Below are positions 1 to 64,000 of a DNA stretch of 64,000 bases, one piece after another. Every line of letters starts with the position of its first letter. Position 1 is the stretch's first letter. The stretch is taken from NCBI GenBank assembly GCA_041665485.1, contig JBAYIT010000001.1, positions 345,399 to 409,398 of the forward strand, read 5' to 3'. Source of the stretch: Candidatus Shapirobacteria bacterium (lineage in GTDB: Bacteria; Patescibacteriota; Microgenomatia; UBA12405). The translations under genes were made by a program, and so were the position numbers. The notes under the pieces are model-generated. The model made no database searches. It had not been told where the DNA came from and was given only the letters and a program-made list of their open reading frames with translations.

Positions 1-944
1 AAAAGAATTTAGTTGAAGGGAAAACTATTTATGTGTTTAACGAGGTGTTTGCCCAAGAGTTAAAAAAGAGAGGGTTGGACTCGGAGGAATTAAGACAAAA
101 AATTGTAGCTAATGGGGGGAAGTTGGAGGGGGTGGAGGGGGTACCAGCAGAGTTGCTAGAGATTTATCGGACGGCGCTGGAGATTAGCCCGGAGTGGCAT
201 ATAAAATTGCAAGCAGCGTTTCAAGAACATACCGATAATGCAGTCAGTAAAACGATTAACTTTCCCAAAACAGCTACAGTTGAGGAGGTGAGGCAAGCAT
301 ACAAGCTGGCTTATGGGTTGGGAACGAAGGGGATTACTATATATAGAAGTGGAAGTAGGGAGAAGGAGATTATTCAACAAGTTCAAAAGTTAGAAAGTCC
401 GAAAAGTCCAAAAAGTGAATTGGTAGTGAAAAAGAAGACGCCGGAGGTGGCGAGAGGGGTGAGATTAAGAAAACCTTGTGACGTCGGCAAAGTTTATACA
501 TCGATATTTTTTGAAGAAGGCGATGGGCCGGTGGAAGTGTTTGTGACTTTGGGAAAGAGTGGCGGTTATATGTCTGGAGCAGCCGAGGTGACGGGAAGGT
601 TGGCGTCGTTGGCTCTTAAATATGGAGCAAATTTAGACGAAGTGGCTGACGAATTGGTGGGAATATCCTGTGGCCAGAAAGTGGGGTTGGGAAATGGAGC
701 AGTGCTATCTATGTTTGATGCGGTGGGTAAGTCGCTTTTGGAAATTTCCCGAGGGGAACAATTATCGATGTTTGAGGAAGAAAAAGTAAAGATTAGCCAG
801 AATATTTTGGGAGAAGTGAGGAGTAAGCAGGCGGAGGGTGAAAGTAAGTTTTCCTCGTGCCCCGACTGTGGCAGTCCGCTCTATGCCGAAGAGGGGTGTT
901 TTAAATGTTCTAATAGTTTTTGCGGTTATAGCAAATGTTCGTAA
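1..944 (+). CDS. nrdJ: ribonucleotide reductase, class II adenosylcobalamin-dependent, C-terminal part (5' end outside window)
   Basis: Reading frame of ORF 33..944 is open back to position 3 with no stop. Motifs TINFP and GITIYRSGSR plus terminal CxxC..CxxC zinc ribbon match B12-dependent RNR C-termini. Contains repeat-derived insert VQKLESPKSPKSELVVKK (positions 391-420). Confidence 0.75.
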   Translation, partial: KNLVEGKTIYVFNEVFAQELKKRGLDSEELRQKIVANGGKLEGVEGVPAELLEIYRTALEISPEWHIKLQAAFQEHTDNAVSKTINFPKTATVEEVRQAYKLAYGLGTKGITIYRSGSREKEIIQQVQKLESPKSPKSELVVKKKTPEVARGVRLRKPCDVGKVYTSIFFEEGDGPVEVFVTLGKSGGYMSGAAEVTGRLASLALKYGANLDEVADELVGISCGQKVGLGNGAVLSMFDAVGKSLLEISRGEQLSMFEEEKVKISQNILGEVRSKQAEGESKFSSCPDCGSPLYAEEGCFKCSNSFCGYSKCS

Positions 945-952
945 AACGGCTC

Positions 953-1038
953 ATTGATAAATTTTTGCAGTCCTCGCTACCTTCGGGCTTGACTTCGTCT
1001 TCGCATTCGCTGCGGGCTGAAAAATTATCAATTTCGCC
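953..1038. repeat. 85-bp palindromic element, copy A (ttgataaatttttgcag...cgctaccttcggg...ctgaaaaattatcaa)
   Basis: Outer 15-bp inverted repeat enclosing a conserved core with TTCGGG hairpin. Two further copies at 31481-31577 and 60561-60642 carry compensatory substitutions in the outer stem. Confidence 0.6.
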
Positions 1039-1044
1039 TAACTT

Positions 1045-1527
1045 ATGTCTGTAATTACTAAGATGGGGGATGACGGGGAAAGCCGATTTTTGGGGAAAGT
1101 GCATAGTAAGGATAGTTGTTTACTGGAAACGATAGGAACTTTGGATGAAGTGCAATCAATAATTTCAGTCATCCAGTTACGAGTTACAAGTTACGAGTTA
1201 CAAAATATAGTTAAAGATTTGCAGGGGATTATGGGGGAGTTGGCCACTGGAAAACCAGTTATCGGTTACGAGTTACGAGTTATGAGTTTGGAAAAAGAAA
1301 TAGGAGAAATAGAGAAGAAGTTGCCAAAGCAAGATAAGTTTTTGAGTTTTGAGAAAGAGGGGGCGGTGTATTTGAATTGGACTAGAACGGTGGCGCGTCG
1401 AGCCGAGAGAGTTTTGGTTAAATATAACAAAAAGTGTCAGAATTTGGATCCAAATATTCTTATTTATATCAACCGATTATCTGATTATTTATTTATCCTT
1501 GCACGCGAAGTAGAATCTAAAAGTTAG
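1045..1527 (+). CDS. ATP:cob(I)alamin adenosyltransferase, PduO-type
   Basis: N-terminus MSVITKMGDDGESRFLGKVHSKD and overall size match PduO-type ATR (consensus M.ITKTGDKGET..). Sits beside the B12-dependent RNR. Two in-frame agttacg heptamer-repeat inserts (LRVTSYELQ and IGYELRVMS). Confidence 0.65.
   Translation: MSVITKMGDDGESRFLGKVHSKDSCLLETIGTLDEVQSIISVIQLRVTSYELQNIVKDLQGIMGELATGKPVIGYELRVMSLEKEIGEIEKKLPKQDKFLSFEKEGAVYLNWTRTVARRAERVLVKYNKKCQNLDPNILIYINRLSDYLFILAREVESKS
1175..1288. repeat. agttacg heptamer tandem arrays (two, in-frame inside PduO gene)
   Basis: agttacgagttacaagttacgagttac at 1175-1201 and ggttacgagttacgagttatgagtt at 1264-1288. Same family at 36245-36266 (inside sufS) and 55953-55986 (intergenic). 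Confidence 0.8.
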
Positions 1528-1536
1528 TTGAATTAG

Positions 1537-2688
1537 GTGAAATTCCTAGACAGTGCCGCTACGGTGACAGTCCGAGCCTTGAAGCTTTCGAGCAAAAGTA
1601 TGGAGAGAGATGTCTTAAATAAACAGGTTAATGTTGGGGTTTTGGCGAGGGTTTTTTACCCGTGGGTAAGAAGCCAGATTGATCAACGGCAAGGTGTGGA
1701 TCAGGTTTTGTTGTTGGAGGCGCCGAAGAAGAGAGTGGTTGGTTTTGATCCGGTGGGGGAAGTTGATTATTTGGGTCGAGTTGATTGTTTAGTAAGAAGT
1801 GGGGTATTGGTTAGAGAATTGGCAACACAAACAGCCGAAGATTTGGGGTTAGTAGAACATGTTGGGCATTATGATTTAAGAGACGGAAAGATTTCTGATA
1901 GGCTGTCGGGGGAAAGTTTGGTAGAAATGACTAAACGAGGAGGAGTGACAGATGAGGTGATGGCTTTGGAAAAAATTGAGAAGGGATTAGTAGAAGGGGG
2001 CGGAGTTTGGGTGCATTTTAGTCCAGTAAATGAGGAATTGGGATATCAATTCAATTGTGTTGATTTTTGGCGAGTGGTTGATGGCGAGGTGGTGAGTGTG
2101 CGATTGATGGTTAAGAATGGCGAAGCGGAAATGAGGAATGTTTGGAAGTTAATTAATAATGGAGTTGGTTTGGGTGTGGATGAAAAACTGTTGACTAACC
2201 CAGTGGTGTCGGAGAAACTTAAATTAACCAAACTTTTTGATATGGTTGAGTTGGTGGCGAAAAAAACGGGAGTTAATTTTGAGGAGATTGATAGGGTGGC
2301 CCAGCAAGTGATCGAGTATTTACGTAAAGAAAAAGGAGAAAGATTATTTGAGGATCCGGAACTGATATTGCGTGCATATACAATGGTACACGAGTTTCTA
2401 AAGCCGGGGGTGGTGGTTGAATCTTCCGGATTGGTGGGAATGATTGCCGAAAATTATTTGAGGTATTATGCGGTGGCGCCAATGAATGGGGTAAAACAGA
2501 TTAGAAGTTATGGTTGTGCTGGGAGCAGTACGGTGGGGAATTTTGCCAGTGGGGAGGGGTGGATAATTAGGAATTTGGGGGGGAAATATGTGGTTCAAAA
2601 AGGATCAACGGAAGGAAAAACTTTTTGTAAAGATTGCGGTTGTTGGTATGAGGGAAGTAAATGCCCGTTTTGTTCGAAGGGGGATTGA
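1537..2688 (+). CDS. hypothetical protein with C-terminal CxxC-x-CxxC zinc-ribbon
   Basis: 383-aa ORF with GTG start. C-terminus CKDCGCWYEGSKCPFCSKGD. No family recognised. Confidence 0.5.
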   Translation: MKFLDSAATVTVRALKLSSKSMERDVLNKQVNVGVLARVFYPWVRSQIDQRQGVDQVLLLEAPKKRVVGFDPVGEVDYLGRVDCLVRSGVLVRELATQTAEDLGLVEHVGHYDLRDGKISDRLSGESLVEMTKRGGVTDEVMALEKIEKGLVEGGGVWVHFSPVNEELGYQFNCVDFWRVVDGEVVSVRLMVKNGEAEMRNVWKLINNGVGLGVDEKLLTNPVVSEKLKLTKLFDMVELVAKKTGVNFEEIDRVAQQVIEYLRKEKGERLFEDPELILRAYTMVHEFLKPGVVVESSGLVGMIAENYLRYYAVAPMNGVKQIRSYGCAGSSTVGNFASGEGWIIRNLGGKYVVQKGSTEGKTFCKDCGCWYEGSKCPFCSKGD

Positions 2689-2692
2689 GAAG

Positions 2693-2770
2693 TGGTCAGA
2701 AATGGCTAATAACTAGTCAGGATTGGGGCAATTGAGGTCAAGATGGAGAAAGTGTTATGGGATAAGATAA
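2693..2770 (+). promoter_or_regulatory. conserved upstream module A: three GTCAGGA-like direct repeats at exact 21-bp spacing plus TTGAGG-N17-TTATGG
   Basis: gtcag at 2695, 2716 and 2737 (third is gtcaag, overlapping TTGAGG). Same architecture at 3671-3747 and 9232-9310. Lies directly upstream of ORF 2795. Confidence 0.55.
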
Positions 2771-2794
2771 CGACAATTAACTTTTGATTATTAT

Positions 2795-3241
2795 ATGAAC
2801 AAAAATCTTAAAGAAATACTCTTTCCCAATCTTGGACATGCCTCTGACAATTCAGTGGCAATAGAGAAAATTATGAGAGAAGGTGGGTATGCTAATGAAG
2901 GTGGGTATGCTAATATGGTTAGGGAAATTCGTGGTTCGGCTCAAGGAGTGTTTCTTCGGGCAGAAAGGGTGGGAATTGCAACAGGAGCTCTTATTGGTGG
3001 CCTAGTTTTACCTGCAGTTGCAGTAGCAACTCATAGCTCAGGAAACTTGATTGTGGATGGAATCGCGGGTTTGTGTTTGTCTCTCGTGGTGGGAACTTCT
3101 GGTTTTAAAGCGGGTGGATTTATTGGAGGTGCTATTGGGCAAAGTCAGGCAGATCAAATTATTGAAAAAAGACACAAAGAGATGTTTGGCTTATCATTAG
3201 GAGATCATCTAAACAAACTAAGAAGCAGACAGACAGAATAA
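2795..3241 (+). CDS. hypothetical small membrane protein (glycine-zipper helices)
   Basis: 148-aa ORF. Has GxxxG-rich hydrophobic segments and a 15-bp tandem duplication encoding EGGYANEGGYAN. Preceded by conserved module A. Confidence 0.5.
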   Translation: MNKNLKEILFPNLGHASDNSVAIEKIMREGGYANEGGYANMVREIRGSAQGVFLRAERVGIATGALIGGLVLPAVAVATHSSGNLIVDGIAGLCLSLVVGTSGFKAGGFIGGAIGQSQADQIIEKRHKEMFGLSLGDHLNKLRSRQTE

Positions 3242-3250
3242 AAGAATAAT

Positions 3251-3682
3251 ATGGATGAGGTAAATGCAAAAATAACCAACAAGATTGCGAGTTATCAGAC
3301 AGCGGTTCTTAATCCTCTTTTTGCTGTTATGGATGTTTCCAATGAAGCGAAACAACACTTACTTGAGACTATATCGATGACTATTTTGGGTGACTTTTTT
3401 GTAACTATTGTTGAGGCTATTGCCGACAAAGAAAAACAGCAAAGAGCAGTAGCGATCATTAATAATGATGAATCTAAACCTGAAGATAAATTACAAGCAT
3501 TTTCAAAAATTGTACAAGAGGATAGAGAGTTGCAGAAAGTTGGGGAAAATTTTCTTGATACTAAACTACCTCAATATATAAATGATACCGTTTCGGCCTA
3601 TCTTGCCGTAGCTACTAAAGAACAGAAGGAGGCATATTTTGCCCTCGTGCAGAAAGTAGTTGACTCGACTGGTCAGGAATAG
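3251..3682 (+). CDS. hypothetical protein
   Basis: 143-aa ORF, tightly spaced after 2795 ORF. No recognisable motifs. Confidence 0.45.
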   Translation: MDEVNAKITNKIASYQTAVLNPLFAVMDVSNEAKQHLLETISMTILGDFFVTIVEAIADKEKQQRAVAIINNDESKPEDKLQAFSKIVQEDRELQKVGENFLDTKLPQYINDTVSAYLAVATKEQKEAYFALVQKVVDSTGQE

Positions 3683-3747
3683 ACAAGGATTAGTCAGGAT
3701 AGGGTGAATTGAGGTCAAGATTGAGGAAATGTTATGGGATAGGATAA
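3671..3747 (+). promoter_or_regulatory. conserved upstream module B (3 x GTCAGGA at 21-bp phase + promoter-like spacing)
   Basis: gtcag at 3672, 3693 and gtcaag at 3714. TTGAGG-N17-TTATGG follows. Upstream of ORF 3788. Confidence 0.55.
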
Positions 3748-3787
3748 GTGTGATTTCTTTTAGTTAAAAATTTTAGAATTAAAAAAT

Positions 3788-4831
3788 ATGTCAAGTGTAA
3801 ATTTTGCGCCTGATTACAAAAGTTTATTTCCGCAAACTAATGTCCCCAAAACTGATTTGAGTGAAGATGTCTCTTTTGATGCCACGACTTTAATCGGTGG
3901 GTACAATGCTTTAAATGTCGCTCGCGAGCTGGATCGATATTATGACTACGGATTAGACAGAACGGCGACTAGTGTAGTTGGTTCTAATATGAGTGTGTGG
4001 GCGGATAAAGATGAAAGATTGTGGGGGAAAGAAGGCAATGTTTTGTTTTCTATTGGAGCTGGGCAACTGGATTCAGTTTTGATGTGCAACGTGGCTGATG
4101 CTAAGGGTACTAATATAGGGAGAGGGGTGAGACTAGCCGATCCGACGTTGTCGATGAGTGTTGTTGAGGTGGATGGAAAACTTGTATTTGTCAAAGAAGA
4201 TCCTCGGGGCGATCGGACTACTGCCGGCGTTGATGAATTGGATTTGCCTGCGTTGCAGGCACTTAATGTTTCATTGAATAAATCGGGTTACGGGAGAGAG
4301 GGGGCATTTAGATTATTAGCTGAAGGACTCAAATTATCGCAGGTTGGTGGTGGGGTGGCAGAAAGATTAAGAGAAACTAAGACATTAGACATAATGGTGA
4401 AGACAGCTCTGGAGGTCGAGACAACCATGACTCGTTGTAGTGCAATAGAGGCAGTAAAAAAAATGGTTGCTTATCGCCCACCGGCAAATGCACCAGAGGG
4501 TGTTATTGGACAGTTGGGTAGTCGTTATGATACTGTTGCCAATAATCCAGGTGAAGTCATTTTGGCTTTATGGTTGTTAGATAATAACCCCAAAGCTTTT
4601 GTAGAGAGTGGTGGTATGGATTTTGCCTATATCTTGGTAGAAAAGGTTGGCGAGTGTATTGACGCTTTAATGGAAAACAAAGAGGAGGGTGATGGGTTTA
4701 TTTCTGAGGCTATAAAGAACGGGGATATGTATAAATATTTTTTAGGTGGTGGGGATAGTGCTATGGCTAAACTTGGGGATCTTAAGGCGAAGATCGATGC
4801 GATGAATCCACTAAAAAATATAGCATTTTAA
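3788..4831 (+). CDS. hypothetical protein
   Basis: 347-aa ORF preceded by module B. No family recognised. Confidence 0.5.
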   Translation: MSSVNFAPDYKSLFPQTNVPKTDLSEDVSFDATTLIGGYNALNVARELDRYYDYGLDRTATSVVGSNMSVWADKDERLWGKEGNVLFSIGAGQLDSVLMCNVADAKGTNIGRGVRLADPTLSMSVVEVDGKLVFVKEDPRGDRTTAGVDELDLPALQALNVSLNKSGYGREGAFRLLAEGLKLSQVGGGVAERLRETKTLDIMVKTALEVETTMTRCSAIEAVKKMVAYRPPANAPEGVIGQLGSRYDTVANNPGEVILALWLLDNNPKAFVESGGMDFAYILVEKVGECIDALMENKEEGDGFISEAIKNGDMYKYFLGGGDSAMAKLGDLKAKIDAMNPLKNIAF

Positions 4832-4891
4832 AAAATGTCTTAGGTCTTAGGTTTGGGTTTAGTTTAGAGAGGCTGTGGTATAAATTTAATT

Positions 4892-5194
4892 ATGACCTTC
4901 GACCCGATTGAATTTTTGAAACTAGATAATTTGGAGCCGGAGGAGAAAGATAAAATTAGGCCAAAATTGTTTGAGCACATGGCTTGGTTTTTGATAAATC
5001 GATTCCTTGAAGGTTTTGATGAAAACAAACTGGAGAGTTTTGAGGCAGGGCTGGGGGGTAAAAATGGGGAAGAGATATTGGAGTTAATTAAGAGTTATGA
5101 TGCTGATTTTGAAGAAAAGAAGGTTGATTGGCTGGGAGAATACCGAGCGAATTTTGATTTAAGCAAACTTTACGAGGGGATAAAACATGAATGA
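4892..5194 (+). CDS. hypothetical protein
   Basis: 100-aa acidic ORF. Overlaps the start of the next gene by 8 nt. Confidence 0.4.
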   Translation: MTFDPIEFLKLDNLEPEEKDKIRPKLFEHMAWFLINRFLEGFDENKLESFEAGLGGKNGEEILELIKSYDADFEEKKVDWLGEYRANFDLSKLYEGIKHE

Positions 5195-6686
5195 TCGGGG
5201 ATTGACAGCGGAAAAACCAAAAGGGAAAGATGCCTTGAGTAGTTTGAAATTACGGGTGGCGACAGCAGTAATGGTTGGTTTGGTGGCGGTGACGGGAATC
5301 GGGGCAACAAATACTGGTGGTTTAGATGTGTTGCGGGCGTTGGTGACACCGCAAAAAATAGAGGCAAAGGCTCCGGATGGTGTTGGTCGGACGTTGGTAA
5401 CAGAAAATAGTGGACCATGGGGTTTTGATCGGGTATATAGTGATGGAACTAAGGAAGGTGGGAGAGTTGAGGGTGGACATGAAATGCCAGAACTGATGGT
5501 AGAGGCAACAGAATTAACAGAGGAAGACAGGATGGAACAAGTGGCTGATAATGTGACTAGTATTTTGGGAGTGAATTTGTATTTAGTGGATGGGGTGCCA
5601 GTTGGCTATAGGCAGGTTGATGGGACAATCATTAAACTCAGTCAAGCGGAGATAAATGAAATAAGAACAAAAAGGGAGACGGCGATGGCTTCGGGCAATT
5701 CTACTTTGGCGTTAACTATTCGTACTGGGCCGGAGTTGGTGAACGATGGGCGAGAACGGCCGGAAATTAGACAGTGGCCAGGAGATGTAGTAAGTGATCA
5801 GGAGTTGGTGGCCAAAAAAGTAAAGATCGTAACCCCAGACGGAATGGAACTAAAACTCAAAGATTCTGCTTTTGGCCCGGGAGGTTTTTTGGAGAGATTG
5901 GTAGAGGGAAGGTTGGGTAAAAGTTTACATATTGTTGTTTTGCCGAATACAATGATGGAGATACCTGAAGATTCAAAGTATGACTTGTATCGGGGGCTGG
6001 TGGATAGTCGAGCCGGGGAGGTTAAAGCCTATCGGGATAAAGAGAGCCAGAGATTGGCAGAGGTTATTAAGCAGGGTGGACAGGCAAAATTATGGGCGGA
6101 AATTGAGTTGGCGACGATAAAGCAATTATCAAATGCGGAACTATTGAACTGGATGGTGAACAATGGAGTAGCAGAGAAACAATCTGAGCCGGCGGGAATG
6201 TTTTTGTCGCCTGGGGCAGTGAGGGCTAGGAATCCAAATTCGCCATTAGTAAAAGAGGGAGCAATAGTAGTATTTGTGGGTTGGAATGCTGATGGTGACA
6301 AGGGAATGGTGGTGCCGTTGGTGTGTGGTTCTAGTGGGGAATTTTGGGCCGAATATGGGGGTGGGATTGTTTCCAGTGGAAGTAGAACTGGAGTTTTTGA
6401 TGGTGCTACCAATTTACCAAGAGAACACAAGACTGATCCAGCACGGGCCCCGTATCAGATTGCAGAGACAACGGGTGATGTCATTGTGGCTCATGAAATG
6501 GATCATTTGAAAAAGTGGGCTGATGGAGACCCTAAAAAACCTCACACGGACGAGGGTTTGGTAGACCAAGGGGTGATTGATTATCATGAAGATGCCGGAA
6601 AAACTTTTGATGAATCTGATGGTGTAGATATGTCTAAGTATCAGTTCGCGGTTAGATTGCCAAATAATCGGGTCGTGGTTTTTTGA
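5187..6686 (+). CDS. hypothetical membrane-anchored protein with HExxH motif (possible metallopeptidase)
   Basis: N-terminal hydrophobic segment VATAVMVGLVAVTGIGA. C-terminal VAHEMDHL carries an HExxH motif. No further family assignment possible. Confidence 0.45.
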   Translation: MNDRGLTAEKPKGKDALSSLKLRVATAVMVGLVAVTGIGATNTGGLDVLRALVTPQKIEAKAPDGVGRTLVTENSGPWGFDRVYSDGTKEGGRVEGGHEMPELMVEATELTEEDRMEQVADNVTSILGVNLYLVDGVPVGYRQVDGTIIKLSQAEINEIRTKRETAMASGNSTLALTIRTGPELVNDGRERPEIRQWPGDVVSDQELVAKKVKIVTPDGMELKLKDSAFGPGGFLERLVEGRLGKSLHIVVLPNTMMEIPEDSKYDLYRGLVDSRAGEVKAYRDKESQRLAEVIKQGGQAKLWAEIELATIKQLSNAELLNWMVNNGVAEKQSEPAGMFLSPGAVRARNPNSPLVKEGAIVVFVGWNADGDKGMVVPLVCGSSGEFWAEYGGGIVSSGSRTGVFDGATNLPREHKTDPARAPYQIAETTGDVIVAHEMDHLKKWADGDPKKPHTDEGLVDQGVIDYHEDAGKTFDESDGVDMSKYQFAVRLPNNRVVVF

Positions 6687-6705
6687 TTTAGAGTAAAATG
6701 GGTGA

Positions 6706-8043
6706 ATGGGGAAAGATGATGGCGCTGATAATCCAAAACTGATAGTGGATTTTGGATTGGAGAGGAGGCAATTGACAGATGGGCCGTTGAAGAGATTGAA
6801 TAGAGTGTTAAAAATGCCGTTCAATGGGGCGGTTATAGATCTGTTTGGGGATAATGTAGCCTTGGGTGGAGGCATGGCGACGATGATTTTGGCTGACAGA
6901 CTTGATGGTGAAAGAGTTGGTTTAGGGTGGGTGGGAGAGGATATGTCGCCAATAGCGGGAGCTGTTGGTGATTGTGATTGGTTGGTAAAAAGAGATGATT
7001 GGGACGTGGAGAGAATTGTCGCCGATTTGAACGAGAGTAATAATGGTCGATTTGTGGCGATGGCAGTGGGAGTTGGGGGTGAATACTCGAGGGTGGATAT
7101 TGAGGCTAATGGAGTAATTGTGGCGTCGGTAAGAAATATTGCTTTGGTGGCGGAATATGAAAGAAAGTTAAGAGAATCTTTAGGGGAAGAGGTGGAAGAA
7201 GTGCCTGATTGGGTTTTGGATCTGGCGGGAGCTCCTTTTAAAAATTGGGCGACGATTGAGAAGAGCGGGGAAGGGTGGGAGGTGTTGGGATTCAAAAGAG
7301 ATGGTGGTTTAAATCTGGAAAGAAACGAGTTTTCGACAACTAATGTTGTGAATTTTGAAAAATTATTGCGTGCTGGAAAGCCGGAGGCTTATTTGGTGGC
7401 GGGTGATTTTTTGGCGATGATGGGGAGATTGTTCACATTGAAGTGTTATGGGGCAGGTTTTGGAGATCGGGCTGAAGACATGCAGAAGATAATGGCTGAA
7501 TTTGGACAATTTTTCCAACTGGCGGAAGGATTTAAAAAAAAGCAATACAACTCATCTAGATCAAGATTGGCGGAAAGGATGGCATTGGGTTTGGCTTTTG
7601 ATGTCGATGCTGGCAGGCAAATGCTGATTAAAACTGGCTTAATGGCTGTATTTTCAGAAAAATTGGCGGGAAAAATTAGTGAACTTAGTAACCTCGAGAA
7701 TCAAGCAAAGTTTTCTAATGCATTCGATCTAGTAAATTATTTTGACAATGGATTGAAGATAAGAGATATAGGAAGATTGTTGGTAGTGTTGGGAATAGGT
7801 TGTGGTTTAAACCGAGAAGAATATCTTGAAGTAATGGAGGAAATGAGACAATATTGGAACCCGAGGCCGATTGATAAAGTGGCAAAATGGGGTGGCCGAG
7901 GTGGGTTTGACGTGAGCTTGAGAGAGAGAGGTTTTAGTGAAGTGTTTGATGATGAACAGGTAAGAAGTTGGCAAAGATTGGAAACCAGAAAACCCGAAGA
8001 GACGGAGAAGTTGGTTGGATGGTTGGTTGATGTAGTAAAATGA
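6706..8043 (+). CDS. hypothetical protein
   Basis: 445-aa ORF. Its stop overlaps the start of the next gene (ATGA at 8040-8043). Confidence 0.5.
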   Translation: MGKDDGADNPKLIVDFGLERRQLTDGPLKRLNRVLKMPFNGAVIDLFGDNVALGGGMATMILADRLDGERVGLGWVGEDMSPIAGAVGDCDWLVKRDDWDVERIVADLNESNNGRFVAMAVGVGGEYSRVDIEANGVIVASVRNIALVAEYERKLRESLGEEVEEVPDWVLDLAGAPFKNWATIEKSGEGWEVLGFKRDGGLNLERNEFSTTNVVNFEKLLRAGKPEAYLVAGDFLAMMGRLFTLKCYGAGFGDRAEDMQKIMAEFGQFFQLAEGFKKKQYNSSRSRLAERMALGLAFDVDAGRQMLIKTGLMAVFSEKLAGKISELSNLENQAKFSNAFDLVNYFDNGLKIRDIGRLLVVLGIGCGLNREEYLEVMEEMRQYWNPRPIDKVAKWGGRGGFDVSLRERGFSEVFDDEQVRSWQRLETRKPEETEKLVGWLVDVVK

Positions 8044-9233
8044 ATGATCTTATGAGTACTTTTGGACCAATATTAACTAAAGAAAGTTATCGGGTGGTGG
8101 CCGAAGTGGTGGAAAAGGTGATTGACGGGAGTAAATTAGAGGTACTTGTGGGATTACCGTATTCGGGGCGGTCCTTGATTTTGCGGCAAATGATGTACAA
8201 CCCGGAATTTTATAGTGAAGAATTTAAAAAGAAGGTAGAGAAAATAGTTGGAGTAGTGTTTGATATTCCCTCGGAGGCTGGTTTGGATGAGGTTTGGCAA
8301 AATAGTCCCTGGGGGAAAAAGATGGGAGGGAATTTTGAGGAGGCGGTTGAAAAAATAGTGAGTAGTGGTAAGCGATTAGTTTTAGCAATTAATTCAATTG
8401 ACACCTTGGGAGATAGTAAGGAAACTAGAAAAAATTGGAAGAAACTAATGGCAATTTATTATCGTCATCAGGCAGGTATTTCTTGGATAATTGGCCAAGG
8501 TTGGGAGGAGGTTGACGATGTGGCTGGTTGGCTTAGAGAAATGGATGGGTATTATCTAACCAATAAAAATTGGTTGCCAATGAGAACTTTAGAGGATATA
8601 AGCTTGTTTTTAAAAAATAGTAATAGTCAAAAACCAGAGACAGGGAAAATTTATGGTTTGAGTGGTGGATATTATTGTTTGGCAGAAAGGCTTAGAGAAA
8701 AACCGGAATTAGTTGATGCGCCGGTGGCGGTTAACGACGGAGTTATAGATCATTATTTGGGAATTTTATGGGAAAGTTGTGGCGAGAAAAGTCAACAGCA
8801 ATTATTAGATTTAATGCGGGGAAAGAGTAGTAATTTTAATGATTATTTGGCTAAAACTGGAGTGGTAAAAATAGAAGAGGGAAAGTGGAAATTATTTTCA
8901 CCGTTATTTTACGAGTGGCTAAAAAAGATGGTGGGAAGTAAGAGGCCAGAGATTGAGGAAAAGCTGGAAAAATTGTGGTTGGGAAGTAGTGATTTGAGCG
9001 AGGAGTTGAGTTATCAGGAGTATGAGGTATTGAAATTGCTGTGGCAAAAACAGGGTGAGGTGGTGGTGCGAAATGAGGTGGCCGAAGTGTTGTGGCCAAA
9101 TGATACGGAGGATAAATATTCCGATTGGGCGATTGACCAGGTAATGGCAAAAATTAGAAAAAAGCTTGGAGATGTAGGGGAAAATAGATTGATTAGGACA
9201 ATCAAGGGCAAGGGGATGATGCTAGAAAAATAG
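8040..9233 (+). CDS. P-loop NTPase-like domain fused to C-terminal OmpR/PhoB-type winged-helix DNA-binding domain (putative transcriptional regulator)
   Basis: C-terminus LSYQEYEVLKLLWQKQGEVVVRNEVAEVLWPND..DQVMAKIRKKLGD..LIRTIKGKGMML matches the trans_reg_C consensus (L.E..LL..L....G.V.SR..L...VW......D....I..LRKKL.....I.TVRG.GY). N-terminus has Walker-A-like GLPYSGRS and Walker-B-like LVLAINSID. Confidence 0.6.
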   Translation: MNDLMSTFGPILTKESYRVVAEVVEKVIDGSKLEVLVGLPYSGRSLILRQMMYNPEFYSEEFKKKVEKIVGVVFDIPSEAGLDEVWQNSPWGKKMGGNFEEAVEKIVSSGKRLVLAINSIDTLGDSKETRKNWKKLMAIYYRHQAGISWIIGQGWEEVDDVAGWLREMDGYYLTNKNWLPMRTLEDISLFLKNSNSQKPETGKIYGLSGGYYCLAERLREKPELVDAPVAVNDGVIDHYLGILWESCGEKSQQQLLDLMRGKSSNFNDYLAKTGVVKIEEGKWKLFSPLFYEWLKKMVGSKRPEIEEKLEKLWLGSSDLSEELSYQEYEVLKLLWQKQGEVVVRNEVAEVLWPNDTEDKYSDWAIDQVMAKIRKKLGDVGENRLIRTIKGKGMMLEK

Positions 9234-9310
9234 TCAGAATTGGGCAAAAAATAGTCAGGAAAGAGGCATTTAAGGTCAAGATGTTAATAATGTTATGGGA
9301 TATTATGGGG
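9232..9310 (+). promoter_or_regulatory. conserved upstream module C (3 x GTCAGGA at 21-bp phase + TTAAGG-N17-TTATGG)
   Basis: gtcag at 9233 and 9254, gtcaag at 9275. Immediately downstream of the regulator gene and upstream of ORF 9357. Confidence 0.55.
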
Positions 9311-9356
9311 GCATATGAAAAACATAGATAGAAGGTAATTTTTAAGATTTGCTACT

Positions 9357-9980
9357 TTGGCTGTGGTTGGCGCTGGAGTGGCGGCGTGTGCTCCTAGAGC
9401 CCCGGAAGTAGTTGACCCAAGCTGTTTAATTGAGTGGACTAAAAATGGCGAATGGATAGACGCTAGTAGGAAATTGGACAAGACAGAGTCAGTTTGGCCA
9501 GTAGACGGTTTGGTTGGTGGTGGTTGCCCGTGTACTCTAAGGGCTGGGGTGTTGCACGGAAGAGAGCTTGATGGGGATGAATTAAGGTTATTAGAAAAAA
9601 GTAAATATTATATTAATTTGGCAGATGGAGTAAATGTTGATGATGAAACGTATGAAAGTGGGCCAGATTTTAATGGAATATGGACAGGACAAGATGGTTA
9701 TATAAAGAAGGCGCATTTGATTGCGGTTCGTAAGCTGAACACTGCTACTGGGGAAATGACTTTGAGTGATTATGTCTTGTCTGTGGAAGAAGTGAATGGG
9801 CAAACCGGTGGTGGATATCATCGATTTAGTGTGCCTTTGGGCCGAGAAACAATGGTGATTGCAACCGTGACTGACAGTAATGGAAAAATGGGATTAACAA
9901 GTCGAGACAGATTGGTTGTGTGGAAAAATGGTAATGGAGGGATTGGTTTGTATCGACAGTCTTCGGGGTTTGGGCCCTAG
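9357..9980 (+). CDS. hypothetical protein (possible lipoprotein; start codon uncertain)
   Basis: TTG start. N-terminus AVVGAGVAAC resembles a lipobox but the signal peptide is too short. The in-frame upstream region is closed by a stop at 9336. Confidence 0.35.
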   Translation: MAVVGAGVAACAPRAPEVVDPSCLIEWTKNGEWIDASRKLDKTESVWPVDGLVGGGCPCTLRAGVLHGRELDGDELRLLEKSKYYINLADGVNVDDETYESGPDFNGIWTGQDGYIKKAHLIAVRKLNTATGEMTLSDYVLSVEEVNGQTGGGYHRFSVPLGRETMVIATVTDSNGKMGLTSRDRLVVWKNGNGGIGLYRQSSGFGP

Positions 9981-10010
9981 TGGGGGTGTATTTTGGTGAT
10001 AGAATTAAGT

Positions 10011-10733
10011 ATGAAAAAAATAATTGCAACGGTGGTGATGGTGTTAGCGATTATTTGGATTGTGCCGTTTCGGCTGATTAATTGGGGCAAGATTGCCTGG
10101 GTGCCGGCGGAAACGGTGACAGTGATGGGGGAGGCAAAGACAACGGTTAAAAATCAAATTGCCAGTTTTAATGCCGGGGTGGATGTGTTGAGTAATACCA
10201 AAGAGGAAGCGACTAAAGAAATTAATAGCAAAATGGAGGCGCTGGTGGTGGCGATGAAAGGTTTTGGAATCGGTGAGGCTGATATTAGAACTCAAAGCTT
10301 GAGTTATTACCAACAGGAAGAACCATATTGGGAAAATGGGGTGCAGAGATACAAAAAGGGCCAGTGGCGGGTTAGTAGTTCAATTGAGGTTAAATTGAGG
10401 GAGATTGACAGGGCGTCGGAATTGGCCGGAGTGCTGGCGGGAAGCGGAGCCAACAATGTTTATGGGCCAAATTTCCAGCTGGATGACACGACTGAAGCAG
10501 AGAAAGGGTTGTTTGAAGAGGCAGTTAAAAATGCCAAAGATAAGGCAGAGTTAGTGGCAACGGCTACTGGAAGGAAATTGGGGAAAGTATTAAGTGTGAG
10601 TGAAGGAGGAGCCAGTGGTGGGATTTACCCAGTATATGGAGCTAAAATGGCCGAGGGTGGAGGTGGAGCACCAATGGAGGCTGGAGCCGGGACGGTGTAC
10701 AAATCGGTGACGGTGGTGTTTGAACTCAAGTAG
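10011..10733 (+). CDS. SIMPL-domain (DUF541/BP26-like) protein
   Basis: N-terminal TM segment followed by conserved core resembling SIMPL/BP26 periplasmic proteins (GIGEADIRTQSLSYY ... GANNVYGPNF ... ATGRKLGKVLSV). ATG at 10011 preferred over TTG at 9993. Confidence 0.65.
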   Translation: MKKIIATVVMVLAIIWIVPFRLINWGKIAWVPAETVTVMGEAKTTVKNQIASFNAGVDVLSNTKEEATKEINSKMEALVVAMKGFGIGEADIRTQSLSYYQQEEPYWENGVQRYKKGQWRVSSSIEVKLREIDRASELAGVLAGSGANNVYGPNFQLDDTTEAEKGLFEEAVKNAKDKAELVATATGRKLGKVLSVSEGGASGGIYPVYGAKMAEGGGGAPMEAGAGTVYKSVTVVFELK

Positions 10734-10789
10734 TTCAAAAAGTCCAAAAAGTAGAAAGTCCAAAAAGTTTTGGTGGTAAAATTGGATTT

Positions 10790-10972
10790 ATGGATTTGCA
10801 AAAGAGGAAAAGGCTAGAGGAGGAGTTAGAGAAATATAAAGATAAGTTGAATCAATTGCAAAAGGACTGGGCCTCGAGCAAAGAGGGGAGTAGATATGGC
10901 AATGAATATTTGGAAACACAAGTGAAGGTGTATAAAGCAATGATTGAGGAAGTGGAGAGAGAACTAAAATAA
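10790..10972 (+). CDS. hypothetical small coiled-coil protein
   Basis: 60-aa charged helical ORF. No homology recognised. Confidence 0.3.
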   Translation: MDLQKRKRLEEELEKYKDKLNQLQKDWASSKEGSRYGNEYLETQVKVYKAMIEEVERELK

Positions 10973-11054
10973 ACTTCGTAAACCGTTAACCGTGATCCGT
11001 GAACCGTAAGAATCTACGAATATAGAATCTGGGGGGTGGTAAAATGAGATTTGA

Positions 11055-11894
11055 ATGACGGAATTTGACAAACAATACCAAGAGGTTTTGAGAGAGATTA
11101 TGGAGAGGGGGATTGAAGAGATTAACGAGCGGACGGGCCACAAAACCAAAATAATAACGGGTGTGAATCTGGTAATAAACAAGGGATTTCCGTTGTTAAC
11201 CTTAAGAAAAATACCGACTCGGATTTTTACGGCTGAACAAATTTGGTTTCAAATGGGGAGCCGACGGCCAGCGGAATTTTTAAATAAATACACCAAAATT
11301 TGGGATGATTTTACCAATATTGATGGGGTGGTGAGCGCGGCCTATGGCTATCGCTGGCGGCACCATTTTGGCCGGGACCAAATGGAAGGGTTAGTAGAAC
11401 TTTTGGAAAAACAGCCAAGTTCGCGGCACGGAGTGGTGATGACTTGGGATGCGGGAGATGATGGGTTAAATTCGAGTTTGGGAAAGAGAAATAAAAAGAA
11501 TGTGCCTTGCCCATTTTGTTTTGTGGTTAATATTGTGGGGGGAAAGTTAAATTTACACAACATTGTTAGAAGTAATGATATGGTGTTGGGGGCGCCAATG
11601 GATGCGGCCGGGTTTGGGTTGTTACAAAATATTTTGGCGGCCAGATTGGGGGTGGAGGTGGGAACATATATTCACACCATATCTCATGCTCATGTTTACG
11701 ATATTCATTACGAAGTGGCTAAAGAACTAATGGGGAGAAAAAATGATCATCCGGAAATAAAACTAGAGCCGAAAAAAAATTGGTATGATCGGTCTAAAGT
11801 AGGTGACGAAACTTTGGTTGATGAAATACTTGGGCAATTTGAAAAACAATATAATCCCGGTGAGCCAATTAAGGGAATTCAGATTGTGCTATGA
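11055..11894 (+). CDS. thyA: thymidylate synthase (ThyA family)
   Basis: GFPLLTLRKIP, IWFQMG, IWDDF and the catalytic-Cys region VPCPFCFVVN (compare PCHAFFQF) align with ThyA. Confidence 0.8.
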   Translation: MTEFDKQYQEVLREIMERGIEEINERTGHKTKIITGVNLVINKGFPLLTLRKIPTRIFTAEQIWFQMGSRRPAEFLNKYTKIWDDFTNIDGVVSAAYGYRWRHHFGRDQMEGLVELLEKQPSSRHGVVMTWDAGDDGLNSSLGKRNKKNVPCPFCFVVNIVGGKLNLHNIVRSNDMVLGAPMDAAGFGLLQNILAARLGVEVGTYIHTISHAHVYDIHYEVAKELMGRKNDHPEIKLEPKKNWYDRSKVGDETLVDEILGQFEKQYNPGEPIKGIQIVL

Positions 11895-12406
11895 AGAAAA
11901 TAATAGTTTGTGCCATGAGCTTGGATGGGAAAATTGCTAAAACATCGGCGGATAATTTGAGTTGGACAGGAAGCGATGACAAAAAATGGTTTGCCGGTGT
12001 GAGCCGGGAGGCGGGAGTAATAATTATGGGCAATAATGCTTTTAAACAAATAAATCGTCCGTTGTCGGGGCGGTTGATTAAAGTGATGGTGTTGCCCGGA
12101 GAGGAGGGCGAGAATATTGAAGGTCAAGTGGAATATACTTCAAAAAAACCAGCAGAAGTAATTGAGGAATTAGAGACGAGAGGTTACAAACAAGTGGTGA
12201 TTGGCGGCGGGGCAATGATAAACACTTTATATTTGGAGGCGAATTTAGTGGATGAAATGTGGCTGTCGGTGATTCCGATGGTGCTGGGGTCAGGAATCGG
12301 GCTGTTTAGAAACGATGTTGATTTGGAAAAGGAGCTAGAACTAATTAGTAGTGAAAAGTTGGGCGAAAAGGGACTGGTTTTGAAATACAAACTACTTTTT
12401 GTATAA
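11891..12406 (+). CDS. dihydrofolate reductase family protein (RibD C-terminal-like)
   Basis: MKKIIVCAMSLDGKIA N-terminus is typical of the RibD_C/DHFR-like fold. Start overlaps the thyA stop (ATGA), suggesting a thyA-folA-like coupling. Confidence 0.6.
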   Translation: MKKIIVCAMSLDGKIAKTSADNLSWTGSDDKKWFAGVSREAGVIIMGNNAFKQINRPLSGRLIKVMVLPGEEGENIEGQVEYTSKKPAEVIEELETRGYKQVVIGGGAMINTLYLEANLVDEMWLSVIPMVLGSGIGLFRNDVDLEKELELISSEKLGEKGLVLKYKLLFV

Positions 12407-12835
12407 GGCAACGGAATCTTCTCGCAAATAGACATTGGCAATTCGAGCTTCAATCATTTTGTTCCAACAGTCTTCACAACACCACCAGTGGCCGTCGAGA
12501 TAGAGATCGGCATTGGTAGTATCAAAACCATTTTGTTTAGCATCGGCAATGGCAGTGACTTCGGCATGGCCGATTTGATGACAAATTTCTCTACATAAGT
12601 GATAGCCCTCACCGGTTTTGAAACCTTGTTGGTCGCGAGGACAAACCTTAACTTTTATACCAGCATTAGTGCCTCGGCCAATAACTTGGCCATCTTTAAC
12701 AATGACAGCACTGGTGGCTTGTTTGCAACAACCACTGTGTTGAAGACCTTCGGAGGCGGTGAACATAAATTGATTATTGGCGGGAACGTAGAGAATAGTC
12801 CGGCCTGGTGGCAAATAGGGGTATTCGATGGTCAT
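12392..12835 (-). CDS. dCMP deaminase (cytidine/deoxycytidylate deaminase family)
   Basis: Zinc-binding HAEVTAI and a second-half PCxxC equivalent (WCCEDC) are typical of deoxycytidylate deaminase. Confidence 0.8.
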   Translation of the reverse strand: MTIEYPYLPPGRTILYVPANNQFMFTASEGLQHSGCCKQATSAVIVKDGQVIGRGTNAGIKVKVCPRDQQGFKTGEGYHLCREICHQIGHAEVTAIADAKQNGFDTTNADLYLDGHWWCCEDCWNKMIEARIANVYLREDSVALYKK

Positions 12836-13197
12836 TTAATATTGATTGCTTTATCGATTGTATTTATCAGGTCAGTGCTTGAAGAGTAGGTAAGAATCTG
12901 TTGGGAAACTGAAGAGACAGAACTCGAAGGTGGAGAGGTAGGTTTATGAAGGCAGATAATGGGTACATTAAGATCGTAAGCCCAGCCAAGCTCGATACCA
13001 AGGCCGGTTGAAGGAAAAGAGACTTCGGCAACTAATAACTGGCAAGTTTTAATGATATCTCGGGAAAATTCGGTGGTTCTAGTTGCGTCATGAGGAAAAA
13101 CAAATTGATGTTGACTTGATAGGTGAGAATTTTTAATGGGAAGGTAAAGTTCATTTTGAAAATCGAAGAGGCGAGAATGAGCGATGTAAATTTTCAT
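12832..13197 (-). CDS. nucleoside 2-deoxyribosyltransferase-like protein
   Basis: MKIYIAHS N-terminus and GLGIELGWAYDLNVPIICL resemble the NDT/Rcl family (KIYLAGP ... G.A.ELG.A.A.GKPV). Sits in the deoxynucleotide cluster. Confidence 0.45.
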   Translation of the reverse strand: MKIYIAHSRLFDFQNELYLPIKNSHLSSQHQFVFPHDATRTTEFSRDIIKTCQLLVAEVSFPSTGLGIELGWAYDLNVPIICLHKPTSPPSSSVSSVSQQILTYSSSTDLINTIDKAINIK

Positions 13198-13221
13198 TTG
13201 AGTTATGTTACTATATTTCCA

Positions 13222-13857
13222 ATGTCAGTGCTAACGAGAAATGAAATTTTGGATTTGTTGAAAAAAGAAAAGTTAAAATTCGCCCCAGAGTTAGATCAAT
13301 TTCAGTTACAAGGGCATTCGATTGACCTGAGGCTTGGCTATTCTTTTATGGTGCCAAGAGTGTGGGAGCTGGTGTCGGAGGGGAGGGTGGCGCTAAATAT
13401 TGACCGCTTTAAAAGTGATAAAAAAAGTTTTGAAATAATTGAGCTTGAAGAGGGGCAGTATTTTGAAATTTTGCCGGGGGAACACGTGATTGTGTCGACT
13501 TTAGAGAAAATTACTTTACCAACAACGGTGATGGGGGTGTTGTACCCCCGGTCGTCGGTGAATCGAAGAGGGTTGTCGCTTGATTTAACAGGAATTGTGG
13601 ATGCTGGTTATGAGGGAACTTTGGTGGTGCCGGTGCGAAATACAACTGGAAGCCAAGTGATTCGGGTGTATCCCGGGGAGAGATTTTGCCAGATTGTGTT
13701 GCATCCGTTGATGTCAGAAGTAAAAATGGAGCAGTCGAGGTGGCACAATCGGGACACGACGGTGGAAGTGTTGCCAGAGAGGAACACCAGTGAAATGGAT
13801 TTATTGGAAAAAGGGGATTTGAGGAAATTAAAACAGGATTTTAAGCTGGAATTTTAA
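13222..13857 (+). CDS. dcd: dCTP deaminase (dUTPase superfamily)
   Basis: SIDLRLG, ILPGEHVIVSTLEKITLP, RSSVNRRGL and GIVDAGYEGTL fit Dcd. ATG at 13222 chosen to avoid overlap with the convergent upstream gene. Confidence 0.8.
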   Translation: MSVLTRNEILDLLKKEKLKFAPELDQFQLQGHSIDLRLGYSFMVPRVWELVSEGRVALNIDRFKSDKKSFEIIELEEGQYFEILPGEHVIVSTLEKITLPTTVMGVLYPRSSVNRRGLSLDLTGIVDAGYEGTLVVPVRNTTGSQVIRVYPGERFCQIVLHPLMSEVKMEQSRWHNRDTTVEVLPERNTSEMDLLEKGDLRKLKQDFKLEF

Positions 13858-13858
13858 A

Positions 13859-14287
13859 ATGAGTCGAGTATTTGGAACCCGTGAGGCTGTGTTAGGGGCA
13901 GGTTTAATAAGTGTTCATTTTGAAGTAATGAATCAGATTTGTGGTGGCAACTACTTGTTAATGAAACCAGGCGGTGATTGTCACTCGATGGTGGGGGGAG
14001 TGAGGACAGCAATTGGTTTATTGTATGATGGCGCTTTTGTGGTAGAGAACGGGAGTGGGTATGAGGCGGTTTGTGGTCGATGCGGGGCGAGATTTAATCT
14101 GGAAAAAATAGAAAAGGGAGATTGTTTTAGAGGGCCATTGGGTTTGAGAGAATCTCTGGTGTGTGGTGTTTTGGGTTGCCCAAAAACAAGATGTTATTGG
14201 TATTGGGAGGTGGCCAATAGGAGAGATCTTAATTTTGCAGACTGGATACCAAATGGTGTGATGGAGGGTGGTAGACCTAGGACTTAA
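13859..14287 (+). CDS. hypothetical Cys-rich protein
   Basis: 142-aa ORF with several Cys pairs (CGGNY..CHS, CGRCGARF, CGVLGCPKTRC). Lies between dcd and tmk. Confidence 0.4.
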   Translation: MSRVFGTREAVLGAGLISVHFEVMNQICGGNYLLMKPGGDCHSMVGGVRTAIGLLYDGAFVVENGSGYEAVCGRCGARFNLEKIEKGDCFRGPLGLRESLVCGVLGCPKTRCYWYWEVANRRDLNFADWIPNGVMEGGRPRT

Positions 14288-14313
14288 GAAAAAATGTGAG
14301 ATAATGGGGTTAT

Positions 14314-15015
14314 ATGACGGGTGGAGTTGAAAGGGGTAAATTGTTGGTAACTGAAGGTATTGATGGAAGTGGTAAGTCCCTTCAGACCGATTTGTTAGTG
14401 GGGAAGTTAAGGTCTATTGGTTTGACGGTATATGTGGATGATTACCCGAGATATGAAACATCTTTTTGGGGACGTCATGTTGGAAGAATGTTAAAGGGAG
14501 ATTTTGGTGATCCAATGAAAATTGATCCTAGTCTGACTTGTTTACCATATTTATTGGATGAAGCTGATGGCAGTCGCGCAAACGAGGCTAGGTTGCAGAA
14601 TGGGGTTTGGGTAGTAAGTAATCGATATTTTACTTCTAATATCCATCAAATAGCCAAATTACCTGTAGCAGAAAGGGAAGAGTATGCGAGGTGGTTGTGG
14701 CAGGCGGGGTATGGAGAATTGGGAATTTTGCGGCCAGATTTGGTAACAGTTTTGTTGGTTGATCCTTTGGTTTGTCGCGAGAATATAGGGAAAAAGGCAG
14801 AGAGAAAATATACTGGTGGAGAAGTGTTAGACTATGCCGAGAAAGATTTTGGACATCAGATGGTGGCGGCAGAGGAGTATCGAAGGATGGTGGACAAAAA
14901 CCCTGATTGGTGGGTAGCGATCGAATGTTGTGTTGAAGGAAAGTTACTAACTCCGGAACAAATCCACGAGATGGTGTGGGGAGAGATAGAGGCCAGGAAT
15001 ATTTTAAAGGGTTGA
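14314..15015 (+). CDS. tmk: thymidylate kinase
   Basis: P-loop LLVTEGIDGSGKS matches the Tmk consensus FIVFEGIDGAGKST. Size fits. Confidence 0.8.
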   Translation: MTGGVERGKLLVTEGIDGSGKSLQTDLLVGKLRSIGLTVYVDDYPRYETSFWGRHVGRMLKGDFGDPMKIDPSLTCLPYLLDEADGSRANEARLQNGVWVVSNRYFTSNIHQIAKLPVAEREEYARWLWQAGYGELGILRPDLVTVLLVDPLVCRENIGKKAERKYTGGEVLDYAEKDFGHQMVAAEEYRRMVDKNPDWWVAIECCVEGKLLTPEQIHEMVWGEIEARNILKG

Positions 15016-15046
15016 TTTGAGGGGGAAATTGGGGTAAAAGTGGGGT

Positions 15047-16324
15047 GTGGAAAACAGAGAGACAAAAATGGGTGATGTTTTACGGGAGATTGTTTTTCAG
15101 AGCGACTGGTCTTTGTTGCCAAGAGTGAGAGAGAGTTGGTCTTGTGGGAAAGAATTGGGGACATTGGAAGCAAAAGAGGTGGCGATAAGACTGGCGGCGG
15201 TGGTTGGAGCAGTGAGATGTTATGATGGGTCTACTGATTGTTCAAAGCTCGATAAGTTGAGAGATTTTGTGTACAGAGAGTGGGATCCGTTTATCTTTGG
15301 AGAAAATGTTTTGATTGACTTTTATTCAACTGTCTTAAGAGGAGAGGAAGAAAGTGTCACTGATTTTACGGTTGGGGAATGGGTCGTCAGGGATTGGGAG
15401 GTGGCAAAACCAATGACAGCAAGATGCGACTTTTCGAAAAAGATTATCGAAATGGTTAATGAACATGGATACACGAGAATATTGTTTGAGTTGTCGGGAA
15501 TTAACGATGTGCTGGCAAGAATGGCTGGTTTCAAATTTTTAGGTGTATTAGAACCGGAAAAAGACTGGAGTTCATTTGTCTCCCGCTTAGGTTTAGGAAG
15601 GAATTATGTTTTTGACAAGTTAAAATTGGTAGCAGACGAGTTGAGTAAAAGAGTAGATGGCCATGAGATGCATTTAACTGATAGAGAATGGCTTAAGGAA
15701 ATGGTGACTAAAATGGATGAAGGTTGGAATGATTTTGTTTGGCAGAGATTATTGACTGAAGGTAGTCGGCCTAGAGCAGAAGTGGCGGGGTGGACTAAAG
15801 GAAAAACGAGAGAAGAAAAGATGGCAATCTGGAAACAGTCTGGATTTTGGGAGAAACTGACTGATTCGGAAAGGGTGGTGTTGGTGGCAGTGTCAGAAAT
15901 TACTGGACAACTGAAAAATGATCGACAGTTGGCAGAAGAATTGGCTATTGGATATACGACTTTTAAGGCAACATTGGGGCGTGTTTTAGCTGTAGGTAAA
16001 GGTGAAGAAGACAGGGTGGTGGGAACTGATCGTTACCCGTTTGCCAGAAAGACGGATTTCCCTTTGTCTTTAATTTTGTTGTCTAGAGATTGTAAGCCGG
16101 AGTGGCTTAAGGAAAAACTTGACCCTCTCCATTGGGAAATTTGGGAGTTTGTAACTACATCGGTTAGAGGTGGTTATTATCATACTTGGAAAGAAGTGGA
16201 AATGAAATTTGGAGATAGGTGTAACCTCTATTGCTATACGAAGATTTTGACAGAGAAGGTGAGAAAAATAATGGAGGAAAACGGAGTGACAGTGACCAGA
16301 CAGAAGAATTTTAGAGTAAAATAA
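15047..16324 (+). CDS. hypothetical protein with sigma-70 region-4-like HTH
   Basis: 425-aa ORF. Segment LTDSERVVLVAVSEITGQLKNDRQLAEELAIGYTTFKATLGRV resembles a region-4/LuxR-type HTH. Confidence 0.4.
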   Translation: MENRETKMGDVLREIVFQSDWSLLPRVRESWSCGKELGTLEAKEVAIRLAAVVGAVRCYDGSTDCSKLDKLRDFVYREWDPFIFGENVLIDFYSTVLRGEEESVTDFTVGEWVVRDWEVAKPMTARCDFSKKIIEMVNEHGYTRILFELSGINDVLARMAGFKFLGVLEPEKDWSSFVSRLGLGRNYVFDKLKLVADELSKRVDGHEMHLTDREWLKEMVTKMDEGWNDFVWQRLLTEGSRPRAEVAGWTKGKTREEKMAIWKQSGFWEKLTDSERVVLVAVSEITGQLKNDRQLAEELAIGYTTFKATLGRVLAVGKGEEDRVVGTDRYPFARKTDFPLSLILLSRDCKPEWLKEKLDPLHWEIWEFVTTSVRGGYYHTWKEVEMKFGDRCNLYCYTKILTEKVRKIMEENGVTVTRQKNFRVK

Positions 16325-16327
16325 ACT

Positions 16328-17485
16328 ATGGATAAGATATTTGAATTAATTAAAAAAGAAGAAGAAAGGCAGAGGGAGGAGATAAGTTTAATACCGAGTG
16401 AAAACTTTGTTTCTGAGGCGGTTAAACGGGCATTAGGGAGTGATTTGACCAATAAATATGCCGAAGGGTACCCTGGGAAACGTTATTATCAGGGAAATAA
16501 AGTGTGTGATGAAATTGAGAGTTTAGCAATAGAGCGGGGGAAGAAATTATTGGGAGTGGAATATTTAAATGTTCAGCCGTATTCGGGCAGTCCGGCCAAC
16601 AGTGCCGTTCAGATGGCCTTGCTGGAAAGGGGTGATAAAATTTGCGGTTTGAAATTATCGGCGGGAGGCCACTTAACTCACGGCCACCCTAACATTACTT
16701 TTTCAGGGAAGTACTTCGACTCCGTTCAGTATGATGTGGAGGAGGACGGGCGGATTGATTACGACAAACTAAAAGAGCTCGTTTTAAGGGAAAAACCGAA
16801 GTTAATTATGGCGGGGACAACAGCTTACCCCTGGATTTTAGACTGGCAAAAGTTTAGTGAGATTGCTGATTTAGTGGGGGCGTGGCTAGTGGCTGATATC
16901 TCCCATGTGGTGGGATTAATCGTTGGTGGAGTTCATCCAAGTCCAGTTCCATTTGTGGATATTATTACGTCGACTACACACAAAACCTTACGGGGGCCGA
17001 GAGGGGCGGTGATTGGAGTGACTAAGAAAGGTTTAGGTAAAGATAGTGAACTAAACAAGAGGATAGACCGAGCAGTTTTCCCCGGTTTACAGGGTGGACC
17101 GCATATGAATAATATTGGTGCTATGGCGGTGGCTTTCGAGGAAGCGAGCACACCTGAGTATAAAATTTATACAAAGCAAGTGATAAGTAATGCCTACACA
17201 TTGACGGAAACACTAAAAAAACAGGGATTAAAAGTATTTGGGACGGAGAATCATTTGATGGTGGTTGATGTTGGTGAGGGTAGAGGTAAGGAGATAGCGG
17301 TGAAGTTAGAAGAGGAGGGGATAATTGTTAATGCTAATACGATTCCGCACGATAAAGCAGGCCCGCTTAAGCCGTCAGGAATTAGGATTGGTAGTCCGGC
17401 AATGACAACACTGGGCTGGAAGGAAAAAGAGTTTGAGGAAATCGGGGAGAAGATTGCGAGAGTGCTCGGAAAGATGGCTGGCTAA
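16328..17485 (+). CDS. glyA: serine hydroxymethyltransferase
   Basis: LIPSENFVS, YAEGYPGKRYYQG, SAGGHLTHGH and THKTLRGPRGA are canonical SHMT motifs. Confidence 0.9.
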   Translation: MDKIFELIKKEEERQREEISLIPSENFVSEAVKRALGSDLTNKYAEGYPGKRYYQGNKVCDEIESLAIERGKKLLGVEYLNVQPYSGSPANSAVQMALLERGDKICGLKLSAGGHLTHGHPNITFSGKYFDSVQYDVEEDGRIDYDKLKELVLREKPKLIMAGTTAYPWILDWQKFSEIADLVGAWLVADISHVVGLIVGGVHPSPVPFVDIITSTTHKTLRGPRGAVIGVTKKGLGKDSELNKRIDRAVFPGLQGGPHMNNIGAMAVAFEEASTPEYKIYTKQVISNAYTLTETLKKQGLKVFGTENHLMVVDVGEGRGKEIAVKLEEEGIIVNANTIPHDKAGPLKPSGIRIGSPAMTTLGWKEKEFEEIGEKIARVLGKMAG

Positions 17486-17709
17486 AGATTACAAGAGATA
17501 AGGGGTTGAAATGACGAGGAGCCACCCAACTCCTTATTCTCTTCTAATCTCTAGTTGTTAAGTTTACAACCTATATTATACATTATTTATGTCGCTTGTC
17601 AAGTTATAGGTCTATGTTTTAAAGTAATTGGTAAACGGTAACCGGTAATTGGTAAAAATATAGGGCTAGAAGATGGTTGATTAGATTTCGAGGCCTATAA
17701 AGTTTAGAT

Positions 17710-18297
17710 TTAGTAGCCTCGGGTGAGGCGACGGGCTTTGAGGGTGACCAGAGTGCCACTGAGGCTTAAAAGAGTTCCGAAGATGAGATTGGTCGAGCCG
17801 GTCTGAGGCAAGGGCTTCTTATTGTTGATTGAGCCGGAATTAGTGTAGAAGTAAAGGTTGTCGGAAGCAACTGTGCCTATGTCTGATTTGATACCAACAC
17901 TCATGTCGTTTTTGGTTAGAGTTTGGTTGACTTGAGTTTTGTCTTTAATAGTGAGGATAAAATTTTGGGTGTAGTCGGTATTGGCGGAGATTTGGGGAAT
18001 AGTAAAGACTAGTGGTGAATTGATGGAAACAGAACTTGGAAGTTTGCCGATGACTTTGACATTGGTTTGGTTGCGATTACCCAAATTTCGAACAGTTAGC
18101 TGGAGTTGGATTTGAGAGCCGGGAGGGAAAATGACTGTATTGCTATCTAGATTGTCAAAATATTGGCTTTGATTAAGGACTTTGGCTTTGAGATCGACTT
18201 GAAGATTGCGGATTTCGTCGTCAGCGAGGGCAATAGAGTTGCCCAGAGATAAGAAATAAGAGCTAAGAACTAAGAGGCCAAAGATTAATTTTTTCAT
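17710..18297 (-). CDS. LPXTG-anchored secreted protein (sortase substrate)
   Basis: N-terminal signal peptide MKKLIFGLLVLSSYFLSLG. C-terminus LPQTGSTNLIFGTLLSLSGTLVTLKARRLTRGY is LPXTG plus hydrophobic stretch plus basic tail. Confidence 0.7.
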   Translation of the reverse strand: MKKLIFGLLVLSSYFLSLGNSIALADDEIRNLQVDLKAKVLNQSQYFDNLDSNTVIFPPGSQIQLQLTVRNLGNRNQTNVKVIGKLPSSVSINSPLVFTIPQISANTDYTQNFILTIKDKTQVNQTLTKNDMSVGIKSDIGTVASDNLYFYTNSGSINNKKPLPQTGSTNLIFGTLLSLSGTLVTLKARRLTRGY

Positions 18298-18383
18298 TTT
18301 CCACCTGCTTAATGGTTAATGGTAGGGCTAGTTTAACAGATTTTGAATAAAAAAAGATATGGGTTGAAGAATAATGAATATTT

Positions 18384-18746
18384 TTGAAAAATGAAGATGT
18401 GGAGACATCAAGACATCATTTGTTGCCCAAAGAATTTGTTGGTATGAGGGTCTCTCTGACTGGTTTGGGAGTAATTAGTGTTAGACGAGAAGATGTATTT
18501 TGTGAGAGGAATGTTATGAAACTAGATGGAAGGTTGCATGCTCTAACTCATTATTGGTGGGTGGTTATGTTAGAGGATAGGAGATTGGCAGAAAAACAAA
18601 GAATGGGCATGGGTGGGTTAACTGGTGGAATGACTCGTTCGGAGTGGCAATGGTTTCAGAGAGCCACAGCTAAATTAGATAAAAATCCGACAGAAACCAT
18701 TGATCCTTTTTGGAAAAGATGGACGCTTAATGAATTATTGGTTTAG
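18384..18746 (+). CDS. hypothetical protein (weak)
   Basis: 120-aa ORF with TTG start and no recognisable features. May be non-coding. Confidence 0.2.
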   Translation: MKNEDVETSRHHLLPKEFVGMRVSLTGLGVISVRREDVFCERNVMKLDGRLHALTHYWWVVMLEDRRLAEKQRMGMGGLTGGMTRSEWQWFQRATAKLDKNPTETIDPFWKRWTLNELLV

Positions 18747-18800
18747 CGCCGGAGAAAAGTTGGGATCTTTTTTGGCCAAGAGAAGGTTGGCTTTGAAACG

Positions 18801-19721
18801 TCAAAAGAGTTTTGGGGGGTAGGCGCCACTGTCGATTAACTGTTTGATGGACTCGATAATACGGGGGCGGTCTTCTTGGTAAGTAACGCCAAACCATTTT
18901 TCGCCAGTAGAGAGAACTTTGACTTTAGCCCGACCTTCACGGGCCATATTACCAATAATATTTGGGAGTAAAAATTCAGCCTTTTCCGGATTTTGGGGGA
19001 CTTTTTCTGCTAAGAATTTAGGAAATTGGGTTTCCAATTCGGTAATAAAGTTGGGGGTTAGCCCCCACATGTTCATAGAAACATGGTCGTCGTAAGAGAC
19101 TTCGGTCCAGGTGGTGCCATCTTCTGACAATGATTGAAGTTTGCCATCTTTCTCTTCAACGTGTTTGTGTTCGATTAGATCGGTTAAATAGCCATCTTGA
19201 TTAATTTGACAGATTCCTCGGCTGACGAAGCCATTTTCGGAGAGGGTATTTTTCATAGTGTAGCCGGGGAGAGCATAAGTAGCAGGATTTGAGTCGGTGG
19301 CAGTGGAGAGGAATTTGGCCATTTGTTGATATGATTCCAGGCCATAGAAGTCGTCAGCGTTGATATCTAGGAAATTACCAGTAATTTTGTCTTTACAGCA
19401 GAGGACGGCGTGGCCGGTGCCCCAGGGTTTAACCCGGCCTTCGGGGATAGTGAAGCCAGCAGGTAAATAATTTAATTCCTGAAAGGCATATTCGACTTGA
19501 ATGGCTTTTTCTACAGCCTGGCCAATTCTTTCTCGGAAGGCTTCTTCGATGTCGTGACGGATGAGAAAAATTACTCGGTTAAAACCACTACGAATAGCGT
19601 CGTAGATGGAGTAGTGGATAATAAGCTCGCCGTTGGGGCCGACAGGGTCAATTTGTTTGATACCGCCGTAGCGGGAACCGATACCGGCAGCGCGGATGAG
19701 GAGGGTGAGATTGTTGGTCAT
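18801..19721 (-). CDS. sugar-1-phosphate nucleotidylyltransferase (NTP_transferase family)
   Basis: N-terminal LIRAAGIGSRYGG..K matches the nucleotidyltransferase G-rich loop. KPWGTGHAVL resembles GlmU/GalU-type motifs. Confidence 0.6.
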   Translation of the reverse strand: MTNNLTLLIRAAGIGSRYGGIKQIDPVGPNGELIIHYSIYDAIRSGFNRVIFLIRHDIEEAFRERIGQAVEKAIQVEYAFQELNYLPAGFTIPEGRVKPWGTGHAVLCCKDKITGNFLDINADDFYGLESYQQMAKFLSTATDSNPATYALPGYTMKNTLSENGFVSRGICQINQDGYLTDLIEHKHVEEKDGKLQSLSEDGTTWTEVSYDDHVSMNMWGLTPNFITELETQFPKFLAEKVPQNPEKAEFLLPNIIGNMAREGRAKVKVLSTGEKWFGVTYQEDRPRIIESIKQLIDSGAYPPKLF

Positions 19722-19741
19722 GGTGATTTAATTATATATTA

Positions 19742-20355
19742 TTGATTGTGGATTTCCATCGACGGTCGATAAGATTGAAAGGTTTTGATTATTCGAGTAA
19801 CGGGTTGTATTTTGTGACGGTAGATTTGGAGGATAAAAGAAATTGGCTATGGGAAATCGATGATAATAGCGGAGATGGGAATATAGGAAAGGGCGGAAAT
19901 GGGAATATAGGAAAGGGCGGAAATGGGAATATAGGAAAGGGCGGAAATGGGAATATAGGAAAGGGCGGAGATGAGAATGAGGAGAAGGGCGGACACATCG
20001 GTCCGCCCGTACATATGAATGAGATCGGGAAAATGATGGATTATTGGTGGGGTGAAATAAAATGTCATTTTCAAAATGTGGAATTAGATGAATATGTAAT
20101 AATGCCAAATCATATGCATGGAATAATAATTATTAAATGGGAAATATCATCCAATGGTTTAAAACAATGACGACCAATGAATATATCAACAATGTGAAAT
20201 CAAATAATTGGCCGAGATTTAACAAGAGATTGTGGCAGAGAAATTATTTCGAAAGAATAATTCGAAATAAAAGGCAATACGAAGCAATTAAAAAGTATAT
20301 TAGGGAAAATCCAATAAATTGGAATACAAATCAGAAAAGGGATTTGATAAAATAG
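19742..20355 (+). pseudogene. IS200/IS605-family Y1 (RAYT-like) transposase, frameshifted, with internal 24-bp tandem repeat expansion
   Basis: ORF 19742-20170 ends in the HuH motif region LDEYVIMPNHMHGIII. ORF 20137-20355 in the +1 frame continues with the catalytic-Tyr region LWQRNYFERIIRN..YIRENPINW, matching RAYT/IS200 TnpA. The frameshift lies in an A/T homopolymer tract near 20125-20145. Confidence 0.6.
19877..19996 (+). repeat. 5 x 24-bp perfect tandem repeat (gggaatataggaaagggcggaaat) inside transposase remnant
   Basis: Four near-identical units plus one degenerate unit. In-frame, encoding (GNIGKGGN)n. No spacers, so not CRISPR. Confidence 0.9.
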
Positions 20356-20363
20356 CCGTGTTA

Positions 20364-20439
20364 GGGCCCATGGCTTAGTTGGTAGAGCGTCCCCATGGCA
20401 TGGGGAAGGTCGGGGGTTCGAATCCCCCTGGGTCCACCA
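20364..20439 (+). tRNA. tRNA-Ala (anticodon GGC)
   Basis: Cloverleaf with acceptor gggccca/tgggtcc including the G3:U70 alanine identity pair. Anticodon loop atGGCat, T-loop ttcgaat, encoded CCA. Confidence 0.85.
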
Positions 20440-21149
20440 TGAGTGAAACAGGGATGATAGAAATGATGACTGGTTTTGGTGCTAGGGAGCGTGGCGAGAG
20501 AGAAGGTGGCCTAGGTGTGGTGATAGTGCAAGGAATGGCTGATTTGAAAGAGCTAGGAAATGAAATAATGGCGGGTTTTGTAGACAGTGGAGCTACAGTT
20601 TATGATCCGGGGTGGCATCAGAAAGATGGTGTGGATAGAGACTTGGAAATGATGTTATCTGAATTTGGTCAGATGGTAGAGGTGGCGGGTGAAAATGGAA
20701 AACCAGTGGTGGTGGTGGGGGTTAGTGCTGGAGCTGGGCTAGCATTGCTTTACAAATTGAGAAATCCGGAGGCAAACATCCTTCATTTGTATTCGGCGAG
20801 TGGGGTATTGGATCCAAACATAAATTCGAACAATGTTTACGATATTCGGATGTGGAGGGTACTGTGCGAAGGGCATCCGGCTTTTACAGACATGGTTAAT
20901 GAATTGAGTGCTAGATTGGGGGAAAAAGGTGCGACCGAGAAACATGGATTGAGGGATTGGGTGACGGTGTTGACTTCCGGAGGTGTTGATGGAACGGTTC
21001 CGAAGGCAACGCTTGAGCCGGAGTGGGCAAAAGTCGAACGTGTTGGAAACAGTAATCATGTTGGAACAGTAATAACTGCTTTGGGTGCGATTATTGGACC
21101 AAGAATTAGAGAACTAAAGCAAGGATTAATAAGTGGTGGTTTTGAGTAG
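20439..21149 (+). CDS. alpha/beta-hydrolase-like protein
   Basis: ORF 20379-21149 overlaps the tRNA, so the start is placed at ATG 20439 (MSETGM..). GVSAG nucleophile-elbow-like motif in VVVVGVSAGAGLALLY. Confidence 0.4.
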   Translation: MSETGMIEMMTGFGARERGEREGGLGVVIVQGMADLKELGNEIMAGFVDSGATVYDPGWHQKDGVDRDLEMMLSEFGQMVEVAGENGKPVVVVGVSAGAGLALLYKLRNPEANILHLYSASGVLDPNINSNNVYDIRMWRVLCEGHPAFTDMVNELSARLGEKGATEKHGLRDWVTVLTSGGVDGTVPKATLEPEWAKVERVGNSNHVGTVITALGAIIGPRIRELKQGLISGGFE

Positions 21150-21178
21150 AGGAGTTTTAGGATATAATTCGGTGAATT

Positions 21179-21250
21179 AGGCCCGTAGTGAAACGGCTAT
21201 CACCAAGGTCTCCAAAACCTTTATTCATGGTTCGAATCCATGCGGGCCTG
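21179..21250 (+). tRNA. tRNA-Trp (anticodon CCA)
   Basis: Acceptor aggcccg/cgggcct, D-stem gtga/tcac, anticodon loop ctCCAaa, T-arm catgg-ttcgaat-ccatg, discriminator G. No encoded CCA. Confidence 0.75.
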
Positions 21251-21254
21251 CTGA

Positions 21255-21545
21255 ATGAGAGCTAAATCTTTTTTAGGTTCACCTGATTGTGTTGCTTATA
21301 CGTACGGGGTTGATGGGTTAGACCCTCACCGTGACCAGGTTGTAAGTCATCATTTTCCTCTGTGTAGGCATCCTGGAAATGAACTCGGTGAGTGTGCGTT
21401 AGTTGCAGTCGATCTGAAAAGAGGTTGCTTAGTGGTGGGCTTGAATTCAGATGTTACTTGTCCATTTCAGGTTAGATCAACAGATGTGGGAGCGGAGGCG
21501 TTGTTGAAAAAAATTGAGCAACTAGAGCATGAAAAAATGTTTTGA
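21255..21545 (+). CDS. hypothetical protein (weak)
   Basis: 96-aa ORF starting 5 nt after tRNA-Trp. No features recognised. Confidence 0.2.
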   Translation: MRAKSFLGSPDCVAYTYGVDGLDPHRDQVVSHHFPLCRHPGNELGECALVAVDLKRGCLVVGLNSDVTCPFQVRSTDVGAEALLKKIEQLEHEKMF

Positions 21546-21562
21546 CGGGATAAAATAGAGGA

Positions 21563-22207
21563 GTGAAGGCGATAATAATTGCAATATTGGGGTGGTTGGG
21601 AATTTTGGGAAAGGGGGAGATGGTCAAGCCGGTGGTGATTGAGACGTTTAAACCGGCACCGACAGAAATTATTGAGCCGACTTTAGTACCGACGAAGATG
21701 GTGATAAAACTAAAACCAGTAGTAATTGGACCGAGTCAAACTCGGCTGTCGGACACTGGGCCGTGGGGAGTGGCCAAACAAGTTGGGGAGCACACTTATA
21801 CGATGAAGATTAAACTAGACGAGAGGATGGGAACGCCAAAAGAAATTCTTGAAGCCTTAAATGATTATCGGGTGAGGCGGGGGTCGCAGAGATTGACTTG
21901 GGATGATAAGCTGGCTAATTACGCTCAAAGCCGGGCGGTATATTTGGCCTCAATTAAAAATGTGGATGGGCATGCTGGATTTCAAAATTATTTAGAAAAG
22001 GAAAATGGCTTTGAAAAGCTGGGGTTTACCAAACTTGGGGAAAACATAAGTTATGGCTACAAAATGGAGGGGGTGCATTTAATTGAATGGATTTATGCTG
22101 GGGACAAACCACATGATGACAACCAGACGAATAATGATTGGAACTATGTGGGAATTGGAGTGGAGGGGACAGCAACGTGTTTGATTTTTGGAACCGGTCG
22201 GTCATAA
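21563..22207 (+). CDS. CAP/SCP-domain (PR-1-like) secreted protein
   Basis: N-terminal hydrophobic segment. C-terminal region LNDYRVRRGSQRLTWDDKLANYAQSRAVYL...GHAGFQNY resembles the CAP-domain consensus. Confidence 0.5.
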   Translation: MKAIIIAILGWLGILGKGEMVKPVVIETFKPAPTEIIEPTLVPTKMVIKLKPVVIGPSQTRLSDTGPWGVAKQVGEHTYTMKIKLDERMGTPKEILEALNDYRVRRGSQRLTWDDKLANYAQSRAVYLASIKNVDGHAGFQNYLEKENGFEKLGFTKLGENISYGYKMEGVHLIEWIYAGDKPHDDNQTNNDWNYVGIGVEGTATCLIFGTGRS

Positions 22208-22270
22208 GAATCTACGAATTTAGGAATCTAGAATCTAGAATAGGAAACGGTAAACTGGTAAAGTTTTAGA

Positions 22271-23497
22271 GTGAAGAGGAGATTTAAAAAAGTTTTGGTG
22301 GTGGTGGTTTTTGGAGTATTAATGATGGCGGGGGGGTTGGTAGCCGGGAAAATGATATTTGAGGAAAAGCAGAGGCCGGCAGTGGTGGAGAAAAATATCT
22401 ATTTAGAATTTATTAATGAGGTTAGAGGAATAATTTCTGATAATTACTGGAATAAATTGACTGTTGAGCAGTTGGATAAATTATTAATTGCCGGAACGGA
22501 AAAACTAACCGGTCAAATTCAAAACGGTTCGGCAGAAAAAGTGATCTTGGGGGTGTTGAAACAATATGAAAGTGACGAGAAAAGGAAGCAGTTTACCAGT
22601 AGTTTAATGGATGCGGTGTTGGCGAGTTTGGAGCCGGTGGGGAGGTCAAGGCTTTATGTTAAGCAGGATGCTAAAGCGTTGTCGGATAACGTGAATAATA
22701 AGACAGATAAGGATTTTTATGCTGATTTGGGAGTAGACAAGAAAGCCAGTGATGAGGAGATTAAGAAGGCTGGCGAAATAAAAAAGGATGACCCATTAGC
22801 CCAAAAGGCTTATCAGATTTTGAGTGACCCAGTGGCTAAGAAAAACTACGATATTGCCGGAGTTGAGCCGACGATGGAGTATAAATTGATGGACGGCGGG
22901 GTGTTTTATATCCACTTGACTAAATTTTCGCCACAGACAGTGGAAGAATTAACCAGAGTAACGGAGAAAGTTAAAGGAAAGATGGGGGTAGTAAGCTTGA
23001 TATTGGATTTGAGAGACAATGTGGGCGGGGCCATCGATGGTTTGCCTTATTTTTTGGGGCCGTTTATTGGAAATGATAATTATGCTTATCAATATTTTCA
23101 TCAAGGAGCCAAAGAAGATTTCAAAACCAAATCTGGCTGGCTTGAAAGCCTAGTGCAATACAAACGGGTGGTGGTGCTGATAAATGGAAATACTCAATCA
23201 ACGGCAGAATTAATGGCCTCGGTGGTTAAAAAATATAATGTTGGGGTGGTGGTGGGAACTAAAACCCGAGGTTGGGGAACAGTGGAGCGGGTGTTTCCAA
23301 TCAAAAATCAGATTGACCAAAATGAAGTTTATAGCGTGTTTTTGGTGCATAGTTTGACGTTGCGGGAAGACGGCGAGCCAATTGAGGGCAAGGGAGTCGA
23401 GCCGGTGGTGGATATCAGTAGTAAAACCTGGCAGAAGGAATTGTTGGAATATAATGGGGATGAAAGGCTGGTTAAGGCGGTTTCGGAAGTGTTATAA
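22271..23497 (+). CDS. S41-family C-terminal processing peptidase
   Basis: N-terminal TM segment. LILDLRDNVGG and VVLINGNTQSTAELMASVVK...GTKTRGWG match the S41 peptidase catalytic region. Confidence 0.65.
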   Translation: MKRRFKKVLVVVVFGVLMMAGGLVAGKMIFEEKQRPAVVEKNIYLEFINEVRGIISDNYWNKLTVEQLDKLLIAGTEKLTGQIQNGSAEKVILGVLKQYESDEKRKQFTSSLMDAVLASLEPVGRSRLYVKQDAKALSDNVNNKTDKDFYADLGVDKKASDEEIKKAGEIKKDDPLAQKAYQILSDPVAKKNYDIAGVEPTMEYKLMDGGVFYIHLTKFSPQTVEELTRVTEKVKGKMGVVSLILDLRDNVGGAIDGLPYFLGPFIGNDNYAYQYFHQGAKEDFKTKSGWLESLVQYKRVVVLINGNTQSTAELMASVVKKYNVGVVVGTKTRGWGTVERVFPIKNQIDQNEVYSVFLVHSLTLREDGEPIEGKGVEPVVDISSKTWQKELLEYNGDERLVKAVSEVL

Positions 23498-23956
23498 TTG
23501 GCTATGGAGCCGATGCAAGTGATGGTGATAGCTGGTTTACTAATGGTAATGGCGGAATTGTTGATGGGAATTCAGACAGGATTTGATCTGGTGCTGGGGG
23601 GAAGTATTTTAATAATTTCTGGCTTTGCCGGGATGTTGGGGGGTGGATGGCAGTTGAGTATTGGCCTGGCGATTATAATGAGTATTGTCTATATTGCTTA
23701 TGGCCGAGGGTTGGTGAAATCAAAATTAATAATTACAACCACCCACACCAATATTGATAAATTAATTGGCCAGAAGGGAGTGGTGGTTAGATCAATTACA
23801 CCGGATACAGCCGGGCTGGTGAGACTGATGGATGAAGACTGGCGGGCGGTGAGCGATGAGGTGTTGTATGAAAAAGACAGGGTGGAGGTGGTGACAGTGG
23901 AGGGGGTGAGCTTGAGAGTCCAAAAAGTAGAAAGTCCAAAAAGTTCAAAAAGTTAG
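23498..23956 (+). CDS. NfeD-family membrane protein
   Basis: Three N-terminal TM helices followed by OB-fold-like C-terminal region IGQKGVVVRSITPDTAGLVRL. Upstream partner of the SPFH gene. C-terminal VQKVESPKSSKS tail is derived from the aaagtcc/aaaaagt repeat (23918-23960). Confidence 0.65.
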   Translation: MAMEPMQVMVIAGLLMVMAELLMGIQTGFDLVLGGSILIISGFAGMLGGGWQLSIGLAIIMSIVYIAYGRGLVKSKLIITTTHTNIDKLIGQKGVVVRSITPDTAGLVRLMDEDWRAVSDEVLYEKDRVEVVTVEGVSLRVQKVESPKSSKS

Positions 23957-23974
23957 AAAGTTAAAAATAAAAAT

Positions 23975-24823
23975 ATGGCATTTGGAAGCACAACGTTTTT
24001 GATAGTTTTTATTATTTCTCTAATTGCACTTTTTCGAAGTTTTCGGATAATAAAGCAGTATGAGAAGGGGTTGGTAATAAGATTGGGAAAATATCACACC
24101 ACAGCTGATTCAGGAGTGGTATTTTTAATGCCATTTATCGATAGTTTAATAGCGGTTGATATGCGGGAGAACGTTATAAATGTGGCGCCACAGAAGGTAA
24201 TTACTAAAGATAATGTGTCGGTGGTGGTGGATGCAGTGATTTACTACAAAGTGGTTGATCCGGTTAAGGCGGAATTTGAAATTGTCGATTTTGATTATGC
24301 AGCGACAACCTTGGCTCAAACTAATTTGCGGAATTTAATTGGCGACAAGTCTTTGGATGAGACATTGACGGCCAGAGACAGTATTAATGCCTCGTTGCGG
24401 GCGGTGCTGGACGAATCAACTAATGGTTGGGGGGTAAAAGTAACTAAAGTGGAATTACAAAAGATTGATCCGCCAACTGATATCACCGATGCCATGAGTC
24501 AACAAATGAAAGCTGAACGGGAAAAAAGAGCGAGGATATTGGAGGCGGAAGGAAAGAAACAGTCGGCAATTTTGGAAGCGGAAGGTGAAGCAACAGCCAA
24601 GAAGATGAGGTCTGAAGCTGATGCTAAAGCGATTGAAGTGGTGGCGAATTCGGCTGAAAAGAACTTTACTCAAAGAGCAGAAAAATTAAAAAGATTAGAT
24701 GTTGTGGCTCAAGTGTTGGGCGGAAATTCAACTAAATTTGTGCTCCCGGCCAATGGCGAGATTGTTTCAGTGCTTAATCTTGAGGGCAAGGGAGATAATA
24801 ATATTATCCCGGTGAGGAAATAA
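23975..24823 (+). CDS. SPFH/band-7 (stomatin-like) protein
   Basis: N-terminal TM segment plus conserved SPFH core (QYEKGLVIRLGKY, TKDNVSVVVDAVIYYKVVDP, EAEG repeats). Classic NfeD-stomatin operon. Confidence 0.85.
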   Translation: MAFGSTTFLIVFIISLIALFRSFRIIKQYEKGLVIRLGKYHTTADSGVVFLMPFIDSLIAVDMRENVINVAPQKVITKDNVSVVVDAVIYYKVVDPVKAEFEIVDFDYAATTLAQTNLRNLIGDKSLDETLTARDSINASLRAVLDESTNGWGVKVTKVELQKIDPPTDITDAMSQQMKAEREKRARILEAEGKKQSAILEAEGEATAKKMRSEADAKAIEVVANSAEKNFTQRAEKLKRLDVVAQVLGGNSTKFVLPANGEIVSVLNLEGKGDNNIIPVRK

Positions 24824-24863
24824 AAACTAAGAATTTACGAATCTAGGAATTTACGAATCTAGA

Positions 24864-27239
24864 TTACTTGAGAATGACTTTGATGGGCCAAGATTTCATG
24901 CCAGTGTTCTTTTGTTTGTCCCAAACAGAGAGGGATGTCCAGTAGTCGCCGGCTTTAGTTGGCCAGCCACGAAGAGTACAAGTGAATAACTTTCGAGAGT
25001 CGTTTTTGGCGGTGTATTGACGGCAGGAGCTGTAGAGGCCACGAGGTAAATTGGTGAATTTAAAATAGAGGTAATGTTTTTTATCGGGGTCAGAGCCGGT
25101 GATAGTGGCGGAATAATATTTGTAGCGCTTAAGGACTGGAAAGGAGGTGTCGATGATAGTGATGTGAGAGGGAGGGGGAGCCGGAGGCCCGGGAGGTGAA
25201 GAACCGCCACCACCACCACCAGAATTACCACCGCCACCTCCGCCACCACTTGAAGAGCCACCCCCACCTCCACCGATAGCCGGGGCAGTTGTGGGAGTTG
25301 GTGTATTAGTCGGAATTGGAGTTAAAGTCGGGGTTGGGGTTAGGGTAGGAGTTGGAGTATTGGTTGGCGTTGAAGTTGGGGTGGAGGTGGGCGTTGAAGT
25401 ATTAGTAGGAATAGGTGTATTTGTTGGAGTTGGGCTGGGGGTGGGGGTAGAAGTAGGGGTAATTACTAAATTTGGTATGGCAAAGTTTCGGGTAGTAGTT
25501 CTGGTGTAGGTATATGGCAGTGGGCCACCATCTTTACTAAAAGAAATAAATCCTGATGGGAGACCTAGAGGGTATGTATAACGGTAGTAGTTATAACTAA
25601 CACGGTCATAAGTGACACGAGAATTTTCTGGTTTAGGTTGGTATGAGGAAAGTGAAAAATATTTTGCCGGCGGCTGATAATTCCAATAAGCCATTTCAGC
25701 TTGATCTGAAGAGATGCCGGAGGTGATTGGATAAAGCTCAAAAACTGTTTTATTAAATTGATTATTTGAAAAATCGTGAGTAATGTAGAAAACACGGTTG
25801 CCAAAAGGATTAAGGCCGTTTTGATTGTTGACAGGCCGATAACGCTTATCGAAAGCGGTTGAAACAAATAATACTCTGGCTTTTTTGTTGGCACCAAAAT
25901 AATCAACAGTTAGATCGATATTGGTAACGGTGGGGTTGATCAATGTTTTGGCGGTGGTGTTAAAAATTCGGCTGTCGTAACAAAAAGAGCTTAAATATGA
26001 GTGAGATGTAGAAGCCGTTGAAGTTGAACCGAAAAGATCAAAACACTCTTCTGCGGTAGGATCAATAATAGTAGACGTAAAAGAGGGATAACTTTGATTG
26101 TTACTAGTAAAGCTTATTGGTTGCGAGCTATTGGATTGGCCAAGAGCAAAGAGTTGTTTTAGATTTTTAACTTGATCGCCAGTGATATTAAAAATGATTG
26201 AATTAGTTGAATCTTTGACTTCGGCGGTGATGGTGATGTTGTAATATTCCAATGTTTGAGGGTCGCTGTCGCCAATTTGTCTGGCGGCTGGAACCGGATA
26301 GTAACAGTGAGGAGCTCTCTTTTCACAATCCTCTTTGGCAATTTGTTGCCAGCGGACGTCAGTAGTTTGGCCATTGTTATCAACGTAATCCCAGTAATAC
26401 CCATCAGTACACCAATATTTAATGCCGATGTGTCCTGGCCAAGCCATCTGGACTAAAAACTGTTCACCTTGATATTCGATTTTATCAACTACTGTTTTTA
26501 GTGGGCAGGATAGACCGATTGGGAGTGGAATTGGAGTGGGAGTGGGGGTGGAAGTAGGGGTTGGAGTTGGGGTGGGGCTGTTGGTAGGAGTAGGAATAGG
26601 TGTTGTTGGCGAGCTTGAATTGTATGCGATGGAGCTTGCTTCAAAGTCAACAGTTCCATGACCGATGTTTTGACTGTTGGCCGAGTCGGAGAAATCACCA
26701 TCTAGGTGGAATAGAGATACTGTGAATTCGTCGGGGACAAACGGGGTCGATGGTGGGGTAAAGTTAGCGGCATATCTGACGTTTTTTGAGATTCGAATTT
26801 CATCAATACTCCCATAGAATGGAGCATCGTTTGGTTGATACATTCCAATATAAAAGGGGCCGTTTCCGTAAATGATTGGCACAGAAGTACTAGTTGACCC
26901 TTGGAGTTGTCCGTTAACATACAAGCGACCGTTCTGTCTGTTTTGGTTGTTTGGGTCGTTTACCAAGGCGATGTGTGACCATCGGCCGCATAAATTTGAG
27001 TTGGAGGTAATAGCCTGGACTCCACTACCATACATGAAACGACCAGTGTTATCGTTGTAGATTCCTTTGTATGTGAAAAAGGAGAAAGAGTCATTATAGG
27101 GAAGGTCGAAGTTTTCTCGTTTTCGGAAAGCATAAAAAGTACCATCGGGAGAGTTGGTGCAGTCTTTTTTGATCCAGCCTTCGGCGGTAAATTCTTGGAG
27201 ATTGTAGATGCTACCAGGGAAACTTACGCCTTGCCCCAC
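24864..27239 (-). CDS. large Pro/Thr-rich surface protein with LamG/ConA-like lectin domain (C-terminal 791 aa; same frame as ORF 27378-27866)
   Basis: N-terminal part resembles a LamG-like jelly-roll (GRWSHIALV...LYVNGQ...FYGSIDEIRIS). PT-rich linkers, a poly-Gly/Ser tract and a Cys-containing C-terminal domain follow. Apparent start is GTG, and the frame stays open upstream to the TAA at 27378-27380. Confidence 0.6.
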   Translation of the reverse strand: MGQGVSFPGSIYNLQEFTAEGWIKKDCTNSPDGTFYAFRKRENFDLPYNDSFSFFTYKGIYNDNTGRFMYGSGVQAITSNSNLCGRWSHIALVNDPNNQNRQNGRLYVNGQLQGSTSTSVPIIYGNGPFYIGMYQPNDAPFYGSIDEIRISKNVRYAANFTPPSTPFVPDEFTVSLFHLDGDFSDSANSQNIGHGTVDFEASSIAYNSSSPTTPIPTPTNSPTPTPTPTSTPTPTPIPLPIGLSCPLKTVVDKIEYQGEQFLVQMAWPGHIGIKYWCTDGYYWDYVDNNGQTTDVRWQQIAKEDCEKRAPHCYYPVPAARQIGDSDPQTLEYYNITITAEVKDSTNSIIFNITGDQVKNLKQLFALGQSNSSQPISFTSNNQSYPSFTSTIIDPTAEECFDLFGSTSTASTSHSYLSSFCYDSRIFNTTAKTLINPTVTNIDLTVDYFGANKKARVLFVSTAFDKRYRPVNNQNGLNPFGNRVFYITHDFSNNQFNKTVFELYPITSGISSDQAEMAYWNYQPPAKYFSLSSYQPKPENSRVTYDRVSYNYYRYTYPLGLPSGFISFSKDGGPLPYTYTRTTTRNFAIPNLVITPTSTPTPSPTPTNTPIPTNTSTPTSTPTSTPTNTPTPTLTPTPTLTPIPTNTPTPTTAPAIGGGGGGSSSGGGGGGGNSGGGGGGSSPPGPPAPPPSHITIIDTSFPVLKRYKYYSATITGSDPDKKHYLYFKFTNLPRGLYSSCRQYTAKNDSRKLFTCTLRGWPTKAGDYWTSLSVWDKQKNTGMKSWPIKVILK

Positions 27240-27377
27240 GGTGGTGAGTTTGATTGCCTGGCCGAAAGGGTTGGTTGGTGATGGAATTGGGGTGGTGGTT
27301 GATGTCGGAGTGGGAGTGGAAGTTGCTGTTAGTGTTGGAATGGGTGTGGAATTGGTGGTAGCAGTGAGAGCAACATG

Positions 27378-27866
27378 TTATCTGGTGCTTGTAAATTGCC
27401 AGACTATTTGTGGAGTAGAGGTAACGTCCATTTCATCAACCTTGATGATTGGTGTTTCGCCTTCGTACATGCCGGTGAAAAGGGAAGGATCAATGGATTG
27501 ATCGTGACCGTAAATGTAGGTGTAAGCAAGTTTTCCAGGAGCATTGAGAAGACTGCCACAACCAACTAATTCGCCACGAGGACTGTAAAATTTGACTTGG
27601 GTGCCTTGAGGTAGAGGTTGGCCATCAGAATTGTTTAATTCTCCATAATAGATGGAGTAGACAAAAGATCCGAATCTTTCTCCTGGGCAAATTTGCGGAG
27701 TAGGGGTTTGGGCTCTATTTTTCCAAACAGTTTTTTGTTGGGTAAGAAAAGTAGATAAGGGGAGAACTAAGGCGAGGAAAATAAGTATGCCGACAGTAAT
27801 TTTTTGATCCAGACTAGCTGGTTTTAACCGAGGCATTGAGATAATGGTAGCGGTAGTGGTGATCAT
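27378..27866 (-). CDS. N-terminal signal-anchor segment of the large surface protein (separated from 24864-27239 by one in-frame TAA)
   Basis: 162-aa ORF with TM anchor VGILIFLALVLPLSTFL. Exactly in frame with the downstream ORF, with 46 sense codons (PT-rich) in between. Confidence 0.5.
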   Translation of the reverse strand: MITTTATIISMPRLKPASLDQKITVGILIFLALVLPLSTFLTQQKTVWKNRAQTPTPQICPGERFGSFVYSIYYGELNNSDGQPLPQGTQVKFYSPRGELVGCGSLLNAPGKLAYTYIYGHDQSIDPSLFTGMYEGETPIIKVDEMDVTSTPQIVWQFTSTR

Positions 27867-28123
27867 ATGTCAACAGGTACCGCCGATTATACATACTGGT
27901 TACTTATATGTCAAGTTATAGGACGTTATTTTCCACCGGAACCACGGCTTTGAGTGCGAAAGGCAGTGTTGAATTTAGGGACGTTGAATTGTGGTTTCCT
28001 GAATTGGTTGAAGCCGGGATTTTTGGGAGGAATCCGAACCTCGAAAGGTTTGGTGGCTTGAGGACTTTGGAGAGTGTTGTCTGATGGTTTAGTCATATTG
28101 GTTTATTTTAGCAGAAATTTCTA

Positions 28124-28207
28124 ACGTCATCGCGAGGCCGAAGGCCGTGGCGATCTCGTTTGGGATTGCTTCGTCCTCCGAAAGCTTTCGGAGTCCTCGC
28201 AATGACG
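28124..28207. repeat. REP/MITE-like palindromic element, copy 1 (acgtcatcgcgagg...cctcgcaatgacg)
   Basis: 13-bp terminal inverted repeats enclose ggccgaaggccgtggcgatctc..gggattgcttcg plus an internal hairpin. Other copies at 37624-37727 (reverse orientation, with insert), 55577-55648, 56005-56081, and a minimal fused form at 62735-62752. Confidence 0.8.
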
Positions 28208-28217
28208 GACGATGTGG

Positions 28218-29087
28218 TTAAAGAACAGTATAAACGACATCATTAATAGTATTGGCGCCGGAGAGGAGCATGGCAAGCCGGTCGAAACCGAGGCCGACGC
28301 CGGCGATAGGAGTGGGTAGGCTTGCTGAATTGATGGCGAAATTGGGATTAGTGCGGTGGATGGGGAGATTGTTTTGAAGGCGAAAATTGGTTTCGGTGGC
28401 AAAATTTTCTTCGATTAGTTTGGGGTCGGTGTTTTCAGTACAGCCGTTGGCAATTTCCATGCCATTAATATAGAGTTCAAAACGTTCTGCCAGATTATTT
28501 TTTGGTTTGGCTAATGGTGACATGAAGGCAGGGTAGTCAGTAATAAAAATAGGAGTGAGGGGGAGTTTTGGCTCGATATGGTTTAGAAAAATTTGATTGA
28601 GATCCGGCTCGTTTTTGGGGAGAGAAAAGCCCTTGTTGGCAAAAAGTTTAGCGAGGGGAATTCGGGGCCAAGGAGCATTGGGTATCTTTAGTGTTCGAAT
28701 ACTCTTTATTTTATTAAAGCAGTGGGTAATATAGTTTTGGGTAGAAGTCATTAAGTCAGTGTAATTGTGGCCGATTTCGTACCACTCGAGCATGGTAAAT
28801 TCGGGTTGATGAAGAGGGCCACTGGCTTCAAGGTCGCGAAAAGACTTAGAAATGGCAAAACAATTTTGTTTTTGAGTGGCTAAAATCTTCTTTAGGGTAG
28901 ATTCAGGAGAAGTAGCTAAATATAACTTTTGCTTATTGTGTTGCCAAATGGTGGAAAATGAGTAAATATCTGGTTCGATTGGGAGAGAGGGTAGAAGGAT
29001 GGGCGGGTCGACTTCAATAAAACCGTTAGCCCAAAAATATTCCCTGGTAAATTTTAATAATTGCTGACGAATCTCTTGAGGGGACAT
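28218..29087 (-). CDS. epmA: EF-P lysyl transferase-like protein (truncated class II LysRS paralog, EpmA/PoxA family)
   Basis: Motifs YLATSPE, SKSFRDLEASGPLHQPEFTMLEWY align with EpmA (SPE..., FRNE...HNPEFTMLEWY). Size about 290 aa, lacks an anticodon-binding domain. Confidence 0.6.
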   Translation of the reverse strand: MSPQEIRQQLLKFTREYFWANGFIEVDPPILLPSLPIEPDIYSFSTIWQHNKQKLYLATSPESTLKKILATQKQNCFAISKSFRDLEASGPLHQPEFTMLEWYEIGHNYTDLMTSTQNYITHCFNKIKSIRTLKIPNAPWPRIPLAKLFANKGFSLPKNEPDLNQIFLNHIEPKLPLTPIFITDYPAFMSPLAKPKNNLAERFELYINGMEIANGCTENTDPKLIEENFATETNFRLQNNLPIHRTNPNFAINSASLPTPIAGVGLGFDRLAMLLSGANTINDVVYTVL

Positions 29088-29118
29088 TGAAAAAAATTTT
29101 AAATTTTAAATTTTAAAA

Positions 29119-30069
29119 TCAAGAAAAGTATTTTATAACATCTTGGCAGGAGGGTAGGTGGAGGTCTTGAGAATAACCACAATTATATTTTGGATCACAA
29201 CAACCGGAACAGGAAATTTTTAATTTCTCCGTCTGAGACGGACTTCGCTTCGCTTCGCAATTTTCAATTTTCAATGAATGTTCAAATTTATTAATTTCAA
29301 AATTATTAAATAGTTTGCAGTTTTGACAAGTGGAAAGTAAATTTGAAAAATCAGTAACTATTTTTTTAATTGGATCGGAGAGTTTGCCGATAGAAATAGG
29401 GGATTCGCAACAACTATAAATTAGGCCGTTTGACTGAAGAGAGATTTGGGAGCAGCCTAAATTTTTTCCTGGAAAAGTGGGGTAATTTTGTTTAATGTTG
29501 ATAACTTGGGCGGGAGTGAGAGAGCCTAAACGGTCGGTGAGATAGGTAACGGTAACTGGTAATCGGTAATCGGTAATCAGTGATCTGGGAAAAGAGTCCT
29601 TATACTTATATGAATCTTTAGTAATTAGAAAAAAGATACCAACGGGGAAGCCGAGGGAAAGGGCGTGGTTGATAAAGTCGATAGATTTGGCAAAATTGCC
29701 CCCCCCGCGATTTTTGTCGTGAATTTCCTTGGGGCCATCAAGAGAGACCAGAAGCTGGCAGTTTTGAGGATCATTGATTTTATCGAGTTGGTCGATAGTG
29801 CCATTAGTAATAATGGTGATAAATATGCCAAGTTTGAGGAGATTATTGACGAGGCAGGGAAAGCTTTTAAGAGTGAAGACTTCACCACCGCAAAAAGTAA
29901 TAGATCCTAGATTTTGGTTTTTAGATGTTAGATAGGAACGATATCTTTTAACAAAACCTAGAATTTGCTTGTTGGTGAGGATATTTTTAGTCTTGCGGGT
30001 GTAGCAGTATTTGCAGGCAAGGTTACAGGATTCGAGAGGAGAGATATAAAGACTAGTTAGCATGGCCAA
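29119..30069 (-). CDS. radical SAM enzyme with SPASM/twitch-like C-terminal Cys cluster
   Basis: N-terminal CNLACKYCY (Cx3Cx2C) after 14 residues. CGGE SAM-binding glycine motif. C-terminal CSQISLQSNGLIYSCC (Cx8Gx4C) and CQNC...C...SCSGCC...C clusters. Two repeat families are inserted in-frame (29230-29275 and 29545-29585). Probable ATG at 30063, 8 nt after the rpmG stop. Confidence 0.7.
   Translation of the reverse strand: MAMLTSLYISPLESCNLACKYCYTRKTKNILTNKQILGFVKRYRSYLTSKNQNLGSITFCGGEVFTLKSFPCLVNNLLKLGIFITIITNGTIDQLDKINDPQNCQLLVSLDGPKEIHDKNRGGGNFAKSIDFINHALSLGFPVGIFFLITKDSYKYKDSFPRSLITDYRLPVTVTYLTDRLGSLTPAQVINIKQNYPTFPGKNLGCSQISLQSNGLIYSCCESPISIGKLSDPIKKIVTDFSNLLSTCQNCKLFNNFEINKFEHSLKIENCEAKRSPSQTEKLKISCSGCCDPKYNCGYSQDLHLPSCQDVIKYFS
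29545..29585. repeat. ggtaat[ct] heptamer tandem array (in-frame inside radical SAM gene)
   Basis: ggtaacggtaactggtaatcggtaatcggtaatcagtgatc encodes ITDYRLPVTVTYLTD on the minus strand. Family members at 17625-17658, 22246-22265, 43258-43296, 43575-43600, 56471-56510, 61218-61258 and 61624-61662. Confidence 0.8.
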
Positions 30070-30070
30070 C

Positions 30071-30259
30071 TTATTTCAATTTAGTCGATTCTTTGTGCTC
30101 GGTACGCTTTTTACACCAATTGCAGTATTTCATGAATTTGAGCTTGTCGGGAGTGTTGGTCTTGTTCTTTTGGGTGAGATAATTTTGAGCGCCACAAACA
30201 GAACATAAGAGAGCTAGTAAAATTCGTGGTGTTTTTTTTGATTTTTCGCCTTTGGCCAT
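30071..30259 (-). CDS. rpmG: 50S ribosomal protein L33 (zinc-ribbon form)
   Basis: MAKGEKSKKTPRILLALLCSVCGAQNYLTQKNKTN..KLKFMKYCNWCKKRTEHKE is an L33-like sequence with a CxxC...CxxC zinc ribbon. Confidence 0.8.
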   Translation of the reverse strand: MAKGEKSKKTPRILLALLCSVCGAQNYLTQKNKTNTPDKLKFMKYCNWCKKRTEHKESTKLK

Positions 30260-30296
30260 GAGGGTATTGTACTACAAAATTTTAAATTTGAAATTT

Positions 30297-31154
30297 TTAA
30301 TTTTTAAATTCTAAGGTTTCGATGATTTTGTTGTCGAAAAGGGTTTTGGCCAGGGTGTCGGAGAAGAATTGGGCGCCGAGTTCGGAGGGGTGGAGGTTGT
30401 CGGCCTTGGAGATAAGTTCGGGAAGGCCTTCGTCGTTTTTGAGGCTATTGGTGAAGGCATTGGCTAGGGGGAATTTTTGTGATTGAGCAAAATTAATGAT
30501 GTTTTGAAGATAGGCCCTGATGGTTTTGGTCTTTTCTATTTTTTCGAGATTGGTGAGATGAATATCTTTAATGCCAGAAGCAAAATTAAGAGAATTAGGG
30601 GCAATGGTGGCAGTGAGAACGATTTTGGTGGCAGGTAATTCTTTTTGGATGGTAGAGGTAATATTGCTTAGAGCTTGCCATTGACGATCAAAACCGGATT
30701 GAGTATTACCAAAATTGTTGTAGGCAAATGATTCAACGACGATGATATCTGGGTTGAGAGAGAGGAGGGAAGGATAATCCTGATCTTTATATTGATAATT
30801 ATTTTTGAGCCGGTGGAGAGCGTATTCGATATTAGAGGCGCCGACGCCATAGTTAATAATCTTGAATTTTTTATTGGGGAAATATTGTTCGAGGGCGGTT
30901 TCTAAGCTGGAGATGTCTGGCCCAAGGGTATCGATCATGGAGTCGCCCAAAACGGCAATGGTGATAATCTGCTGGTTTTCTTGAATACCGCCAATGCCAT
31001 GAATTACGGAGTTAGGTCGTCGATCATCGATCGTCGTTTGGATGCCCAAGACCTGAGGTGTTTCAATGTTTTGAACTAGAGCGATTGGGGTGGGCATGGG
31101 TAGAGAATAGTGAGGTTGATAAGCCTCGATAAGTTGATAGAAGAGAGGAATCAT
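30297..31154 (-). CDS. SGNH/GDSL-family hydrolase
   Basis: GDS block IAVLGDSMID and C-terminal DNLHPSELG (DxxH) are typical of SGNH hydrolases. Confidence 0.65.
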   Translation of the reverse strand: MIPLFYQLIEAYQPHYSLPMPTPIALVQNIETPQVLGIQTTIDDRRPNSVIHGIGGIQENQQIITIAVLGDSMIDTLGPDISSLETALEQYFPNKKFKIINYGVGASNIEYALHRLKNNYQYKDQDYPSLLSLNPDIIVVESFAYNNFGNTQSGFDRQWQALSNITSTIQKELPATKIVLTATIAPNSLNFASGIKDIHLTNLEKIEKTKTIRAYLQNIINFAQSQKFPLANAFTNSLKNDEGLPELISKADNLHPSELGAQFFSDTLAKTLFDNKIIETLEFKN

Positions 31155-31468
31155 GAAAGTGAGTAGTTAACCAATGTTTGTTTATAGCGCTTGATTTGTT
31201 TCTCGATTTGTTGGCTTAGATCGATGAGAGCGCTTTCGAGATTAATGTGGGAAGTAGAGGCAAAAAGGCTTTCTTTGCCGGGAAGATTCATGTCAAAGTT
31301 GACGGTAAAATGGCCGATTTTGTCTTTAGTGATTTTCATGGAGGCGATTTTTAAATCAGGGGCAAAATCAGTCAAAAGTTTTTCTAATTTGAGATTAATT
31401 TTGTTGTCGATTAGCTTTTTAACTTTGGAGGAAAGAGAAATGTTATCGCCGAGGATTTGAATGTTCAT
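31151..31468 (-). CDS. hpf: ribosome hibernation promoting factor / RaiA family
   Basis: 105 aa. MNIQILGDNISLSSKVKKLIDNKINLKLEKL...FTVNFDMNL matches the HPF/YfiA short form. Confidence 0.7.
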   Translation of the reverse strand: MNIQILGDNISLSSKVKKLIDNKINLKLEKLLTDFAPDLKIASMKITKDKIGHFTVNFDMNLPGKESLFASTSHINLESALIDLSQQIEKQIKRYKQTLVNYSLS

Positions 31469-31480
31469 GCTTTTTTATTG

Positions 31481-31577
31481 CTCAATAACTGATTTTTGCA
31501 ATCCTCGCTACCTTCGGGGTCCGCTGTATGCTGGACCGTTCGCTGCGGGTTGAAAAATCGTTATTTCGCAATCAATA
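31481..31577. repeat. 85-bp palindromic element, copy B
   Basis: caataactgatttttgcaatcctcgctaccttcgggg...cgctgcgggttgaaaaatcgttattt. Same core as copies A and C, with covarying outer stem. Confidence 0.6.
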
Positions 31578-31615
31578 AAAATATAACCTCTCAATTCAAA
31601 TATAGCACGCGGGGG

Positions 31616-33070
31616 TTAGGTAAAGAGAGAGAGGGAGGCAAGAAGGGTAGAGATACCGAGAGTGTGCGATAGATAAGAAATAAGAAAAAACTGGCGATTT
31701 TTGATGGCCGAGAGGCCCATGAGGCTAATACCTAATTCATCGGGGAGGGGAGAGGCGATAATAATGGCGCCGACAAGGGAGAGTGTCCAACCAAAAAATT
31801 TCGTATGGAGAATTTTTCGGATATGTTGGTGGTGAGGAAAAAGTTTGTAAATGGGGCTGACGTGAGCTTCAGCCTTATGACGGACGAGCTTGAAGATGAG
31901 AAGATCGGTGGTGACAGCACCAAGGGCGCCAACAATGATGAGAATGAGAGGGTTGAGGGTGGGGGCAATGTTGGCAATGAGTAGAGCACCAATGGTGACA
32001 GTAAAGGTGGAGGCGAAAAGGCTTCCGGCGAGAAAGGCAGAAAGATAACCAAGTCTACCAAGATGGGGAGTTAGATTGGCAAAAATAGAACTTTTGAATA
32101 AGACAAAAGTGATGGCTAAGCCAATAAAGAGAGCGATTAGGTTTTTGTGTTTGTGTTGGTGGTGGGGAGCAATTCTGGGCCAACGGTGAAGAAATTGAAG
32201 AGGAATAAGGAGAAGATTATTGCTGATGGTGTAGGCAATTGAGGGAAGGGCAACTAAGGGAGAAAAGACAGTTAGGGCAAGAATGGTGCCCATAGTGTAG
32301 TTTTTGTAACCTGAGGTTAGGCCGTAAGTAATTTTTTCGGGAAAAGAATTCTTGAGGGTTGTGCCAAGAAAAAAATTAATAACAGTGAGAATGGAAATAA
32401 AAACAGTTAACCCAAGAGTTAGAGTGAGGTTTTCAGAAATAACAGTTTTGATGGGGGAAAGAATACCCAAAATAATGAGGAAAAGAATTAGGGTGGAGAG
32501 AGATGAGGTGTAAGAGGAAAGTTTTTGGCCGGGGCGCGTTTTGCCAAATAAATAGCCTAAAATGAGTGGTATTAGAACCATGAAAAAAATGGTTTGTGAC
32601 ATGCTGGCCAAGGGCAAACTAACAACTTGATGAGCAAAAAGATAGACAATGGCCGGGACCAAAATTGGAGAAAGGAGGTTGCTAGTGGTGGAAGCAATTA
32701 GGGCCTTGATGGGAATACCACCATAAATAAGGCTTAAAAAGACAGAACTACGGCCGGCAGGGATGGAGGCAGCCAAAATCAGGCCAAGAAAAATTGGTGG
32801 AGAAAAGAGGTCTCTTAAGAGAAAAATAATTAAAGGAGAAACGAGGTGGACGATGGTTATGACTAAGGCAAGAGATTTGAGGTCGGAAAAGCCATCAATG
32901 ATTTGTTTGATTTGGAGGTCAAGGCAACTTAAAAACATCATGACAGCCAGAAGATAGTTGAGGTAGGGCTTGATTTCTTGGCCAAGAACAGGAAAAATAA
33001 GGCTAACGGTGATTGCTAGAAGAATAATCGCCCAGGTATTTTTCTTAATTAGTTGATTAAGATCGTTCAC
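31616..33070 (-). CDS. bile acid:sodium symporter (BASS)-family-like transporter with C-terminal extra TM domain
   Basis: Polytopic membrane protein. ASIPAGRSSVFLSLIYGG and overall helix pattern resemble BASS/ACR3-type carriers. Confidence 0.45.
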   Translation of the reverse strand: MNDLNQLIKKNTWAIILLAITVSLIFPVLGQEIKPYLNYLLAVMMFLSCLDLQIKQIIDGFSDLKSLALVITIVHLVSPLIIFLLRDLFSPPIFLGLILAASIPAGRSSVFLSLIYGGIPIKALIASTTSNLLSPILVPAIVYLFAHQVVSLPLASMSQTIFFMVLIPLILGYLFGKTRPGQKLSSYTSSLSTLILFLIILGILSPIKTVISENLTLTLGLTVFISILTVINFFLGTTLKNSFPEKITYGLTSGYKNYTMGTILALTVFSPLVALPSIAYTISNNLLLIPLQFLHRWPRIAPHHQHKHKNLIALFIGLAITFVLFKSSIFANLTPHLGRLGYLSAFLAGSLFASTFTVTIGALLIANIAPTLNPLILIIVGALGAVTTDLLIFKLVRHKAEAHVSPIYKLFPHHQHIRKILHTKFFGWTLSLVGAIIIASPLPDELGISLMGLSAIKNRQFFLISYLSHTLGISTLLASLSLFT

Positions 33071-33088
33071 ATAAAGATGGTAGCAGAT

Positions 33089-33173
33089 TGGCGGAGGGTA
33101 CAGGGGTCGAACCTGTTAGTCCTTACGGACACCAGTTTTCAAAACTGGCGCATTACCGTCCTGCCCACCCTCC
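33089..33173 (-). tRNA. tRNA-Ser (anticodon TGA)
   Basis: Reverse complement folds as a type II tRNA: acceptor ggagggt/accctcc, 3-bp D stem, anticodon loop ttTGAaa, long variable arm, T-loop ttcgacc, discriminator G, encoded CCA. Confidence 0.85.
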
Positions 33174-33215
33174 TACACCCAGGTTTCGGAGGGCAATGCC
33201 CTCCAAGATGAAAAG

Positions 33216-33288
33216 AGCCTGGAAAGGAACTCGGATCCTTGACCTTCCCCTTACCAAGGGGATGCTCTACCAACTGAGCTATCCAGGC
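33216..33288 (-). tRNA. tRNA-Thr (anticodon GGT)
   Basis: Reverse complement gcctggatagctcagttggtagagc...ttGGTaa...tccaggc+t folds as a canonical cloverleaf. Confidence 0.85.
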
Positions 33289-33353
33289 ATGTCAAAGGCT
33301 ATTTTAGCAGATTTAAACATACTACACTTGTAGTTGAAGTGGTAGAATAAGGA

Positions 33354-34076
33354 GTGTTGAAAATAGGAAATTTGGAAGTCAAAATTGAAGGGAAGAAGGT
33401 ATTGGCCGGTCTTAATTTGGAAATCAAAGATGGAGAGGTGGTGGCGGTGATGGGGCCAAATGGGAGTGGTAAGTCAACTTTAGCCTATACTTTGGCAGGA
33501 AAATACCCAAATACAGGTAAAATTTTATGGAACAAAAATGATATTAGTGATTTGAAGCCGGAAGAAAGAGCCCATCTTGGCATTTTTTTGGCCAATCAAT
33601 CCCCGGTGGCGATTCCCGGGTTGTCGGTGAATAGATTCTTGTGGAATTTATATAAAGTCCGAAAAGTAGAAAGCCCAAAAAGTTTGGGGGTGATGGAGTT
33701 TAGAAAGTGGATCGAGAAGAAGGTGGAGAATCTAGGGATAGGTGGGGAATTGTTAAAGCGGGGACTGAATGATGGTTTTTCGGGCGGGGAAAGAAAGAAG
33801 ATGGAAATTTTGCAAATGCTAGTACTGGAGCCAAAGTTGGTAATTTTGGATGAAATTGATTCGGGGCTTGATGTTGATGCCCTAAAAAGAGTGACTCAAG
33901 TAGTTGTAGACGAGGTAAAAAATAGAAAAATGGCAGTGTTGGTAATTACTCATTACAGCCGGATTTTGAAGTATTTGAAACCAGATAGAGTGGCAATTTT
34001 GAAAGCAGGAAAAATTGAAAGAACGGGAGGATGGGAACTAACGGAAGAAATTGAAAGAGATGGCTATGAAAAATAA
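33354..34076 (+). CDS. sufC: Fe-S cluster assembly ATPase SufC
   Basis: Walker [15 protein letters not shown] signature FSGGERKK, Walker [13 protein letters not shown]. Contains in-frame repeat-derived insert [12 protein letters not shown] (33655-33690). Confidence 0.85.
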
Positions 34077-35418
34077 AGCTTATGTTTTTAGGGCCAAAAA
34101 GGGTTTGGATCAAGGGGTGGTGGAGCAGATATCGGCCAAGAAACAAGAACCGGAATGGATGAGAGATTTTCGGCTGAGGGCATATAAAATCTTTTTGGAA
34201 AAGCCGATGCCAACTTGGGGGGCAGATTTAAGTGGAATTAATTTTGAGGAAATATATTATTATCTTAAGCCAAACGAAAAGGTGGAGAGGAGTTGGGACG
34301 ATTTACCAAAAGAAATAAGGGATACCTATGACAAAATCGGAATTCCCGAGGCGGAGAAAAAATATTTGGGGGGAGTAAAGGCACAATATGAGTCAGAGGT
34401 GGTATATGGCAGTTTGAAAAAAAGTTTGGAGAAGAAAGGAATTATATTTTGTGGGATGGATGAAGCGCTTTTAAAATATCCGGAAATGGTGAAGAGATAT
34501 TTTGGGACAATAATACCGTCTGGCGACAACAAATTTGCGGCTCTAAATTCGGCAGTTTGGTCGGGCGGATCGTTTATCTATGTGCCAAAGAATATTAAAG
34601 TAGGGCTACCGCTTCAAGCGTATTTTCGGATAAATTCGGCCAATATGGGCCAATTTGAGAGAACACTAATAATCGTGGATGAAAGGGCAGAGGTGCATTA
34701 TGTGGAGGGGTGTTCGGCGCCAATTTATTCTGATGATAGTTTACATGCGGCAGTGGTGGAGGTAGTAGTTAAGAAGGGCGGTAAGTGTCGCTATACTACT
34801 ATTCAAAACTGGTCGACCAATGTTTACAATCTGGTGACCAAAAGAGCTTGGGTGGAAGAAAACGGACTAATGGAGTGGGTGGATGGCAACTTGGGAAGTA
34901 AGGTGACAATGAAATATCCAGCTGTGGTGCTGGCGGGCGAAGGGGCGCGGGGAGAAATTTTATCGATGGCAGTGGCAGGGAAAGGGCAAAATCTTGATAA
35001 TGGAGGAAAATGTATTCATCTGAAGCCAAACACAACTAGTCGGATTACGGCCAAATCGATAAGTATGAAGGGGGGGAGAAGTAGTTATCGGGGGCTAATC
35101 CAAATTAGTCCGGGAGCGAAAAATGCCAGAAGTAAGGTGATGTGTGATGCTTTGATTTTGGATGGAAAATCTCGAAGTGACACCTATCCGACCAATAAAG
35201 TATTGGAAAGTGAGGCGATTGTGGAACATGAGGCAACGGTGAGTAAAATCGGTGAAGAGCAATTATTTTATTTGCGGTCGAGAGGATTTTCCCCTAAAGA
35301 AGCGGAGACGATGATTGTTAATGGTTTTATGGAGCCGATAGTTAAAGAATTACCAATGGAATACGCAGTGGAATTAAACCGACTTATAGGGTTACAAATG
35401 GAGGGAAGTTTGGGATGA
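34051..35418 (+). CDS. sufB: Fe-S cluster assembly protein SufB
   Basis: Conserved SufB core ([51 protein letters not shown]). Confidence 0.85.
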
Positions 35419-35804
35419 GACAACAAGTTATAAAGTTGAAAGTCGGAAAGTTAGAAAGCAAAGGTGTTGCTAAGATTTGGCGGATAAATAAATCCAACAT
35501 AAAAAAAAGACTGGTGATGAGGGCGGTGGTGGAAGAAGGTGGATATTTGGAAATGAAAGGTAAAATAGTCATCGGCAAGAATATTGCCGATGTTGATGTT
35601 TTTTTAGAACAGAGGGTGTTGCTTATGGGGGTTGGAGCTAGAGCGGTGGTGATCCCGGAATTGGAGATTGAAAGTAATGAAGTAAAGGCCGGCCATGCGA
35701 CCAGTGTAGGGCAAATAGACCAGGAACAATTATTCTATTTAACTAGTAGGGGGTTAACTAGAGAATTAGCAGTTAAGTTGTTGATTGAAGCTTTCTTGGC
35801 GTAA
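35415..35804 (+). CDS. sufD: short SufD-like protein (SufBD C-terminal domain)
   Basis: C-terminal [36 protein letters not shown] matches the SufD/SufB C-terminal motif. Gene is unusually short (129 aa). Confidence 0.5.
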
Positions 35805-37023
35805 AATTATGGTGACAATGACCAATTTCCAAAATTACAAACATTTTTTTCCCATCTTTAAAAACAATCCAGATTTGGTGTACTTGGACAGCGGGGCGAC
35901 GACGTTGAAGCCCCAAATAGTGCTCGATAAAATGATGGAGTATTACACTAAATATAGCGCTAATATTCATCGGGGGATTTATGGAATATCAGAAATGGCA
36001 ACGGAGGAGTATGAGAAGTCGAGAGAAAAACTGCGGAAGTTTATTGGTGGACAGGATGGGCAGGTAATATTTACTGGTGGGACAACTGAAGCAATAAATT
36101 TGGTGGCCAGGGGGTGGGGAGATAAAAATTTAGTAGAAGGTGAGGAAATAGTGGTAACAGAAATGGAACACCATTCTAACTTAATTCCATGGCAAGAGTT
36201 GGTAAAGCGCAAAAATTTAAGACTTAAATTCATGACAGTTAACAATTACGAGTTACGAGTTACGAATTTTGGAAAAGTTATTGATAAAAAAACTAGACTA
36301 TTGGCGATAACGCAGGTGAGTAATGTGACCGGGTCAGTTAATCCAATTAAAAAAATAATTGAAGAGGCGAGAAAAATAAATCCGAAAATAGTGGTGGTGG
36401 TGGACGGAGCCCAGGCAGTGGCTCACAGGCCGGTTGACCTGCAGGACTTGGGGTGTGATTTTTATGCATTTTCAGGGCATAAAATGTATGGACCGACAGG
36501 AATTGGAGTGTTGTGGGCAAAAGAAGAAAGATATAAGGAGATGGAACCGATTAAATTTGGCGGGGGGATGATTGCTGAAGTGGGGCTTCTGGAAAGCACA
36601 TTTTCCAGTGGGGTGGAGAAATTTGAGGGGGGCACACCGCCGATTGCCGAAGCTATTGGGATGGGAGTGGCAGTCGATTTTATAGAAAAAATCGGAATGA
36701 CTAAAATCAAAAAACATGAGGAGGAATTAACGGCTTATTTAAGGTTTAAATTAGAAAAAGTTGCCGGTATTAAAACTTTTTCGGCGTGGCAAAGCGGAAT
36801 AGTGGCGATGGAGATCGCCGGAGTTCATCCACACGATGTGGCCCAAATTCTGGCTGACAGGGGAGTATGTGTGCGAGCAGGGCATCATTGCGCTATGCCA
36901 CTTCATAAAGCGCTGGGGGTAGAGGCAACGACACGGGTAAGTTTGGGGATTTATAATACCAAAGAAGATATAGATAAATTAGTTGAGGGACTGGAAGCAG
37001 TTAAGAAAATTTTTAATATCTAA
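35785..37023 (+). CDS. sufS: cysteine desulfurase SufS
   Basis: LDSGATTLKPQIV, HRGIY, PLP-binding FSGHKMYGPTGIGVLW and C-terminal RAGHHCA active-site Cys. In-frame agttacg repeat insert VNNYELRVTNF (36245-36266). Confidence 0.85.
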   Translation: MKLSWRKIMVTMTNFQNYKHFFPIFKNNPDLVYLDSGATTLKPQIVLDKMMEYYTKYSANIHRGIYGISEMATEEYEKSREKLRKFIGGQDGQVIFTGGTTEAINLVARGWGDKNLVEGEEIVVTEMEHHSNLIPWQELVKRKNLRLKFMTVNNYELRVTNFGKVIDKKTRLLAITQVSNVTGSVNPIKKIIEEARKINPKIVVVVDGAQAVAHRPVDLQDLGCDFYAFSGHKMYGPTGIGVLWAKEERYKEMEPIKFGGGMIAEVGLLESTFSSGVEKFEGGTPPIAEAIGMGVAVDFIEKIGMTKIKKHEEELTAYLRFKLEKVAGIKTFSAWQSGIVAMEIAGVHPHDVAQILADRGVCVRAGHHCAMPLHKALGVEATTRVSLGIYNTKEDIDKLVEGLEAVKKIFNI

Positions 37024-37038
37024 TTTCTAAATAAAAAT

Positions 37039-37392
37039 ATGGATGATATATATAGAGATTTAATTATTGATCGGTATCAAAATCCGAAGAACAGGGGAAA
37101 GATTAAAGGGATTGAGGCAAGTGAGGCTAATTTGCTCTGTGGCGATAAACTTTTGATTTCAGCGGAGATAAAAAACGGGGTGATTACTGAAATAAAATTT
37201 GACGGGGGTGGGTGCGCCATTTCGATGGCGGCAGTCGATTTGCTTTTGGATAAAATTAAAGGGAAAAAATTAAGTGAGATTAAAAAAATGAGTGGCAAAG
37301 AGGTTGAGGAAATGATGGGAGTAGAGCTCACTCCGGCACGCAAAAAATGCGCCTATTTAGGTTTGGAAGTTGTCAAAAAGCTGGGGGAGTAA
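37039..37392 (+). CDS. sufU: SUF-system Fe-S scaffold / sulfur acceptor SufU (IscU/NifU-like)
   Basis: NPKNRG, LLCGDKLLI and DGGGCAISMAAVD match SufU conserved Cys/Asp ligand regions. Confidence 0.8.
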   Translation: MDDIYRDLIIDRYQNPKNRGKIKGIEASEANLLCGDKLLISAEIKNGVITEIKFDGGGCAISMAAVDLLLDKIKGKKLSEIKKMSGKEVEEMMGVELTPARKKCAYLGLEVVKKLGE

Positions 37393-37404
37393 AAAATTCT
37401 TTTG

Positions 37405-37477
37405 AGCCTGAAGTCGGACTTGGACCGACGACCTAGCGTTTACAAAACGCTTGCTCTACCAACTGAGCTATTCAGGC
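37405..37477 (-). tRNA. tRNA-Thr (anticodon TGT)
   Basis: Reverse complement gcctgaatagctcagttggtagagc a agcgt ttTGTaa acgct aggtc gtcgg tccaagt ccgac ttcaggc t folds as a cloverleaf. Confidence 0.85.
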
Positions 37478-37623
37478 TAATTGTAAAATTGCGACGACCT
37501 GTCCGAAAGCCTTCGGACTGCTCTGTCTCCCCGATATTGTGATCGGGGTCGTCCCCTGGACGAAACTGTGGGGTTTAGCCCCACTCCGGTTCCATACCGG
37601 AGAGCTATTCAGGCAAGATTCCA

Positions 37624-37727
37624 ACGTCATTGTGAGGATCCCGATAGCTATCGGGAGACGAAGCAATCTCAATGAGATCGCCACGGCCTTTGGCCTTCCG
37701 TCTGAGCCGGACGCGGCGCGATGACGT
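37624..37727. repeat. REP/MITE-like palindromic element, copy 2 (reverse orientation, with about 30-bp internal insert)
   Basis: Reverse complement reads acgtcatcgcg[ccgcgtccggctcagacgg]aaggccaaaggccgtggcgatctcattgagattgcttcgtctc..cctcacaatgacgt. Part of a GC-rich, hairpin-dense intergenic stretch at 37480-37740. Confidence 0.7.
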
Positions 37728-37782
37728 GGGTGTGAAACTGGCTAATTATAACAAGAGGAGGTGGGTAGAGTAGAATAGGAGA

Positions 37783-38943
37783 GTGAAAAAGAAAGTTTTA
37801 GTATTGACTGACGAGTTACCTTGGGGGCATCGGTCGATTGCTAAATCAATTTATGGTTATTTGAAAGCAAGAGAGAAAGAAGGTAATATTGAAGTCGAAT
37901 TTGTTCAAGTAAAGGCTAATATAGGAATTGGCTTTGATGCTTACAACTTTATTTATAAGTATTGGCCAAGTAGTAATATTGTGGCTCATCGGCTGATGCA
38001 CAATGAAACAGCCAGAGAATTGTTTAGGGAGATGTCGGTGCGGAATTTACCCGGTTTGCAAAAGACGGTCAAGTGGTATAAACCTGATTTGATAATTTCG
38101 GCCTATTTTCTTCATAGTAATTCACTGGCTAAATGGAAAGAGAATGATAGGGGATTAACGTGGAAGCTGTGGACAATCGTGGCTGATCCGTGGACAATAA
38201 ACCCGATTTCTTATGTGACAGGAGCTGATAAACATATCGTGTATGACAAAGTGGGAGTAGAATTGGCGCCGAAATATGGTGTGGCCAAGGAAAATGTCTT
38301 AGCAACTGGCTGGTGGACTCGAGAAGAGATGTTTAAGAAATACAATAAAGTTGAGGCCAGAAAGAAGCTGGGAATTGAGGATGACCGGCCGGTAATTTTT
38401 GTGGGAGGGGGAAGTTTGGGAAATAGTGCCTTACCAAAAATATTACCAGCTTTAATGGTGGTTAAGAGACCGGTGGGAATGGTGTTTAATGCCGGGACAG
38501 ATAAGTTGGCTCTTAATTTGGTAACTGAATTCGACAAACTCTATCGGAAAGTTAAAAAAGATAATTTAGTAAAGATTGTTAATTACGGTTGGATTGAAAA
38601 TATCGCTGAGGTCCTGGCTGGGGTGGATATAGTCTTTGGAAAAGCCGGGCCAAACTTTTTATTTGATGTGGTGGCAGCCAGAAAGCCGTTTGTGGCAATG
38701 ATGCATATCAGTGGCCAAGAAGATGGAAATCTTGACATAATTAGAAAAAAGAAATTGGGATGGATTAAAGAAAAAAGTGGAGAATTAGGTGATTTTATGA
38801 TGGAGTATTTGGAAGATCCGGAAAAGTACAATCAAAAGTTTACGGCGACGATTGAAAAAGAAGCGAGAACAAATGAGGGAAGTTTAGAGAAGGTTTGGCA
38901 GGAGCTTTTAAAAGAAATGCCCACCAAAAGTGTTTCCCAATAG
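37783..38943 (+). CDS. diacylglycerol glycosyltransferase (MGDG synthase/UgtP-like, GT28)
   Basis: N-terminal KVLVLTDELPWGHRSIAKSI resembles the MGDG_synth N-terminal motif (ILILTA..G.GH.SAA.AL). Size and a C-terminal GT-B-like region fit. Confidence 0.55.
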   Translation: MKKKVLVLTDELPWGHRSIAKSIYGYLKAREKEGNIEVEFVQVKANIGIGFDAYNFIYKYWPSSNIVAHRLMHNETARELFREMSVRNLPGLQKTVKWYKPDLIISAYFLHSNSLAKWKENDRGLTWKLWTIVADPWTINPISYVTGADKHIVYDKVGVELAPKYGVAKENVLATGWWTREEMFKKYNKVEARKKLGIEDDRPVIFVGGGSLGNSALPKILPALMVVKRPVGMVFNAGTDKLALNLVTEFDKLYRKVKKDNLVKIVNYGWIENIAEVLAGVDIVFGKAGPNFLFDVVAARKPFVAMMHISGQEDGNLDIIRKKKLGWIKEKSGELGDFMMEYLEDPEKYNQKFTATIEKEARTNEGSLEKVWQELLKEMPTKSVSQ

Positions 38944-39093
38944 CGGCTTTTCCACGCTAAAGAACAGAACGTGGGGAGAACTATCTCGAAACGTAAAACG
39001 GATCGAGAACGCGTCCTCCATTTTCAAGGGTTAGCTAGAAAAAACACCCTCTTAGGATTTTGTACCTTCTGGTAGGCCTTTTATTTTAACACA

Positions 39094-39831
39094 TTAGCGA
39101 CAGGTGATTGGGCGATTAGCACAGACATTGCTAGCATAGGCTTTCCAAAGACTTAGTGGCTTACAACTAGTTGGTCCACCCATAGTTTCTTGCCAACCAT
39201 CGGTACATTCTATATCGAGATAGTGATAATTATCGGCACCACAATTCCCCCGAACATTGTATTTCTGTAACTTTATCTTGTCACAGGAAATACTTGCTGG
39301 AGTTGGGGTTGGCATAATGGAAACTTGTGGTGTTGGCATAGCAGAAACACGAGGGGTAGGCATAATGGAAACTGGTGGAGTCGGTATGATTGCTGTTGGA
39401 CAGAAAGGTCTAATTGTCTCCAATAGTTTAATACATGAGCTTGGTTTTTCTAGACAATCATTTTGAATAAAAGCCATAATGACGGAACAAGGGACTGATT
39501 GTCCTATGGTAACTGGTGTTGGTGTTAGATATGTAGTTGGGAAAGGGCGAGCAATGACACAAATGTTATTTATACACATCTCCCCACCTCTGTAATCGCA
39601 GTCAAAATCACTCTGACATTTTTTGGGAATATTTGAAGTTGGGGTTGGAGTGTTGGTGGGTCTGATGGCTGTGGTTGGATAGACAGTTTGTGTTGGAGTG
39701 GGAGTTGGTATTGGATTGGTGATGGTCAGACCGAGAATACCCCCTTTCTTGGTTTGATCGATGAGGTTAACAGTAGTAAGAGAAATAAAGCAGATAACGA
39801 GAGCAATAATAGCTGTTTTAGTGGTGTTCAT
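39094..39831 (-). CDS. hypothetical secreted Cys-rich, Pro/Thr-rich protein
   Basis: Signal peptide MNTTKTAIIALVICFISLTTVNLI. PTPTPTQT linkers and many Cys residues. Confidence 0.5.
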   Translation of the reverse strand: MNTTKTAIIALVICFISLTTVNLIDQTKKGGILGLTITNPIPTPTPTQTVYPTTAIRPTNTPTPTSNIPKKCQSDFDCDYRGGEMCINNICVIARPFPTTYLTPTPVTIGQSVPCSVIMAFIQNDCLEKPSSCIKLLETIRPFCPTAIIPTPPVSIMPTPRVSAMPTPQVSIMPTPTPASISCDKIKLQKYNVRGNCGADNYHYLDIECTDGWQETMGGPTSCKPLSLWKAYASNVCANRPITCR

Positions 39832-39879
39832 AGTATAAAGGTATACTGGTGTAAATTTTCTGTCAACAGTTAATTCTCT

Positions 39880-40488
39880 CTAGAAAAGCAGATGGAGGAG
39901 GAAGGTGGTGGGAGGGGAGAGGATGAGGGAGAGAATGTTGCTGGAACCAAAGGGGAGGATGAAGAGAAAGATGAGGATAAGTTGGCCGTAACGGCCCAAG
40001 CTTTCTTCCCAGTTTAGGGAAGATTCCAAAGGTAAAAGATTAAGAAAAATTTTAGAACCATCGAGGGGGGGCAAGGGGAGGAGATTAAAGAGAGCAAGAG
40101 AAATATTGATAAGAGCAAAAACATAAAGAATGGGAGTAAGAGAGGAAGGGAGAAAATTATTTGAAAGTCCGGCTAGTAGGGCAAGAAGCAAATTACTGCC
40201 GGGGCCGGCCAGAGAAACTAAAAGTTCATCGCGACGGGGGGAGCGGAAATTATAGGGGTCAATTTGAACCGGTTTACCCCAACCAAAGTGGGCGATAATA
40301 AGCATTAAAGTTCCAATTGGGTCGAGATGACGAAGAGGGTTGAGAGACAGTCGGCCAAGACTTCTGGGAGTTGGGTCGCCTAGACGATCGGCGACTAGGG
40401 CGTGGGCAAATTCATGGACAGTAATGGCGACAACAAGAATGATGAGAGAAAGTGGGTTTAGCATGATGGGTTTTTGTAATATGGCCAA
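39880..40488 (-). CDS. M50-family (site-2 protease-like) membrane metallopeptidase
   Basis: HEFAHALVA (HExxH) inside a TM segment. DPIGTLML and LAGPGSNLLLA are typical of M50B peptidases. Confidence 0.75.
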   Translation of the reverse strand: MAILQKPIMLNPLSLIILVVAITVHEFAHALVADRLGDPTPRSLGRLSLNPLRHLDPIGTLMLIIAHFGWGKPVQIDPYNFRSPRRDELLVSLAGPGSNLLLALLAGLSNNFLPSSLTPILYVFALINISLALFNLLPLPPLDGSKIFLNLLPLESSLNWEESLGRYGQLILIFLFILPFGSSNILSLILSPPTTFLLHLLF

Positions 40489-40517
40489 ACAAGAAAGGCT
40501 GTGTTATAGTATACGAC

Positions 40518-40739
40518 ATGAGAAGAGTCTGTGGATTGTGCGGTAAGGGGACGGTTATTTTGCGCAACCGTTCTCACGCCCAAAATCGAACCCCAAAAAG
40601 CTACAAGGCCAATGTTCAGCGGGTGACAATAAAAGTAAAAGAGGGTGAAGTTTCCGGTGATTTTTGCACAAAGTGTATCAAGAGAGTGAAAAGGGATATG
40701 GGAGCCAACCAAAAACTCCGACCTGAGGCCGGAGTTTAA
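40518..40739 (+). CDS. rpmB: 50S ribosomal protein L28
   Basis: MRRVCGLCGKGTVILRNRSHAQNRTPKSYKANVQRVTIKV matches L28 (MSRVCQVTGKRP..GNNRSHA.N.T.R.F.PNLQ). Zinc-binding Cys pairs present. Confidence 0.8.
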   Translation: MRRVCGLCGKGTVILRNRSHAQNRTPKSYKANVQRVTIKVKEGEVSGDFCTKCIKRVKRDMGANQKLRPEAGV

Positions 40740-41000
40740 GGATTAAAAAAGACAAGGACTACTTTTTTTTAGCTTTTTTAACGGTTTTCTTTTTGGCCAC
40801 TTTTTTAACGGCCTTTTTTACTTTTTTGACTGGCATGTTTGTTTCCTCCTTTGATAAAATTTAGACAGAAAATATAATAAATGTCAAAATAATAAAATCC
40901 TATTTTTAGGGTAGAATTAACTAAAATGAATTCAAAAATCAAGATGAGCTATAAAAGATCGATTGAGAGATAATCCCGACGTTGCCGATGAATTTGAGTA

Positions 41001-41870
41001 TCAAATAGTATCAAAATTTGATTTTATAGTATCCCAAGAAGTTGGTTTTTTGCCTTCAATTTGGACAATTAGTGGTTCGAGATTTGTGATTTTCAAACGC
41101 TCTTTTTTGGGAGTAATCGTCCAGATTCCAGGCCAGGGAACGAAGGCGCGAAAGAGATGGTCGAGATCAGTATTGAATTTGGGATGAATAATTTGGTGAT
41201 TATTTAGATATTTTTGAAAAAACTGCCAATCGATGAAGCCATCGTCGCGAGTGATTTGACGGGCATAGATTAGATGTTGGATGTTAGATCCTAGATCCTG
41301 GGGAGCAAGATGATAATTACCGGTGGCAATTTGGGGAAGAAGTTCGAGTGATTTTTGGCCAGCCAAACAGTAAAGAGAATCATAGAGAGCCTCACGGGTG
41401 TCGGTGGGTATTATGGGAATGGGATATTGGGCGATAATTTCGCCACGATCGAATTGGCTTGACATCTTGATAAAGGTAATGCCGGTTTCAGATTCGCCAT
41501 TGATAATGGCCCACTCGACTGGGAAACGACCAGCGTAGTTGGGGAGGAGAGATTGATGAATGTTGATAGCCATAACCTTGGAGAAATTGAGCCATTTTTC
41601 GTTGATCAATTTTCCAAACCCTGAAACTAAAATAAAATCGGGCCGAGTCAAACTCGATGGGATTTGATCAAGAGTTTCGAGGGGAAAACATGGGATTTTG
41701 TTGTCTTCGGCGTAAATTTGAGTGGGGTTTTTAGTGAGAACTAATTTGTCGCCGGGGCGGGGCGGGGTGGTGACAACGCCGATAATATCGAATTGGTGGC
41801 TTTGGGCAAGAAGGTCGAGAGTGAGGACGGAATAGTGTTGGAATGAGCCAAAAAAAATAATTGAATTCAT
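41001..41870 (-). CDS. fmt: methionyl-tRNA formyltransferase
   Basis: N-terminal IIFFGSF..DIIGVVTTPPRP, INIHQSLLPNYAGRFPVEWAIINGESETGIT and the C-terminal domain fit Fmt. In-frame gatctta-family repeat insert (41270-41305). Confidence 0.85.
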   Translation of the reverse strand: MNSIIFFGSFQHYSVLTLDLLAQSHQFDIIGVVTTPPRPGDKLVLTKNPTQIYAEDNKIPCFPLETLDQIPSSLTRPDFILVSGFGKLINEKWLNFSKVMAINIHQSLLPNYAGRFPVEWAIINGESETGITFIKMSSQFDRGEIIAQYPIPIIPTDTREALYDSLYCLAGQKSLELLPQIATGNYHLAPQDLGSNIQHLIYARQITRDDGFIDWQFFQKYLNNHQIIHPKFNTDLDHLFRAFVPWPGIWTITPKKERLKITNLEPLIVQIEGKKPTSWDTIKSNFDTI

Positions 41871-41904
41871 GGGCTAATTATATCGGATTTGTTAAAATAG
41901 AGGC

Positions 41905-42459
41905 GTGAGACGAATTTTGACTTATCCTGACCCAATTTTGAGAACTAAAACGAAAGAAGTTAAGGCGGTTGACGAGAAACTGCTTGGTGAAATTAATGAG
42001 TTGAAGGAGATTTTATTAAAGAGTGAAAATGGGGCGGGGCTGGCGGCTACTCAAATTGGGTCGGCGGGCAGGTTTTTTGGATTGAAAAATTTGAGTAAAA
42101 AAAAGACGGAAGTTTTTATTAATCCAAAAATTACCAAATTTTGGGGAGAAAAGACATATCCTCGAATTATAAAAAACAAGGATGAGTCGGAAGATTTTCT
42201 GGAAGGTTGTTTGTCGTTTCCCAATTATTACGGCACAGTGAAGAGATATTTAAAGATAGAGGTGGAGTGGGATGAAATTAGGAGTAAGGAACTTGGTACG
42301 AGGAAAAAGGTGTTGGAAGGGTTTGAGGCGATTGTTTGGCAACATGAAGCAGATCATTTGGATGGGATTTTGTTTATTGACCATATAAAGCGGGACGGGG
42401 GAAAGTTGTATTGGTGGGAAGGAGAAACTAAAAAAGAGATATTAGATCCTAGATTTTAG
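41905..42459 (+). CDS. def: peptide deformylase
   Basis: GAGLAATQIG, EGCLSFP and HEADHLDG are the three canonical PDF motifs. Confidence 0.9.
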   Translation: MRRILTYPDPILRTKTKEVKAVDEKLLGEINELKEILLKSENGAGLAATQIGSAGRFFGLKNLSKKKTEVFINPKITKFWGEKTYPRIIKNKDESEDFLEGCLSFPNYYGTVKRYLKIEVEWDEIRSKELGTRKKVLEGFEAIVWQHEADHLDGILFIDHIKRDGGKLYWWEGETKKEILDPRF

Positions 42460-44393
42460 ATGTTAGATTTTTTGATTTTGTCGAGGTACTTTTGAGCATC
42501 AATGTTGGTGGGGGCAAATTTGAGGGTAGATTCAAATAGTTGACGGGCTTCGGAGTATTTTTTTTGATTAAAGTAGATTTTGCCGAGATTAAAAAGGGCG
42601 TGGTCGTAGTTGGATTTGAGAGCAATGGCTTGTTGATAGTATTTAGTGGCGGTGGTTTCGTCTTTATTAAGTTCGTTAAAGTAGCCTAGGAGATAAAAGC
42701 TTTTGGCGTCGGTGGGGGCTAATTTAACGACTTGCTCTAGGCTATTAATTGAGGCAGAGATCATTTTAGGGTCGAGGGCCGAGAGATAAAAATAATTTTG
42801 GGCTGATTGCTTCCAAAAATTAGTATTGGCGGGAGAGATTTCTAGGGCGAGTTGGGTGAATTGAAGGGATTGACTGGAATAGAGCTTTTTTGACTCCGGA
42901 TTAGAAATGGCGACGGCTAACTTAGCGGTAATTGAGCCGGCGGAGATTAAATATTCCGGTTCGTTTGGCGATAGTTTTAGAGCTAAAATAATTTGAGTCA
43001 AGGCAGGTTGAATTTGGTTTTGGGAGTCAAGAGTTGAGGCTTTGGCAAAACAGATATCGGCCAAAAACAATTTGGAAATTTGGAGTAAGAGAAATAAGGG
43101 GATAATTAAGACTAAAAACAAAAAAGATCGTCGATCGTCGATCGTCGATGGTCGATTATTTTCATTTAGAACGAGGGCGGGGAGGAGAAAGAGGTAGAGA
43201 GAGGTGATGACGATGGAAAAGCCAGTGAGGTTGGTGATGAGAATTGACAAGAAAGAAATGGTAATTGGTAATCGGTAATTGGTAATCGGTAATTTGAGAA
43301 ATAAATATAGAATAGAAAAAATAAGAATAAGATAGGTGAGGAGGCCGAAGGTGCCGGTGGTGGCGGAAAAATTAAGATATTCGTTGTGGGCTTTGTTGTA
43401 GAGGAAATCCCATTCGGAGGTGAGATTGTGAGACGAAGGCCTGGTCCAATAATAGGAATAAGCAAAGGTTTCGACACCGGTGCCAAAGAGTGGGTAGTGG
43501 CGCCAGAGATCGAAAGCGCCTTGCCAGACGATTTTGCGAATATCCTGACTAGGAGTGATATTGATGTTTTGTGACTCGTGATTAGTGATCGGTGATCCGG
43601 TTTTAGAAGGGAACACGAGGTCTTTGATGGGATTGTTGATGATGAGAGTTAGAGTCAAAAGTAAAAAGTAAAAAGTGAAAAGTGAAAGCTTATTTTTTTG
43701 TTTTTGAATTAGAGAAAGGACAAAAAATAAAAACAAACAAACAAGGGCGGTGAGGATGCCGGTTTTGGATTTGGTAGAGAGAAGACAAAAATAGAAACAA
43801 GAACTAAGAGCTAAGAAATAAGATTTATTAATAAAACTCTTTGAATTTAGAAATTTAAAGAGAGAAAAGGGGAGGAGGAGGCAGAGATAGGCGGATAACC
43901 AATTGGGCTGGCCGAAAGTGGAGAAAACTCGTGATTGAACATCCTGAACCCAGTAGGTTTTATCAATGCCAAAGTGTTGGGCTATGCCATAGAGAGAAAC
44001 TATAAATCCAGAGATTAGGGAATAATTAATAATTTTGGATTTTAATTCTTCGGTAATGTGAACAGACAAAATAAAATAGAGAAGAACAAAACAGACAGTG
44101 GAAATTAGGCCACCATTGAGGCGGGAATAGTAACCAAAAAGTGAAGTGTGAATGTCGATGGAAAAAATAGTAGAAATAACTTGGGAAGTTAAAAACAAAA
44201 GAAGGGGAATGGTGAGAAGGGTGGAGCGAAGGAGGTGGTTCTTACCTTTAATCCAGCCATAAAGATGTAAAGTAAGAATGGTAAGGGTGGCAATATAAAC
44301 AAAATACATTTTGGGGACTTCAAAAAGCTCGGAATTTAGGGGGGAATAGAGGAGAGGGGTGAGAAAAAAGAGAAGACAGTAGAGAAAGTTCAT
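42456..44393 (-). CDS. O-antigen ligase (Wzy_C)-family polytopic membrane protein with C-terminal TPR repeats
   Basis: About 10 TM helices, Wzy_C-like WQGAFDLWRHYPLFGTGVETF, and C-terminal TPR-like repeats. Contains in-frame inserts of three repeat families plus a (cgatcgt)4 heptamer microsatellite at 43125-43160. Confidence 0.6.
   Translation of the reverse strand: MNFLYCLLFFLTPLLYSPLNSELFEVPKMYFVYIATLTILTLHLYGWIKGKNHLLRSTLLTIPLLLFLTSQVISTIFSIDIHTSLFGYYSRLNGGLISTVCFVLLYFILSVHITEELKSKIINYSLISGFIVSLYGIAQHFGIDKTYWVQDVQSRVFSTFGQPNWLSAYLCLLLPFSLFKFLNSKSFINKSYFLALSSCFYFCLLSTKSKTGILTALVCLFLFFVLSLIQKQKNKLSLFTFYFLLLTLTLIINNPIKDLVFPSKTGSPITNHESQNINITPSQDIRKIVWQGAFDLWRHYPLFGTGVETFAYSYYWTRPSSHNLTSEWDFLYNKAHNEYLNFSATTGTFGLLTYLILIFSILYLFLKLPITNYRLPITISFLSILITNLTGFSIVITSLYLFLLPALVLNENNRPSTIDDRRSFLFLVLIIPLFLLLQISKLFLADICFAKASTLDSQNQIQPALTQIILALKLSPNEPEYLISAGSITAKLAVAISNPESKKLYSSQSLQFTQLALEISPANTNFWKQSAQNYFYLSALDPKMISASINSLEQVVKLAPTDAKSFYLLGYFNELNKDETTATKYYQQAIALKSNYDHALFNLGKIYFNQKKYSEARQLFESTLKFAPTNIDAQKYLDKIKKSNI
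43258..43296. repeat. ggtaat[ct] heptamer tandem array (in-frame in Wzy-like gene)
   Basis: gtaattggtaatcggtaattggtaatcggtaatt encodes LPITNYRLPITI on the minus strand. Confidence 0.8.
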
Positions 44394-44421
44394 GTGGTTT
44401 ATATTATAATCGTGTTACTTT

Positions 44422-46068
44422 ATGGGTAATACAGATAGAGTGGGAGTGGGTGATGTACAGCGTTTTCTTGTTAGTCCTAGTACTCAAGGAGAGTTGGATG
44501 CGATGGCGACGGCAGCCTATGTGGCTCCACCACGAGAAGGAATTAGCATGATGGACCAAGAGTCGCCACTGAAACCCCCTTTAAGGTTTCAAGCTGATGG
44601 AAGAGGCGATTGGGTTTTGGTAAGCAGATCGTTGACTGTTCAAGACTCGGTATTGTTGGCAAAGTTTGACGATGATGGAGAAATTTATTATCGTTTGGCC
44701 AGTGGAACTAAGTTTCGCCAGGAGAACAATATTTCAGATAACGCGATTAGAGGCAGAATGAATAGTAGATATCAGATTGATAGCGCTGGGGGTGAAGTTT
44801 CAAATTGGACATATGGTGGAGTGTTTAATAATAAGGTGGTGTTGTTTTGTGCTGATATTTCAAGACCAGTAGAAGAAAGAGTAACTAGTCGGACAATGAC
44901 CATTGGCGATTTTCTGGCGCTTAAGGAGGCGCAAAGAAAGGGGGGTGTGATTGAAGGTTCGGTGAAACCGGGAGTAGTTATAAATGAAGCAGTTGTTAGG
45001 CCACAACTAGATTTTTACAGACCCAATGGATCGCCAGCAGTGGGTAACTTGTTTAGGTGTGAAAAGGCACTTTTACTACCCGATAATCATGGAGGTTTAC
45101 CTGGGTCGCCTTTTGGAAGGATGTTGGATGGAGCTACGGGGGGTGAGTTAGTAATGGTTCAAGAAGTGCCAGACAGAGGGGCTGAGATTGCGAGAGCGAT
45201 GCAAGAGACAATGGAGATGGTTAAATCTGGCAGGGCGGTTTATTTGATTGGTAACCATGATCCAATGATGATGATGGCGATGAGTGGAGACGAGAAGGCC
45301 CTTTTTAACTGGTTGCATCCAAAATATGGCCACGGCGACGCAACTATTAGGAGTTGTGGATACAATCTTCCGGTTGGTTTTGGAGATGATTTTGAAGAGT
45401 TTCAAAAAACGATCGTACAGATATCTTCAGAATTAAAAACAGACCCTCGGTTTCAGATTTTAAGAGAATGGGTTAAGTTTGTGGAAGATTATGGCAGAGT
45501 TTTTGTTAACATAAATGGTCATTTTGCTGTACATGCAGGATTGCCAGTTGATAAGGCGGGAAACTTGGTAGAAATGACTAAGCTTAAGAAAGATAGTTGC
45601 TTCAAAGGGAAGGTGGGCGTGGCTCTGTTGTTGGAAATGCAGATAGCATTGAGAAAAAAGGATATGGTGGCGATTGGTGAGATGTATGGGGCTAGTGCTG
45701 ATGATGGTGGTTTGAACCCTCTTTGGATTAGAGAGCCCTGGTTTGCCGTAGCCGAAAACCCGGGGTTAGTACATAAAGTTAGAGAGCAACTGAATGAACA
45801 GATGGCTCAGAGGTATCCTAATGATCCGAGGGCTTTGGTAGAGGTGGTTGTTTTGGGCCATTCACCTTGGAGGGGGGATGAGAGGTGGAAATCGCACTCT
45901 ATTTGTCCGAGATTAGTTTTTATTGATGTTGGTTTTGCTGATGATGGGCATGAAAGAGTGTTGAAATTGGAGGTAAATCCAAGTAGTCCATCGACAGTAT
46001 CGGCGACTTATTCGGATCCTTCAGGAAGGGATCCGGTGATGATGGTGGCGAATTATGATTTGCATTAG
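44422..46068 (+). CDS. hypothetical protein with PPP-family metallophosphoesterase-like motifs
   Basis: DNHGG, EVPDRG, YLIGNHD, VHAG and VVVLGHSP loosely follow the GDxHG/GDxxDRG/GNH[DE]/HGG/GH motif order of PPP phosphatases. Has an approximately 200-aa N-terminal extension. Confidence 0.4.
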   Translation: MGNTDRVGVGDVQRFLVSPSTQGELDAMATAAYVAPPREGISMMDQESPLKPPLRFQADGRGDWVLVSRSLTVQDSVLLAKFDDDGEIYYRLASGTKFRQENNISDNAIRGRMNSRYQIDSAGGEVSNWTYGGVFNNKVVLFCADISRPVEERVTSRTMTIGDFLALKEAQRKGGVIEGSVKPGVVINEAVVRPQLDFYRPNGSPAVGNLFRCEKALLLPDNHGGLPGSPFGRMLDGATGGELVMVQEVPDRGAEIARAMQETMEMVKSGRAVYLIGNHDPMMMMAMSGDEKALFNWLHPKYGHGDATIRSCGYNLPVGFGDDFEEFQKTIVQISSELKTDPRFQILREWVKFVEDYGRVFVNINGHFAVHAGLPVDKAGNLVEMTKLKKDSCFKGKVGVALLLEMQIALRKKDMVAIGEMYGASADDGGLNPLWIREPWFAVAENPGLVHKVREQLNEQMAQRYPNDPRALVEVVVLGHSPWRGDERWKSHSICPRLVFIDVGFADDGHERVLKLEVNPSSPSTVSATYSDPSGRDPVMMVANYDLH

Positions 46069-46073
46069 TTGAG

Positions 46074-47483
46074 ATGGTTGCCACAGACAAGAGAGAGCGA
46101 GGGAGTAAAAACGAGAGAACTTTGAGTTCTCTGGTGACAACTTGCGGGGTGACAGGTGGTTGGGTGTTGGCAGAAATACCGGGAATGGGGGTGGCAAGAA
46201 ATATTTTTAATGGAGTTTCGAGTGTAGAACAGGTTATGGGGATGGTGTTGACCGACGGAAGAAAATTTGTAAGTGATGGCCAAGGTGGTGTTTGTTATTC
46301 TGATGAGGCAGGATACACTAGCTTAGTTGTTCAATTAGCTTCAAACTTTGCCAGTACAGAAGCGGTACTTAGAGTTGGGGAGACAGTGGTGGATAATTGG
46401 CAGAGAGCTGGGCGAGTGGCTAGTGGCGAATCTTATAAAGCCGGATTGACAACAATGATGTCGGTGTTGGCTGATGATGTTGATCGGGCTCGGTTAGATT
46501 TGGTGGTTGAATCTCTGGAAAGGAGTAGAGATCCAATTGACGGAAAAAGAATTGTAGACGAGAAAGCCTTAGATGGAATTAAACAAGGAAAAATAAAATT
46601 TAAACCACACTTTATTGAGGGAACAAGTAGACGTGGAGTGAGTGTCTTTGTGTGTAAAACAGGACTTTTGGGAAGAGAAATTGTGGGAGAGAAAGAGTTA
46701 AAGAAGATCGCCACTTCTCTTGAAGAGGCGTCTCACTTATTTGGCTTGGATGAACCCGATAAAGGTAGCCCGATTATGTACGTTGTAGTGCCACAATGGT
46801 TTTTAGGAAAATATGCGTATGTAGACGAAGATAGAATGGTATTTCTGGGGGCAAGTTTGGGCGACTCTATTTCATTTGAAAATGTTTTGAAAAAGGAAAT
46901 CTGTGATCATGAAAATGTTCATCTGGTGTTAAGTAGGATATTTGGAGGACATCCACCAATACCGGATTTAGTTGAAGGGGTGGCAGTATGGGTTCAACGT
47001 TATATGGCTGGTTTGAGATACGAGAAGGCAAGAAACTGGAATAATTTTTTAGGAAAGGCGGTGGAAAAATTAAAAAGTGAAACAGGGGTTAGCAATGTTT
47101 CCGGAACTAAGATATTGAAAGATGAGGGTAGGGGGAATGCTTATGCTAATGCTTTTAAGATGGATGTGTTGGTGGGAGTGGTGGTAGCAATGTTTCCTAA
47201 TGATTGGGTAAAGATGATCAAAAAAATGTATTCTTATGGAAATTTTAGTCAATTTAATTCGAGAAAGGGCCAGACATTAATTGATAGTGGGGTGGTAGTT
47301 AGCGGGATAAGACAGAGAGATATATTGTTTGAATTGTTAGCTATGTCGATTTCTGACGTTGATATAAGCCAAAAAAGAGGATGGTTAAGATATTTAAATG
47401 AGAAACAAGTTCCGCCGCAGGATGATATTTTACCCAAATTTGTGGAAGCAATTATGGGAGAACTACTAGAGAAGAAAAAGTAA
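46074..47483 (+). CDS. hypothetical protein with HExxH motif
   Basis: 469-aa ORF. CDHENVHLVL contains HENVH. No family recognised. Confidence 0.45.
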   Translation: MVATDKRERGSKNERTLSSLVTTCGVTGGWVLAEIPGMGVARNIFNGVSSVEQVMGMVLTDGRKFVSDGQGGVCYSDEAGYTSLVVQLASNFASTEAVLRVGETVVDNWQRAGRVASGESYKAGLTTMMSVLADDVDRARLDLVVESLERSRDPIDGKRIVDEKALDGIKQGKIKFKPHFIEGTSRRGVSVFVCKTGLLGREIVGEKELKKIATSLEEASHLFGLDEPDKGSPIMYVVVPQWFLGKYAYVDEDRMVFLGASLGDSISFENVLKKEICDHENVHLVLSRIFGGHPPIPDLVEGVAVWVQRYMAGLRYEKARNWNNFLGKAVEKLKSETGVSNVSGTKILKDEGRGNAYANAFKMDVLVGVVVAMFPNDWVKMIKKMYSYGNFSQFNSRKGQTLIDSGVVVSGIRQRDILFELLAMSISDVDISQKRGWLRYLNEKQVPPQDDILPKFVEAIMGELLEKKK

Positions 47484-47502
47484 AGACTGATATACTTTTG
47501 AA

Positions 47503-48561
47503 ATGAAGGGATGGGGAATTTTGGAAAAAATTAGAGAGACGGGGGGGAGGTTTCGTTGCCATTTGGGAATGGATATGGGTAGCTGTAATACTTTGATGTA
47601 TTTGAAAGATCGGGGGGTGGTGGTGGAAGAGCCGTCGGTGATAGCCCGGATAAAAAAAAGAAGGTGGCAAAAAGAAAGTCGTTTGTTGGCAACCGGATCT
47701 AGGGCTAAAGAAATGGTGGAAAGAGAACCAAGACAAGTAGAAGTGGTTTGGCCAATTAAAGGAGGGATGGTTGACGACTATCGGGCGATGGCAGCAATGA
47801 TGGGTAACTATTTAAAGATTGCTTATGATGTGCCGGTTAAAGGGTTGGCGATATTAAGACCGACGACGGTGGTGGCAGTGCCCGGTTTGATGACTGATGT
47901 TCAATTAAGAGCGATATCGTCAATATTGTCTGACTTGGGAATAGGAGAGGTGACATTGGTGAACGCGGCGGTGGCAGCAACAATAGGAGTGGGAATGTCG
48001 GTTGATCGGTTTTCTGGAATAGTGGTTGACATTGGTGGTGGTAAGACGGCGGTAAGTGTTGTTTCGGCAGGAGGGGTGGTGGCGGAGAGAAACATTGAAA
48101 CAGGAGGAAATTCGATTGACGAGGCGATTGTTGGTTTTGTTAAAATGAAATACGGCGTATTAATAGGTAAAGTCACAGCAGAAAGGATAAAAATGAAGGT
48201 TAGTAATATGGTGGTTAGGGGCAGAGATCTGGAAAGCGGTTTGCCAAAAAGTATTATGGTGGGGGTAGCGGAAGTAGATGAGGCGGTGGCGTTGGAGTTG
48301 ACCAAAATTGTGAGGACAATTAAGTCAGTTTTAGACGAAGCCCCGCCGGAAATTACCAACGAAGTGGTTAGACAGGGAATTTTATTGGTGGGTAGGGGTT
48401 CGTTAATTTCCGGATTAAGGGAGATGGTTGAGAGTGAGACCAAAATAAACTGTATGCCCTTAGAAGATCCGGGAACGGTGGTAATTCGAGGGGTGGCAGC
48501 GATTGTCGAAGATAATCAACTAAGGGAAAGTGTTAAGCTGGTGTCGGGATATGGAAACTAA
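47503..48561 (+). CDS. mreB: rod shape-determining protein MreB
   Basis: GMDMGSCNTLMY (compare GIDLGTANT), AVPGLMTDVQLRAISS, VDIGGGKTAVSVVSAGGVV. Actin-like ATPase motifs. Confidence 0.85.
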   Translation: MKGWGILEKIRETGGRFRCHLGMDMGSCNTLMYLKDRGVVVEEPSVIARIKKRRWQKESRLLATGSRAKEMVEREPRQVEVVWPIKGGMVDDYRAMAAMMGNYLKIAYDVPVKGLAILRPTTVVAVPGLMTDVQLRAISSILSDLGIGEVTLVNAAVAATIGVGMSVDRFSGIVVDIGGGKTAVSVVSAGGVVAERNIETGGNSIDEAIVGFVKMKYGVLIGKVTAERIKMKVSNMVVRGRDLESGLPKSIMVGVAEVDEAVALELTKIVRTIKSVLDEAPPEITNEVVRQGILLVGRGSLISGLREMVESETKINCMPLEDPGTVVIRGVAAIVEDNQLRESVKLVSGYGN

Positions 48562-50083
48562 CAAACAAAGAATCTATTGGTTGTTGATGTGGTGTTTGGT
48601 GTCGTCATTGGGACTTTTGGTGGTGATTAGTTTTAGAACGATGATTATTCGGGGCGGGTATTATCGAAATTTGGCGATGGGCAATAAAATTCGGGAGATT
48701 GTGATTCCGGCCCCCAGAGGTAAAATTGTTGACCGTAAAGGCAGAGTGGTGGCTTTAGATAAATTCCAATACAAAAATGGGGTTCCCGGAGAATTTTTGG
48801 GATGGCAATTTGAGGGCAAAGATTTGGCAGTGAAAATAAATCGATATTATCCGTATGGAGAATCGATGGCGACAGTGACAGGATGGGTGGAAAAGGCTGG
48901 GGTAGAGGCGGTAAAGAATAAGGAGTTGTCTGGGGTTTCGGGAAAAAGGTTGGTGGAAGTTGACGCTTTGGGTGATTTTATGAGAGAGCTTGGTGGCCAG
49001 AATCCTGAAGTAGGCAAAGATTTGGAGCTAACAATTGATGCTTATTGGCAGGAAAAGTTGTATCAAATAATGACAGGAGCCGGAGTTAAAGGAGCGGTGG
49101 TGGTGTCGGAGCCGGCAACGGGCAAAATAATTGCCATGGTGTCAACACCTTCTTACGACCCGAATATGTTTACCAATATATTGGACAATCAAAAAATTGG
49201 AGAATATCTAAATGATGAAAAAGGATTTCCCCTGCTTAATCGAGTAGTGGCGGCCAGATATCATCCGGGGAGCGTTTTCAAAATTGCTGTAGCCATAGGC
49301 GGATTGGAAAGTGGAGTAGTGTCAAAAAATGACACTTTTGAGGACACTGGGGTAATTAAAATCGGTGATTATAGCTATACTAATTGGTTGTGGAATAAGT
49401 CAGGGGGGACTGACGGAATGGTGGACATGGTAAAGGCGTTGAAACGATCTAATGACATTTATTTTTATAGATTGGGGGAAAAAATGGGGGCGGAAAAAAT
49501 TAAGGAATGGGCGGTAAAATTGGGATTGGGGGAGAAAACTGGAGTGGAATTGCCAGGAGAATTGGCTGGAGTAATACCTGATCCTAATTGGAAGTGGGAA
49601 ACAAGAAGGGAAAAGTGGTTTTTGGGAAATACTTTTCATATGGCCATTGGCCAGGGTGATGTGGACGTGACTCCATTGCAAATTAATTTAATTACTAATG
49701 TGGTGGCCAGTGGGGGAATGAGGTGCCAGCCGACAATAATTTCGGGGGCGGAAAAGTGTAAGGATTTGGGCTTAAAAACAGAGACACTGGCAGTAATTAA
49801 AGAGGGGATGATGGCAGCGTGTAGTAGTGGCGGAACGGCCTATCCTTTGGTAAACTTTAAAACAAGATTGGCCTGTAAAACAGGAACGGCGGAAGTGGGA
49901 GACGGCAGTAAAGATACCCATGCCTGGCTAACGGCTTTTGGGCCGGCAGAAAATCCGGAAATATCAATAACAATGGTGGTGGAGAAAGGTGGGGAGGGTA
50001 GCGATGTGGCCGCGCCGTTGGTGGGGGATTTTTTGAAAGAATGGTTTGAGGAACCAGGGACTGTAATAGTTAGAAAGAAATAA
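48551..50083 (+). CDS. mrdA: penicillin-binding protein 2 (transpeptidase)
   Basis: N-terminal TM. SxxK PGSVFK, SxN KRSNDIY and KTG CKTGTAEV active-site triad. ATG at 48551 preferred. Confidence 0.8.
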   Translation: METNKQRIYWLLMWCLVSSLGLLVVISFRTMIIRGGYYRNLAMGNKIREIVIPAPRGKIVDRKGRVVALDKFQYKNGVPGEFLGWQFEGKDLAVKINRYYPYGESMATVTGWVEKAGVEAVKNKELSGVSGKRLVEVDALGDFMRELGGQNPEVGKDLELTIDAYWQEKLYQIMTGAGVKGAVVVSEPATGKIIAMVSTPSYDPNMFTNILDNQKIGEYLNDEKGFPLLNRVVAARYHPGSVFKIAVAIGGLESGVVSKNDTFEDTGVIKIGDYSYTNWLWNKSGGTDGMVDMVKALKRSNDIYFYRLGEKMGAEKIKEWAVKLGLGEKTGVELPGELAGVIPDPNWKWETRREKWFLGNTFHMAIGQGDVDVTPLQINLITNVVASGGMRCQPTIISGAEKCKDLGLKTETLAVIKEGMMAACSSGGTAYPLVNFKTRLACKTGTAEVGDGSKDTHAWLTAFGPAENPEISITMVVEKGGEGSDVAAPLVGDFLKEWFEEPGTVIVRKK

Positions 50084-50193
50084 CCAAATTCCAATTTTCA
50101 ATTTTCAATGAATTTATTAATTTTAAAAATTTTCAATTGAAAATTAATACATTAGAATATTCATTGGATTTTGGAATTTGAAAATTGAAAATT

Positions 50194-50844
50194 ATGACTT
50201 TGGCGATTGGTAAATTAGTTAGAGATTTCTCAGAACTATTAAAACAGATACCGGATTGTCCCCATAAATTATATTGTTTGGGAAATATTGATTTACTGCG
50301 AGAAAAGAAAATAGTGGCGGTGGTGGGGAGCCGAAAAATGAGTGATTATGGTAAGCTCATGGTGGAAAAATTGGTTGTTGAGGCGGTGAAAAACGATTGG
50401 GTAATTGTGGCGGGGATGGCCCTGGGGGTGGATGCGTGGGTGCACCAGGTTTGCCTTGACAATAAAGGGAAAACGATAGCAGTTTTAGCGGGAGGAGTGG
50501 AAAGGCCTAGGCCGGCAGCTAACCAACAAATATATCAAAGTATAATAGACGGGGGTGGTTTAGTTATTTCAGAAGACAGGGAAGGGAGTGTTATAGATAA
50601 GAATAGCTTCTTAAGAAGAAATCGAATTGTGGCCGGATTGAGCTTGGGGGTGGTGGTGATTGAGGGAGAGAGGAGAAGTGGAACTTTGAATACGGCTGGT
50701 TGGGCGGGGAAATTTGGGCGAGAAGTGATGGCTATTCCGGGAAGGATTGGAGATAGCCTGTCAGAAGCACCGAATTGGCTTATTAAGAATGGGGCGGGAT
50801 TAGTGGAAAATTTCAGCGATGTCGCTGAAATTTTAGGAAACTAG
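50194..50844 (+). CDS. dprA: DNA processing protein DprA (Rossmann domain)
   Basis: VVGSRKMSDYG, IVAGMALGVDAWVHQ, VLAGGVE and IEGERRSGTLNTAGWAGKFGREVMAIPG match the DprA core. Lacks an N-terminal SAM domain. Confidence 0.8.
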   Translation: MTLAIGKLVRDFSELLKQIPDCPHKLYCLGNIDLLREKKIVAVVGSRKMSDYGKLMVEKLVVEAVKNDWVIVAGMALGVDAWVHQVCLDNKGKTIAVLAGGVERPRPAANQQIYQSIIDGGGLVISEDREGSVIDKNSFLRRNRIVAGLSLGVVVIEGERRSGTLNTAGWAGKFGREVMAIPGRIGDSLSEAPNWLIKNGAGLVENFSDVAEILGN

Positions 50845-50949
50845 AAACTAGTAACTAGATACAAGATGTTGACAGGGGATGATAAGATAGACGACAATGC
50901 TTGAAGTTCATCAAGTAGAAAGTTAGAAAGTTTATCAAGTAGAAAATTC

Positions 50950-52938
50950 ATGAAGAATTTATTGATAGTCGAGTCGCCGACAAAGGCGAGAACAATTTCC
51001 AAGTACTTGGGCAAGGATTATGAAGTGGTGGCAACGGTGGGACATTTGCGGGATTTGCCAAAGAATAAGATGGCGATTGATATTAAGAACAATTTTGAAC
51101 CGGAATATGTGGTGGATTCGGAAAAAAAGAAAATAGTTGATGGTTTACTTTCGGCAGCTAAACGAGCGGAGAGAATTATATTGGCAACTGATCCGGATCG
51201 AGAAGGAGAAGCGATAGCGTTTCATGTAAAATTTCTAATTTCCAATAACCAATTTCCAAACAAATCACAAAAAACAAGCTCAAAAAAACAAATTTCGAGG
51301 ATTACGTTTCATGAAATTACTAAGGAGGCGGTGGAAGAAGCGCTGAAAGGGGCGAGGGAGGTGGATATGAATATGGTAAATGCCCAGCAGGGGAGGCGGG
51401 TGTTGGATCGATTGGTGGGTTATTCGTTATCGCCGGTGTTGTGGCGGAAAGTACGCCGAGGTTTGTCGGCGGGGAGAGTGCAGTCGGTGGCCGTCAGACT
51501 AATTGCGGAGCGGGAAAAGGAGATAGAAAGTTTTACTAAATCAAAATTTTTCCGGCTTAAAGCCGTGCTGGGGAAGAAAAAGTTTGAAGCAGAAATGACG
51601 AGATGGAAGGGAGAAAGAACAGAAATAACAACCAAAATAAAGTTATTTGATGGAATTTACAGCTTTTCGAAATCTATTTTTGAAAACAAAATTAAGGTAG
51701 AGGAGATAAAAGAGATTTTAGCGAGAGGGAAATTTGAAGTAACCGACGTTAAAATGAGCGAAACACATCGCCATCCATTACCGCCGTTAACAACGTCGAA
51801 AATGCAACAGGTGGCGGCCAGGCGATTTGGCTGGAGTGGTAAGCAGACAATGCGGATTGCCCAAAGACTGTACGAACAGGGGTTAATTACTTATCATCGG
51901 ACCGATGCTGTGAACATTTCAGAAAAAGCCATAGAAGATTTTCGCAGATATATAAAGGAGCGGATCGGGGCGGAGTATGTAGCGGAAAAAGAAAGGCATT
52001 TTAAGAATACGTCAAAGAACGCCCAAGAAGCCCATGAAGCCATTAGGCCAACCAGCGCTTTTTCCGATGTAGAAGAAATTGATAGTAAAGAAAAGAAGCT
52101 TTATGAATTGATTTGGAAGAGAGCAGTGGCCACCCAGGCTTCAAGTGCGGTTTTGGACACGACTAAAATAACTTTAAAAAATAATGAGGGAGAATTTAAT
52201 AGTGGCGGAGTGGTGGTGAAGTTCCCTGGATTTTTAAAAATTACTGAAGATAAAACCGAAGAGCAGGAATTGCCAAAATTGGCGGTGGGGGAGACTTTGG
52301 ATGGCGAAGTGGCGGTGGAGGAGCTGGAAACCAGCCCACCTCCCCGTTATAGCGATGCCTCGCTGGTGTCGTCTTTGGAAAAGCAGGGAATAGGCCGACC
52401 TAGCACCTATGCCCCAATTATTAGCACAATTCTCGATCGGCAATATGTAGAGAGAGAGGAGGGGAGGTTTAGGCCGACTGGATTAGGCACGGCGGTAAAT
52501 GAATTTTTGGTGGCTAATTTTGCCAGAGAGGTGGATTTGCCGTTTACGGCCGGGATGGAGGAGGAGCTGGATGAGGTGGCTCTGGGCAAAGTTGATTGGC
52601 GAAAAATGATAGGTAATTTTTGGGAAAAGTTTGAAAAAGAGGTGGTGCTGGCGTCGGATCAGGCGGATAGAGTTAGGGTGGCGGTGGAGAAGACAGGGGA
52701 GAAGTGTCCGGAGTGCAAGGTTGGTGACTTGGTGATAAGGCTAGGAAGATTTGGCAAGTTTATTTCCTGTGATCGGTTTCCGGGATGTAAATATACGGGA
52801 AAACTAGTGGAAAAGGCGGGATTTAACTGCCCGTTGTGTGGCGGGGAGGGAGTGGTTAAGAAAACCCGCACCGGCCGTAAATTTTACGGCTGTGCTAACT
52901 ACCCTAATTGCAAATGGGCGGGGTGGAAAAAGCCGTAA
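50950..52938 (+). CDS. topA: DNA topoisomerase I
   Basis: TOPRIM N-terminus LLIVESPTKARTISKYLG, active-site region LITYHRTD, and C-terminal C4 zinc ribbons (CPECK..C, CPLCGG..C). Low-complexity insert ISNNQFPNKSQKTSSKKQIS. Confidence 0.9.
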   Translation: MKNLLIVESPTKARTISKYLGKDYEVVATVGHLRDLPKNKMAIDIKNNFEPEYVVDSEKKKIVDGLLSAAKRAERIILATDPDREGEAIAFHVKFLISNNQFPNKSQKTSSKKQISRITFHEITKEAVEEALKGAREVDMNMVNAQQGRRVLDRLVGYSLSPVLWRKVRRGLSAGRVQSVAVRLIAEREKEIESFTKSKFFRLKAVLGKKKFEAEMTRWKGERTEITTKIKLFDGIYSFSKSIFENKIKVEEIKEILARGKFEVTDVKMSETHRHPLPPLTTSKMQQVAARRFGWSGKQTMRIAQRLYEQGLITYHRTDAVNISEKAIEDFRRYIKERIGAEYVAEKERHFKNTSKNAQEAHEAIRPTSAFSDVEEIDSKEKKLYELIWKRAVATQASSAVLDTTKITLKNNEGEFNSGGVVVKFPGFLKITEDKTEEQELPKLAVGETLDGEVAVEELETSPPPRYSDASLVSSLEKQGIGRPSTYAPIISTILDRQYVEREEGRFRPTGLGTAVNEFLVANFAREVDLPFTAGMEEELDEVALGKVDWRKMIGNFWEKFEKEVVLASDQADRVRVAVEKTGEKCPECKVGDLVIRLGRFGKFISCDRFPGCKYTGKLVEKAGFNCPLCGGEGVVKKTRTGRKFYGCANYPNCKWAGWKKP

Positions 52939-52944
52939 GGATTT

Positions 52945-53271
52945 TTAGATCGAAGCTTGGTTTGTGGCCTCGCAAGTGCCGTTTATAATCTCGTAAGCCT
53001 TAGCCAAAGTTATTGTTTGGTCACATTGACGAGTTTTAGGACATTGTGCGCAGATAGCATTAGTTAATCCTGCGAGCGGAGTGACTTCTGTGCCATCTGG
53101 CATTGTTACTTTTTCTAAGGCAATCCTTCTTGCCTCTTTCTTTGCTTGACAGATATCAGGTTGTTTAGGGTCTATCGGAAAAACTCTCTCTCCTTTGTCG
53201 TCCTCTTTCCAAAGAATAGTGTTTGCTGTCCTAATTAATTCTCTTTTTGTTGCCATGTCGGTATTATACAA
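52945..53271 (-). CDS. hypothetical protein
   Basis: 108-aa ORF downstream of the ATPase gene and small ORFs on the same strand. Four Cys. No family recognised. Confidence 0.4.
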   Translation of the reverse strand: MYNTDMATKRELIRTANTILWKEDDKGERVFPIDPKQPDICQAKKEARRIALEKVTMPDGTEVTPLAGLTNAICAQCPKTRQCDQTITLAKAYEIINGTCEATNQASI

Positions 53272-53463
53272 AATTTATTATGAGATTCTAGGGGTTAGAT
53301 TTGGGAGCCGGAACGACCAACTAAAATATCAGTAGGTTTGATTTCTCCAATGATATTTAAATTGGTTCTGGATGGTTCTGCTCCTTTTGTTCCAGGTTTC
53401 ATTTCTAAACCAGTAGGACTTTTAAAAAATTCTGGTGATTTCATATTTGATAAAAATTAATAA

Positions 53464-53619
53464 TTAAATTTTATTGAGTTGAGATAACCGAGTGGTTAAG
53501 GCTTCGTAGACCCTTGCTTGGAGTTCGATAGGGGAAGCCTCGATTATTTTTTCGAGTGATGGGCCTTTTTCAACTGGTTTATGTAATTCTGGCTTGAAGC
53601 CGATTGGTGATCTTTCCAT
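53464..53619 (-). CDS. hypothetical small protein (51 aa)
   Basis: Hand-translated ATG..TAA ORF MERSPIGFKPELHKPVEKGPSLEKIIEASPIELQARVYEALTTRLSQLNKI. Not in supplied track (below 60 aa). Confidence 0.2.
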   Translation of the reverse strand: MERSPIGFKPELHKPVEKGPSLEKIIEASPIELQARVYEALTTRLSQLNKI

Positions 53620-53686
53620 AATCTTATAATAATGATTATTAATTAAATATAGGCTGGCCTATAAGAGATGTCAAGGGGGGAATTTG

Positions 53687-53727
53687 GATCTTAGATCTTG
53701 GATCTTAGTTCTTAGATTCTAGATTAC
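53687..53727. repeat. gatctta heptamer tandem array
   Basis: ggatcttagatcttggatcttagttcttagattctagattac at the 3' end of the ATPase gene. Same family at 60048-60080, 42445-42476 and 41270-41305. Confidence 0.8.
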
Positions 53728-55943
53728 TTATGCTTGCCCCAGCGTTCTTGGGAAGTGCGGATGAGCTTATCGTGGCCTTGGTTTTTACAGTCAAGTAGAG
53801 GCAGAGTGGTGGCGTAAAATGGTTCTTTGGTTTCGGAGTCGATCGATAATTTACAAATGATTTGATATTTGCCCAGTTTGACTAGGTCATCGGCGGGGAA
53901 CTTCTCGCCAAATTCTTTGCTTAAGATATAAGCGTCTTGATTGCCAACGACAAAGGACATAAGTGAGCCGACGTTGCCAAAAATAGCGTCTTGGATGGGG
54001 CGCTCAAGCTGATTCATATATTGGTTGGCAACAATGAGGTTGAGTTTAAATTTGCGGGCTTCAGAGAGTATTTTAATAAAGGCCTCGGTGGCAAAATTTT
54101 GGAATTCGTCAACGTAGAGATAGAAGTCTGATCGGTCGGCTTGTGTTTGAAATACCCGATTCATGGCCGAAAGTTGAATTTGGGTGATCAACATGGCGCC
54201 AAGAAGGGCAGAATTATCTTCGCCGAGTTTGCCATTGGACAGGTCGGCGATCAAGATTTTCTTTTGATCCATGATATCTTGAATGCGGACTTTAGATTTG
54301 GGGTGGGCAATAGTGTTGCGGATATTAGTGGAGGAAATAAATTGGCCGACTTTGTTCAAAATAGGAGCGATGGCTTCGTTTTGGAATTTGGCATCCATTT
54401 GATCAAATTCATTAATCCAGAAGTTTTTAAGAGTTTGATTGGCAAGGAGAGGAACGATTTTTTGGCGATAAGATTTGGAGGTGAGAATTTCAACGATATG
54501 AGTGAGATCGGAGCCGGGAACGTTGACGAGAGTTAAAACGGCGTTGCGCAAAATATGCTCGAGGCGTGGCCCCCAGGAGGTGGCGCCATAAAGTTTTTTG
54601 AAAATGGAAATAACGCCGGAGGCAACTAATTCTTTTTGGGAATCGTTTTCAGCCTCCAAAACATTTAAGGGGTAAACATAATCGGGATCGGCGGGGTTGA
54701 AATAACAACAATCGTTGATGCGGGAGGAGGGGATGTAATCAAGAATAGTTTGGCAAAGGTCGCCGTGGGGGTCGATGACGGCTACGCCCCGGCCTTTGCG
54801 AATATCGTCGATGGCCATGTTGGCGATGAGAGTGGTTTTACCGGTGCCGGATTTACCGACAATGTAGGTGTGGCGGCGGCGGTCTTCACCTTCTTTAATG
54901 CCAAAAATAGCTTCTTTATTGCGGAATTCGGTTTTGGCAAAAACAGTCACGTTTTGACGTTCTTCTTCGGAAAGGTCGGCAACGACGGGTAAGTTTTCGG
55001 GCGGATCAGCATACAGCTTTTTGCCCCAAGCAATGTTGGGGATCTTGGTTTTTTCTCCGGGAAAGTGCCAAAGGACTGACAATTCTTCAGTGTTTAAAAT
55101 TTGATGATTAAGAGAAGAAGTAAAAGCGCGGTTAAGAATCGATTTGAGTAATTTCTTTTTGGTGAAAAAACCGGGTTGATTAATTTTAATAAAATTGCCA
55201 CGAGGGTTGGTATAAATGCCAAAGGAAGAGGTAAAAGCAGATAGAAGGCCGGAATTATTGGTTAAAAAATTAATTTGGGTGAGGAGGCCGGGGAATTGGA
55301 TTTTGGTTTCGAAAACGGCCTTATCGGGGTGATTTTGGCGAAAATTGCGGGATGAGTCGACCATGATGCCATTTTGAATGATGGAGGTGATGGGGTATTG
55401 CCAATTGTTGGGGGCGGAAGTGATTAAAATTTGATAAAGAAAAAAATCGGTGGGGGAGAGGGAGCGGGAAAGGGGGGAGAGGAGGGAATTAAGGGGATCA
55501 GTGTCCTTAAAATCGTGAATGGATTTTATTGGATAATTGTCTGATTTTGATAAGGACAATTGACTAAAAAATAGCCCGTCATCGCGAGGCCGAAGGCCGT
55601 GGCGATCTCCTTGGGATTGCTTCGTCGCTTCGCTTCTCGCAATGACGTCGGAAGCAAGGTAATCATTAATTTCCAAAGTAATAGCGGTGGGGTACTGGGC
55701 TAGGATTTGGGAGCGAAAGAATTCGGCTGAATCGGCAGGCGTTGCCACCATAAAATAAAGCTGGCCTTGTTTGAGAACGATTTCTAAAGAAATGGCGGTG
55801 TGCTTTTTGCCAAAGATGCGGTCAAAAAACGAGCCTGTGCCGGCTTGAGAAAAATTAGAGAGGAGGGAGGACATGGATTCGAGAGTGAATTCGTTGGTTT
55901 GAGGAAGACGGATGTTGAAGAGTTTCCAGGGAGACATAACCAA
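53724..55943 (-). CDS. P-loop NTPase of the TraG/TraD/VirD4-like (DUF87/AAA-like) conjugation/secretion ATPase type
   Basis: Walker A IVGKSGTGKTTL and Walker B YLYVDEFQNF in a C-terminal domain of about 400 aa. No N-terminal TM helices. Carries a complete REP-like element in-frame (55577-55648, encoding SDVIARSEATKQSQGDRHGLRPRDD). Confidence 0.5.
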   Translation of the reverse strand: MVMSPWKLFNIRLPQTNEFTLESMSSLLSNFSQAGTGSFFDRIFGKKHTAISLEIVLKQGQLYFMVATPADSAEFFRSQILAQYPTAITLEINDYLASDVIARSEATKQSQGDRHGLRPRDDGLFFSQLSLSKSDNYPIKSIHDFKDTDPLNSLLSPLSRSLSPTDFFLYQILITSAPNNWQYPITSIIQNGIMVDSSRNFRQNHPDKAVFETKIQFPGLLTQINFLTNNSGLLSAFTSSFGIYTNPRGNFIKINQPGFFTKKKLLKSILNRAFTSSLNHQILNTEELSVLWHFPGEKTKIPNIAWGKKLYADPPENLPVVADLSEEERQNVTVFAKTEFRNKEAIFGIKEGEDRRRHTYIVGKSGTGKTTLIANMAIDDIRKGRGVAVIDPHGDLCQTILDYIPSSRINDCCYFNPADPDYVYPLNVLEAENDSQKELVASGVISIFKKLYGATSWGPRLEHILRNAVLTLVNVPGSDLTHIVEILTSKSYRQKIVPLLANQTLKNFWINEFDQMDAKFQNEAIAPILNKVGQFISSTNIRNTIAHPKSKVRIQDIMDQKKILIADLSNGKLGEDNSALLGAMLITQIQLSAMNRVFQTQADRSDFYLYVDEFQNFATEAFIKILSEARKFKLNLIVANQYMNQLERPIQDAIFGNVGSLMSFVVGNQDAYILSKEFGEKFPADDLVKLGKYQIICKLSIDSETKEPFYATTLPLLDCKNQGHDKLIRTSQERWGKHK
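55577..55648. repeat. REP/MITE-like palindromic element, copy 3 (inside ATPase coding sequence, in-frame)
   Basis: cgtcatcgcgaggccgaaggccgtggcgatctccttgggattgcttcgtcgcttcgcttctcgcaatgacg. Confidence 0.8.
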
Positions 55944-56004
55944 TTATAGAACAGTTATCAGTTAAGAGTTACGAGTTACGAGTTGATTTTTAATTTAAAG
56001 ACAT

Positions 56005-56081
56005 ACGTCATCGCGAGGCCGAAGGCCGTGGCGATCTCGTTCGGGATTGCTTCTCCGCTAGCTGGCGGATCGCAATGACGT
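56005..56081. repeat. REP/MITE-like palindromic element, copy 4 (intergenic)
   Basis: acgtcatcgcgaggccgaaggccgtggcgatctcgttcgggattgcttctccgctagctggcggatcgcaatgacgt. Preceded by an agttacg array (55953-55986). Confidence 0.8.
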
Positions 56082-56210
56082 TAAATTTGTTTTTGTCTTA
56101 TGGGATAAAAGAAACTACATACGTAGTAGGTAGAAAAAAGACCACTTGCTACTTGAAAATGATTTTATAAGAGTGTATCTTATAGGGCAATTTACTAGTT
56201 ATTATCTTTT

Positions 56211-56441
56211 ATGCCTAGTGGGCGGGTAATGAATAATCAAGTAGTAGCTGCGATTGCAATCGACGAGTTGAGGTGTTTGGAAGTTGTTGATGGGGGTGAT
56301 GGTTCTAACGTTCCAGGTTTTCAGGTAATGGAGAGGTTCACGAGGACATTAAAAACGGATGAGAGTCCTCATGCAAACAGGAGGTTGGATGCCCCAGATG
56401 ATAGAGGTTACACCCCTTCTCACGATATTAGAAGAAGTTAA
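56211..56441 (+). CDS. hypothetical protein (weak)
   Basis: 76-aa ORF. No features. Confidence 0.25.
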   Translation: MPSGRVMNNQVVAAIAIDELRCLEVVDGGDGSNVPGFQVMERFTRTLKTDESPHANRRLDAPDDRGYTPSHDIRRS

Positions 56442-56552
56442 TTTAACCAGACAGGATCCGAAGAAAAAACACTGGTAATCAGTAATTGGTAATCAGTAAC
56501 TGGTAACTAGAAACAAGAAAAAAGTTAAAAATTTAATTTAATCCGCCAGTGG

Positions 56553-56801
56553 GTGGACAAGAAAAAAATGGCGCCGAGAAAGGGTAGGGGCGAAAGAGAA
56601 GGACAGATGGCTTTTGGTTATACTGTTCCGAGCTTGGCTCCAAAACAACCGGAAGGCTTGCCTGGTAAACCTCCAAAACCAGCAATTGGAGGGTTGCCAC
56701 TTATTAGAGAGAATGTTGGGCATTATGAGTTTGGAGATACTGGGGGTGGAGAGCCAGAGTATGTTTGGGTGAGAGGAGGGGAGAATGAATGGACTGATTG
56801 A
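56553..56801 (+). CDS. hypothetical Gly/Pro-rich protein
   Basis: 82-aa ORF. Overlaps the next ORF by 17 nt. Confidence 0.3.
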   Translation: MDKKKMAPRKGRGEREGQMAFGYTVPSLAPKQPEGLPGKPPKPAIGGLPLIRENVGHYEFGDTGGGEPEYVWVRGGENEWTD

Positions 56802-57543
56802 GGGAAGGGATGGAGGGAGTTGTGGAGGATATACTGATCAGTTGATTGGTGGGGCGAGGATAAATGGATTGAGACTTGGTGATTCTTTGTCCGTGTTGGG
56901 GGATGGAGGTGGTTTAGCCAGAATTAGGGGAGATTTAATGTTTGACATATTGGCGGGTCATAGAGGATTTGGAAAAACGGAAGAGATAAAAAGAAATGTC
57001 ACTGAAGGCGAGGCGAAATGGCTGGCGGTGCTGGCGGAGACGTTGGATTTGGTGATGGGAAGAGTTTCTGGAGAGACGATTTTTTTGGCAAGTCAGAGAA
57101 CAGTGGGGGGAGATAAAGAAATTGGTTTGGAAGTTGGCTGGGTTGGTGGATCTTTAAATTTATTGCTTATGCGTAGTGGAAGATCGGTTGGTGGGGTAGT
57201 AGCTAAGGTCGACAGCGAAAACTCGGTGAGTTTTGGAACTACTAATGGCAGTGGAATGATGGTGGATTGGGATCTGAGAGTTTGGGAGGTGGTTAAGCAG
57301 TTATTACCGGAAGCGACGGGGAATGATGCGCAAGCGATAGTGCGAAGGGGTGCAAGATCGGAAAGTTATGTTTGGAGCGATTTGAGAGATAAAATGATTA
57401 GGTGGCAGGATTTTGATGGTTATCCATGGAGTGATGTGTTTGGTGTTATGCGATATGGGAACGAATTTGTCGGCAGTCGTTTTGGTGTTGGTTGTGGTGT
57501 TAAAAAAACTAAAATATCTGATTTGAGTTTGAGGGTTAATTGA
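56785..57543 (+). CDS. hypothetical Gly/Val/Arg-rich protein
   Basis: 252-aa ORF. No family recognised. Confidence 0.4.
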   Translation: MNGLIEGRDGGSCGGYTDQLIGGARINGLRLGDSLSVLGDGGGLARIRGDLMFDILAGHRGFGKTEEIKRNVTEGEAKWLAVLAETLDLVMGRVSGETIFLASQRTVGGDKEIGLEVGWVGGSLNLLLMRSGRSVGGVVAKVDSENSVSFGTTNGSGMMVDWDLRVWEVVKQLLPEATGNDAQAIVRRGARSESYVWSDLRDKMIRWQDFDGYPWSDVFGVMRYGNEFVGSRFGVGCGVKKTKISDLSLRVN

Positions 57544-57588
57544 CATTATGATGAAAATTGATGCAGTTTGTGATATATTTGCCTAAAT

Positions 57589-58776
57589 ATGGCAGGGGTG
57601 AATCCGATTGAAGCGAGAAATGGAGATGAAGTGGTTCCGTTTGGGTTGGCGCAGATTGACAGGTTGGTGACAAGATTAGTGGGTACAGAAAATTGTAGAG
57701 GTGGAGGTGTTGTTTTGAGTGGAGTAGCAAATGAATGTGGTGAAGTGGCTATGATGAGGGCGTGGCGTGGTAGTTTGGAGGCAGGGGCCGGGTTAATTCA
57801 GGTAATGACTAGAGCTGGTACTGTTTATTGTGTTGAGGCAGAACGGGACGGGAGACATCGGGTGTCGGTTAACGGGATGGTTGAGTCAGACGAGAATAAG
57901 GCCTGGCTGGGAAAGCAACTATCTGTTTTTTTTGGGAGGGCTGATTTGGAGGTAATGAAAATTGATGAAAGTGGACAAGAGGTGAAATCTGGGGGCAGGT
58001 TTGAATGGAGGCCGGTAGTGGTCGCTGAAATGCCGGTGGTGAGAAACCACCCCACAACTTCAGAAAGATCTTTACCTATGGTAGATGGGAGAACAGGTGA
58101 GCGGGCTGATGTTGAATATGTGGCTTTAGTAAGAGATACCTTGGCGGCATGGAACACTCAAATTAAAGGGGTGATTGGGCATGCGGTTTTTGGGGATGAT
58201 GGCGAAAAAGGGGTGATAAGGTGCTATTGGAAAGAAGAAGGGCGTCTTGGGGTGGAAGTGATGGGTGGTGATGGAACTATACATATTTGCACTTTAGTAG
58301 TTGATGGTAATACGGTTAGGGGAGTTGATGTTGAAGGTGAGGATGTAAAAAGTGTAGAATTGTCGCTTATTGTTGGAAAATTACGTCAGGTGGTTGATAC
58401 AGGTACTTTGTGTCATTATGCTGGCAATGTGGCAACCGAGACTATTGCGGTGAGTTTTGGTGGTAAAGTTGCCAACTCAGATGTAGTACTGGTGAGAGCA
58501 GTGGAAAGTCGGTTAGGTGCTAGTGGGGGCGGGAATATGTCTGGACGTATTACTCTGGAGGATGGTTCTGTGGTTGAGGCGAAGTTGGTTGCAATGATGG
58601 GTGGTGTTGGTATGGAATTAAAGTTTGGAGGGGACGTGTATTGTGTTTATGTAAGGGACGGAATACTCAGTGTCCAAAATGAGTACGAGCGTAGTTTGGC
58701 GGGGGGGAGAGAAGGTGAGGAATTGCGTGTAAGAGTGCTAAATTGGGTTCGAGAAATAGTAAATAGACAGAGTTAA
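57589..58776 (+). CDS. hypothetical Gly/Val-rich protein
   Basis: 395-aa ORF. No family recognised. Confidence 0.45.
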   Translation: MAGVNPIEARNGDEVVPFGLAQIDRLVTRLVGTENCRGGGVVLSGVANECGEVAMMRAWRGSLEAGAGLIQVMTRAGTVYCVEAERDGRHRVSVNGMVESDENKAWLGKQLSVFFGRADLEVMKIDESGQEVKSGGRFEWRPVVVAEMPVVRNHPTTSERSLPMVDGRTGERADVEYVALVRDTLAAWNTQIKGVIGHAVFGDDGEKGVIRCYWKEEGRLGVEVMGGDGTIHICTLVVDGNTVRGVDVEGEDVKSVELSLIVGKLRQVVDTGTLCHYAGNVATETIAVSFGGKVANSDVVLVRAVESRLGASGGGNMSGRITLEDGSVVEAKLVAMMGGVGMELKFGGDVYCVYVRDGILSVQNEYERSLAGGREGEELRVRVLNWVREIVNRQS

Positions 58777-58815
58777 TTTGACATTATAGGATGGCGGGGG
58801 TAGAATACTGGGCAA

Positions 58816-59037
58816 ATGATAGGAGCTATCGCTTCTCATTCTCATGAAGCTTGGTTTTATGGTACACATGATCCGAACTTGTCTTGGAGACGGCGTCTGC
58901 AGGAGGCAAAAAAAGAACCTTTTGATTTGGTAAGGTGTTTTAGAGAAAATTTAGAATGCAGATTTGGGGTGATTGGTGTTGGAGTTGGTTTTGGGTCGTT
59001 GTTGTGTGCTTGTGTTCTTCGTGGAGTACCGCAATAA
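58816..59037 (+). CDS. hypothetical small protein (weak)
   Basis: 73-aa ORF with hydrophobic Cys-containing C-terminus. Confidence 0.25.
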   Translation: MIGAIASHSHEAWFYGTHDPNLSWRRRLQEAKKEPFDLVRCFRENLECRFGVIGVGVGFGSLLCACVLRGVPQ

Positions 59038-59135
59038 AAAATCTGTTATAATTCCCTGTTAAAAAGTTTTAGCTGGGCTTTAGTAATTATCCTGGGATTT
59101 TCCCTGAAGTCTGGCTTAATAAAAAGGATAGTCAA

Positions 59136-60047
59136 ATGGCAAAAAAAATTGTTAAGACAAAAACGGTTAATCGAACCGGTAAAAAAATCGTTAAGAAAGC
59201 GTTGGTAATTAAAGAAAAAAAAGAAAAGGTGTTGACGGCGGAGAAGATTAAGTCTTTGAACGAGAAAACTTTAGGAACAAGGAAAGAGGTACAAGGTACA
59301 AGGAAAGAGGAATTGGAAATTAAGGCAAAAGATGAGAAGAAGATACTTGAGGACAAAAAATATAATTTGACGGTGGGGCTGAAGGATTTATTGGCGGCAG
59401 GATGCCACCTGGGGCATAAAGTCAGTAAAACTAACCCCAAAGCCAAGGGAAATCTTTACAAAGCAATTGACGGAATTCAGGTGTTTGATTTGGTTAAAAC
59501 GATGGCCGGGCTAGAGGCGGCCTGCAATTTTGTCTACAACTCCAAGAGGAACGGTAAACAGATTGTGTTGGTGGGAACTAAGAGACAAGCTAAAGAAGTG
59601 GTTAAGAGAGTGGCGCTGGACGCCGGAGTGGCCTACATTACCAACCGATGGCTGGGAGGAACGATAACTAATTGGGACCAGATTAGAAAAACGATCAAGC
59701 GTTATTGGGATTGGAAAGAAGGCTTGGAGCAAAATAAATTCACCAATAAAACCAAAAGAGAGCTTTTGGAAATGAGTAAAGAATTAGTTCGGATTGAGAA
59801 AAATATCGGTGGATTGGCTAAGTTGGATAAACTATTTGATGTGATGTTTGTGGTTGATGCCGGTGGAGAAAAGACGGCGGTAAAAGAAGCAAGTTTGACT
59901 AAAGTGAAGATAGTGGGAATGGTGGACACTGACACTGATCCGGCTAAAGTTGACTTTCCGATTCCGGCCAATGATGACAATGTTAAATCAGTGACTTTAA
60001 TAGTTGAGGAAATTGGGAAGGCTATTAAGGCGGCAGGGGTCAAATAG
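59136..60047 (+). CDS. rpsB: 30S ribosomal protein S2 with about 90-aa Lys-rich N-terminal extension
   Basis: Core LLAAGCHLGHKVSKTNPKAKGNLY, QIVLVGTKRQAKEVVKRVALDAGVAYITNRWLGGTITNW and FVVDAGGEKTAVKEA match S2. The extension contains a direct duplication (LGTRKEVQGTRKEE). Confidence 0.85.
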   Translation: MAKKIVKTKTVNRTGKKIVKKALVIKEKKEKVLTAEKIKSLNEKTLGTRKEVQGTRKEELEIKAKDEKKILEDKKYNLTVGLKDLLAAGCHLGHKVSKTNPKAKGNLYKAIDGIQVFDLVKTMAGLEAACNFVYNSKRNGKQIVLVGTKRQAKEVVKRVALDAGVAYITNRWLGGTITNWDQIRKTIKRYWDWKEGLEQNKFTNKTKRELLEMSKELVRIEKNIGGLAKLDKLFDVMFVVDAGGEKTAVKEASLTKVKIVGMVDTDTDPAKVDFPIPANDDNVKSVTLIVEEIGKAIKAAGVK

Positions 60048-60102
60048 ATCTTAGATTTTAGATCTTAGTTCTTAGAAATAATATATTAATTTTAATTAAA
60101 AC

Positions 60103-60552
60103 ATGGAACAAAAAAAATTGATTGAAATTGTTAAAAAGTTGAGGGATGAGACGGGGGCGGGGGTGATGGAGGTAAAGACGGCAGTTGAAGAAGCCGGAGG
60201 CGACGAGAAGAAAGCGAGAGAGGTGTTGAAGAGAAAAGGAAAAGAGAAGGCGGAGAAAAAAGCCGAGAGGGAAACCAGACAGGGATTAGTGGCAACTTAT
60301 ACCCATTCTACGGGAAAAATAGGGGTGATGGTGGAGCTTCTATGTGAAACCGATTTTGTGGCTAAAAACGAAGAGTTTACTAAAATAGCCAGAGATTTTT
60401 GCTTGCAGGTGGCAGCGATGGGAACAGAAAAACTTTTGGAGCAAGAGTTTATAAAAGATCCTTCAAAAAAGATGGATGATTTGATTAAAGAGCTGGTGTT
60501 GAAATTTGGAGAAAATATTAAATTAGGTAGAGTTGAACGATACGAAATATAA
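60103..60552 (+). CDS. tsf: elongation factor Ts (short form)
   Basis: N-terminal UBA-like IEIVKKLRDETGAGVMEVKTAVEEAGGDEKKAREVLKRKG, followed by TYTHSTGKIGVMVELLCETDFVAKNEEF. Confidence 0.85.
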   Translation: MEQKKLIEIVKKLRDETGAGVMEVKTAVEEAGGDEKKAREVLKRKGKEKAEKKAERETRQGLVATYTHSTGKIGVMVELLCETDFVAKNEEFTKIARDFCLQVAAMGTEKLLEQEFIKDPSKKMDDLIKELVLKFGENIKLGRVERYEI

Positions 60553-60560
60553 TTTCTGGC

Positions 60561-60642
60561 TCGATAACTAATTTTTGCAGTGCTCACGCGTTGCGCCCTT
60601 CGGGCTTACATGATTGCGCGCTGAAAAATTGTTATCTCGCCT
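60561..60642. repeat. 85-bp palindromic element, copy C
   Basis: cgataactaatttttgcagtgctcacgcg...cccttcgggc...gcgcgctgaaaaattgttatctcg. Outer stem differs from copy A by paired, complementary substitutions. Confidence 0.6.
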
Positions 60643-60665
60643 TAAAATTATTGCTATACTAACTT

Positions 60666-61217
60666 ATGATAAATACAACCGATGTCAGACAGAAAATGGA
60701 TAGGGTGGGGCAATTGTTTTCCGAGGATATTGGCTCAATACGGACAGGGAGAGCGACGCCGGCGCTGATTGAAAACGTGGCAGTGGCGGTGTATGGAGGG
60801 CAGAAAATGAAGTTGATTGAGCTGGGGAGTATAGGTGTTCCTGATGTGCGGAGTTTGACGTTCCAGCCATGGGATGCGTCGACAGTACGAGAGATTGCTA
60901 ATCAGATTCAGGCGGCTAATGTGGGGTTGACACCAGTAGTAGACGGAGTGTTGATTCGGATAAACTTACCGATGTTGACGGTAGAACAGAGGGAAGATTA
61001 TGTAAAGTTATTGGGAAGAAAACTGGAAGGGGTGAGGGTGATGATTCGAGACATACGGGCTGATTTTAGAAAAAAGCTAATTGATGCCAAACAAGAGAAA
61101 ACGATTGGCGAGGATGAATATAAACGGGATGAGACGGAATTACAAAAAGTGACCGATGAATACGTGGCCAAGTTGGAAAAGATAGCTCAAGAAAAAGAGA
61201 AAGAGATTAGGGGATAG
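60666..61217 (+). CDS. frr: ribosome recycling factor
   Basis: IRTGRATPALIENVAVAVYG, LTFQPWDAS and VMIRDIRADFRKKL are canonical RRF blocks. Confidence 0.9.
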   Translation: MINTTDVRQKMDRVGQLFSEDIGSIRTGRATPALIENVAVAVYGGQKMKLIELGSIGVPDVRSLTFQPWDASTVREIANQIQAANVGLTPVVDGVLIRINLPMLTVEQREDYVKLLGRKLEGVRVMIRDIRADFRKKLIDAKQEKTIGEDEYKRDETELQKVTDEYVAKLEKIAQEKEKEIRG

Positions 61218-61258
61218 CATTGGTAATTGGTAATTGGTAATCTGTAATCTGTGATAGG
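61218..61258. repeat. ggtaat/tctgtaa heptamer array (left flank of four-helix-bundle gene)
   Basis: attggtaattggtaattggtaatctgtaatctgtgatagg. Inverted counterpart at 61624-61662 (gattaccaattaccaattactgattactgattactaatc). Confidence 0.8.
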
Positions 61259-61625
61259 AAATAAATTGGTTGATTTTTATGATCTAGAAGCATGGAAGGA
61301 AGGACATAAGTTGGCTCTGTTGGTGTATGGAATGGTTAGTAAATTACCATCAGACGAAAAATATGGTTTGTCAGATCAACTAAGAAGAGCTTCAGCTTCG
61401 GTAACGGCAAATATTGCCGAGGGTTTTGGTAGGTTTCATTTTAATGACAAAATACACTTTTTCTATTTATCGAGAGGTTCGGTGAAAGAAGTTCAGAGTT
61501 TTTTATTGCTAGGGAGAGATTTGAAGTATTTGAGTGTAGTAGATGTTAATATTGTTTGGACCCAATCAAAGTCGGCTGAAAAATTAATTAACGGACTAAT
61601 AAGGTCAACAGAAAAACAAAAATGA
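61251..61625 (+). CDS. four-helix-bundle protein (TIGR02436, 23S rRNA IVS protein / Avd-like)
   Basis: GTG start. YDLEAWKEGHKLALLVY...LSDQLRRASASVTANIAEGFGRF...FLLL matches the family signature. Confidence 0.8.
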   Translation: MIGNKLVDFYDLEAWKEGHKLALLVYGMVSKLPSDEKYGLSDQLRRASASVTANIAEGFGRFHFNDKIHFFYLSRGSVKEVQSFLLLGRDLKYLSVVDVNIVWTQSKSAEKLINGLIRSTEKQK

Positions 61626-61662
61626 TTACCAATTACCAATTACTGATTACTGATTACTAATC
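61624..61662. repeat. inverted heptamer array (right flank of four-helix-bundle gene)
   Basis: Reverse complement pairs with 61218-61258 over gattaccaattaccaatta. Confidence 0.8.
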
Positions 61663-62715
61663 ATGGATATAATAATTTTCGTAATTGCGCTGTCAATTTT
61701 AGTTTTGGTGCATGAATTTGGCCATTATTTGGCGGCGATTAAGACTGGGGTATTGGTGGAAGAGTTTGGGCTGGGGTTGCCACCAAGGATTTTTGGCAAA
61801 AAGATAGGTAAAACTATTTTTAGTTTGAATTGGTTGCCGATTGGTGGTTTTTGCCGGCTTTACGGCGAGGACGGCGACAAAAAAGAAAAAAATGCTTTTA
61901 ATAACAAAAATCCATGGCAAAAGGGACTGATAGTTTTGGGAGGAGTATTGATGAATTTGGTTATGGCAGTGGTAATTTTTTCGGTGGTTTACTCGATTTT
62001 GGGAGTGCCCAAGGAAACGGATGTGGTGAAGATTATTGGGGTGACTAAAAATAGTCCGGCGGAGACGGCTGGCTTGAAAGAAGGCGATGTAATTTTGGCG
62101 GTGGAGCAGAAGCCGATAACTAAATCGGCAGAATTGATTGAAGAAGTGGGGAAATATAAAAATAAGTTTGTCAAGTTGAAAGTTGAAAGTTTCAAGTCGA
62201 AAGTGATTGGGGAGGTGGAGGTGGAGGTAAGGGAGAATCCGCCGGCGGGGGAGGGGGCGATGGGAGTGGCAGTGTCAAACACAGAAATGGTGAAATTACC
62301 TTGGTACCGATTTTACGAGGGGATTGGAGCGGGATTTAAGGAAGCTTATTATTGGGGCCGAGTGATATTCGGCGGAGTGACAAAAATGATTGGCGGATTG
62401 CTTTTGGGCCAAGTGCCAAAGGATGTGGCCGGGCCAATTGGCATGTTTCAGGCAACAAGTAGTATTAAGCAGAGCCAGGGAATGCTGGCAGTAATTCATT
62501 TTTTCGGAATAGTGTCGGTTAACTTGGCGATTGTGAATATTTTACCGTTTCCGGCGCTGGACGGAGGCAGAATTATTTTTGTGCTTTATGAACTTATAGC
62601 CAAGAAGCGAGTAAACCAGAGGTTTGAGGTGTTGGTTAATAATGTTGGGATGATGGTGTTGCTGGGATTGTTGTTGCTGATAACAGTAGGGGACATTGGG
62701 AGAGTGCTTAAATAG
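61663..62715 (+). CDS. rseP: RIP metalloprotease RseP (site-2 protease, M50, with PDZ)
   Basis: HEFGHYLAA in TM1, PDZ-like middle region (GLKEGDVILAV), and C-terminal LDGGRII/NIL motif. In-frame agttgaa repeat insert KFVKLKVESFKSKV (62161-62210). Confidence 0.85.
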   Translation: MDIIIFVIALSILVLVHEFGHYLAAIKTGVLVEEFGLGLPPRIFGKKIGKTIFSLNWLPIGGFCRLYGEDGDKKEKNAFNNKNPWQKGLIVLGGVLMNLVMAVVIFSVVYSILGVPKETDVVKIIGVTKNSPAETAGLKEGDVILAVEQKPITKSAELIEEVGKYKNKFVKLKVESFKSKVIGEVEVEVRENPPAGEGAMGVAVSNTEMVKLPWYRFYEGIGAGFKEAYYWGRVIFGGVTKMIGGLLLGQVPKDVAGPIGMFQATSSIKQSQGMLAVIHFFGIVSVNLAIVNILPFPALDGGRIIFVLYELIAKKRVNQRFEVLVNNVGMMVLLGLLLLITVGDIGRVLK

Positions 62716-62734
62716 TCCAAAAAGTAAAACAAGA

Positions 62735-62752
62735 ACGTCATCGCAATGACGT
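62735..62752. repeat. minimal REP-like palindrome (acgtcatcgcaatgacgt), fused terminal repeats without internal region
   Basis: 7-bp stem and 4-nt loop identical to the termini of the long copies. Lies between rseP and the convergent GH gene. Confidence 0.6.
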
Positions 62753-62760
62753 GGGCTGGG

Positions 62761-63927
62761 TTATAGTGGAGAAAGTTCCAAAAGAACGGCGGAGTTGACG
62801 TCAAGAAAAATTTCGGTTAGATAACGGGTGGTAACGGAAATTTGCTTAGTTGAAGGTTTGCGGGAGGCGGGGTAGAGACTAGTAGTGAGCTGATATTGAC
62901 CGGGAGAAATACCAGTGATAGCCAAAGGAACTGTTTCGGCGTGAGTTTGACGAGGATCATAATTAACTAAAAGTATTCTAGTGACACTGCCGTCTTGAGC
63001 AGAGAGAGAGGTAACCCAACTGCCATCGCCGGTGGTGGCGAGGCGTTCTCCAGAGAGGTTATTGAGAAGCTCTATCGCTTGAAAACGGGGTTTAGGAGTG
63101 GCTTTGGAATTGGGGTGAGTGATCATGCCCCAGCCGGTGGATTTATCACTTCGGGGGGAGGGGCCGTCGACGGCTTCAAAGGGAAAAATACGATGGACTT
63201 TGCCGGCAAGTTGAGTGGTAAGAGAGAGGAGATGGATGCCGGAAAGATGGTTGTCGTACCAGGGGTCGGGCTCGGAATTGGGGCCGATTTCAGTGATAAG
63301 ACGTTCAATATTTGAATACTGTGGGTAATCAGTAAGAATTAGATTTAATTTGTCAAAATCGGCAATAAAGTCGTCGATGTTTTTGGAATAGCGATGCCAG
63401 GAAAGAAAATCAAGGCGAAGATGGTTGTCGGCAGTAGTTTTTAAAAGCGAGGTGATCCAATTGGGGTAAAAGCCGGTAGTGGCCGGGCCACCAATCTTGT
63501 ATGGAGAGTTGCCGGCCCCTTGGGCAACTGCCTTGGCGGTTTGAAGATAAAGAGTGGAGTAGGAAGGGGAACGGCTGTAATGCCAGCCACCAAAAAGGTC
63601 GGGCTCGTTCCAAACTTCGTAATAGATGTTGGGAATGTTTTGGTCGACACTATAGCGTTTGGCGGTGGCAGAAACGAGCTGAAACCAAAGATTCCAGTCT
63701 TTGGGCTCGCCGGCATTTTGGCCGGTTTTACTCATATCGGCGGTGGTATAAGAAATAGAGAGGAGGGGAGTGGCGCCGGTTAAGAGAATACTATTGACAA
63801 CTTTGTCGAGTTTGGAAAAGTCGTAGTTGCCCGGGCCCTGATAAACCTGGTAATAGTCAAATAAGTGATCGACGCGGATTAATTCGGGCTGAAGTTGGCG
63901 AACTAGAGGGAAAATAGGGCCGATCAT
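62761..63927 (-). CDS. glycoside hydrolase, GH39/GH5-like (TIM-barrel) family
   Basis: YYEVWNEPDL (acid/base Glu) and ITEIGP (nucleophile Glu) are spaced as in GH39-type beta-xylosidase/iduronidase-like enzymes. A TGA stop lies immediately upstream of the ATG at 63927. Confidence 0.5.
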   Translation of the reverse strand: MIGPIFPLVRQLQPELIRVDHLFDYYQVYQGPGNYDFSKLDKVVNSILLTGATPLLSISYTTADMSKTGQNAGEPKDWNLWFQLVSATAKRYSVDQNIPNIYYEVWNEPDLFGGWHYSRSPSYSTLYLQTAKAVAQGAGNSPYKIGGPATTGFYPNWITSLLKTTADNHLRLDFLSWHRYSKNIDDFIADFDKLNLILTDYPQYSNIERLITEIGPNSEPDPWYDNHLSGIHLLSLTTQLAGKVHRIFPFEAVDGPSPRSDKSTGWGMITHPNSKATPKPRFQAIELLNNLSGERLATTGDGSWVTSLSAQDGSVTRILLVNYDPRQTHAETVPLAITGISPGQYQLTTSLYPASRKPSTKQISVTTRYLTEIFLDVNSAVLLELSPL

Positions 63928-64000
63928 GTCAACTGGCTCCTCGCCACCTTGAGCAAGATTACGCCAAAGAGAGGGGTTTATACTGCCTTGAGGAGAGGAA

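Follow-up and report, generated by a model that had tools for sequence, protein, structure and literature searches.

A conserved coupling-protein-type ATPase gene flanked by hypervariable slots in Candidatus Shapirobacteria

On a contig of Candidatus Shapirobacteria (CPR/Patescibacteria), a minus-strand gene for a P-loop ATPase stands between small downstream ORFs and a divergent block of compositionally distinct ORFs. The question raised by this arrangement is whether these genes together constitute an undescribed transfer or secretion system, or the remnant of an integrated element, as a sequence-only reading of the region had proposed. Shapirobacteria are ultra-small CPR bacteria; CPR bacteria depend on host cells, and T4SS-like genes are among the few CPR systems shown to be essential for the host-dependent lifestyle. 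We analysed the locus within the surrounding 64-kb stretch of DNA (hereafter, the window) and in related genomes. An ORF scan, combined with motif and repeat location, recovered all of the ORFs, Walker motifs and repeats described earlier; the possible 38-aa minus-strand ORF went unconfirmed, its presumed counterpart being a 49-aa ORF at 53295..53444.

A T4CP-branch ATPase with a soluble N-terminal domain

The ATPase is encoded by a 739-aa ORF (53724..55943, minus strand; 737 aa in the public annotation) and is named 'type IV secretion system DNA-binding domain-containing protein' by NCBI. As the sequence-only reading had it, the Walker motifs are of the coupling/HerA-like type: Walker A reads GKSGTGKT (aa 363-370, nt 54834-54857) and Walker B reads YVDEFQNF (aa 610-617, nt 54093-54116), and the majority of residues in both are invariant in an alignment of 31 homologues. 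Among Pfam profiles, TrwB_AAD_bind matched over aa 355-648 (28.1 bits, cut-off 20.5), as did DUF87, a domain shared with T4SS ATPases (26.9 bits, cut-off 23.2); TraG-D_C remained under its cut-off (20.5 versus 22), and neither T4SS-DNA_transf (PF02534) nor FtsK_SpoIIIE was matched. The top NCBIfam match was TraD (6e-13), with all TraD/VirD4 models scoring far under their equivalog cut-offs, and the closest solved structure by sequence was TrwB.

Outside CPR, the nearest relatives are phage proteins and the coupling ATPases encoded in conjugation operons of Bacillus and actinomycetes. More specifically, BLAST identified an 812-aa T4CP of Embleya (E = 5e-61), whose gene adjoins those for PrgI, a VirB4-like ATPase and a relaxase, and an 886-aa TM-less protein of a B. 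subtilis plasmid (aligned to aa 39-733, E = 2e-34), which adjoins a Replic_Relax relaxase and an AAA_10 VirB4. Both thus occupy the T4CP position, beside the relaxase and apart from the VirB4-like ATPase. The phage relatives are G gp156, which adjoins the VirB4-like gp155, and SPO1 gp27.4 (PHROG 5156, matched at 2e-62). A housekeeping or defence ATPase of the HerA/FtsK class is not indicated, given the lack of an FtsK_SpoIIIE match in Pfam, the lack of a partner nuclease gene at the locus and the weakness of the PADLOC matches (mad8, 2e-14; HerA, 2e-7). Together, the TrwB_AAD_bind match, the NCBIfam TraD match and the coupling-ATPase homologues place the protein in the T4CP (VirD4/TraD/TrwB) branch of the FtsK-HerA ATPases, in agreement with the VirD4/TraG/TraD-type classification suggested earlier.

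The protein comprises two domains, namely, an N-terminal soluble alpha/beta domain (aa 1-340, 54924..55943), assigned to DUF8128 by precomputed Pfam annotation, and a VirD4/TrwB-like motor domain with an all-alpha insertion (aa 341-739, 53727..54923). In an AF2 model (pLDDT 74), for which Foldseek returned VirB4/TrwK, HerA, DotL and TrwB, a helical bundle (aa 434-544) lies between the Walker A and Walker B strands, so that the ATPase is predicted to carry a T4CP-type all-alpha domain within its nucleotide-binding domain. This combination of a RecA-like nucleotide-binding domain with an all-alpha domain is that of TrwB (R388), VirD4 and TraD; against TrwB (1gl6), the model gave a Foldseek TM-score of 0.58 (normalised to TrwB) at ~14% sequence identity. 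The full-length structure search ranked VirB4 above the T4CPs. Unlike TrwB, VirD4 and TraD, the ATPase has ~340 soluble residues where an N-terminal transmembrane domain is expected: the highest Kyte-Doolittle value for a 19-residue window is 1.22, relative to a threshold of 1.6 for calling a TM segment, which bears out the earlier remark that the TM anchor is missing. Thus, the soluble DUF8128 domain stands in for the usual membrane anchor of a coupling ATPase. The missing anchor itself counts against a classical T4CP role.

The DUF8128 domain is 58-63% identical among Shapirobacteria and is common to the ATPase and the Bacillus plasmid coupling ATPase. The latter, the 886-aa DUF87 protein of B. 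subtilis plasmid NZ_CP032854, is likewise a two-domain protein with Walker motifs, a helical insertion and no predicted TM helix, but is only 23% identical. Plasmid coupling ATPases of this kind are mobile and fast-evolving, and lie in operons with relaxase, VirB4/AAA_10, TcpE and other transfer genes, all of which are missing from the locus studied here. A coupling protein can lack a TM segment and be anchored through a partner, as with TraJ/TraI of pIP501 (PMC12857230); TraJ is set beside the ATPase by description, as a functional analogue only. Phage G gp156 and SPO1 gp27.4 are homologous to the ATPase over aa 262-736, but are viral and 20-25% identical, and gp156 has TM-like segments. By eye, the N-terminus of gp156 appears to carry a motif like that of the N-domain, the BLAST match itself beginning at query aa 262.

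A core gene fixed between topA and rpsB

More than 5600 homologues of the ATPase were found. Setting aside two copies of the protein itself (100% identical), the best 120 of these are 70-76% identical to it, and nearly all of those that carry a name belong to Shapirobacteria or Microgenomates. In 52 related loci, the gene occupies the same place, convergent with topA (present in 45) and divergent from rpsB-tsf-frr (rpsB present in 29), and the synteny also takes in PBP-mreB. In the window, these neighbours are topA (50950..52938, plus strand) and rpsB (59136..60047, plus strand), the latter followed by tsf and frr. The median identity of the motor domain across 15 genomes is 83.6%, as compared with 62.5% for RpsB, 63.2% for TopA, 65.1% for Tsf (EF-Ts) and 71.0% for Frr (RRF) in the same genomes, indicative of very strong purifying selection. 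The ATPase gene therefore belongs to the vertically inherited core of Shapirobacteria, with a fixed place on the C-rich strand between topA and rpsB. Such a conserved chromosomal context is what the sequence-only reading had itself named as speaking against its proposal; with one site kept in 52 related loci and conservation above that of the housekeeping neighbours, the remnant of an integrated element is not supported.

Genes expected of a transfer apparatus were sought around it. We detected no relaxase, VirB4, pilin or integrase among the ORFs of the locus and ten large window ORFs that were scanned, and the same search of the variable slots beside the homologues in relatives was equally negative. 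There is no PrgI/VirB3 gene adjacent to the ATPase, and no tRNA, integrase, transposase or nuclease partner within or beside the region. With these genes lacking, the neighbours unconserved (see below) and the gene fixed between topA and rpsB, the proposal of a self-contained transfer or secretion module is not supported.

The locus also carries repeats. A REP/MITE-like palindromic element (55577..55647) is inserted in frame in a variable loop of the ATPase ORF, where it encodes ...SEATKQSQGDRHGLRPRDDG..., and further copies lie in the divergent intergenic region (56006..56080) and elsewhere in the window (28125-28207). Two arrays, AGTTACG x3.6 (55960..55984) and a 14-nt/7-nt array (56471-56506), belong to one genome-wide class of intergenic repeats, and GGTAATY arrays similar to these heptamers occur in five further places in the window. 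Hence, the REP-like and heptamer repeats noticed earlier are real, but not special to the locus. Several unrelated element types have been inserted in the same ATPase loop in different lineages. Rickettsia palindromic elements are in-frame selfish DNA inside protein genes; the insertion of short palindromic repeats in a surface loop of the ATPase, an essential-looking protein, with further intergenic copies, resembles them, but the sequences and the host phylum differ, and several unrelated types have hit one loop.

Hypervariable slots on both sides of the ATPase

Both junctions beside the ATPase are hypervariable slots. Across relatives, the ATPase-topA gap ranges from 7 to 2782 bp and the rpsB-ATPase gap from 190 to 9172 bp, and neighbouring junctions outside the two slots stay tight. 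No more than 7-65 bp separate the ATPase from topA in 12 of 45 relatives, and both gaps are below ~500 bp in six relatives. The majority of the slot ORFs (302/376) are singletons; a Pfam search of 55 larger ones returned only M23 peptidase, PIN, Avd-like and AAA_14 domains, and T4SS structural genes were identified in none of the slots. The slots thus behave like insertion hotspots. None of the eight ORFs flanking the ATPase in the window is detectably conserved in any relative. The genes around the ATPase are strain-specific filler, not parts of a secretion or mobile module, and therefore the locus is not a new system of either kind.

The downstream slot holds a 51-aa ORF (53464..53619), the 49-aa ORF and a 108-aa ORF with five Cys residues (52945..53271; annotated as 103 aa from 53256), all on the minus strand. 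The 51-aa ORF is preceded by a strong promoter-like site of its own (TTGACA-17-TATATT, 53674-53646). In position it corresponds to a small-protein family with the motif 'MSxETIGYKP', which at least 13 relatives encode downstream of the ATPase. Against an HMM built from 13 members of this family, it scored a non-significant E of 0.35 in the 376-ORF set, ranking fifth among the sub-threshold matches, just below other ORFs of the same position. The reality of the 49-aa ORF is doubtful, as it has no relatives and is absent from the public annotation. The 108-aa protein contains the motif CxxC-x6-C-x17-C, and 11-12 related loci have small ORFs with the same 4-Cys motif in loose form, 13 of 16 such ORFs being situated downstream of the ATPase; no homology at the sequence level was detected between the 108-aa protein and these 4-Cys ORFs. 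The small downstream ORFs accordingly resemble fast-evolving small-protein families (4-Cys and ETIGYKP), a resemblance that is statistically unsupported. None of the window's small ORFs has a basic tail.

The rpsB-ATPase slot is occupied by a strain-specific block of five plus-strand ORFs (56211..59037), namely, ORFs of 76 aa (56211-56441), 82 aa (56553-56801; annotated as 77 aa from 56568), 252 aa (56785-57543), 395 aa (57589-58776) and 73 aa (58816-59037), the last with a C-terminal TM segment. Together they cover 83% of the slot, all on one strand and separated by short spacers. Profile searches recognised no domain in any of the five; the 252- and 395-aa ORFs each match only themselves among ~5.8e9 proteins, and a search of 1.8e9 representatives added a single, repeat-inflated match. 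The Gly/Val/Arg richness that had been pointed out earlier is borne out: G+V+R amounts to 34.5% in the 252-aa ORF and 37.5% in the 395-aa ORF, versus 13.7% in the ATPase; in other plus-strand genes it is 24.5% (the sum of pooled per-residue values). What does not stand is its reading as a foreign signature. The GC content of the region (0.43-0.46) is like that of the remaining window, and the skew is native to the host: the genome strand has a GC skew of ~+0.4, a bias found class-wide, and the overall skew of the orphan ORFs (0.56-0.62) is as high as that of plus-strand genes at codon position 3. The richness thus reflects the genome's extreme G-over-C strand bias acting on weakly constrained, near-neutral sequence, and the composition gives no sign of horizontal origin.

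A lack of homologues and domains, and a composition at the neutral strand-bias level with skew raised at codon position 2 as well, would also fit decaying pseudogenes or non-coding sequence that stays open by chance, and the AF2 single-sequence model of the 395-aa ORF (pLDDT 39) is uninformative and in line with this. We nonetheless regard it as unlikely that the five ORFs are non-functional. When the region was simulated 2000 times with a first-order Markov model, the longest stop-free stretch had a median of 81 and a maximum of 193 codons, whereas the actual region contains one of 400 codons, and the 395- and 252-codon frames both exceed the simulated maximum; the long plus-strand ORFs are not due to chance. 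Moreover, the orphan ORFs keep codon periodicity (G1 > G2) as in real plus-strand genes, the tiling is confined to one strand, and a near-consensus promoter-like site (TTGACA-17-TAGAAT, 58778-58806) precedes the 73-aa ORF. The short ORFs of 73-82 aa could be spurious.

Possible roles of the ATPase

We consider it probable that the locus represents a core T4CP-branch ATPase with a soluble N-domain, which would hand over a substrate or has been exapted, flanked by hypervariable slots with resident orphan genes. Most likely, the protein assembles as a ring NTPase and delivers DNA or protein as its substrate to an envelope machine whose genes lie elsewhere, for which the relaxase-less T4SS known from Patescibacteria is a candidate; as an alternative, it may have been exapted as a soluble nucleic-acid translocase. 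Because no T4SS partner machinery is visible within the 64-kb window, we can only infer docking on such a system. In the Tn-seq account cited in PMC12102498, the t4cp homologue of Ca. S. epibionticum (a Saccharibacterium) is given as non-essential for epibiotic growth. That result sits oddly beside the extreme conservation of the ATPase; the two proteins may not be orthologues. Here, the downstream slot contains two or three tiny genes that evolve fast and apparently have a promoter apiece, and the upstream slot contains five orphan genes; these orphans are probably young or weakly constrained residents, neither imported cargo nor conserved partners of the ATPase.

A bolder version appears quite unlikely to us: a TM-less coupling ATPase that has been domesticated, has become indispensable to an entire CPR class as a core gene and drives a non-conjugative process. 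If so, that process could be the acquisition of DNA or nucleotides or the handling of the chromosome, in view of the adjacent dprA-topA, or else the delivery to the host of the hypervariable small proteins encoded alongside, and the flanking slots would be a cradle for new genes under extreme strand-specific mutation bias.

Could the motor recruit the rapidly diversifying small proteins encoded alongside and pass them to a T4SS, to be exported to the host cell? The candidates would be the 4-Cys proteins, the ETIGYKP family and proteins with basic, Pro-rich tails. Small co-directional ORFs do recur downstream of the ATPase (the first two families at the 11-12 and at least 13 loci given above), several relatives have a topA-side ORF with a basic, Pro-rich tail, which recalls the positively charged signals at the C-termini of T4SS substrates, and the divergent slot of some relatives encodes membrane proteins and an M23 peptidase. 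However, the ATPase is equally conserved in the 12 relatives with a gap of 7-65 bp, and so its function does not require the small genes. In the window itself, the small ORFs have neither basic tails nor significant similarity to either family, and the 51-aa ORF has a promoter-like site of its own; with no T4SS structural gene in any slot, we hold such a delivery locus to be improbable.

A VirB4-type ATPase of the T4SS inner-membrane complex, instead of a coupling protein, is suggested by the top full-length Foldseek matches (TrwK/VirB4 of R388, E = 2e-10, ~870 aligned columns) and by a VirB4-like domain order, soluble N-domain first and ATPase at the C-terminus. The TM-scores of these matches are low, however (~0.3, rmsd 14 A), AAA_10, CagE_TrbE_VirB and TraC are not matched, and TIGR00929 scores 18.3 bits versus a cut-off of 643. 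In addition, the plasmid and phage G homologues accompany a separate AAA_10/TraG P-loop VirB4-like ATPase, those on plasmids occupy the T4CP position beside the relaxase, and no VirB3/PrgI gene is adjacent, all of which leaves this assignment little likelihood. An integrated mobile or defence island, be it a HerA/MADS-like ATPase with effectors or a decayed conjugative element, is very improbable despite the weak mad8 and HerA matches, the strain-specific ORFans in the flanks, the toxin-antitoxin and PIN genes in relatives and the repeats at the borders, given the identical position, orientation and flanking housekeeping genes in 52 genomes, conservation above RpsB and EF-Ts, GC content and skew that are the host's own, and the lack of an integrase, transposase, relaxase, nuclease partner or tRNA in or beside the region.

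The core T4CP-branch ATPase can be set against what is known of Patescibacteria, in which 5,713 T4CP homologues were counted in 2,918 genomes, only 148 of them near virB4, and in which exaptation of these homologues was 'not ruled out' (Quinonero-Coronel et al. 2025, PMC12102498). Like most of the orphan T4CPs of that study (PMC12102498), the ATPase gene is chromosomal, with neither virB4 nor a relaxase gene nearby. Orphan coupling-protein homologues are thus abundant in CPR, and the ATPase family is one that has become fixed in a housekeeping neighbourhood. To our knowledge, that survey includes none of the following: the fixed topA/rpsB context, the above-ribosomal conservation, the TM-less DUF8128 layout, the in-frame hotspot for palindromic elements and the two flanking variable slots. 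Since the ATPase is conserved above S2, EF-Ts and topoisomerase I, we argue for a central role rather than conjugation. The negative result is equally important, in that the neighbouring genes are strain-specific and do not make up a new secretion or mobile module. The ATPase family is a good candidate for genetic work in those Patescibacteria that can be cultivated.

Family and architecture of the ATPase

By exact protein look-up, the window belongs to a 411-kb contig of a Candidatus Shapirobacteria MAG (CPR/Patescibacteria, Microgenomates; ENA ERZ27249449). All of the ORFs named in the sequence-only reading are present in the window, including the 739-aa minus-strand ORF (53724-55943) that it had classed as a VirD4/TraG-type ATPase, a class borne out both by profile scores and by BLAST matches to plasmid coupling ATPases. 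Walker A (GKSGTGKT) and Walker B (YVDEFQNF) occupy aa 363-370 and aa 610-617 of this ORF, respectively, and the annotated start lies two residues later. More specifically, the protein scored 28.1 bits against Pfam TrwB_AAD_bind (cut-off 20.5), 26.9 bits against Pfam DUF87 (cut-off 23.2) and 6e-13 against NCBIfam SXT_TraD, the VirB4 profile gave just 18 bits, and TrwB was the top solved structure by sequence. Judged from these sequence comparisons, its C-terminal 400 residues belong to the VirD4/TraD/TrwB branch.

In an AF2 model built from 31 homologues (pLDDT 74), aa 1-340 form a soluble alpha/beta N-domain, and the RecA-like domain that comes after it contains a helical bundle (aa 434-544). 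A Foldseek search with this model matched VirB4/TrwK along the entire protein (E 2e-10, though with TM about 0.3), and next HerA, DotL and TrwB. No membrane-spanning hydrophobic segment was detected in the ATPase, the top Kyte-Doolittle value over 19 residues being 1.22. Some coupling proteins are known to lack a transmembrane (TM) segment and to rely on a partner for anchoring, as exemplified by TraJ/TraI of pIP501 (PMC12857230).

For family placement, the decisive sequence evidence came from BLAST searches of annotated replicons. T4SS-DNA_transf, TrwB_AAD_bind and TraG-D_C domains are all present in an 812-aa Embleya plasmid protein (E 5e-61), whose gene is flanked by a VirB4-like ATPase on one side and a relaxase on the other. 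Likewise, an 886-aa B. subtilis plasmid protein that lacks any TM-like window aligned over aa 39-733 of the ATPase (E 2e-34); its gene immediately precedes that of a Replic_Relax relaxase, and TcpE and an AAA_10 VirB4 belong to the same operon. Thus, the complete two-domain, anchor-less layout is that of one subfamily of coupling proteins from monoderms. Bacillus phages likewise encode homologues (PHROG 5156, 2e-62; phage G gp156; SPO1 gp27.4), and gp156 of phage G adjoins the VirB4-like gp155.

A conserved chromosomal gene between hypervariable slots

Our scan for related loci, in which each species was represented by a single genome, yielded 52, nearly all from Shapirobacteria. topA was convergent with the ATPase gene in 45 of these, with PBP2 and mreB lying beyond it, and rpsB-tsf-frr was divergent in 29 of the 52. 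Across the 15 genomes in which every compared gene was complete, identity to the window's sequences was 83.6% for the motor domain versus 62.5% for RpsB, 63.2% for TopA, 65.1% for EF-Ts and 71.0% for RRF. This fixed topA/rpsB context, together with identity above that of housekeeping neighbours, leads us to read the ATPase as a core gene, vertically inherited and under strong constraint.

The secretion or mobile module, or remnant of an integrated element, that had been proposed for this region does not fit with the same chromosomal setting recurring across related loci, a conserved context of this kind being part of what the sequence-only reading had itself named as counting against the proposal. 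Nor does the module exist as a conserved unit. No look-alike of a relaxase, VirB4, VirB6, pilin or integrase was found among the window ORFs scanned, a scan of the other large ORFs in the window yielded no type IV secretion system (T4SS) parts, and neither Rfam at gathering thresholds nor a tRNA scan placed an RNA gene in or beside the region. The eight ORFs neighbouring the ATPase (51, 49 and 108 aa on the minus strand; 76, 82, 252, 395 and 73 aa on the plus strand) had no counterparts by tblastn and phmmer in 53 related loci. Searches of these ORFs against Pfam, NCBIfam (four ORFs only) and PADLOC/PHROGs (seven ORFs) gave nothing usable, and BLAST detected no internal repeats or paralogy among them.

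In related loci, the ATPase-topA junction spans 7-2782 bp and the rpsB-ATPase junction 190-9172 bp, and in some relatives more than 10 kb beyond the ATPase was covered without reaching rpsB; both gaps are below ~500 bp in six relatives. In contrast, the tsf-rpsB and PBP-mreB junctions never exceed 80 bp. Most of the 376 ORFs predicted in these gaps are singletons (302). Given this range of sizes and the singleton ORFs, the fixed gene is bordered by hypervariable slots rather than by a conserved gene set. Only about ten of the 55 larger slot ORFs match Pfam (M23 peptidase, PIN toxins, Avd-like 23S_rRNA_IVP or AAA_14/DUF4143), and none of the domains found in these 55 is a T4SS part.

In three related loci (L002, 1615-7580; L015, 1847-7149; L014, 1436-7701), the rpsB-ATPase slot contains a larger set of envelope proteins that is conserved in part. 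Among its members are an M23 peptidase of 623-747 aa with TM segments, proteins of 362-365 aa that have 2-4 TM helices, a 9-TM protein and soluble 527/528-aa proteins without a Pfam domain. This set, which is missing from the window, could be an envelope module tied to the ATPase.

Downstream of the ATPase, some relatives encode small proteins that are recurrent yet fast-evolving. At least 13 loci encode members of an 'MSxETIGYKP...' family (55-82 aa), 12 loci have 60-110-aa proteins with a loose CxxC-x(3-9)-C-x(5-30)-C motif, and inspection revealed a basic Pro-rich tail on the topA-adjacent ORF in several loci. The window's 51-aa ORF begins with MERSPIGFKPE at the position matching the ETIGYKP family, whose HMM gives it E=0.35, and the 108-aa ORF carries CAQCPKTRQC-x17-C without sequence-level similarity to the four-Cys proteins of relatives; membership of both ORFs in these families is therefore possible rather than proven. 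A near-consensus sigma-70-like promoter site (53646-53674, minus strand) directly precedes the 51-aa ORF. On the same strand, a TATAAT box within 53256-53290 precedes the annotated start codon (ATG) of the 103-aa Cys protein by 6 nt, a spacing that suggests a leaderless transcript. It is doubtful that the 49-aa ORF is a real gene.

Strand bias and the divergent ORFs

The five plus-strand ORFs occupy 56211-59037, and a near-consensus sigma-70-like site (58778-58806, plus strand) directly precedes the 73-aa ORF. This block had been called compositionally distinct, with a horizontal origin in mind; we rejected it as foreign DNA, since its GC content and sign of skew are those of the host. GC skew is extreme throughout the window (+0.16 to +0.59, positive in every 1-kb bin) and tracks the DNA strand independently of gene orientation (plus-strand genes, +0.42; minus-strand genes, -0.35). 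Protein composition therefore differs strongly between strands: Val makes up 9.7% versus 3.8% and Gly 9.4% versus 5.5% of residues in plus- versus minus-strand genes, with one strand's proteins rich in Gly/Val/Glu/Arg and the other's in Leu/Ser/Thr/Pro. Every Shapirobacteria locus examined shows the skew (-0.19 to -0.41 in ATPase orientation), which is absent from the single Levyibacteria locus (-0.04); the ATPase gene occupies the C-rich strand in every case.

In the 252- and 395-aa ORFs, the skew (0.56-0.62) equals that at third codon positions of ordinary plus-strand genes (0.58). In our reading, drift to the strand's mutational equilibrium accounts for the Gly/Val/Arg excess, and such a composition argues against recent import from beyond the lineage. 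Both ORFs retain G1 > G2 periodicity, and their open frames far exceed those of 2000 composition-matched simulations (400 codons versus a maximum of 193). A word-indexed search of 5.8e9 proteins returned only each query itself. For the 395-aa ORF, scanning 1.8e9 representatives in full with HMMER added one match, a 2221-aa adhesin in which a repeat was matched 11 times, which we rejected as repeat- and composition-driven; single-sequence AF2 (pLDDT 39) gave no usable fold. Both are probably real resident genes, young or weakly constrained, with a composition at the strand's mutational equilibrium; that the plus-strand ORFs are instead decaying or non-functional is a minority reading to which we give appreciable weight. 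Large plus-strand ORFs at 44422-47483 and 5187-8043 (548, 469, 499, 445 and 425 aa) likewise lack any Pfam domain above threshold; this genome is therefore rich in orphan or CPR-specific genes, which do not set the locus apart.

Palindromic elements and possible roles of the ATPase

The intergenic repeats reported from sequence alone are real. A palindromic element of 71-83 nt with ends CGTCATCGCGAGG...CGCAATGACG is present in three copies (28125-28207, 55577-55647 and 56006-56080), with a partial right end near 62751; the latter two copies, at the locus, form strong hairpins (z -3.6 and -4.3). Heptamer-type arrays comprise an intergenic 7-mer array (55960-84), an intergenic 14/7-mer array (56471-506) and, immediately downstream of the ATPase stop codon, about six TCTAAGA/TCCAAGA units in minus-strand reading (53680-53722). 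Intergenic GGTAATY tandem arrays occur at 61222-61240 (+) and 61626-61658 (-), and also at 17630, 29558, 43260 and 56474. The inverted pair brackets a gene for an Avd-like four-helix-bundle protein of the 23S_rRNA_IVP family (61251-61625), and members of this family also sit in the ATPase-topA slot of three related loci (L028, L034 and L037); this arrangement hints at a small mobile cassette. The repeats were rejected as element borders, because the same repeats are scattered across the window.

The copy at 55577-55647 coincides with aa ~101-124 of the ATPase, the sole loop to be hypervariable in a protein that is otherwise very conserved. At least 12 lineages have inserts in this loop that keep the reading frame and stem from palindromic REP/MITE-like elements (L006, L007, L012, L013, L015, L016, L032, L038 and L051, among other related loci). 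These represent several unrelated element types (SEAKQS...PRND, FSEHSE...GSEHRKN, LQGGMPEGQGG and others), and have folding energies of -0.2 to -0.57 kcal/mol per nt versus about 0 in most insert-free loops. Such in-frame capture is reminiscent of the Rickettsia palindromic elements.

Across Patescibacteria, 5,713 homologues of type IV coupling proteins (T4CPs) have been counted in 2,918 genomes, just 148 of them near virB4; relaxases are nearly missing, T4SS are encoded elsewhere, often near dnaA in Microgenomatia, and exaptation of t4cp was 'not ruled out' (PMC12102498). The ATPase is a further orphan T4CP homologue of this kind, already covered by an NCBI name and by Pfam DUF8128, for which our literature search found no papers by name. 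As a ring-forming NTPase, it might serve as coupling protein for a relaxase-less Patescibacteria T4SS; alternatively, it may have been exapted as a soluble translocase. The dprA/topA neighbourhood is suggestive of a DNA-handling role without being evidence for it, and our confidence in any specific substrate is low. The analysis shows the family and architecture of the ATPase, its conserved catalytic motifs, its vertical inheritance under strong constraint, the lack of linked transfer genes and the variable flanks, and our confidence in this descriptive part is high. The four most interesting by-products of the analysis are the exceptional conservation of the ATPase gene, the hypervariable slots beside it, the class-wide strand bias, and a single ATPase loop that has repeatedly taken up palindromic elements in frame.

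Follow-up and report, generated by a model that had tools for sequence, protein, structure and literature searches.

Intervening sequences of rRNA genes that carry an ORF of the PF05635/TIGR02436 type were first described in the early 1990s. [quoted passage not shown] The RNases III of Coxiella and of E. coli both cleave the IVS in vitro, and the 5' cut is made at the first repeat (PMC4990558). Insertions in the 16S and 23S rRNA genes of CPR bacteria likewise carry 23S_rRNA_IVP ORFs (PMC11270868). Heptamer repeats have also been found to be over-represented in the intergenic regions of bacteria (PMC4692102, PMC4679880); for the GGGAATC repeat of Xanthomonas campestris 186 arrays were reported, of which 70 belong to inverted pairs (PMC4692102). 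The S23p/four-helix-bundle gene family is not mentioned in these two publications, and a link between the family and heptamer arrays was not found in the literature searched, although database annotation may note it.

Here, a member of this family was analyzed that lies between two protein-coding genes, frr and rseP, in a stretch of 64 kb from a Candidatus Shapirobacteria genome (the window). The features of the locus are compiled in Table 1. The left arm begins 2 nt beyond the frr stop codon TAG (61215-61217), with the heptamers following the dinucleotide CA. A preliminary description had given the left array as (ttggtaa)3(tctgtaa)2; the array is indeed present, but its fifth unit is TCTGTGA, and this unit contains the GTG start codon of the cassette ORF (61251). 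The right arm opens with the ORF stop codon, closes with TC after its last heptamer, and stops 1 nt short of the rseP ATG at 61663. The heptamers have the form xxxGTAA on the left flank and TTACxxx on the right flank. [quoted passage not shown] In the frr-rseP interval, the + strand has neither promoter-like nor terminator-like sites, and an Rfam scan of positions 55000-64000 gave no match.

Table 1. Features of the frr-rseP cassette, its host genes, and dispersed heptamer arrays of the window.
Feature	Positions	Strand	Basis
frr, ribosome recycling factor, upstream host gene	60666..61217	+	Pfam RRF, E = 5e-49
Entire cassette (445 nt), occupying the frr-rseP gap	61218..61662	+	junction comparison with 42 Shapirobacteria species
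Left arm, (TTGGTAA)x3 TCTGTAA TCTGTGA	61219..61252	+	repeat analysis and comparison with L002
ORF, 124-aa four-helix-bundle protein (PF05635 23S_rRNA_IVP / TIGR02436), GTG start	61251..61625	+	
Right arm, TGA (stop), (TTACCAA)x2 (TTACTGA)x2 TTACTAA	61623..61661	+	repeat analysis and comparison with L002
rseP-like M50 site-2 protease with PDZ domain, downstream host gene	61663..62715	+	Pfam Peptidase_M50, E = 5.5e-53
Solo array, GGTAA core as in the left arm of the cassette	17630..17656	+	
Solo array, GGTAAT type	29551..29585	+	
Solo array, GGTAAT type	43256..43294	+	
Solo array, related type (xxGTAAT units)	56471..56506	+	

The assignment of the gene product as a TIGR02436 four-helix-bundle, Avd-like protein of 124 aa was corroborated by profile scores, predicted fold, and structural comparison. 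In profile HMM searches, the protein matched PF05635 with E = 4e-30 (104.7 bits, cut-off 33.8) and TIGR02436 with 96.7 bits (cut-off 24), and models of these two types were the only Pfam and NCBIfam matches. It is basic (pI 9.3), and an AF2 model of the monomer (pLDDT 95) consists of four helices with TM-scores of 0.87 to 2GSC (XCC0516) and 0.79 to 2RLD (BT_0352); a phmmer comparison with 2GSC yielded E = 5.5e-13. With the Pfam and NCBIfam profiles, neither a recognizable nuclease or recombinase domain nor an HUH/Y1 (IS200/IS605-like) transposase motif was detected. The gene is present in one copy within the window, and the PF05635/TIGR02436 family comprises 36,361 cluster representatives at 50% identity (E <= 1e-3).

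The model is also similar to bAvd, the accessory protein of a diversity-generating retroelement (DGR) (4DWL; TM-score 0.75, rmsd 1.7), it matches 8UB7, and some homologues are matched by PF22296, the bAvd-like Pfam family. The association with DGRs that had been mentioned for the family is, for this gene, one of fold only, and the gene could be regarded as a DGR remnant or as a working Avd accessory gene. However, the identity to bAvd is 7%, and the protein resembles 2GSC and 2RLD, two S23p proteins that do not belong to DGRs, far more closely. In a Pfam scan of 42 other ORFs of the window (32 of the 33 with at least 250 aa, and 10 of 195-246 aa), no reverse transcriptase was found, and the repeats revealed by a self-BLAST of the window were heptamer arrays and short hairpin repeats at dispersed positions, with no TR/VR pair among them. 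Both absences had been noted before, and together they largely refute a DGR origin as far as the window is concerned. In addition, the phage collection searched contained no homologue of the protein, and the neighbors of the cassette are housekeeping genes in every relative compared. We therefore consider a DGR gene highly improbable.

The two arms of the cassette are complementary over 20 nt without mismatch, or over 27 nt at 85%, in a repeat search. They are paired in the MFE fold of positions 61205-61675 (z = -4.6), and none of 100 shuffled sequences folded as well. When the two arms alone were cofolded, 23 bp, a 2x2 loop, and a further 6 bp were obtained (-33.6 kcal/mol). The earlier view of the right arm as the inverted counterpart of the left arm was correct for the orientation, the unit core (GTAA versus TTAC), and the pairing, but the units do not follow in exact mirror order (A A A B B' on the left, a a b b b' on the right). 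Shuffling of the unit order reduced the mean complementarity score only from 20.6 to 17.7, and much of the complementarity is supplied by the shared unit core. Tests for a mirrored order were positive, with a modest effect that is biased by the choice of register.

Period-7 arrays are frequent: the 64 kb of the window contain about 24-30 of them, which belong to at least six types, and several have a GGTAA core. Arrays of AGTTACG, TAGATCT, and CAATTTT also occur in this Shapirobacteria genome. Because such arrays are common locally, a neighboring pair of the same type is not very improbable by itself, and the question of chance has to be settled by family-wide statistics and not by the single locus. 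Family loci were drawn from unrelated contigs (metagenome loci, n = 80). A stem score of at least 10 was obtained for 72 of the 78 sampled loci, and a score of at least 14 for 57 of them, whereas only 10 out of 129 neighboring genes, which served as a control, reached 14. With a stricter score, 47 of 73 loci had values of at least 10, compared with 0 of 73 in direct orientation and 1 of 195 random controls with the same spacing. The period-7 agreement inside the arms was mostly 0.8-1.0 (range 0.65-1.0). A match of five units to a pentameric protein was considered as well; the number of units per arm had a mode of 4-5 with a broad spread and was uncorrelated between the two arms. The same inverted-heptamer geometry was also present in Calothrix, Trichormus, Picosynechococcus (where the cassette sits between cmr2 and cmr3), and Azospirillum plasmids, and at XCC0516 of Xanthomonas, which lies between accB and accC. 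These results showed that complementary inverted heptamer arms are a hallmark of the PF05635/TIGR02436 family and are found in nearly every sampled member.

The family loci also resemble each other in their surroundings. The upstream neighbor was co-directional in 63 cases versus 5, the downstream neighbor in 50 versus 11, and the median gaps were 31 nt and 40 nt, respectively. Flanks without coding sequence, as they would be expected for a location in an rRNA gene, were seen at none of the 80 metagenome loci; the two sides could be judged only where at least 400 nt were available. The possibility that the arrays serve as stops in all three reading frames was also considered; this applied to only 24 of 65 left arms and is not a defining constraint.

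The abundance of period-7 arrays in the window and the over-representation of heptamer repeats in many bacteria (PMC4692102, PMC4679880) could suggest that the flanks of the cassette are ordinary arrays generated by slippage that have nothing to do with the gene. This explanation has already been refuted by the family statistics, the control genes, and the conservation of both arms at dS ~1. Moreover, the arms of the cassette pair with each other, unlike ordinary unpaired arrays, and their arrangement is kept in two relatives (L002 and L003). The probability that remains for a coincidence is very small.

Comparison of the frr-rseP junction with those of other Shapirobacteria confirmed that the cassette is an insertion. 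In 42 of 42 other species fetched, the junction lacks the four-helix-bundle gene: it is either bare (4-7 nt) or occupied by one heptamer array, by a hairpin element, or by a small gene of another kind; because all of these junctions are empty or differently filled, the cassette must have been inserted. Gene and arms have been kept at this position in relatives with four-helix-bundle proteins of 92% and 64% identity, and L002 and L003 have retained the inverted arrays; no relative was found that has the gene here but lacks the repeats, a situation that would have spoken against a cassette. The dN/dS of the gene is 0.042. Between the window and L002, with a dS of ~1, 32 of 33 nt of the left arm and 31 of 37 nt of the right arm are identical, and the near-invariance of the left arm exceeds what is needed for pairing alone. 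In an NJ tree of Frr and RseP, the window and L002 are placed beside L003 and L035, the latter of which is without the gene; with regard to a single or multiple insertions, the bootstrap value for a group of window, L002, and L003 was 53 of 200. On these sequence data, the comparison shows an apparent entry of the cassette into the junction in the ancestor of one Shapirobacteria sub-lineage and a vertical inheritance since then, with both the protein and the arms under purifying selection. This copy is evidently old and anciently fixed, and not recently mobile.

The preliminary description had viewed the locus as a mobile cassette with terminal inverted repeats (TIRs). The inverted termini and the empty sites were verified, but in their behavior the arms differ from classical TIRs. 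A non-autonomous, MITE-like element, for which the heptamer arrays would be the TIRs and which would be moved by a transposase encoded elsewhere, would be in accord with these two observations, with the several copies on some contigs, and with the frr-rseP junction being a place where small elements generally land. However, the arms differ widely between loci: an EM alignment of 65 consensus heptamers yielded 4.47 bits versus 4.44 for shuffled sequences, and a universal heptamer core, or common terminal motif, was therefore rejected. The length of the arrays is variable, and the junctions of the window and of Xanthomonas show neither a target-site duplication nor a direct repeat outside the arms. 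Apart from unrelated IS insertions, no transposase was linked to the cassettes. Finally, the copy has been fixed across a protein divergence of ~36% and is under purifying selection. A MITE-like element is thus unlikely.

The sequence of the heptamers varies from locus to locus, and it tracks the protein and not the host. Similarity of heptamer type and protein similarity were correlated with a Spearman coefficient of 0.33, a value reached by none of 500 permutations. Paralogues on the same contig behaved accordingly: one pair with 77% identical proteins has a common heptamer type (L065), another pair with 38% identity has differing types (L049), and in L003 the arms of a second copy, which is divergent, consist of ACAAATC. 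Arrays of the cognate type also occur outside the cassettes, at 7.9 per 100 kb versus 0.34 for non-cognate types in a comparison based on 5 loci only, and in two cases (L083 and L103) gene-less pairs of inverted cognate arrays adjoin the cassette. The window itself contains four solo arrays that share the core of the cassette or are related to it (Table 1). The arms of XCC0516 are identical to the published GGGAATC repeat that is dispersed in X. campestris, and PMC4692102 lists the left arm as repeat #15 in its table.

These observations are in favor of a system similar to REPIN/RAYT, in which the four-helix-bundle protein would recognize its own heptamer in DNA or RNA; such a system would explain the solo arrays and the gene-less pairs. 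The arms would then be opposed putative binding sites and not, in the first place, the strands of a stem, and the protein would maintain or spread the arrays through the genome. Several features of the arms fit as well. Their composition has a consistent strand asymmetry (5.8% C versus 24.5% G in the left arm), and the non-Watson-Crick positions of the 72 stems are without a wobble bias (78 G.U versus 73 A.C). RNA helices under selection normally favor G.U. The complementarity may therefore be maintained in the DNA, or through a constraint on each arm, and a covariation-type proof of an RNA helix is not claimed. Furthermore, binding to RNA stem-loops has been described for the Avd of DGRs (bioRxiv 10.1101/2023.10.23.563531). 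On the other hand, the cassette protein has no recognizable nuclease or recombinase domain, the enrichment of cognate arrays stems from few loci, and a simple co-inheritance of gene and arms predicts the correlation with the protein equally well. In addition, at least six array types are present in the window together with a single four-helix-bundle gene, although further cognate genes could lie beyond it. Taken together, a REPIN/RAYT-like role of the protein is possible but rather doubtful. It is compatible with the IVS-type explanation described below, and the two are not mutually exclusive. A genuine RAYT flanked by REPs was present at the control locus L060.

The best explanation, to which we assign an even chance, is that the locus is an S23p/IVS-type gene cassette, in which inverted 7-nt arrays form a long stem that carries the four-helix-bundle gene in its loop. 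The cassette would be transcribed within the host operon, and in the host RNA its arms would pair to a duplex of ~29 bp, which would bring together the frr stop and the rseP start and bury the start codon of the cassette gene. By analogy with the 23S rRNA IVS of Coxiella, this duplex may be a substrate of RNase III; an RNase III gene was not found among the 42 other ORFs of the window scanned with Pfam. Cleavage would then release the cassette RNA from the host transcript or gate its expression there, and either excision or gating could make insertions tolerable inside essential transcripts. More speculatively, the protein, which is basic, Avd-like, and presumably pentameric, may bind to the heptamer stem or repeats of its own cassette. 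Points against an IVS-type cassette are the lack of a wobble bias, the near-invariance of the left arm, the inexact mirror order of the units, and the lack of an RNase III gene among the ORFs scanned; in addition, cleavage of the mRNA between frr and rseP could be a burden for the host, and a plain stem leaves the 7-nt repeat nature of its strands unexplained.

A wider view, which we put forward tentatively, is that stand-alone four-helix-bundle (S23p/Avd-like) proteins are the cognate partners of bacterial heptamer arrays, and that each protein lineage recognizes its own 7-nt repeat. A gene with opposed arrays would represent a "master" copy, and solo arrays and gene-less pairs, such as STRR, TAACTGA, GGGAATC, and the ~30 arrays of the window, would be its derivatives or targets. 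If this is true, the system would be a parallel to REPIN-RAYT that is built on a non-catalytic, nucleic acid-binding pentamer, and the rRNA intervening sequences would merely be the subset that has landed in rRNA. Because nearly all sampled members lie in the loop of an inverted-array stem, usually in an operon, and have a heptamer type that tracks the protein lineage, the role of the PF05635/TIGR02436 family, the origin of rRNA IVSs (PMC4990558), and the over-representation of intergenic heptamers (PMC4692102, PMC4679880) may be facets of one thing. Tractable systems exist: accB-XCC0516-accC of Xanthomonas, with a solved crystal structure and a catalogued repeat, and the cmr2-cmr3 cassette of Picosynechococcus.

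In comparison with known systems, the cassette protein shares with the Avd of DGRs (bAvd, PDB 4DWL / 8UB7) the four-helix-bundle fold, the small size, and the basic character, but the cassette differs by its low sequence identity, the lack of RT, TR, and VR in the window, the housekeeping operon, and the heptamer flanks. With MITEs and other small TIR elements it has in common inverted termini, an intergenic site, and empty sites in relatives; unlike these, it has no terminal sequence common to copies in different genomes, no visible target-site duplication, and a conserved, selected ORF. The arms resemble the published heptamer arrays, namely the cyanobacterial STRR, TAACTGA of Beggiatoaceae, Cyanobacteria, and Bacteroidetes (PMC4679880), GGGAATC of Xanthomonas, and GGGGAYT of Nostoc (PMC4692102). 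These are also period-7 tandem arrays of about 2-6 units that are intergenic, lie a few nt from start or stop codons in operons, and partly form inverted pairs, but they have been treated as regulatory or G-quadruplex sequences (PMC4679880, PMC4692102). As in REPtrons and REPIN-RAYT systems, inverted copies of a short repeat lie on both sides of one gene, the repeat is also dispersed intergenically in the same genome, solo and in hairpin-forming pairs, and its type is specific to the gene lineage. However, the gene encodes a four-helix-bundle protein without HUH/Y1 transposase motifs, and the repeats are tandem heptamer arrays, whereas REPs are single palindromes.

The S23p IVS of the 23S rRNA of Coxiella burnetii and Leptospira (PMC4990558) agrees with the cassette in the protein family of its ORF, in size (445 nt for the cassette versus 428-444 nt in Coxiella), in the enclosure of the ORF by terminal inverted repeats with a stem of ~28-29 bp, and in the tandem heptamers directly 5' of the start codon, which in the cassette are five units overlapping the GTG. 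The sense orientation of the ORF within a highly expressed host transcript would be a further common feature, provided that the cassette is transcribed. There are also differences. The IVS is located in helix 25/45 of the 23S rRNA and the cassette between the protein-coding genes frr and rseP; the Coxiella ORF has been reported to be decaying and untranslated, in contrast to the cassette gene with its dN/dS of 0.04; and cleavage by RNase III is an in vitro result for Coxiella that would apply to the frr-rseP cassette by analogy. In summary, the known element to which the cassette corresponds most precisely is the S23p-type rRNA intervening sequence (PMC4990558), which the cassette would place in an mRNA operon.

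The window belongs to a Candidatus Shapirobacteria (Patescibacteria/CPR) contig, and its gap between frr and rseP is filled by a cassette (61218-61662) that consists of a left heptamer arm, a gene for a 124-aa four-helix-bundle (4HB) protein, and a right heptamer arm. The ORF matched the PF05635 23S_rRNA_IVP profile with E = 4e-30 and scored 96.7 bits against TIGR02436 (cut-off 24), and an NCBI MAG encodes exactly the same protein. Heptamers make up nearly all of both gaps flanking the ORF. The left gap reads CA (TTGGTAA)x3 TCTGTAA TCTGTGA, the final unit including the GTG start codon, and the right gap reads TGA (TTACCAA)x2 (TTACTGA)x2 TTACTAA TC, followed at once by the ATG of rseP. The preliminary description of an array-flanked cassette was correct apart from two small details: the fifth left unit is TCTGTGA, and the right arm, although its orientation and core are inverted relative to the left arm, does not mirror the left unit order exactly. 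The arms are complementary over 20 nt perfectly, or over 27 nt at 85%. When the full 471 nt were folded, the MFE structure paired the arms (z = -4.6), and cofolding of the isolated arms yielded 23 bp, a 2x2 loop and 6 bp (-33.6 kcal/mol). For the cassette itself, neither a promoter-like nor a terminator-like site was found.

Genes, heptamer arrays and other repeats in the window and on other contigs (contig handle given where not the window)
Feature	Positions	Strand	Remarks
rpsB	59136-60047	+	local gene string
tsf, short	60103-60552	+	local gene string
tsf-frr spacer	60553-60665		~110-nt imperfect palindrome, -33.9 kcal/mol, z = -4.2
frr	60666-61217	+	local gene string
124-aa 4HB ORF	61251-61625	+	PF05635/TIGR02436 matches
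rseP-like M50/PDZ protease	61663-62715	+	local gene string
Heptamer array inside rseP	62171-62197		in-frame
Heptamer array in SufS-like ORF	36243-36269		in-frame
Heptamer arrays in radical-SAM ORF	29254-29275 and 29551-29585	minus	in-frame
Four heptamer arrays in Wzy_C/TPR ORF	43124-43823	minus	in-frame
Inverted CAATTTT / AAAATTG pair	50084-50110 and 50170-50193		gene-less, 60 nt apart, PBP2-like gene/dprA interval
Dispersed repeat family, ~75-85 nt	56005-56081, 55577-55648, 28124-28207, 37623-37696		76-96% identity; one copy a branched hairpin, -40.6 kcal/mol, z = -3.7
Second dispersed repeat family	2687-2770, 3670-3747, 9225-9302
24-nt tandem repeat	19869-19993		5.2 copies, 94% matches, within small ORF 19742-20170
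Divergent 4HB-like cassette	L003, 3464-3886	minus	rseP-GH39 interval
4HB cassette downstream of rseP	L026, 4187-4558		Shapirobacteria SZUA-533
IS200-like (RAYT-type) transposase	L060/L061, 1270-1983		adjoins 4HB cassette

In-frame heptamer arrays also occur within open reading frames of the window. The AAGTTGA-type array of rseP codes for VKLKVESFKSK, a loop of the PDZ region that varies (0-8 residues in other species), and one unit is altered, hence there is no in-frame stop codon. At the protein level, the equivalent loop in rseP of the related contig L002 is LRVTSYEL, the peptide expected from an AGTTACG-type array. The gene-less CAATTTT / AAAATTG pair folds into a hairpin (z = -2.45) and may represent a reduced, 'mini' cassette. 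Hairpin elements similar to the tsf-frr spacer were found at the frr-rseP junctions of other Shapirobacteria (L005, L011, L015 and L031/L032), and together they look like a MITE-like family separate from the heptamer arrays.

About 24-30 period-7 arrays of at least six types are present in the window; a lone neighbouring pair of the same type is not very improbable alone, and the comparative data decide. Eighty metagenome loci of the family, with 37-57% identity to the window protein, were sampled using a 32-sequence family alignment as query. Almost everywhere the flanks were inverted period-7 arrays, the units of which varied by locus (for example AAGATTT/AAATCTT, GTATxxx/xxxATAC, ATTGAAT/ATTCAAT, TGGTGAC/GTCACCA, GGGGTTx/xAACCCC). 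The ungapped stem score of the 5' and 3' flanks was at least 10 in 72 of 78 loci and at least 14 in 57 of 78. With a stricter score, 47 of 73 loci reached at least 10, versus 0 of 73 in direct orientation and 1 of 195 random pairs of the same spacing. Only 10 of 129 neighbouring genes scored at least 14, most of them lying between adjacent cassettes or being known elements (such as a RAYT, a REP-associated transposase type, between REPs, and an IS). On the 5' side the stems end within about 0-20 nt of the start codon, and on the 3' side they start at the stop codon or close to it; their period-7 agreement is mostly 0.8-1.0 (range 0.65-1.0). The cassettes are located within operons. The upstream neighbour was co-directional with the cassette in 63 loci versus 5 (median gap 31 nt), and the downstream neighbour in 50 versus 11 (median gap 40 nt). 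The inverted heptamer-array geometry characterises the PF05635/TIGR02436 family as a whole, and coincidence of the flanking arrays is a poorly supported and scarcely credible explanation. The RAYT-type transposase of L060/L061, with REP-like palindromes (AGTAGGGTCAGACCCTACT) on its flanks, was an unplanned positive control of the flank-pairing test.

The pattern was also found in cultured bacteria, i.e. on a Calothrix plasmid (GGGTGTA/TACACCC) and around 4HB genes of Trichormus and Azospirillum. On a plasmid of Picosynechococcus sp. PCC 7003 (NZ_CP016476.1), a cassette with the arms GGAGATA/TATCTCC separates cas10/cmr2 from cmr3 in a type III-B CRISPR operon and would be a convenient genetic system. 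The gene of the crystallised Xanthomonas family member XCC0516 lies between accB and accC with inverted arms. Its left arm is GGGAATC GGGAGTG GAGAATC GGGAATC, and its right arm, when reverse-complemented, reads GGGAATA GGGAGTC GAGAATG GGGAATG; compared unit by unit, both therefore have the same unit order. The duplex has a mismatch at every seventh base (-43.8 kcal/mol). Heptamer repeats have been described as TAACTGA in Beggiatoaceae, Cyanobacteria and Bacteroidetes (PMC4679880), as GGGGAYT in Nostoc and as 186 GGGAATC arrays in Xanthomonas, 70 of them in inverted pairs (PMC4692102). The XCC0516 left arm is repeat #15 of the supplementary table there, scored unpaired (PMC4692102). Neither paper mentions the S23p/4HB gene family, and no publication connecting TIGR02436 with heptamer repeats was found in the searchable literature, where the family-wide tie appears to be unreported. 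This link lets several old questions be tested in cultured bacteria.

A family-wide heptamer core was rejected (4.47 bits versus 4.44 for shuffled heptamers). Loci with more similar proteins tended to have more similar heptamers (Spearman 0.33, 0/500 permutations). Paralogues on one contig shared the heptamer type when 77% identical (L065) and differed in type when 38% identical or more distant (L049, L003); therefore, heptamer type follows the gene and not the host. The arms are consistently asymmetric, with 5.8% C versus 24.5% G in the left arm. A second, very divergent 4HB-like gene of L003, with the arms ACAAATC/GATTTGT, shows the reverse, its left arm being G-poor instead of C-poor. Because non-Watson-Crick stem positions had no wobble bias (G.U 78 versus A.C 73), selection preserving sense-RNA pairing alone cannot be claimed. 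At unit-variable positions, the in-register partner was complementary in 67.5%, versus 32-38% when shifted by one unit, and stem scores averaged 20.6, falling to 17.7 once the unit order was permuted; true palindromic order is only moderately supported, because register choice biases both tests. Outside cassettes, cognate-type arrays occurred at 7.9 per 100 kb versus 0.34 for non-cognate types, gene-less inverted cognate pairs were found in two loci (L083 and L103), and the window contains four solo GGTAA-core arrays. The arms may be cognate sites bound by the 4HB protein, which is basic (pI 9.3), in a REPIN/RAYT-like relation to the dispersed arrays. We consider this, the main rival reading, possible but rather doubtful; it is compatible with an IVS-type cassette, named after the intervening sequences (IVS) of rRNA genes.

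The frr-rseP junction was compared in relatives for an empty site. None of 42 Shapirobacteria species, from a genome scan with an Frr alignment, had a 4HB gene there. About nine had a bare junction of 4-7 nt, about ten a single one-direction (TAGATNN)x5 array, four or five a ~115-147-nt hairpin element, and others had different small genes (for secreted, Cys-rich proteins, or a DUF559-like ORF). These four states indicate a landing site, an insertion hot spot that the 4HB cassette is only one of several elements to occupy. The small genes encoded secreted Cys-rich proteins of 110-124 aa (L006 and L010), a 318-aa Cys-rich protein (L042), and the DUF559-like ORF between GGGAGG-type hairpins (L039). 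The order frr-4HB-rseP is common to contigs with 99%, 92% and 64% identical 4HB proteins, which also kept xxxGTAA-left / TTACxxx-right arrays that pair in MFE folds. Between the window and L002, dS of the 4HB gene was ~1.0 and its dN/dS was 0.042, similar to that of frr (0.034) and below that of rseP (0.093); 32/33 nt of the left arm and 31/37 nt of the right arm were identical. Therefore, protein and arms are both functional, and the inserted cassette is old and under selection. A Frr+RseP NJ tree placed the window and L002 beside L003 and L035, which lacks the gene, with weak support; this fits equally a single ancient insertion with subsequent loss or two insertions. The L026 cassette, with (AGATGTC)x6 at its left, was inserted independently, one junction further along this operon.

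The view of a mobile, DGR-associated cassette with terminal inverted repeats (TIRs) was only partly right, as an insertion with inverted arms is present. A classical TIR element mobilised in trans is improbable and poorly supported. An association with diversity-generating retroelements (DGR) had been suggested from the family's homology to Avd. The predicted structure (pLDDT 95) has four helices, and its closest folds are the non-DGR structures 2GSC (TM-score 0.87) and 2RLD (0.79); the DGR accessory protein bAvd resembles it in fold only (TM-score 0.75, 7% identity). DGR membership fails: no reverse transcriptase was found among the 42 other window ORFs scanned, no template/variable-repeat-like (TR/VR-like) repeat in the window, and no 4HB homologue in the phage collection searched. 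A DGR remnant is poorly supported and very unlikely.

The window element is an S23p/IVS-type stem-loop cassette resident in a protein-coding operon. Its geometry, insertion, selection and family-wide generality are demonstrated, and we infer that it is transcribed together with the host operon and that its arms pair in vivo, so that the insertion would be neutral in structural terms. As in Coxiella, the paired arms would be an RNase III substrate, and the cassette RNA would be excised or gated; the stem would hide the cassette start codon and juxtapose the frr stop codon and the rseP start codon. This IVS-type scheme is the best supported of the readings, and we give it about an even chance. 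In the Coxiella 23S rRNA IVS (428-444 nt), terminal inverted repeats that form a 28-bp stem enclose an S23p ORF, two or three tandem GACAGAT units and one degenerate unit in the 5' part abut the ATG, and RNase III from Coxiella and E. coli cuts the IVS in vitro, the 5' cut being at the first heptamer repeat (PMC4990558). 23S_rRNA_IVP ORFs are also carried by CPR rRNA insertions (PMC11270868). The window cassette has an ORF of the same family and the same architecture as the Coxiella IVS in every respect tested, but it resides in an mRNA operon, whereas the Coxiella IVS resides in rRNA.
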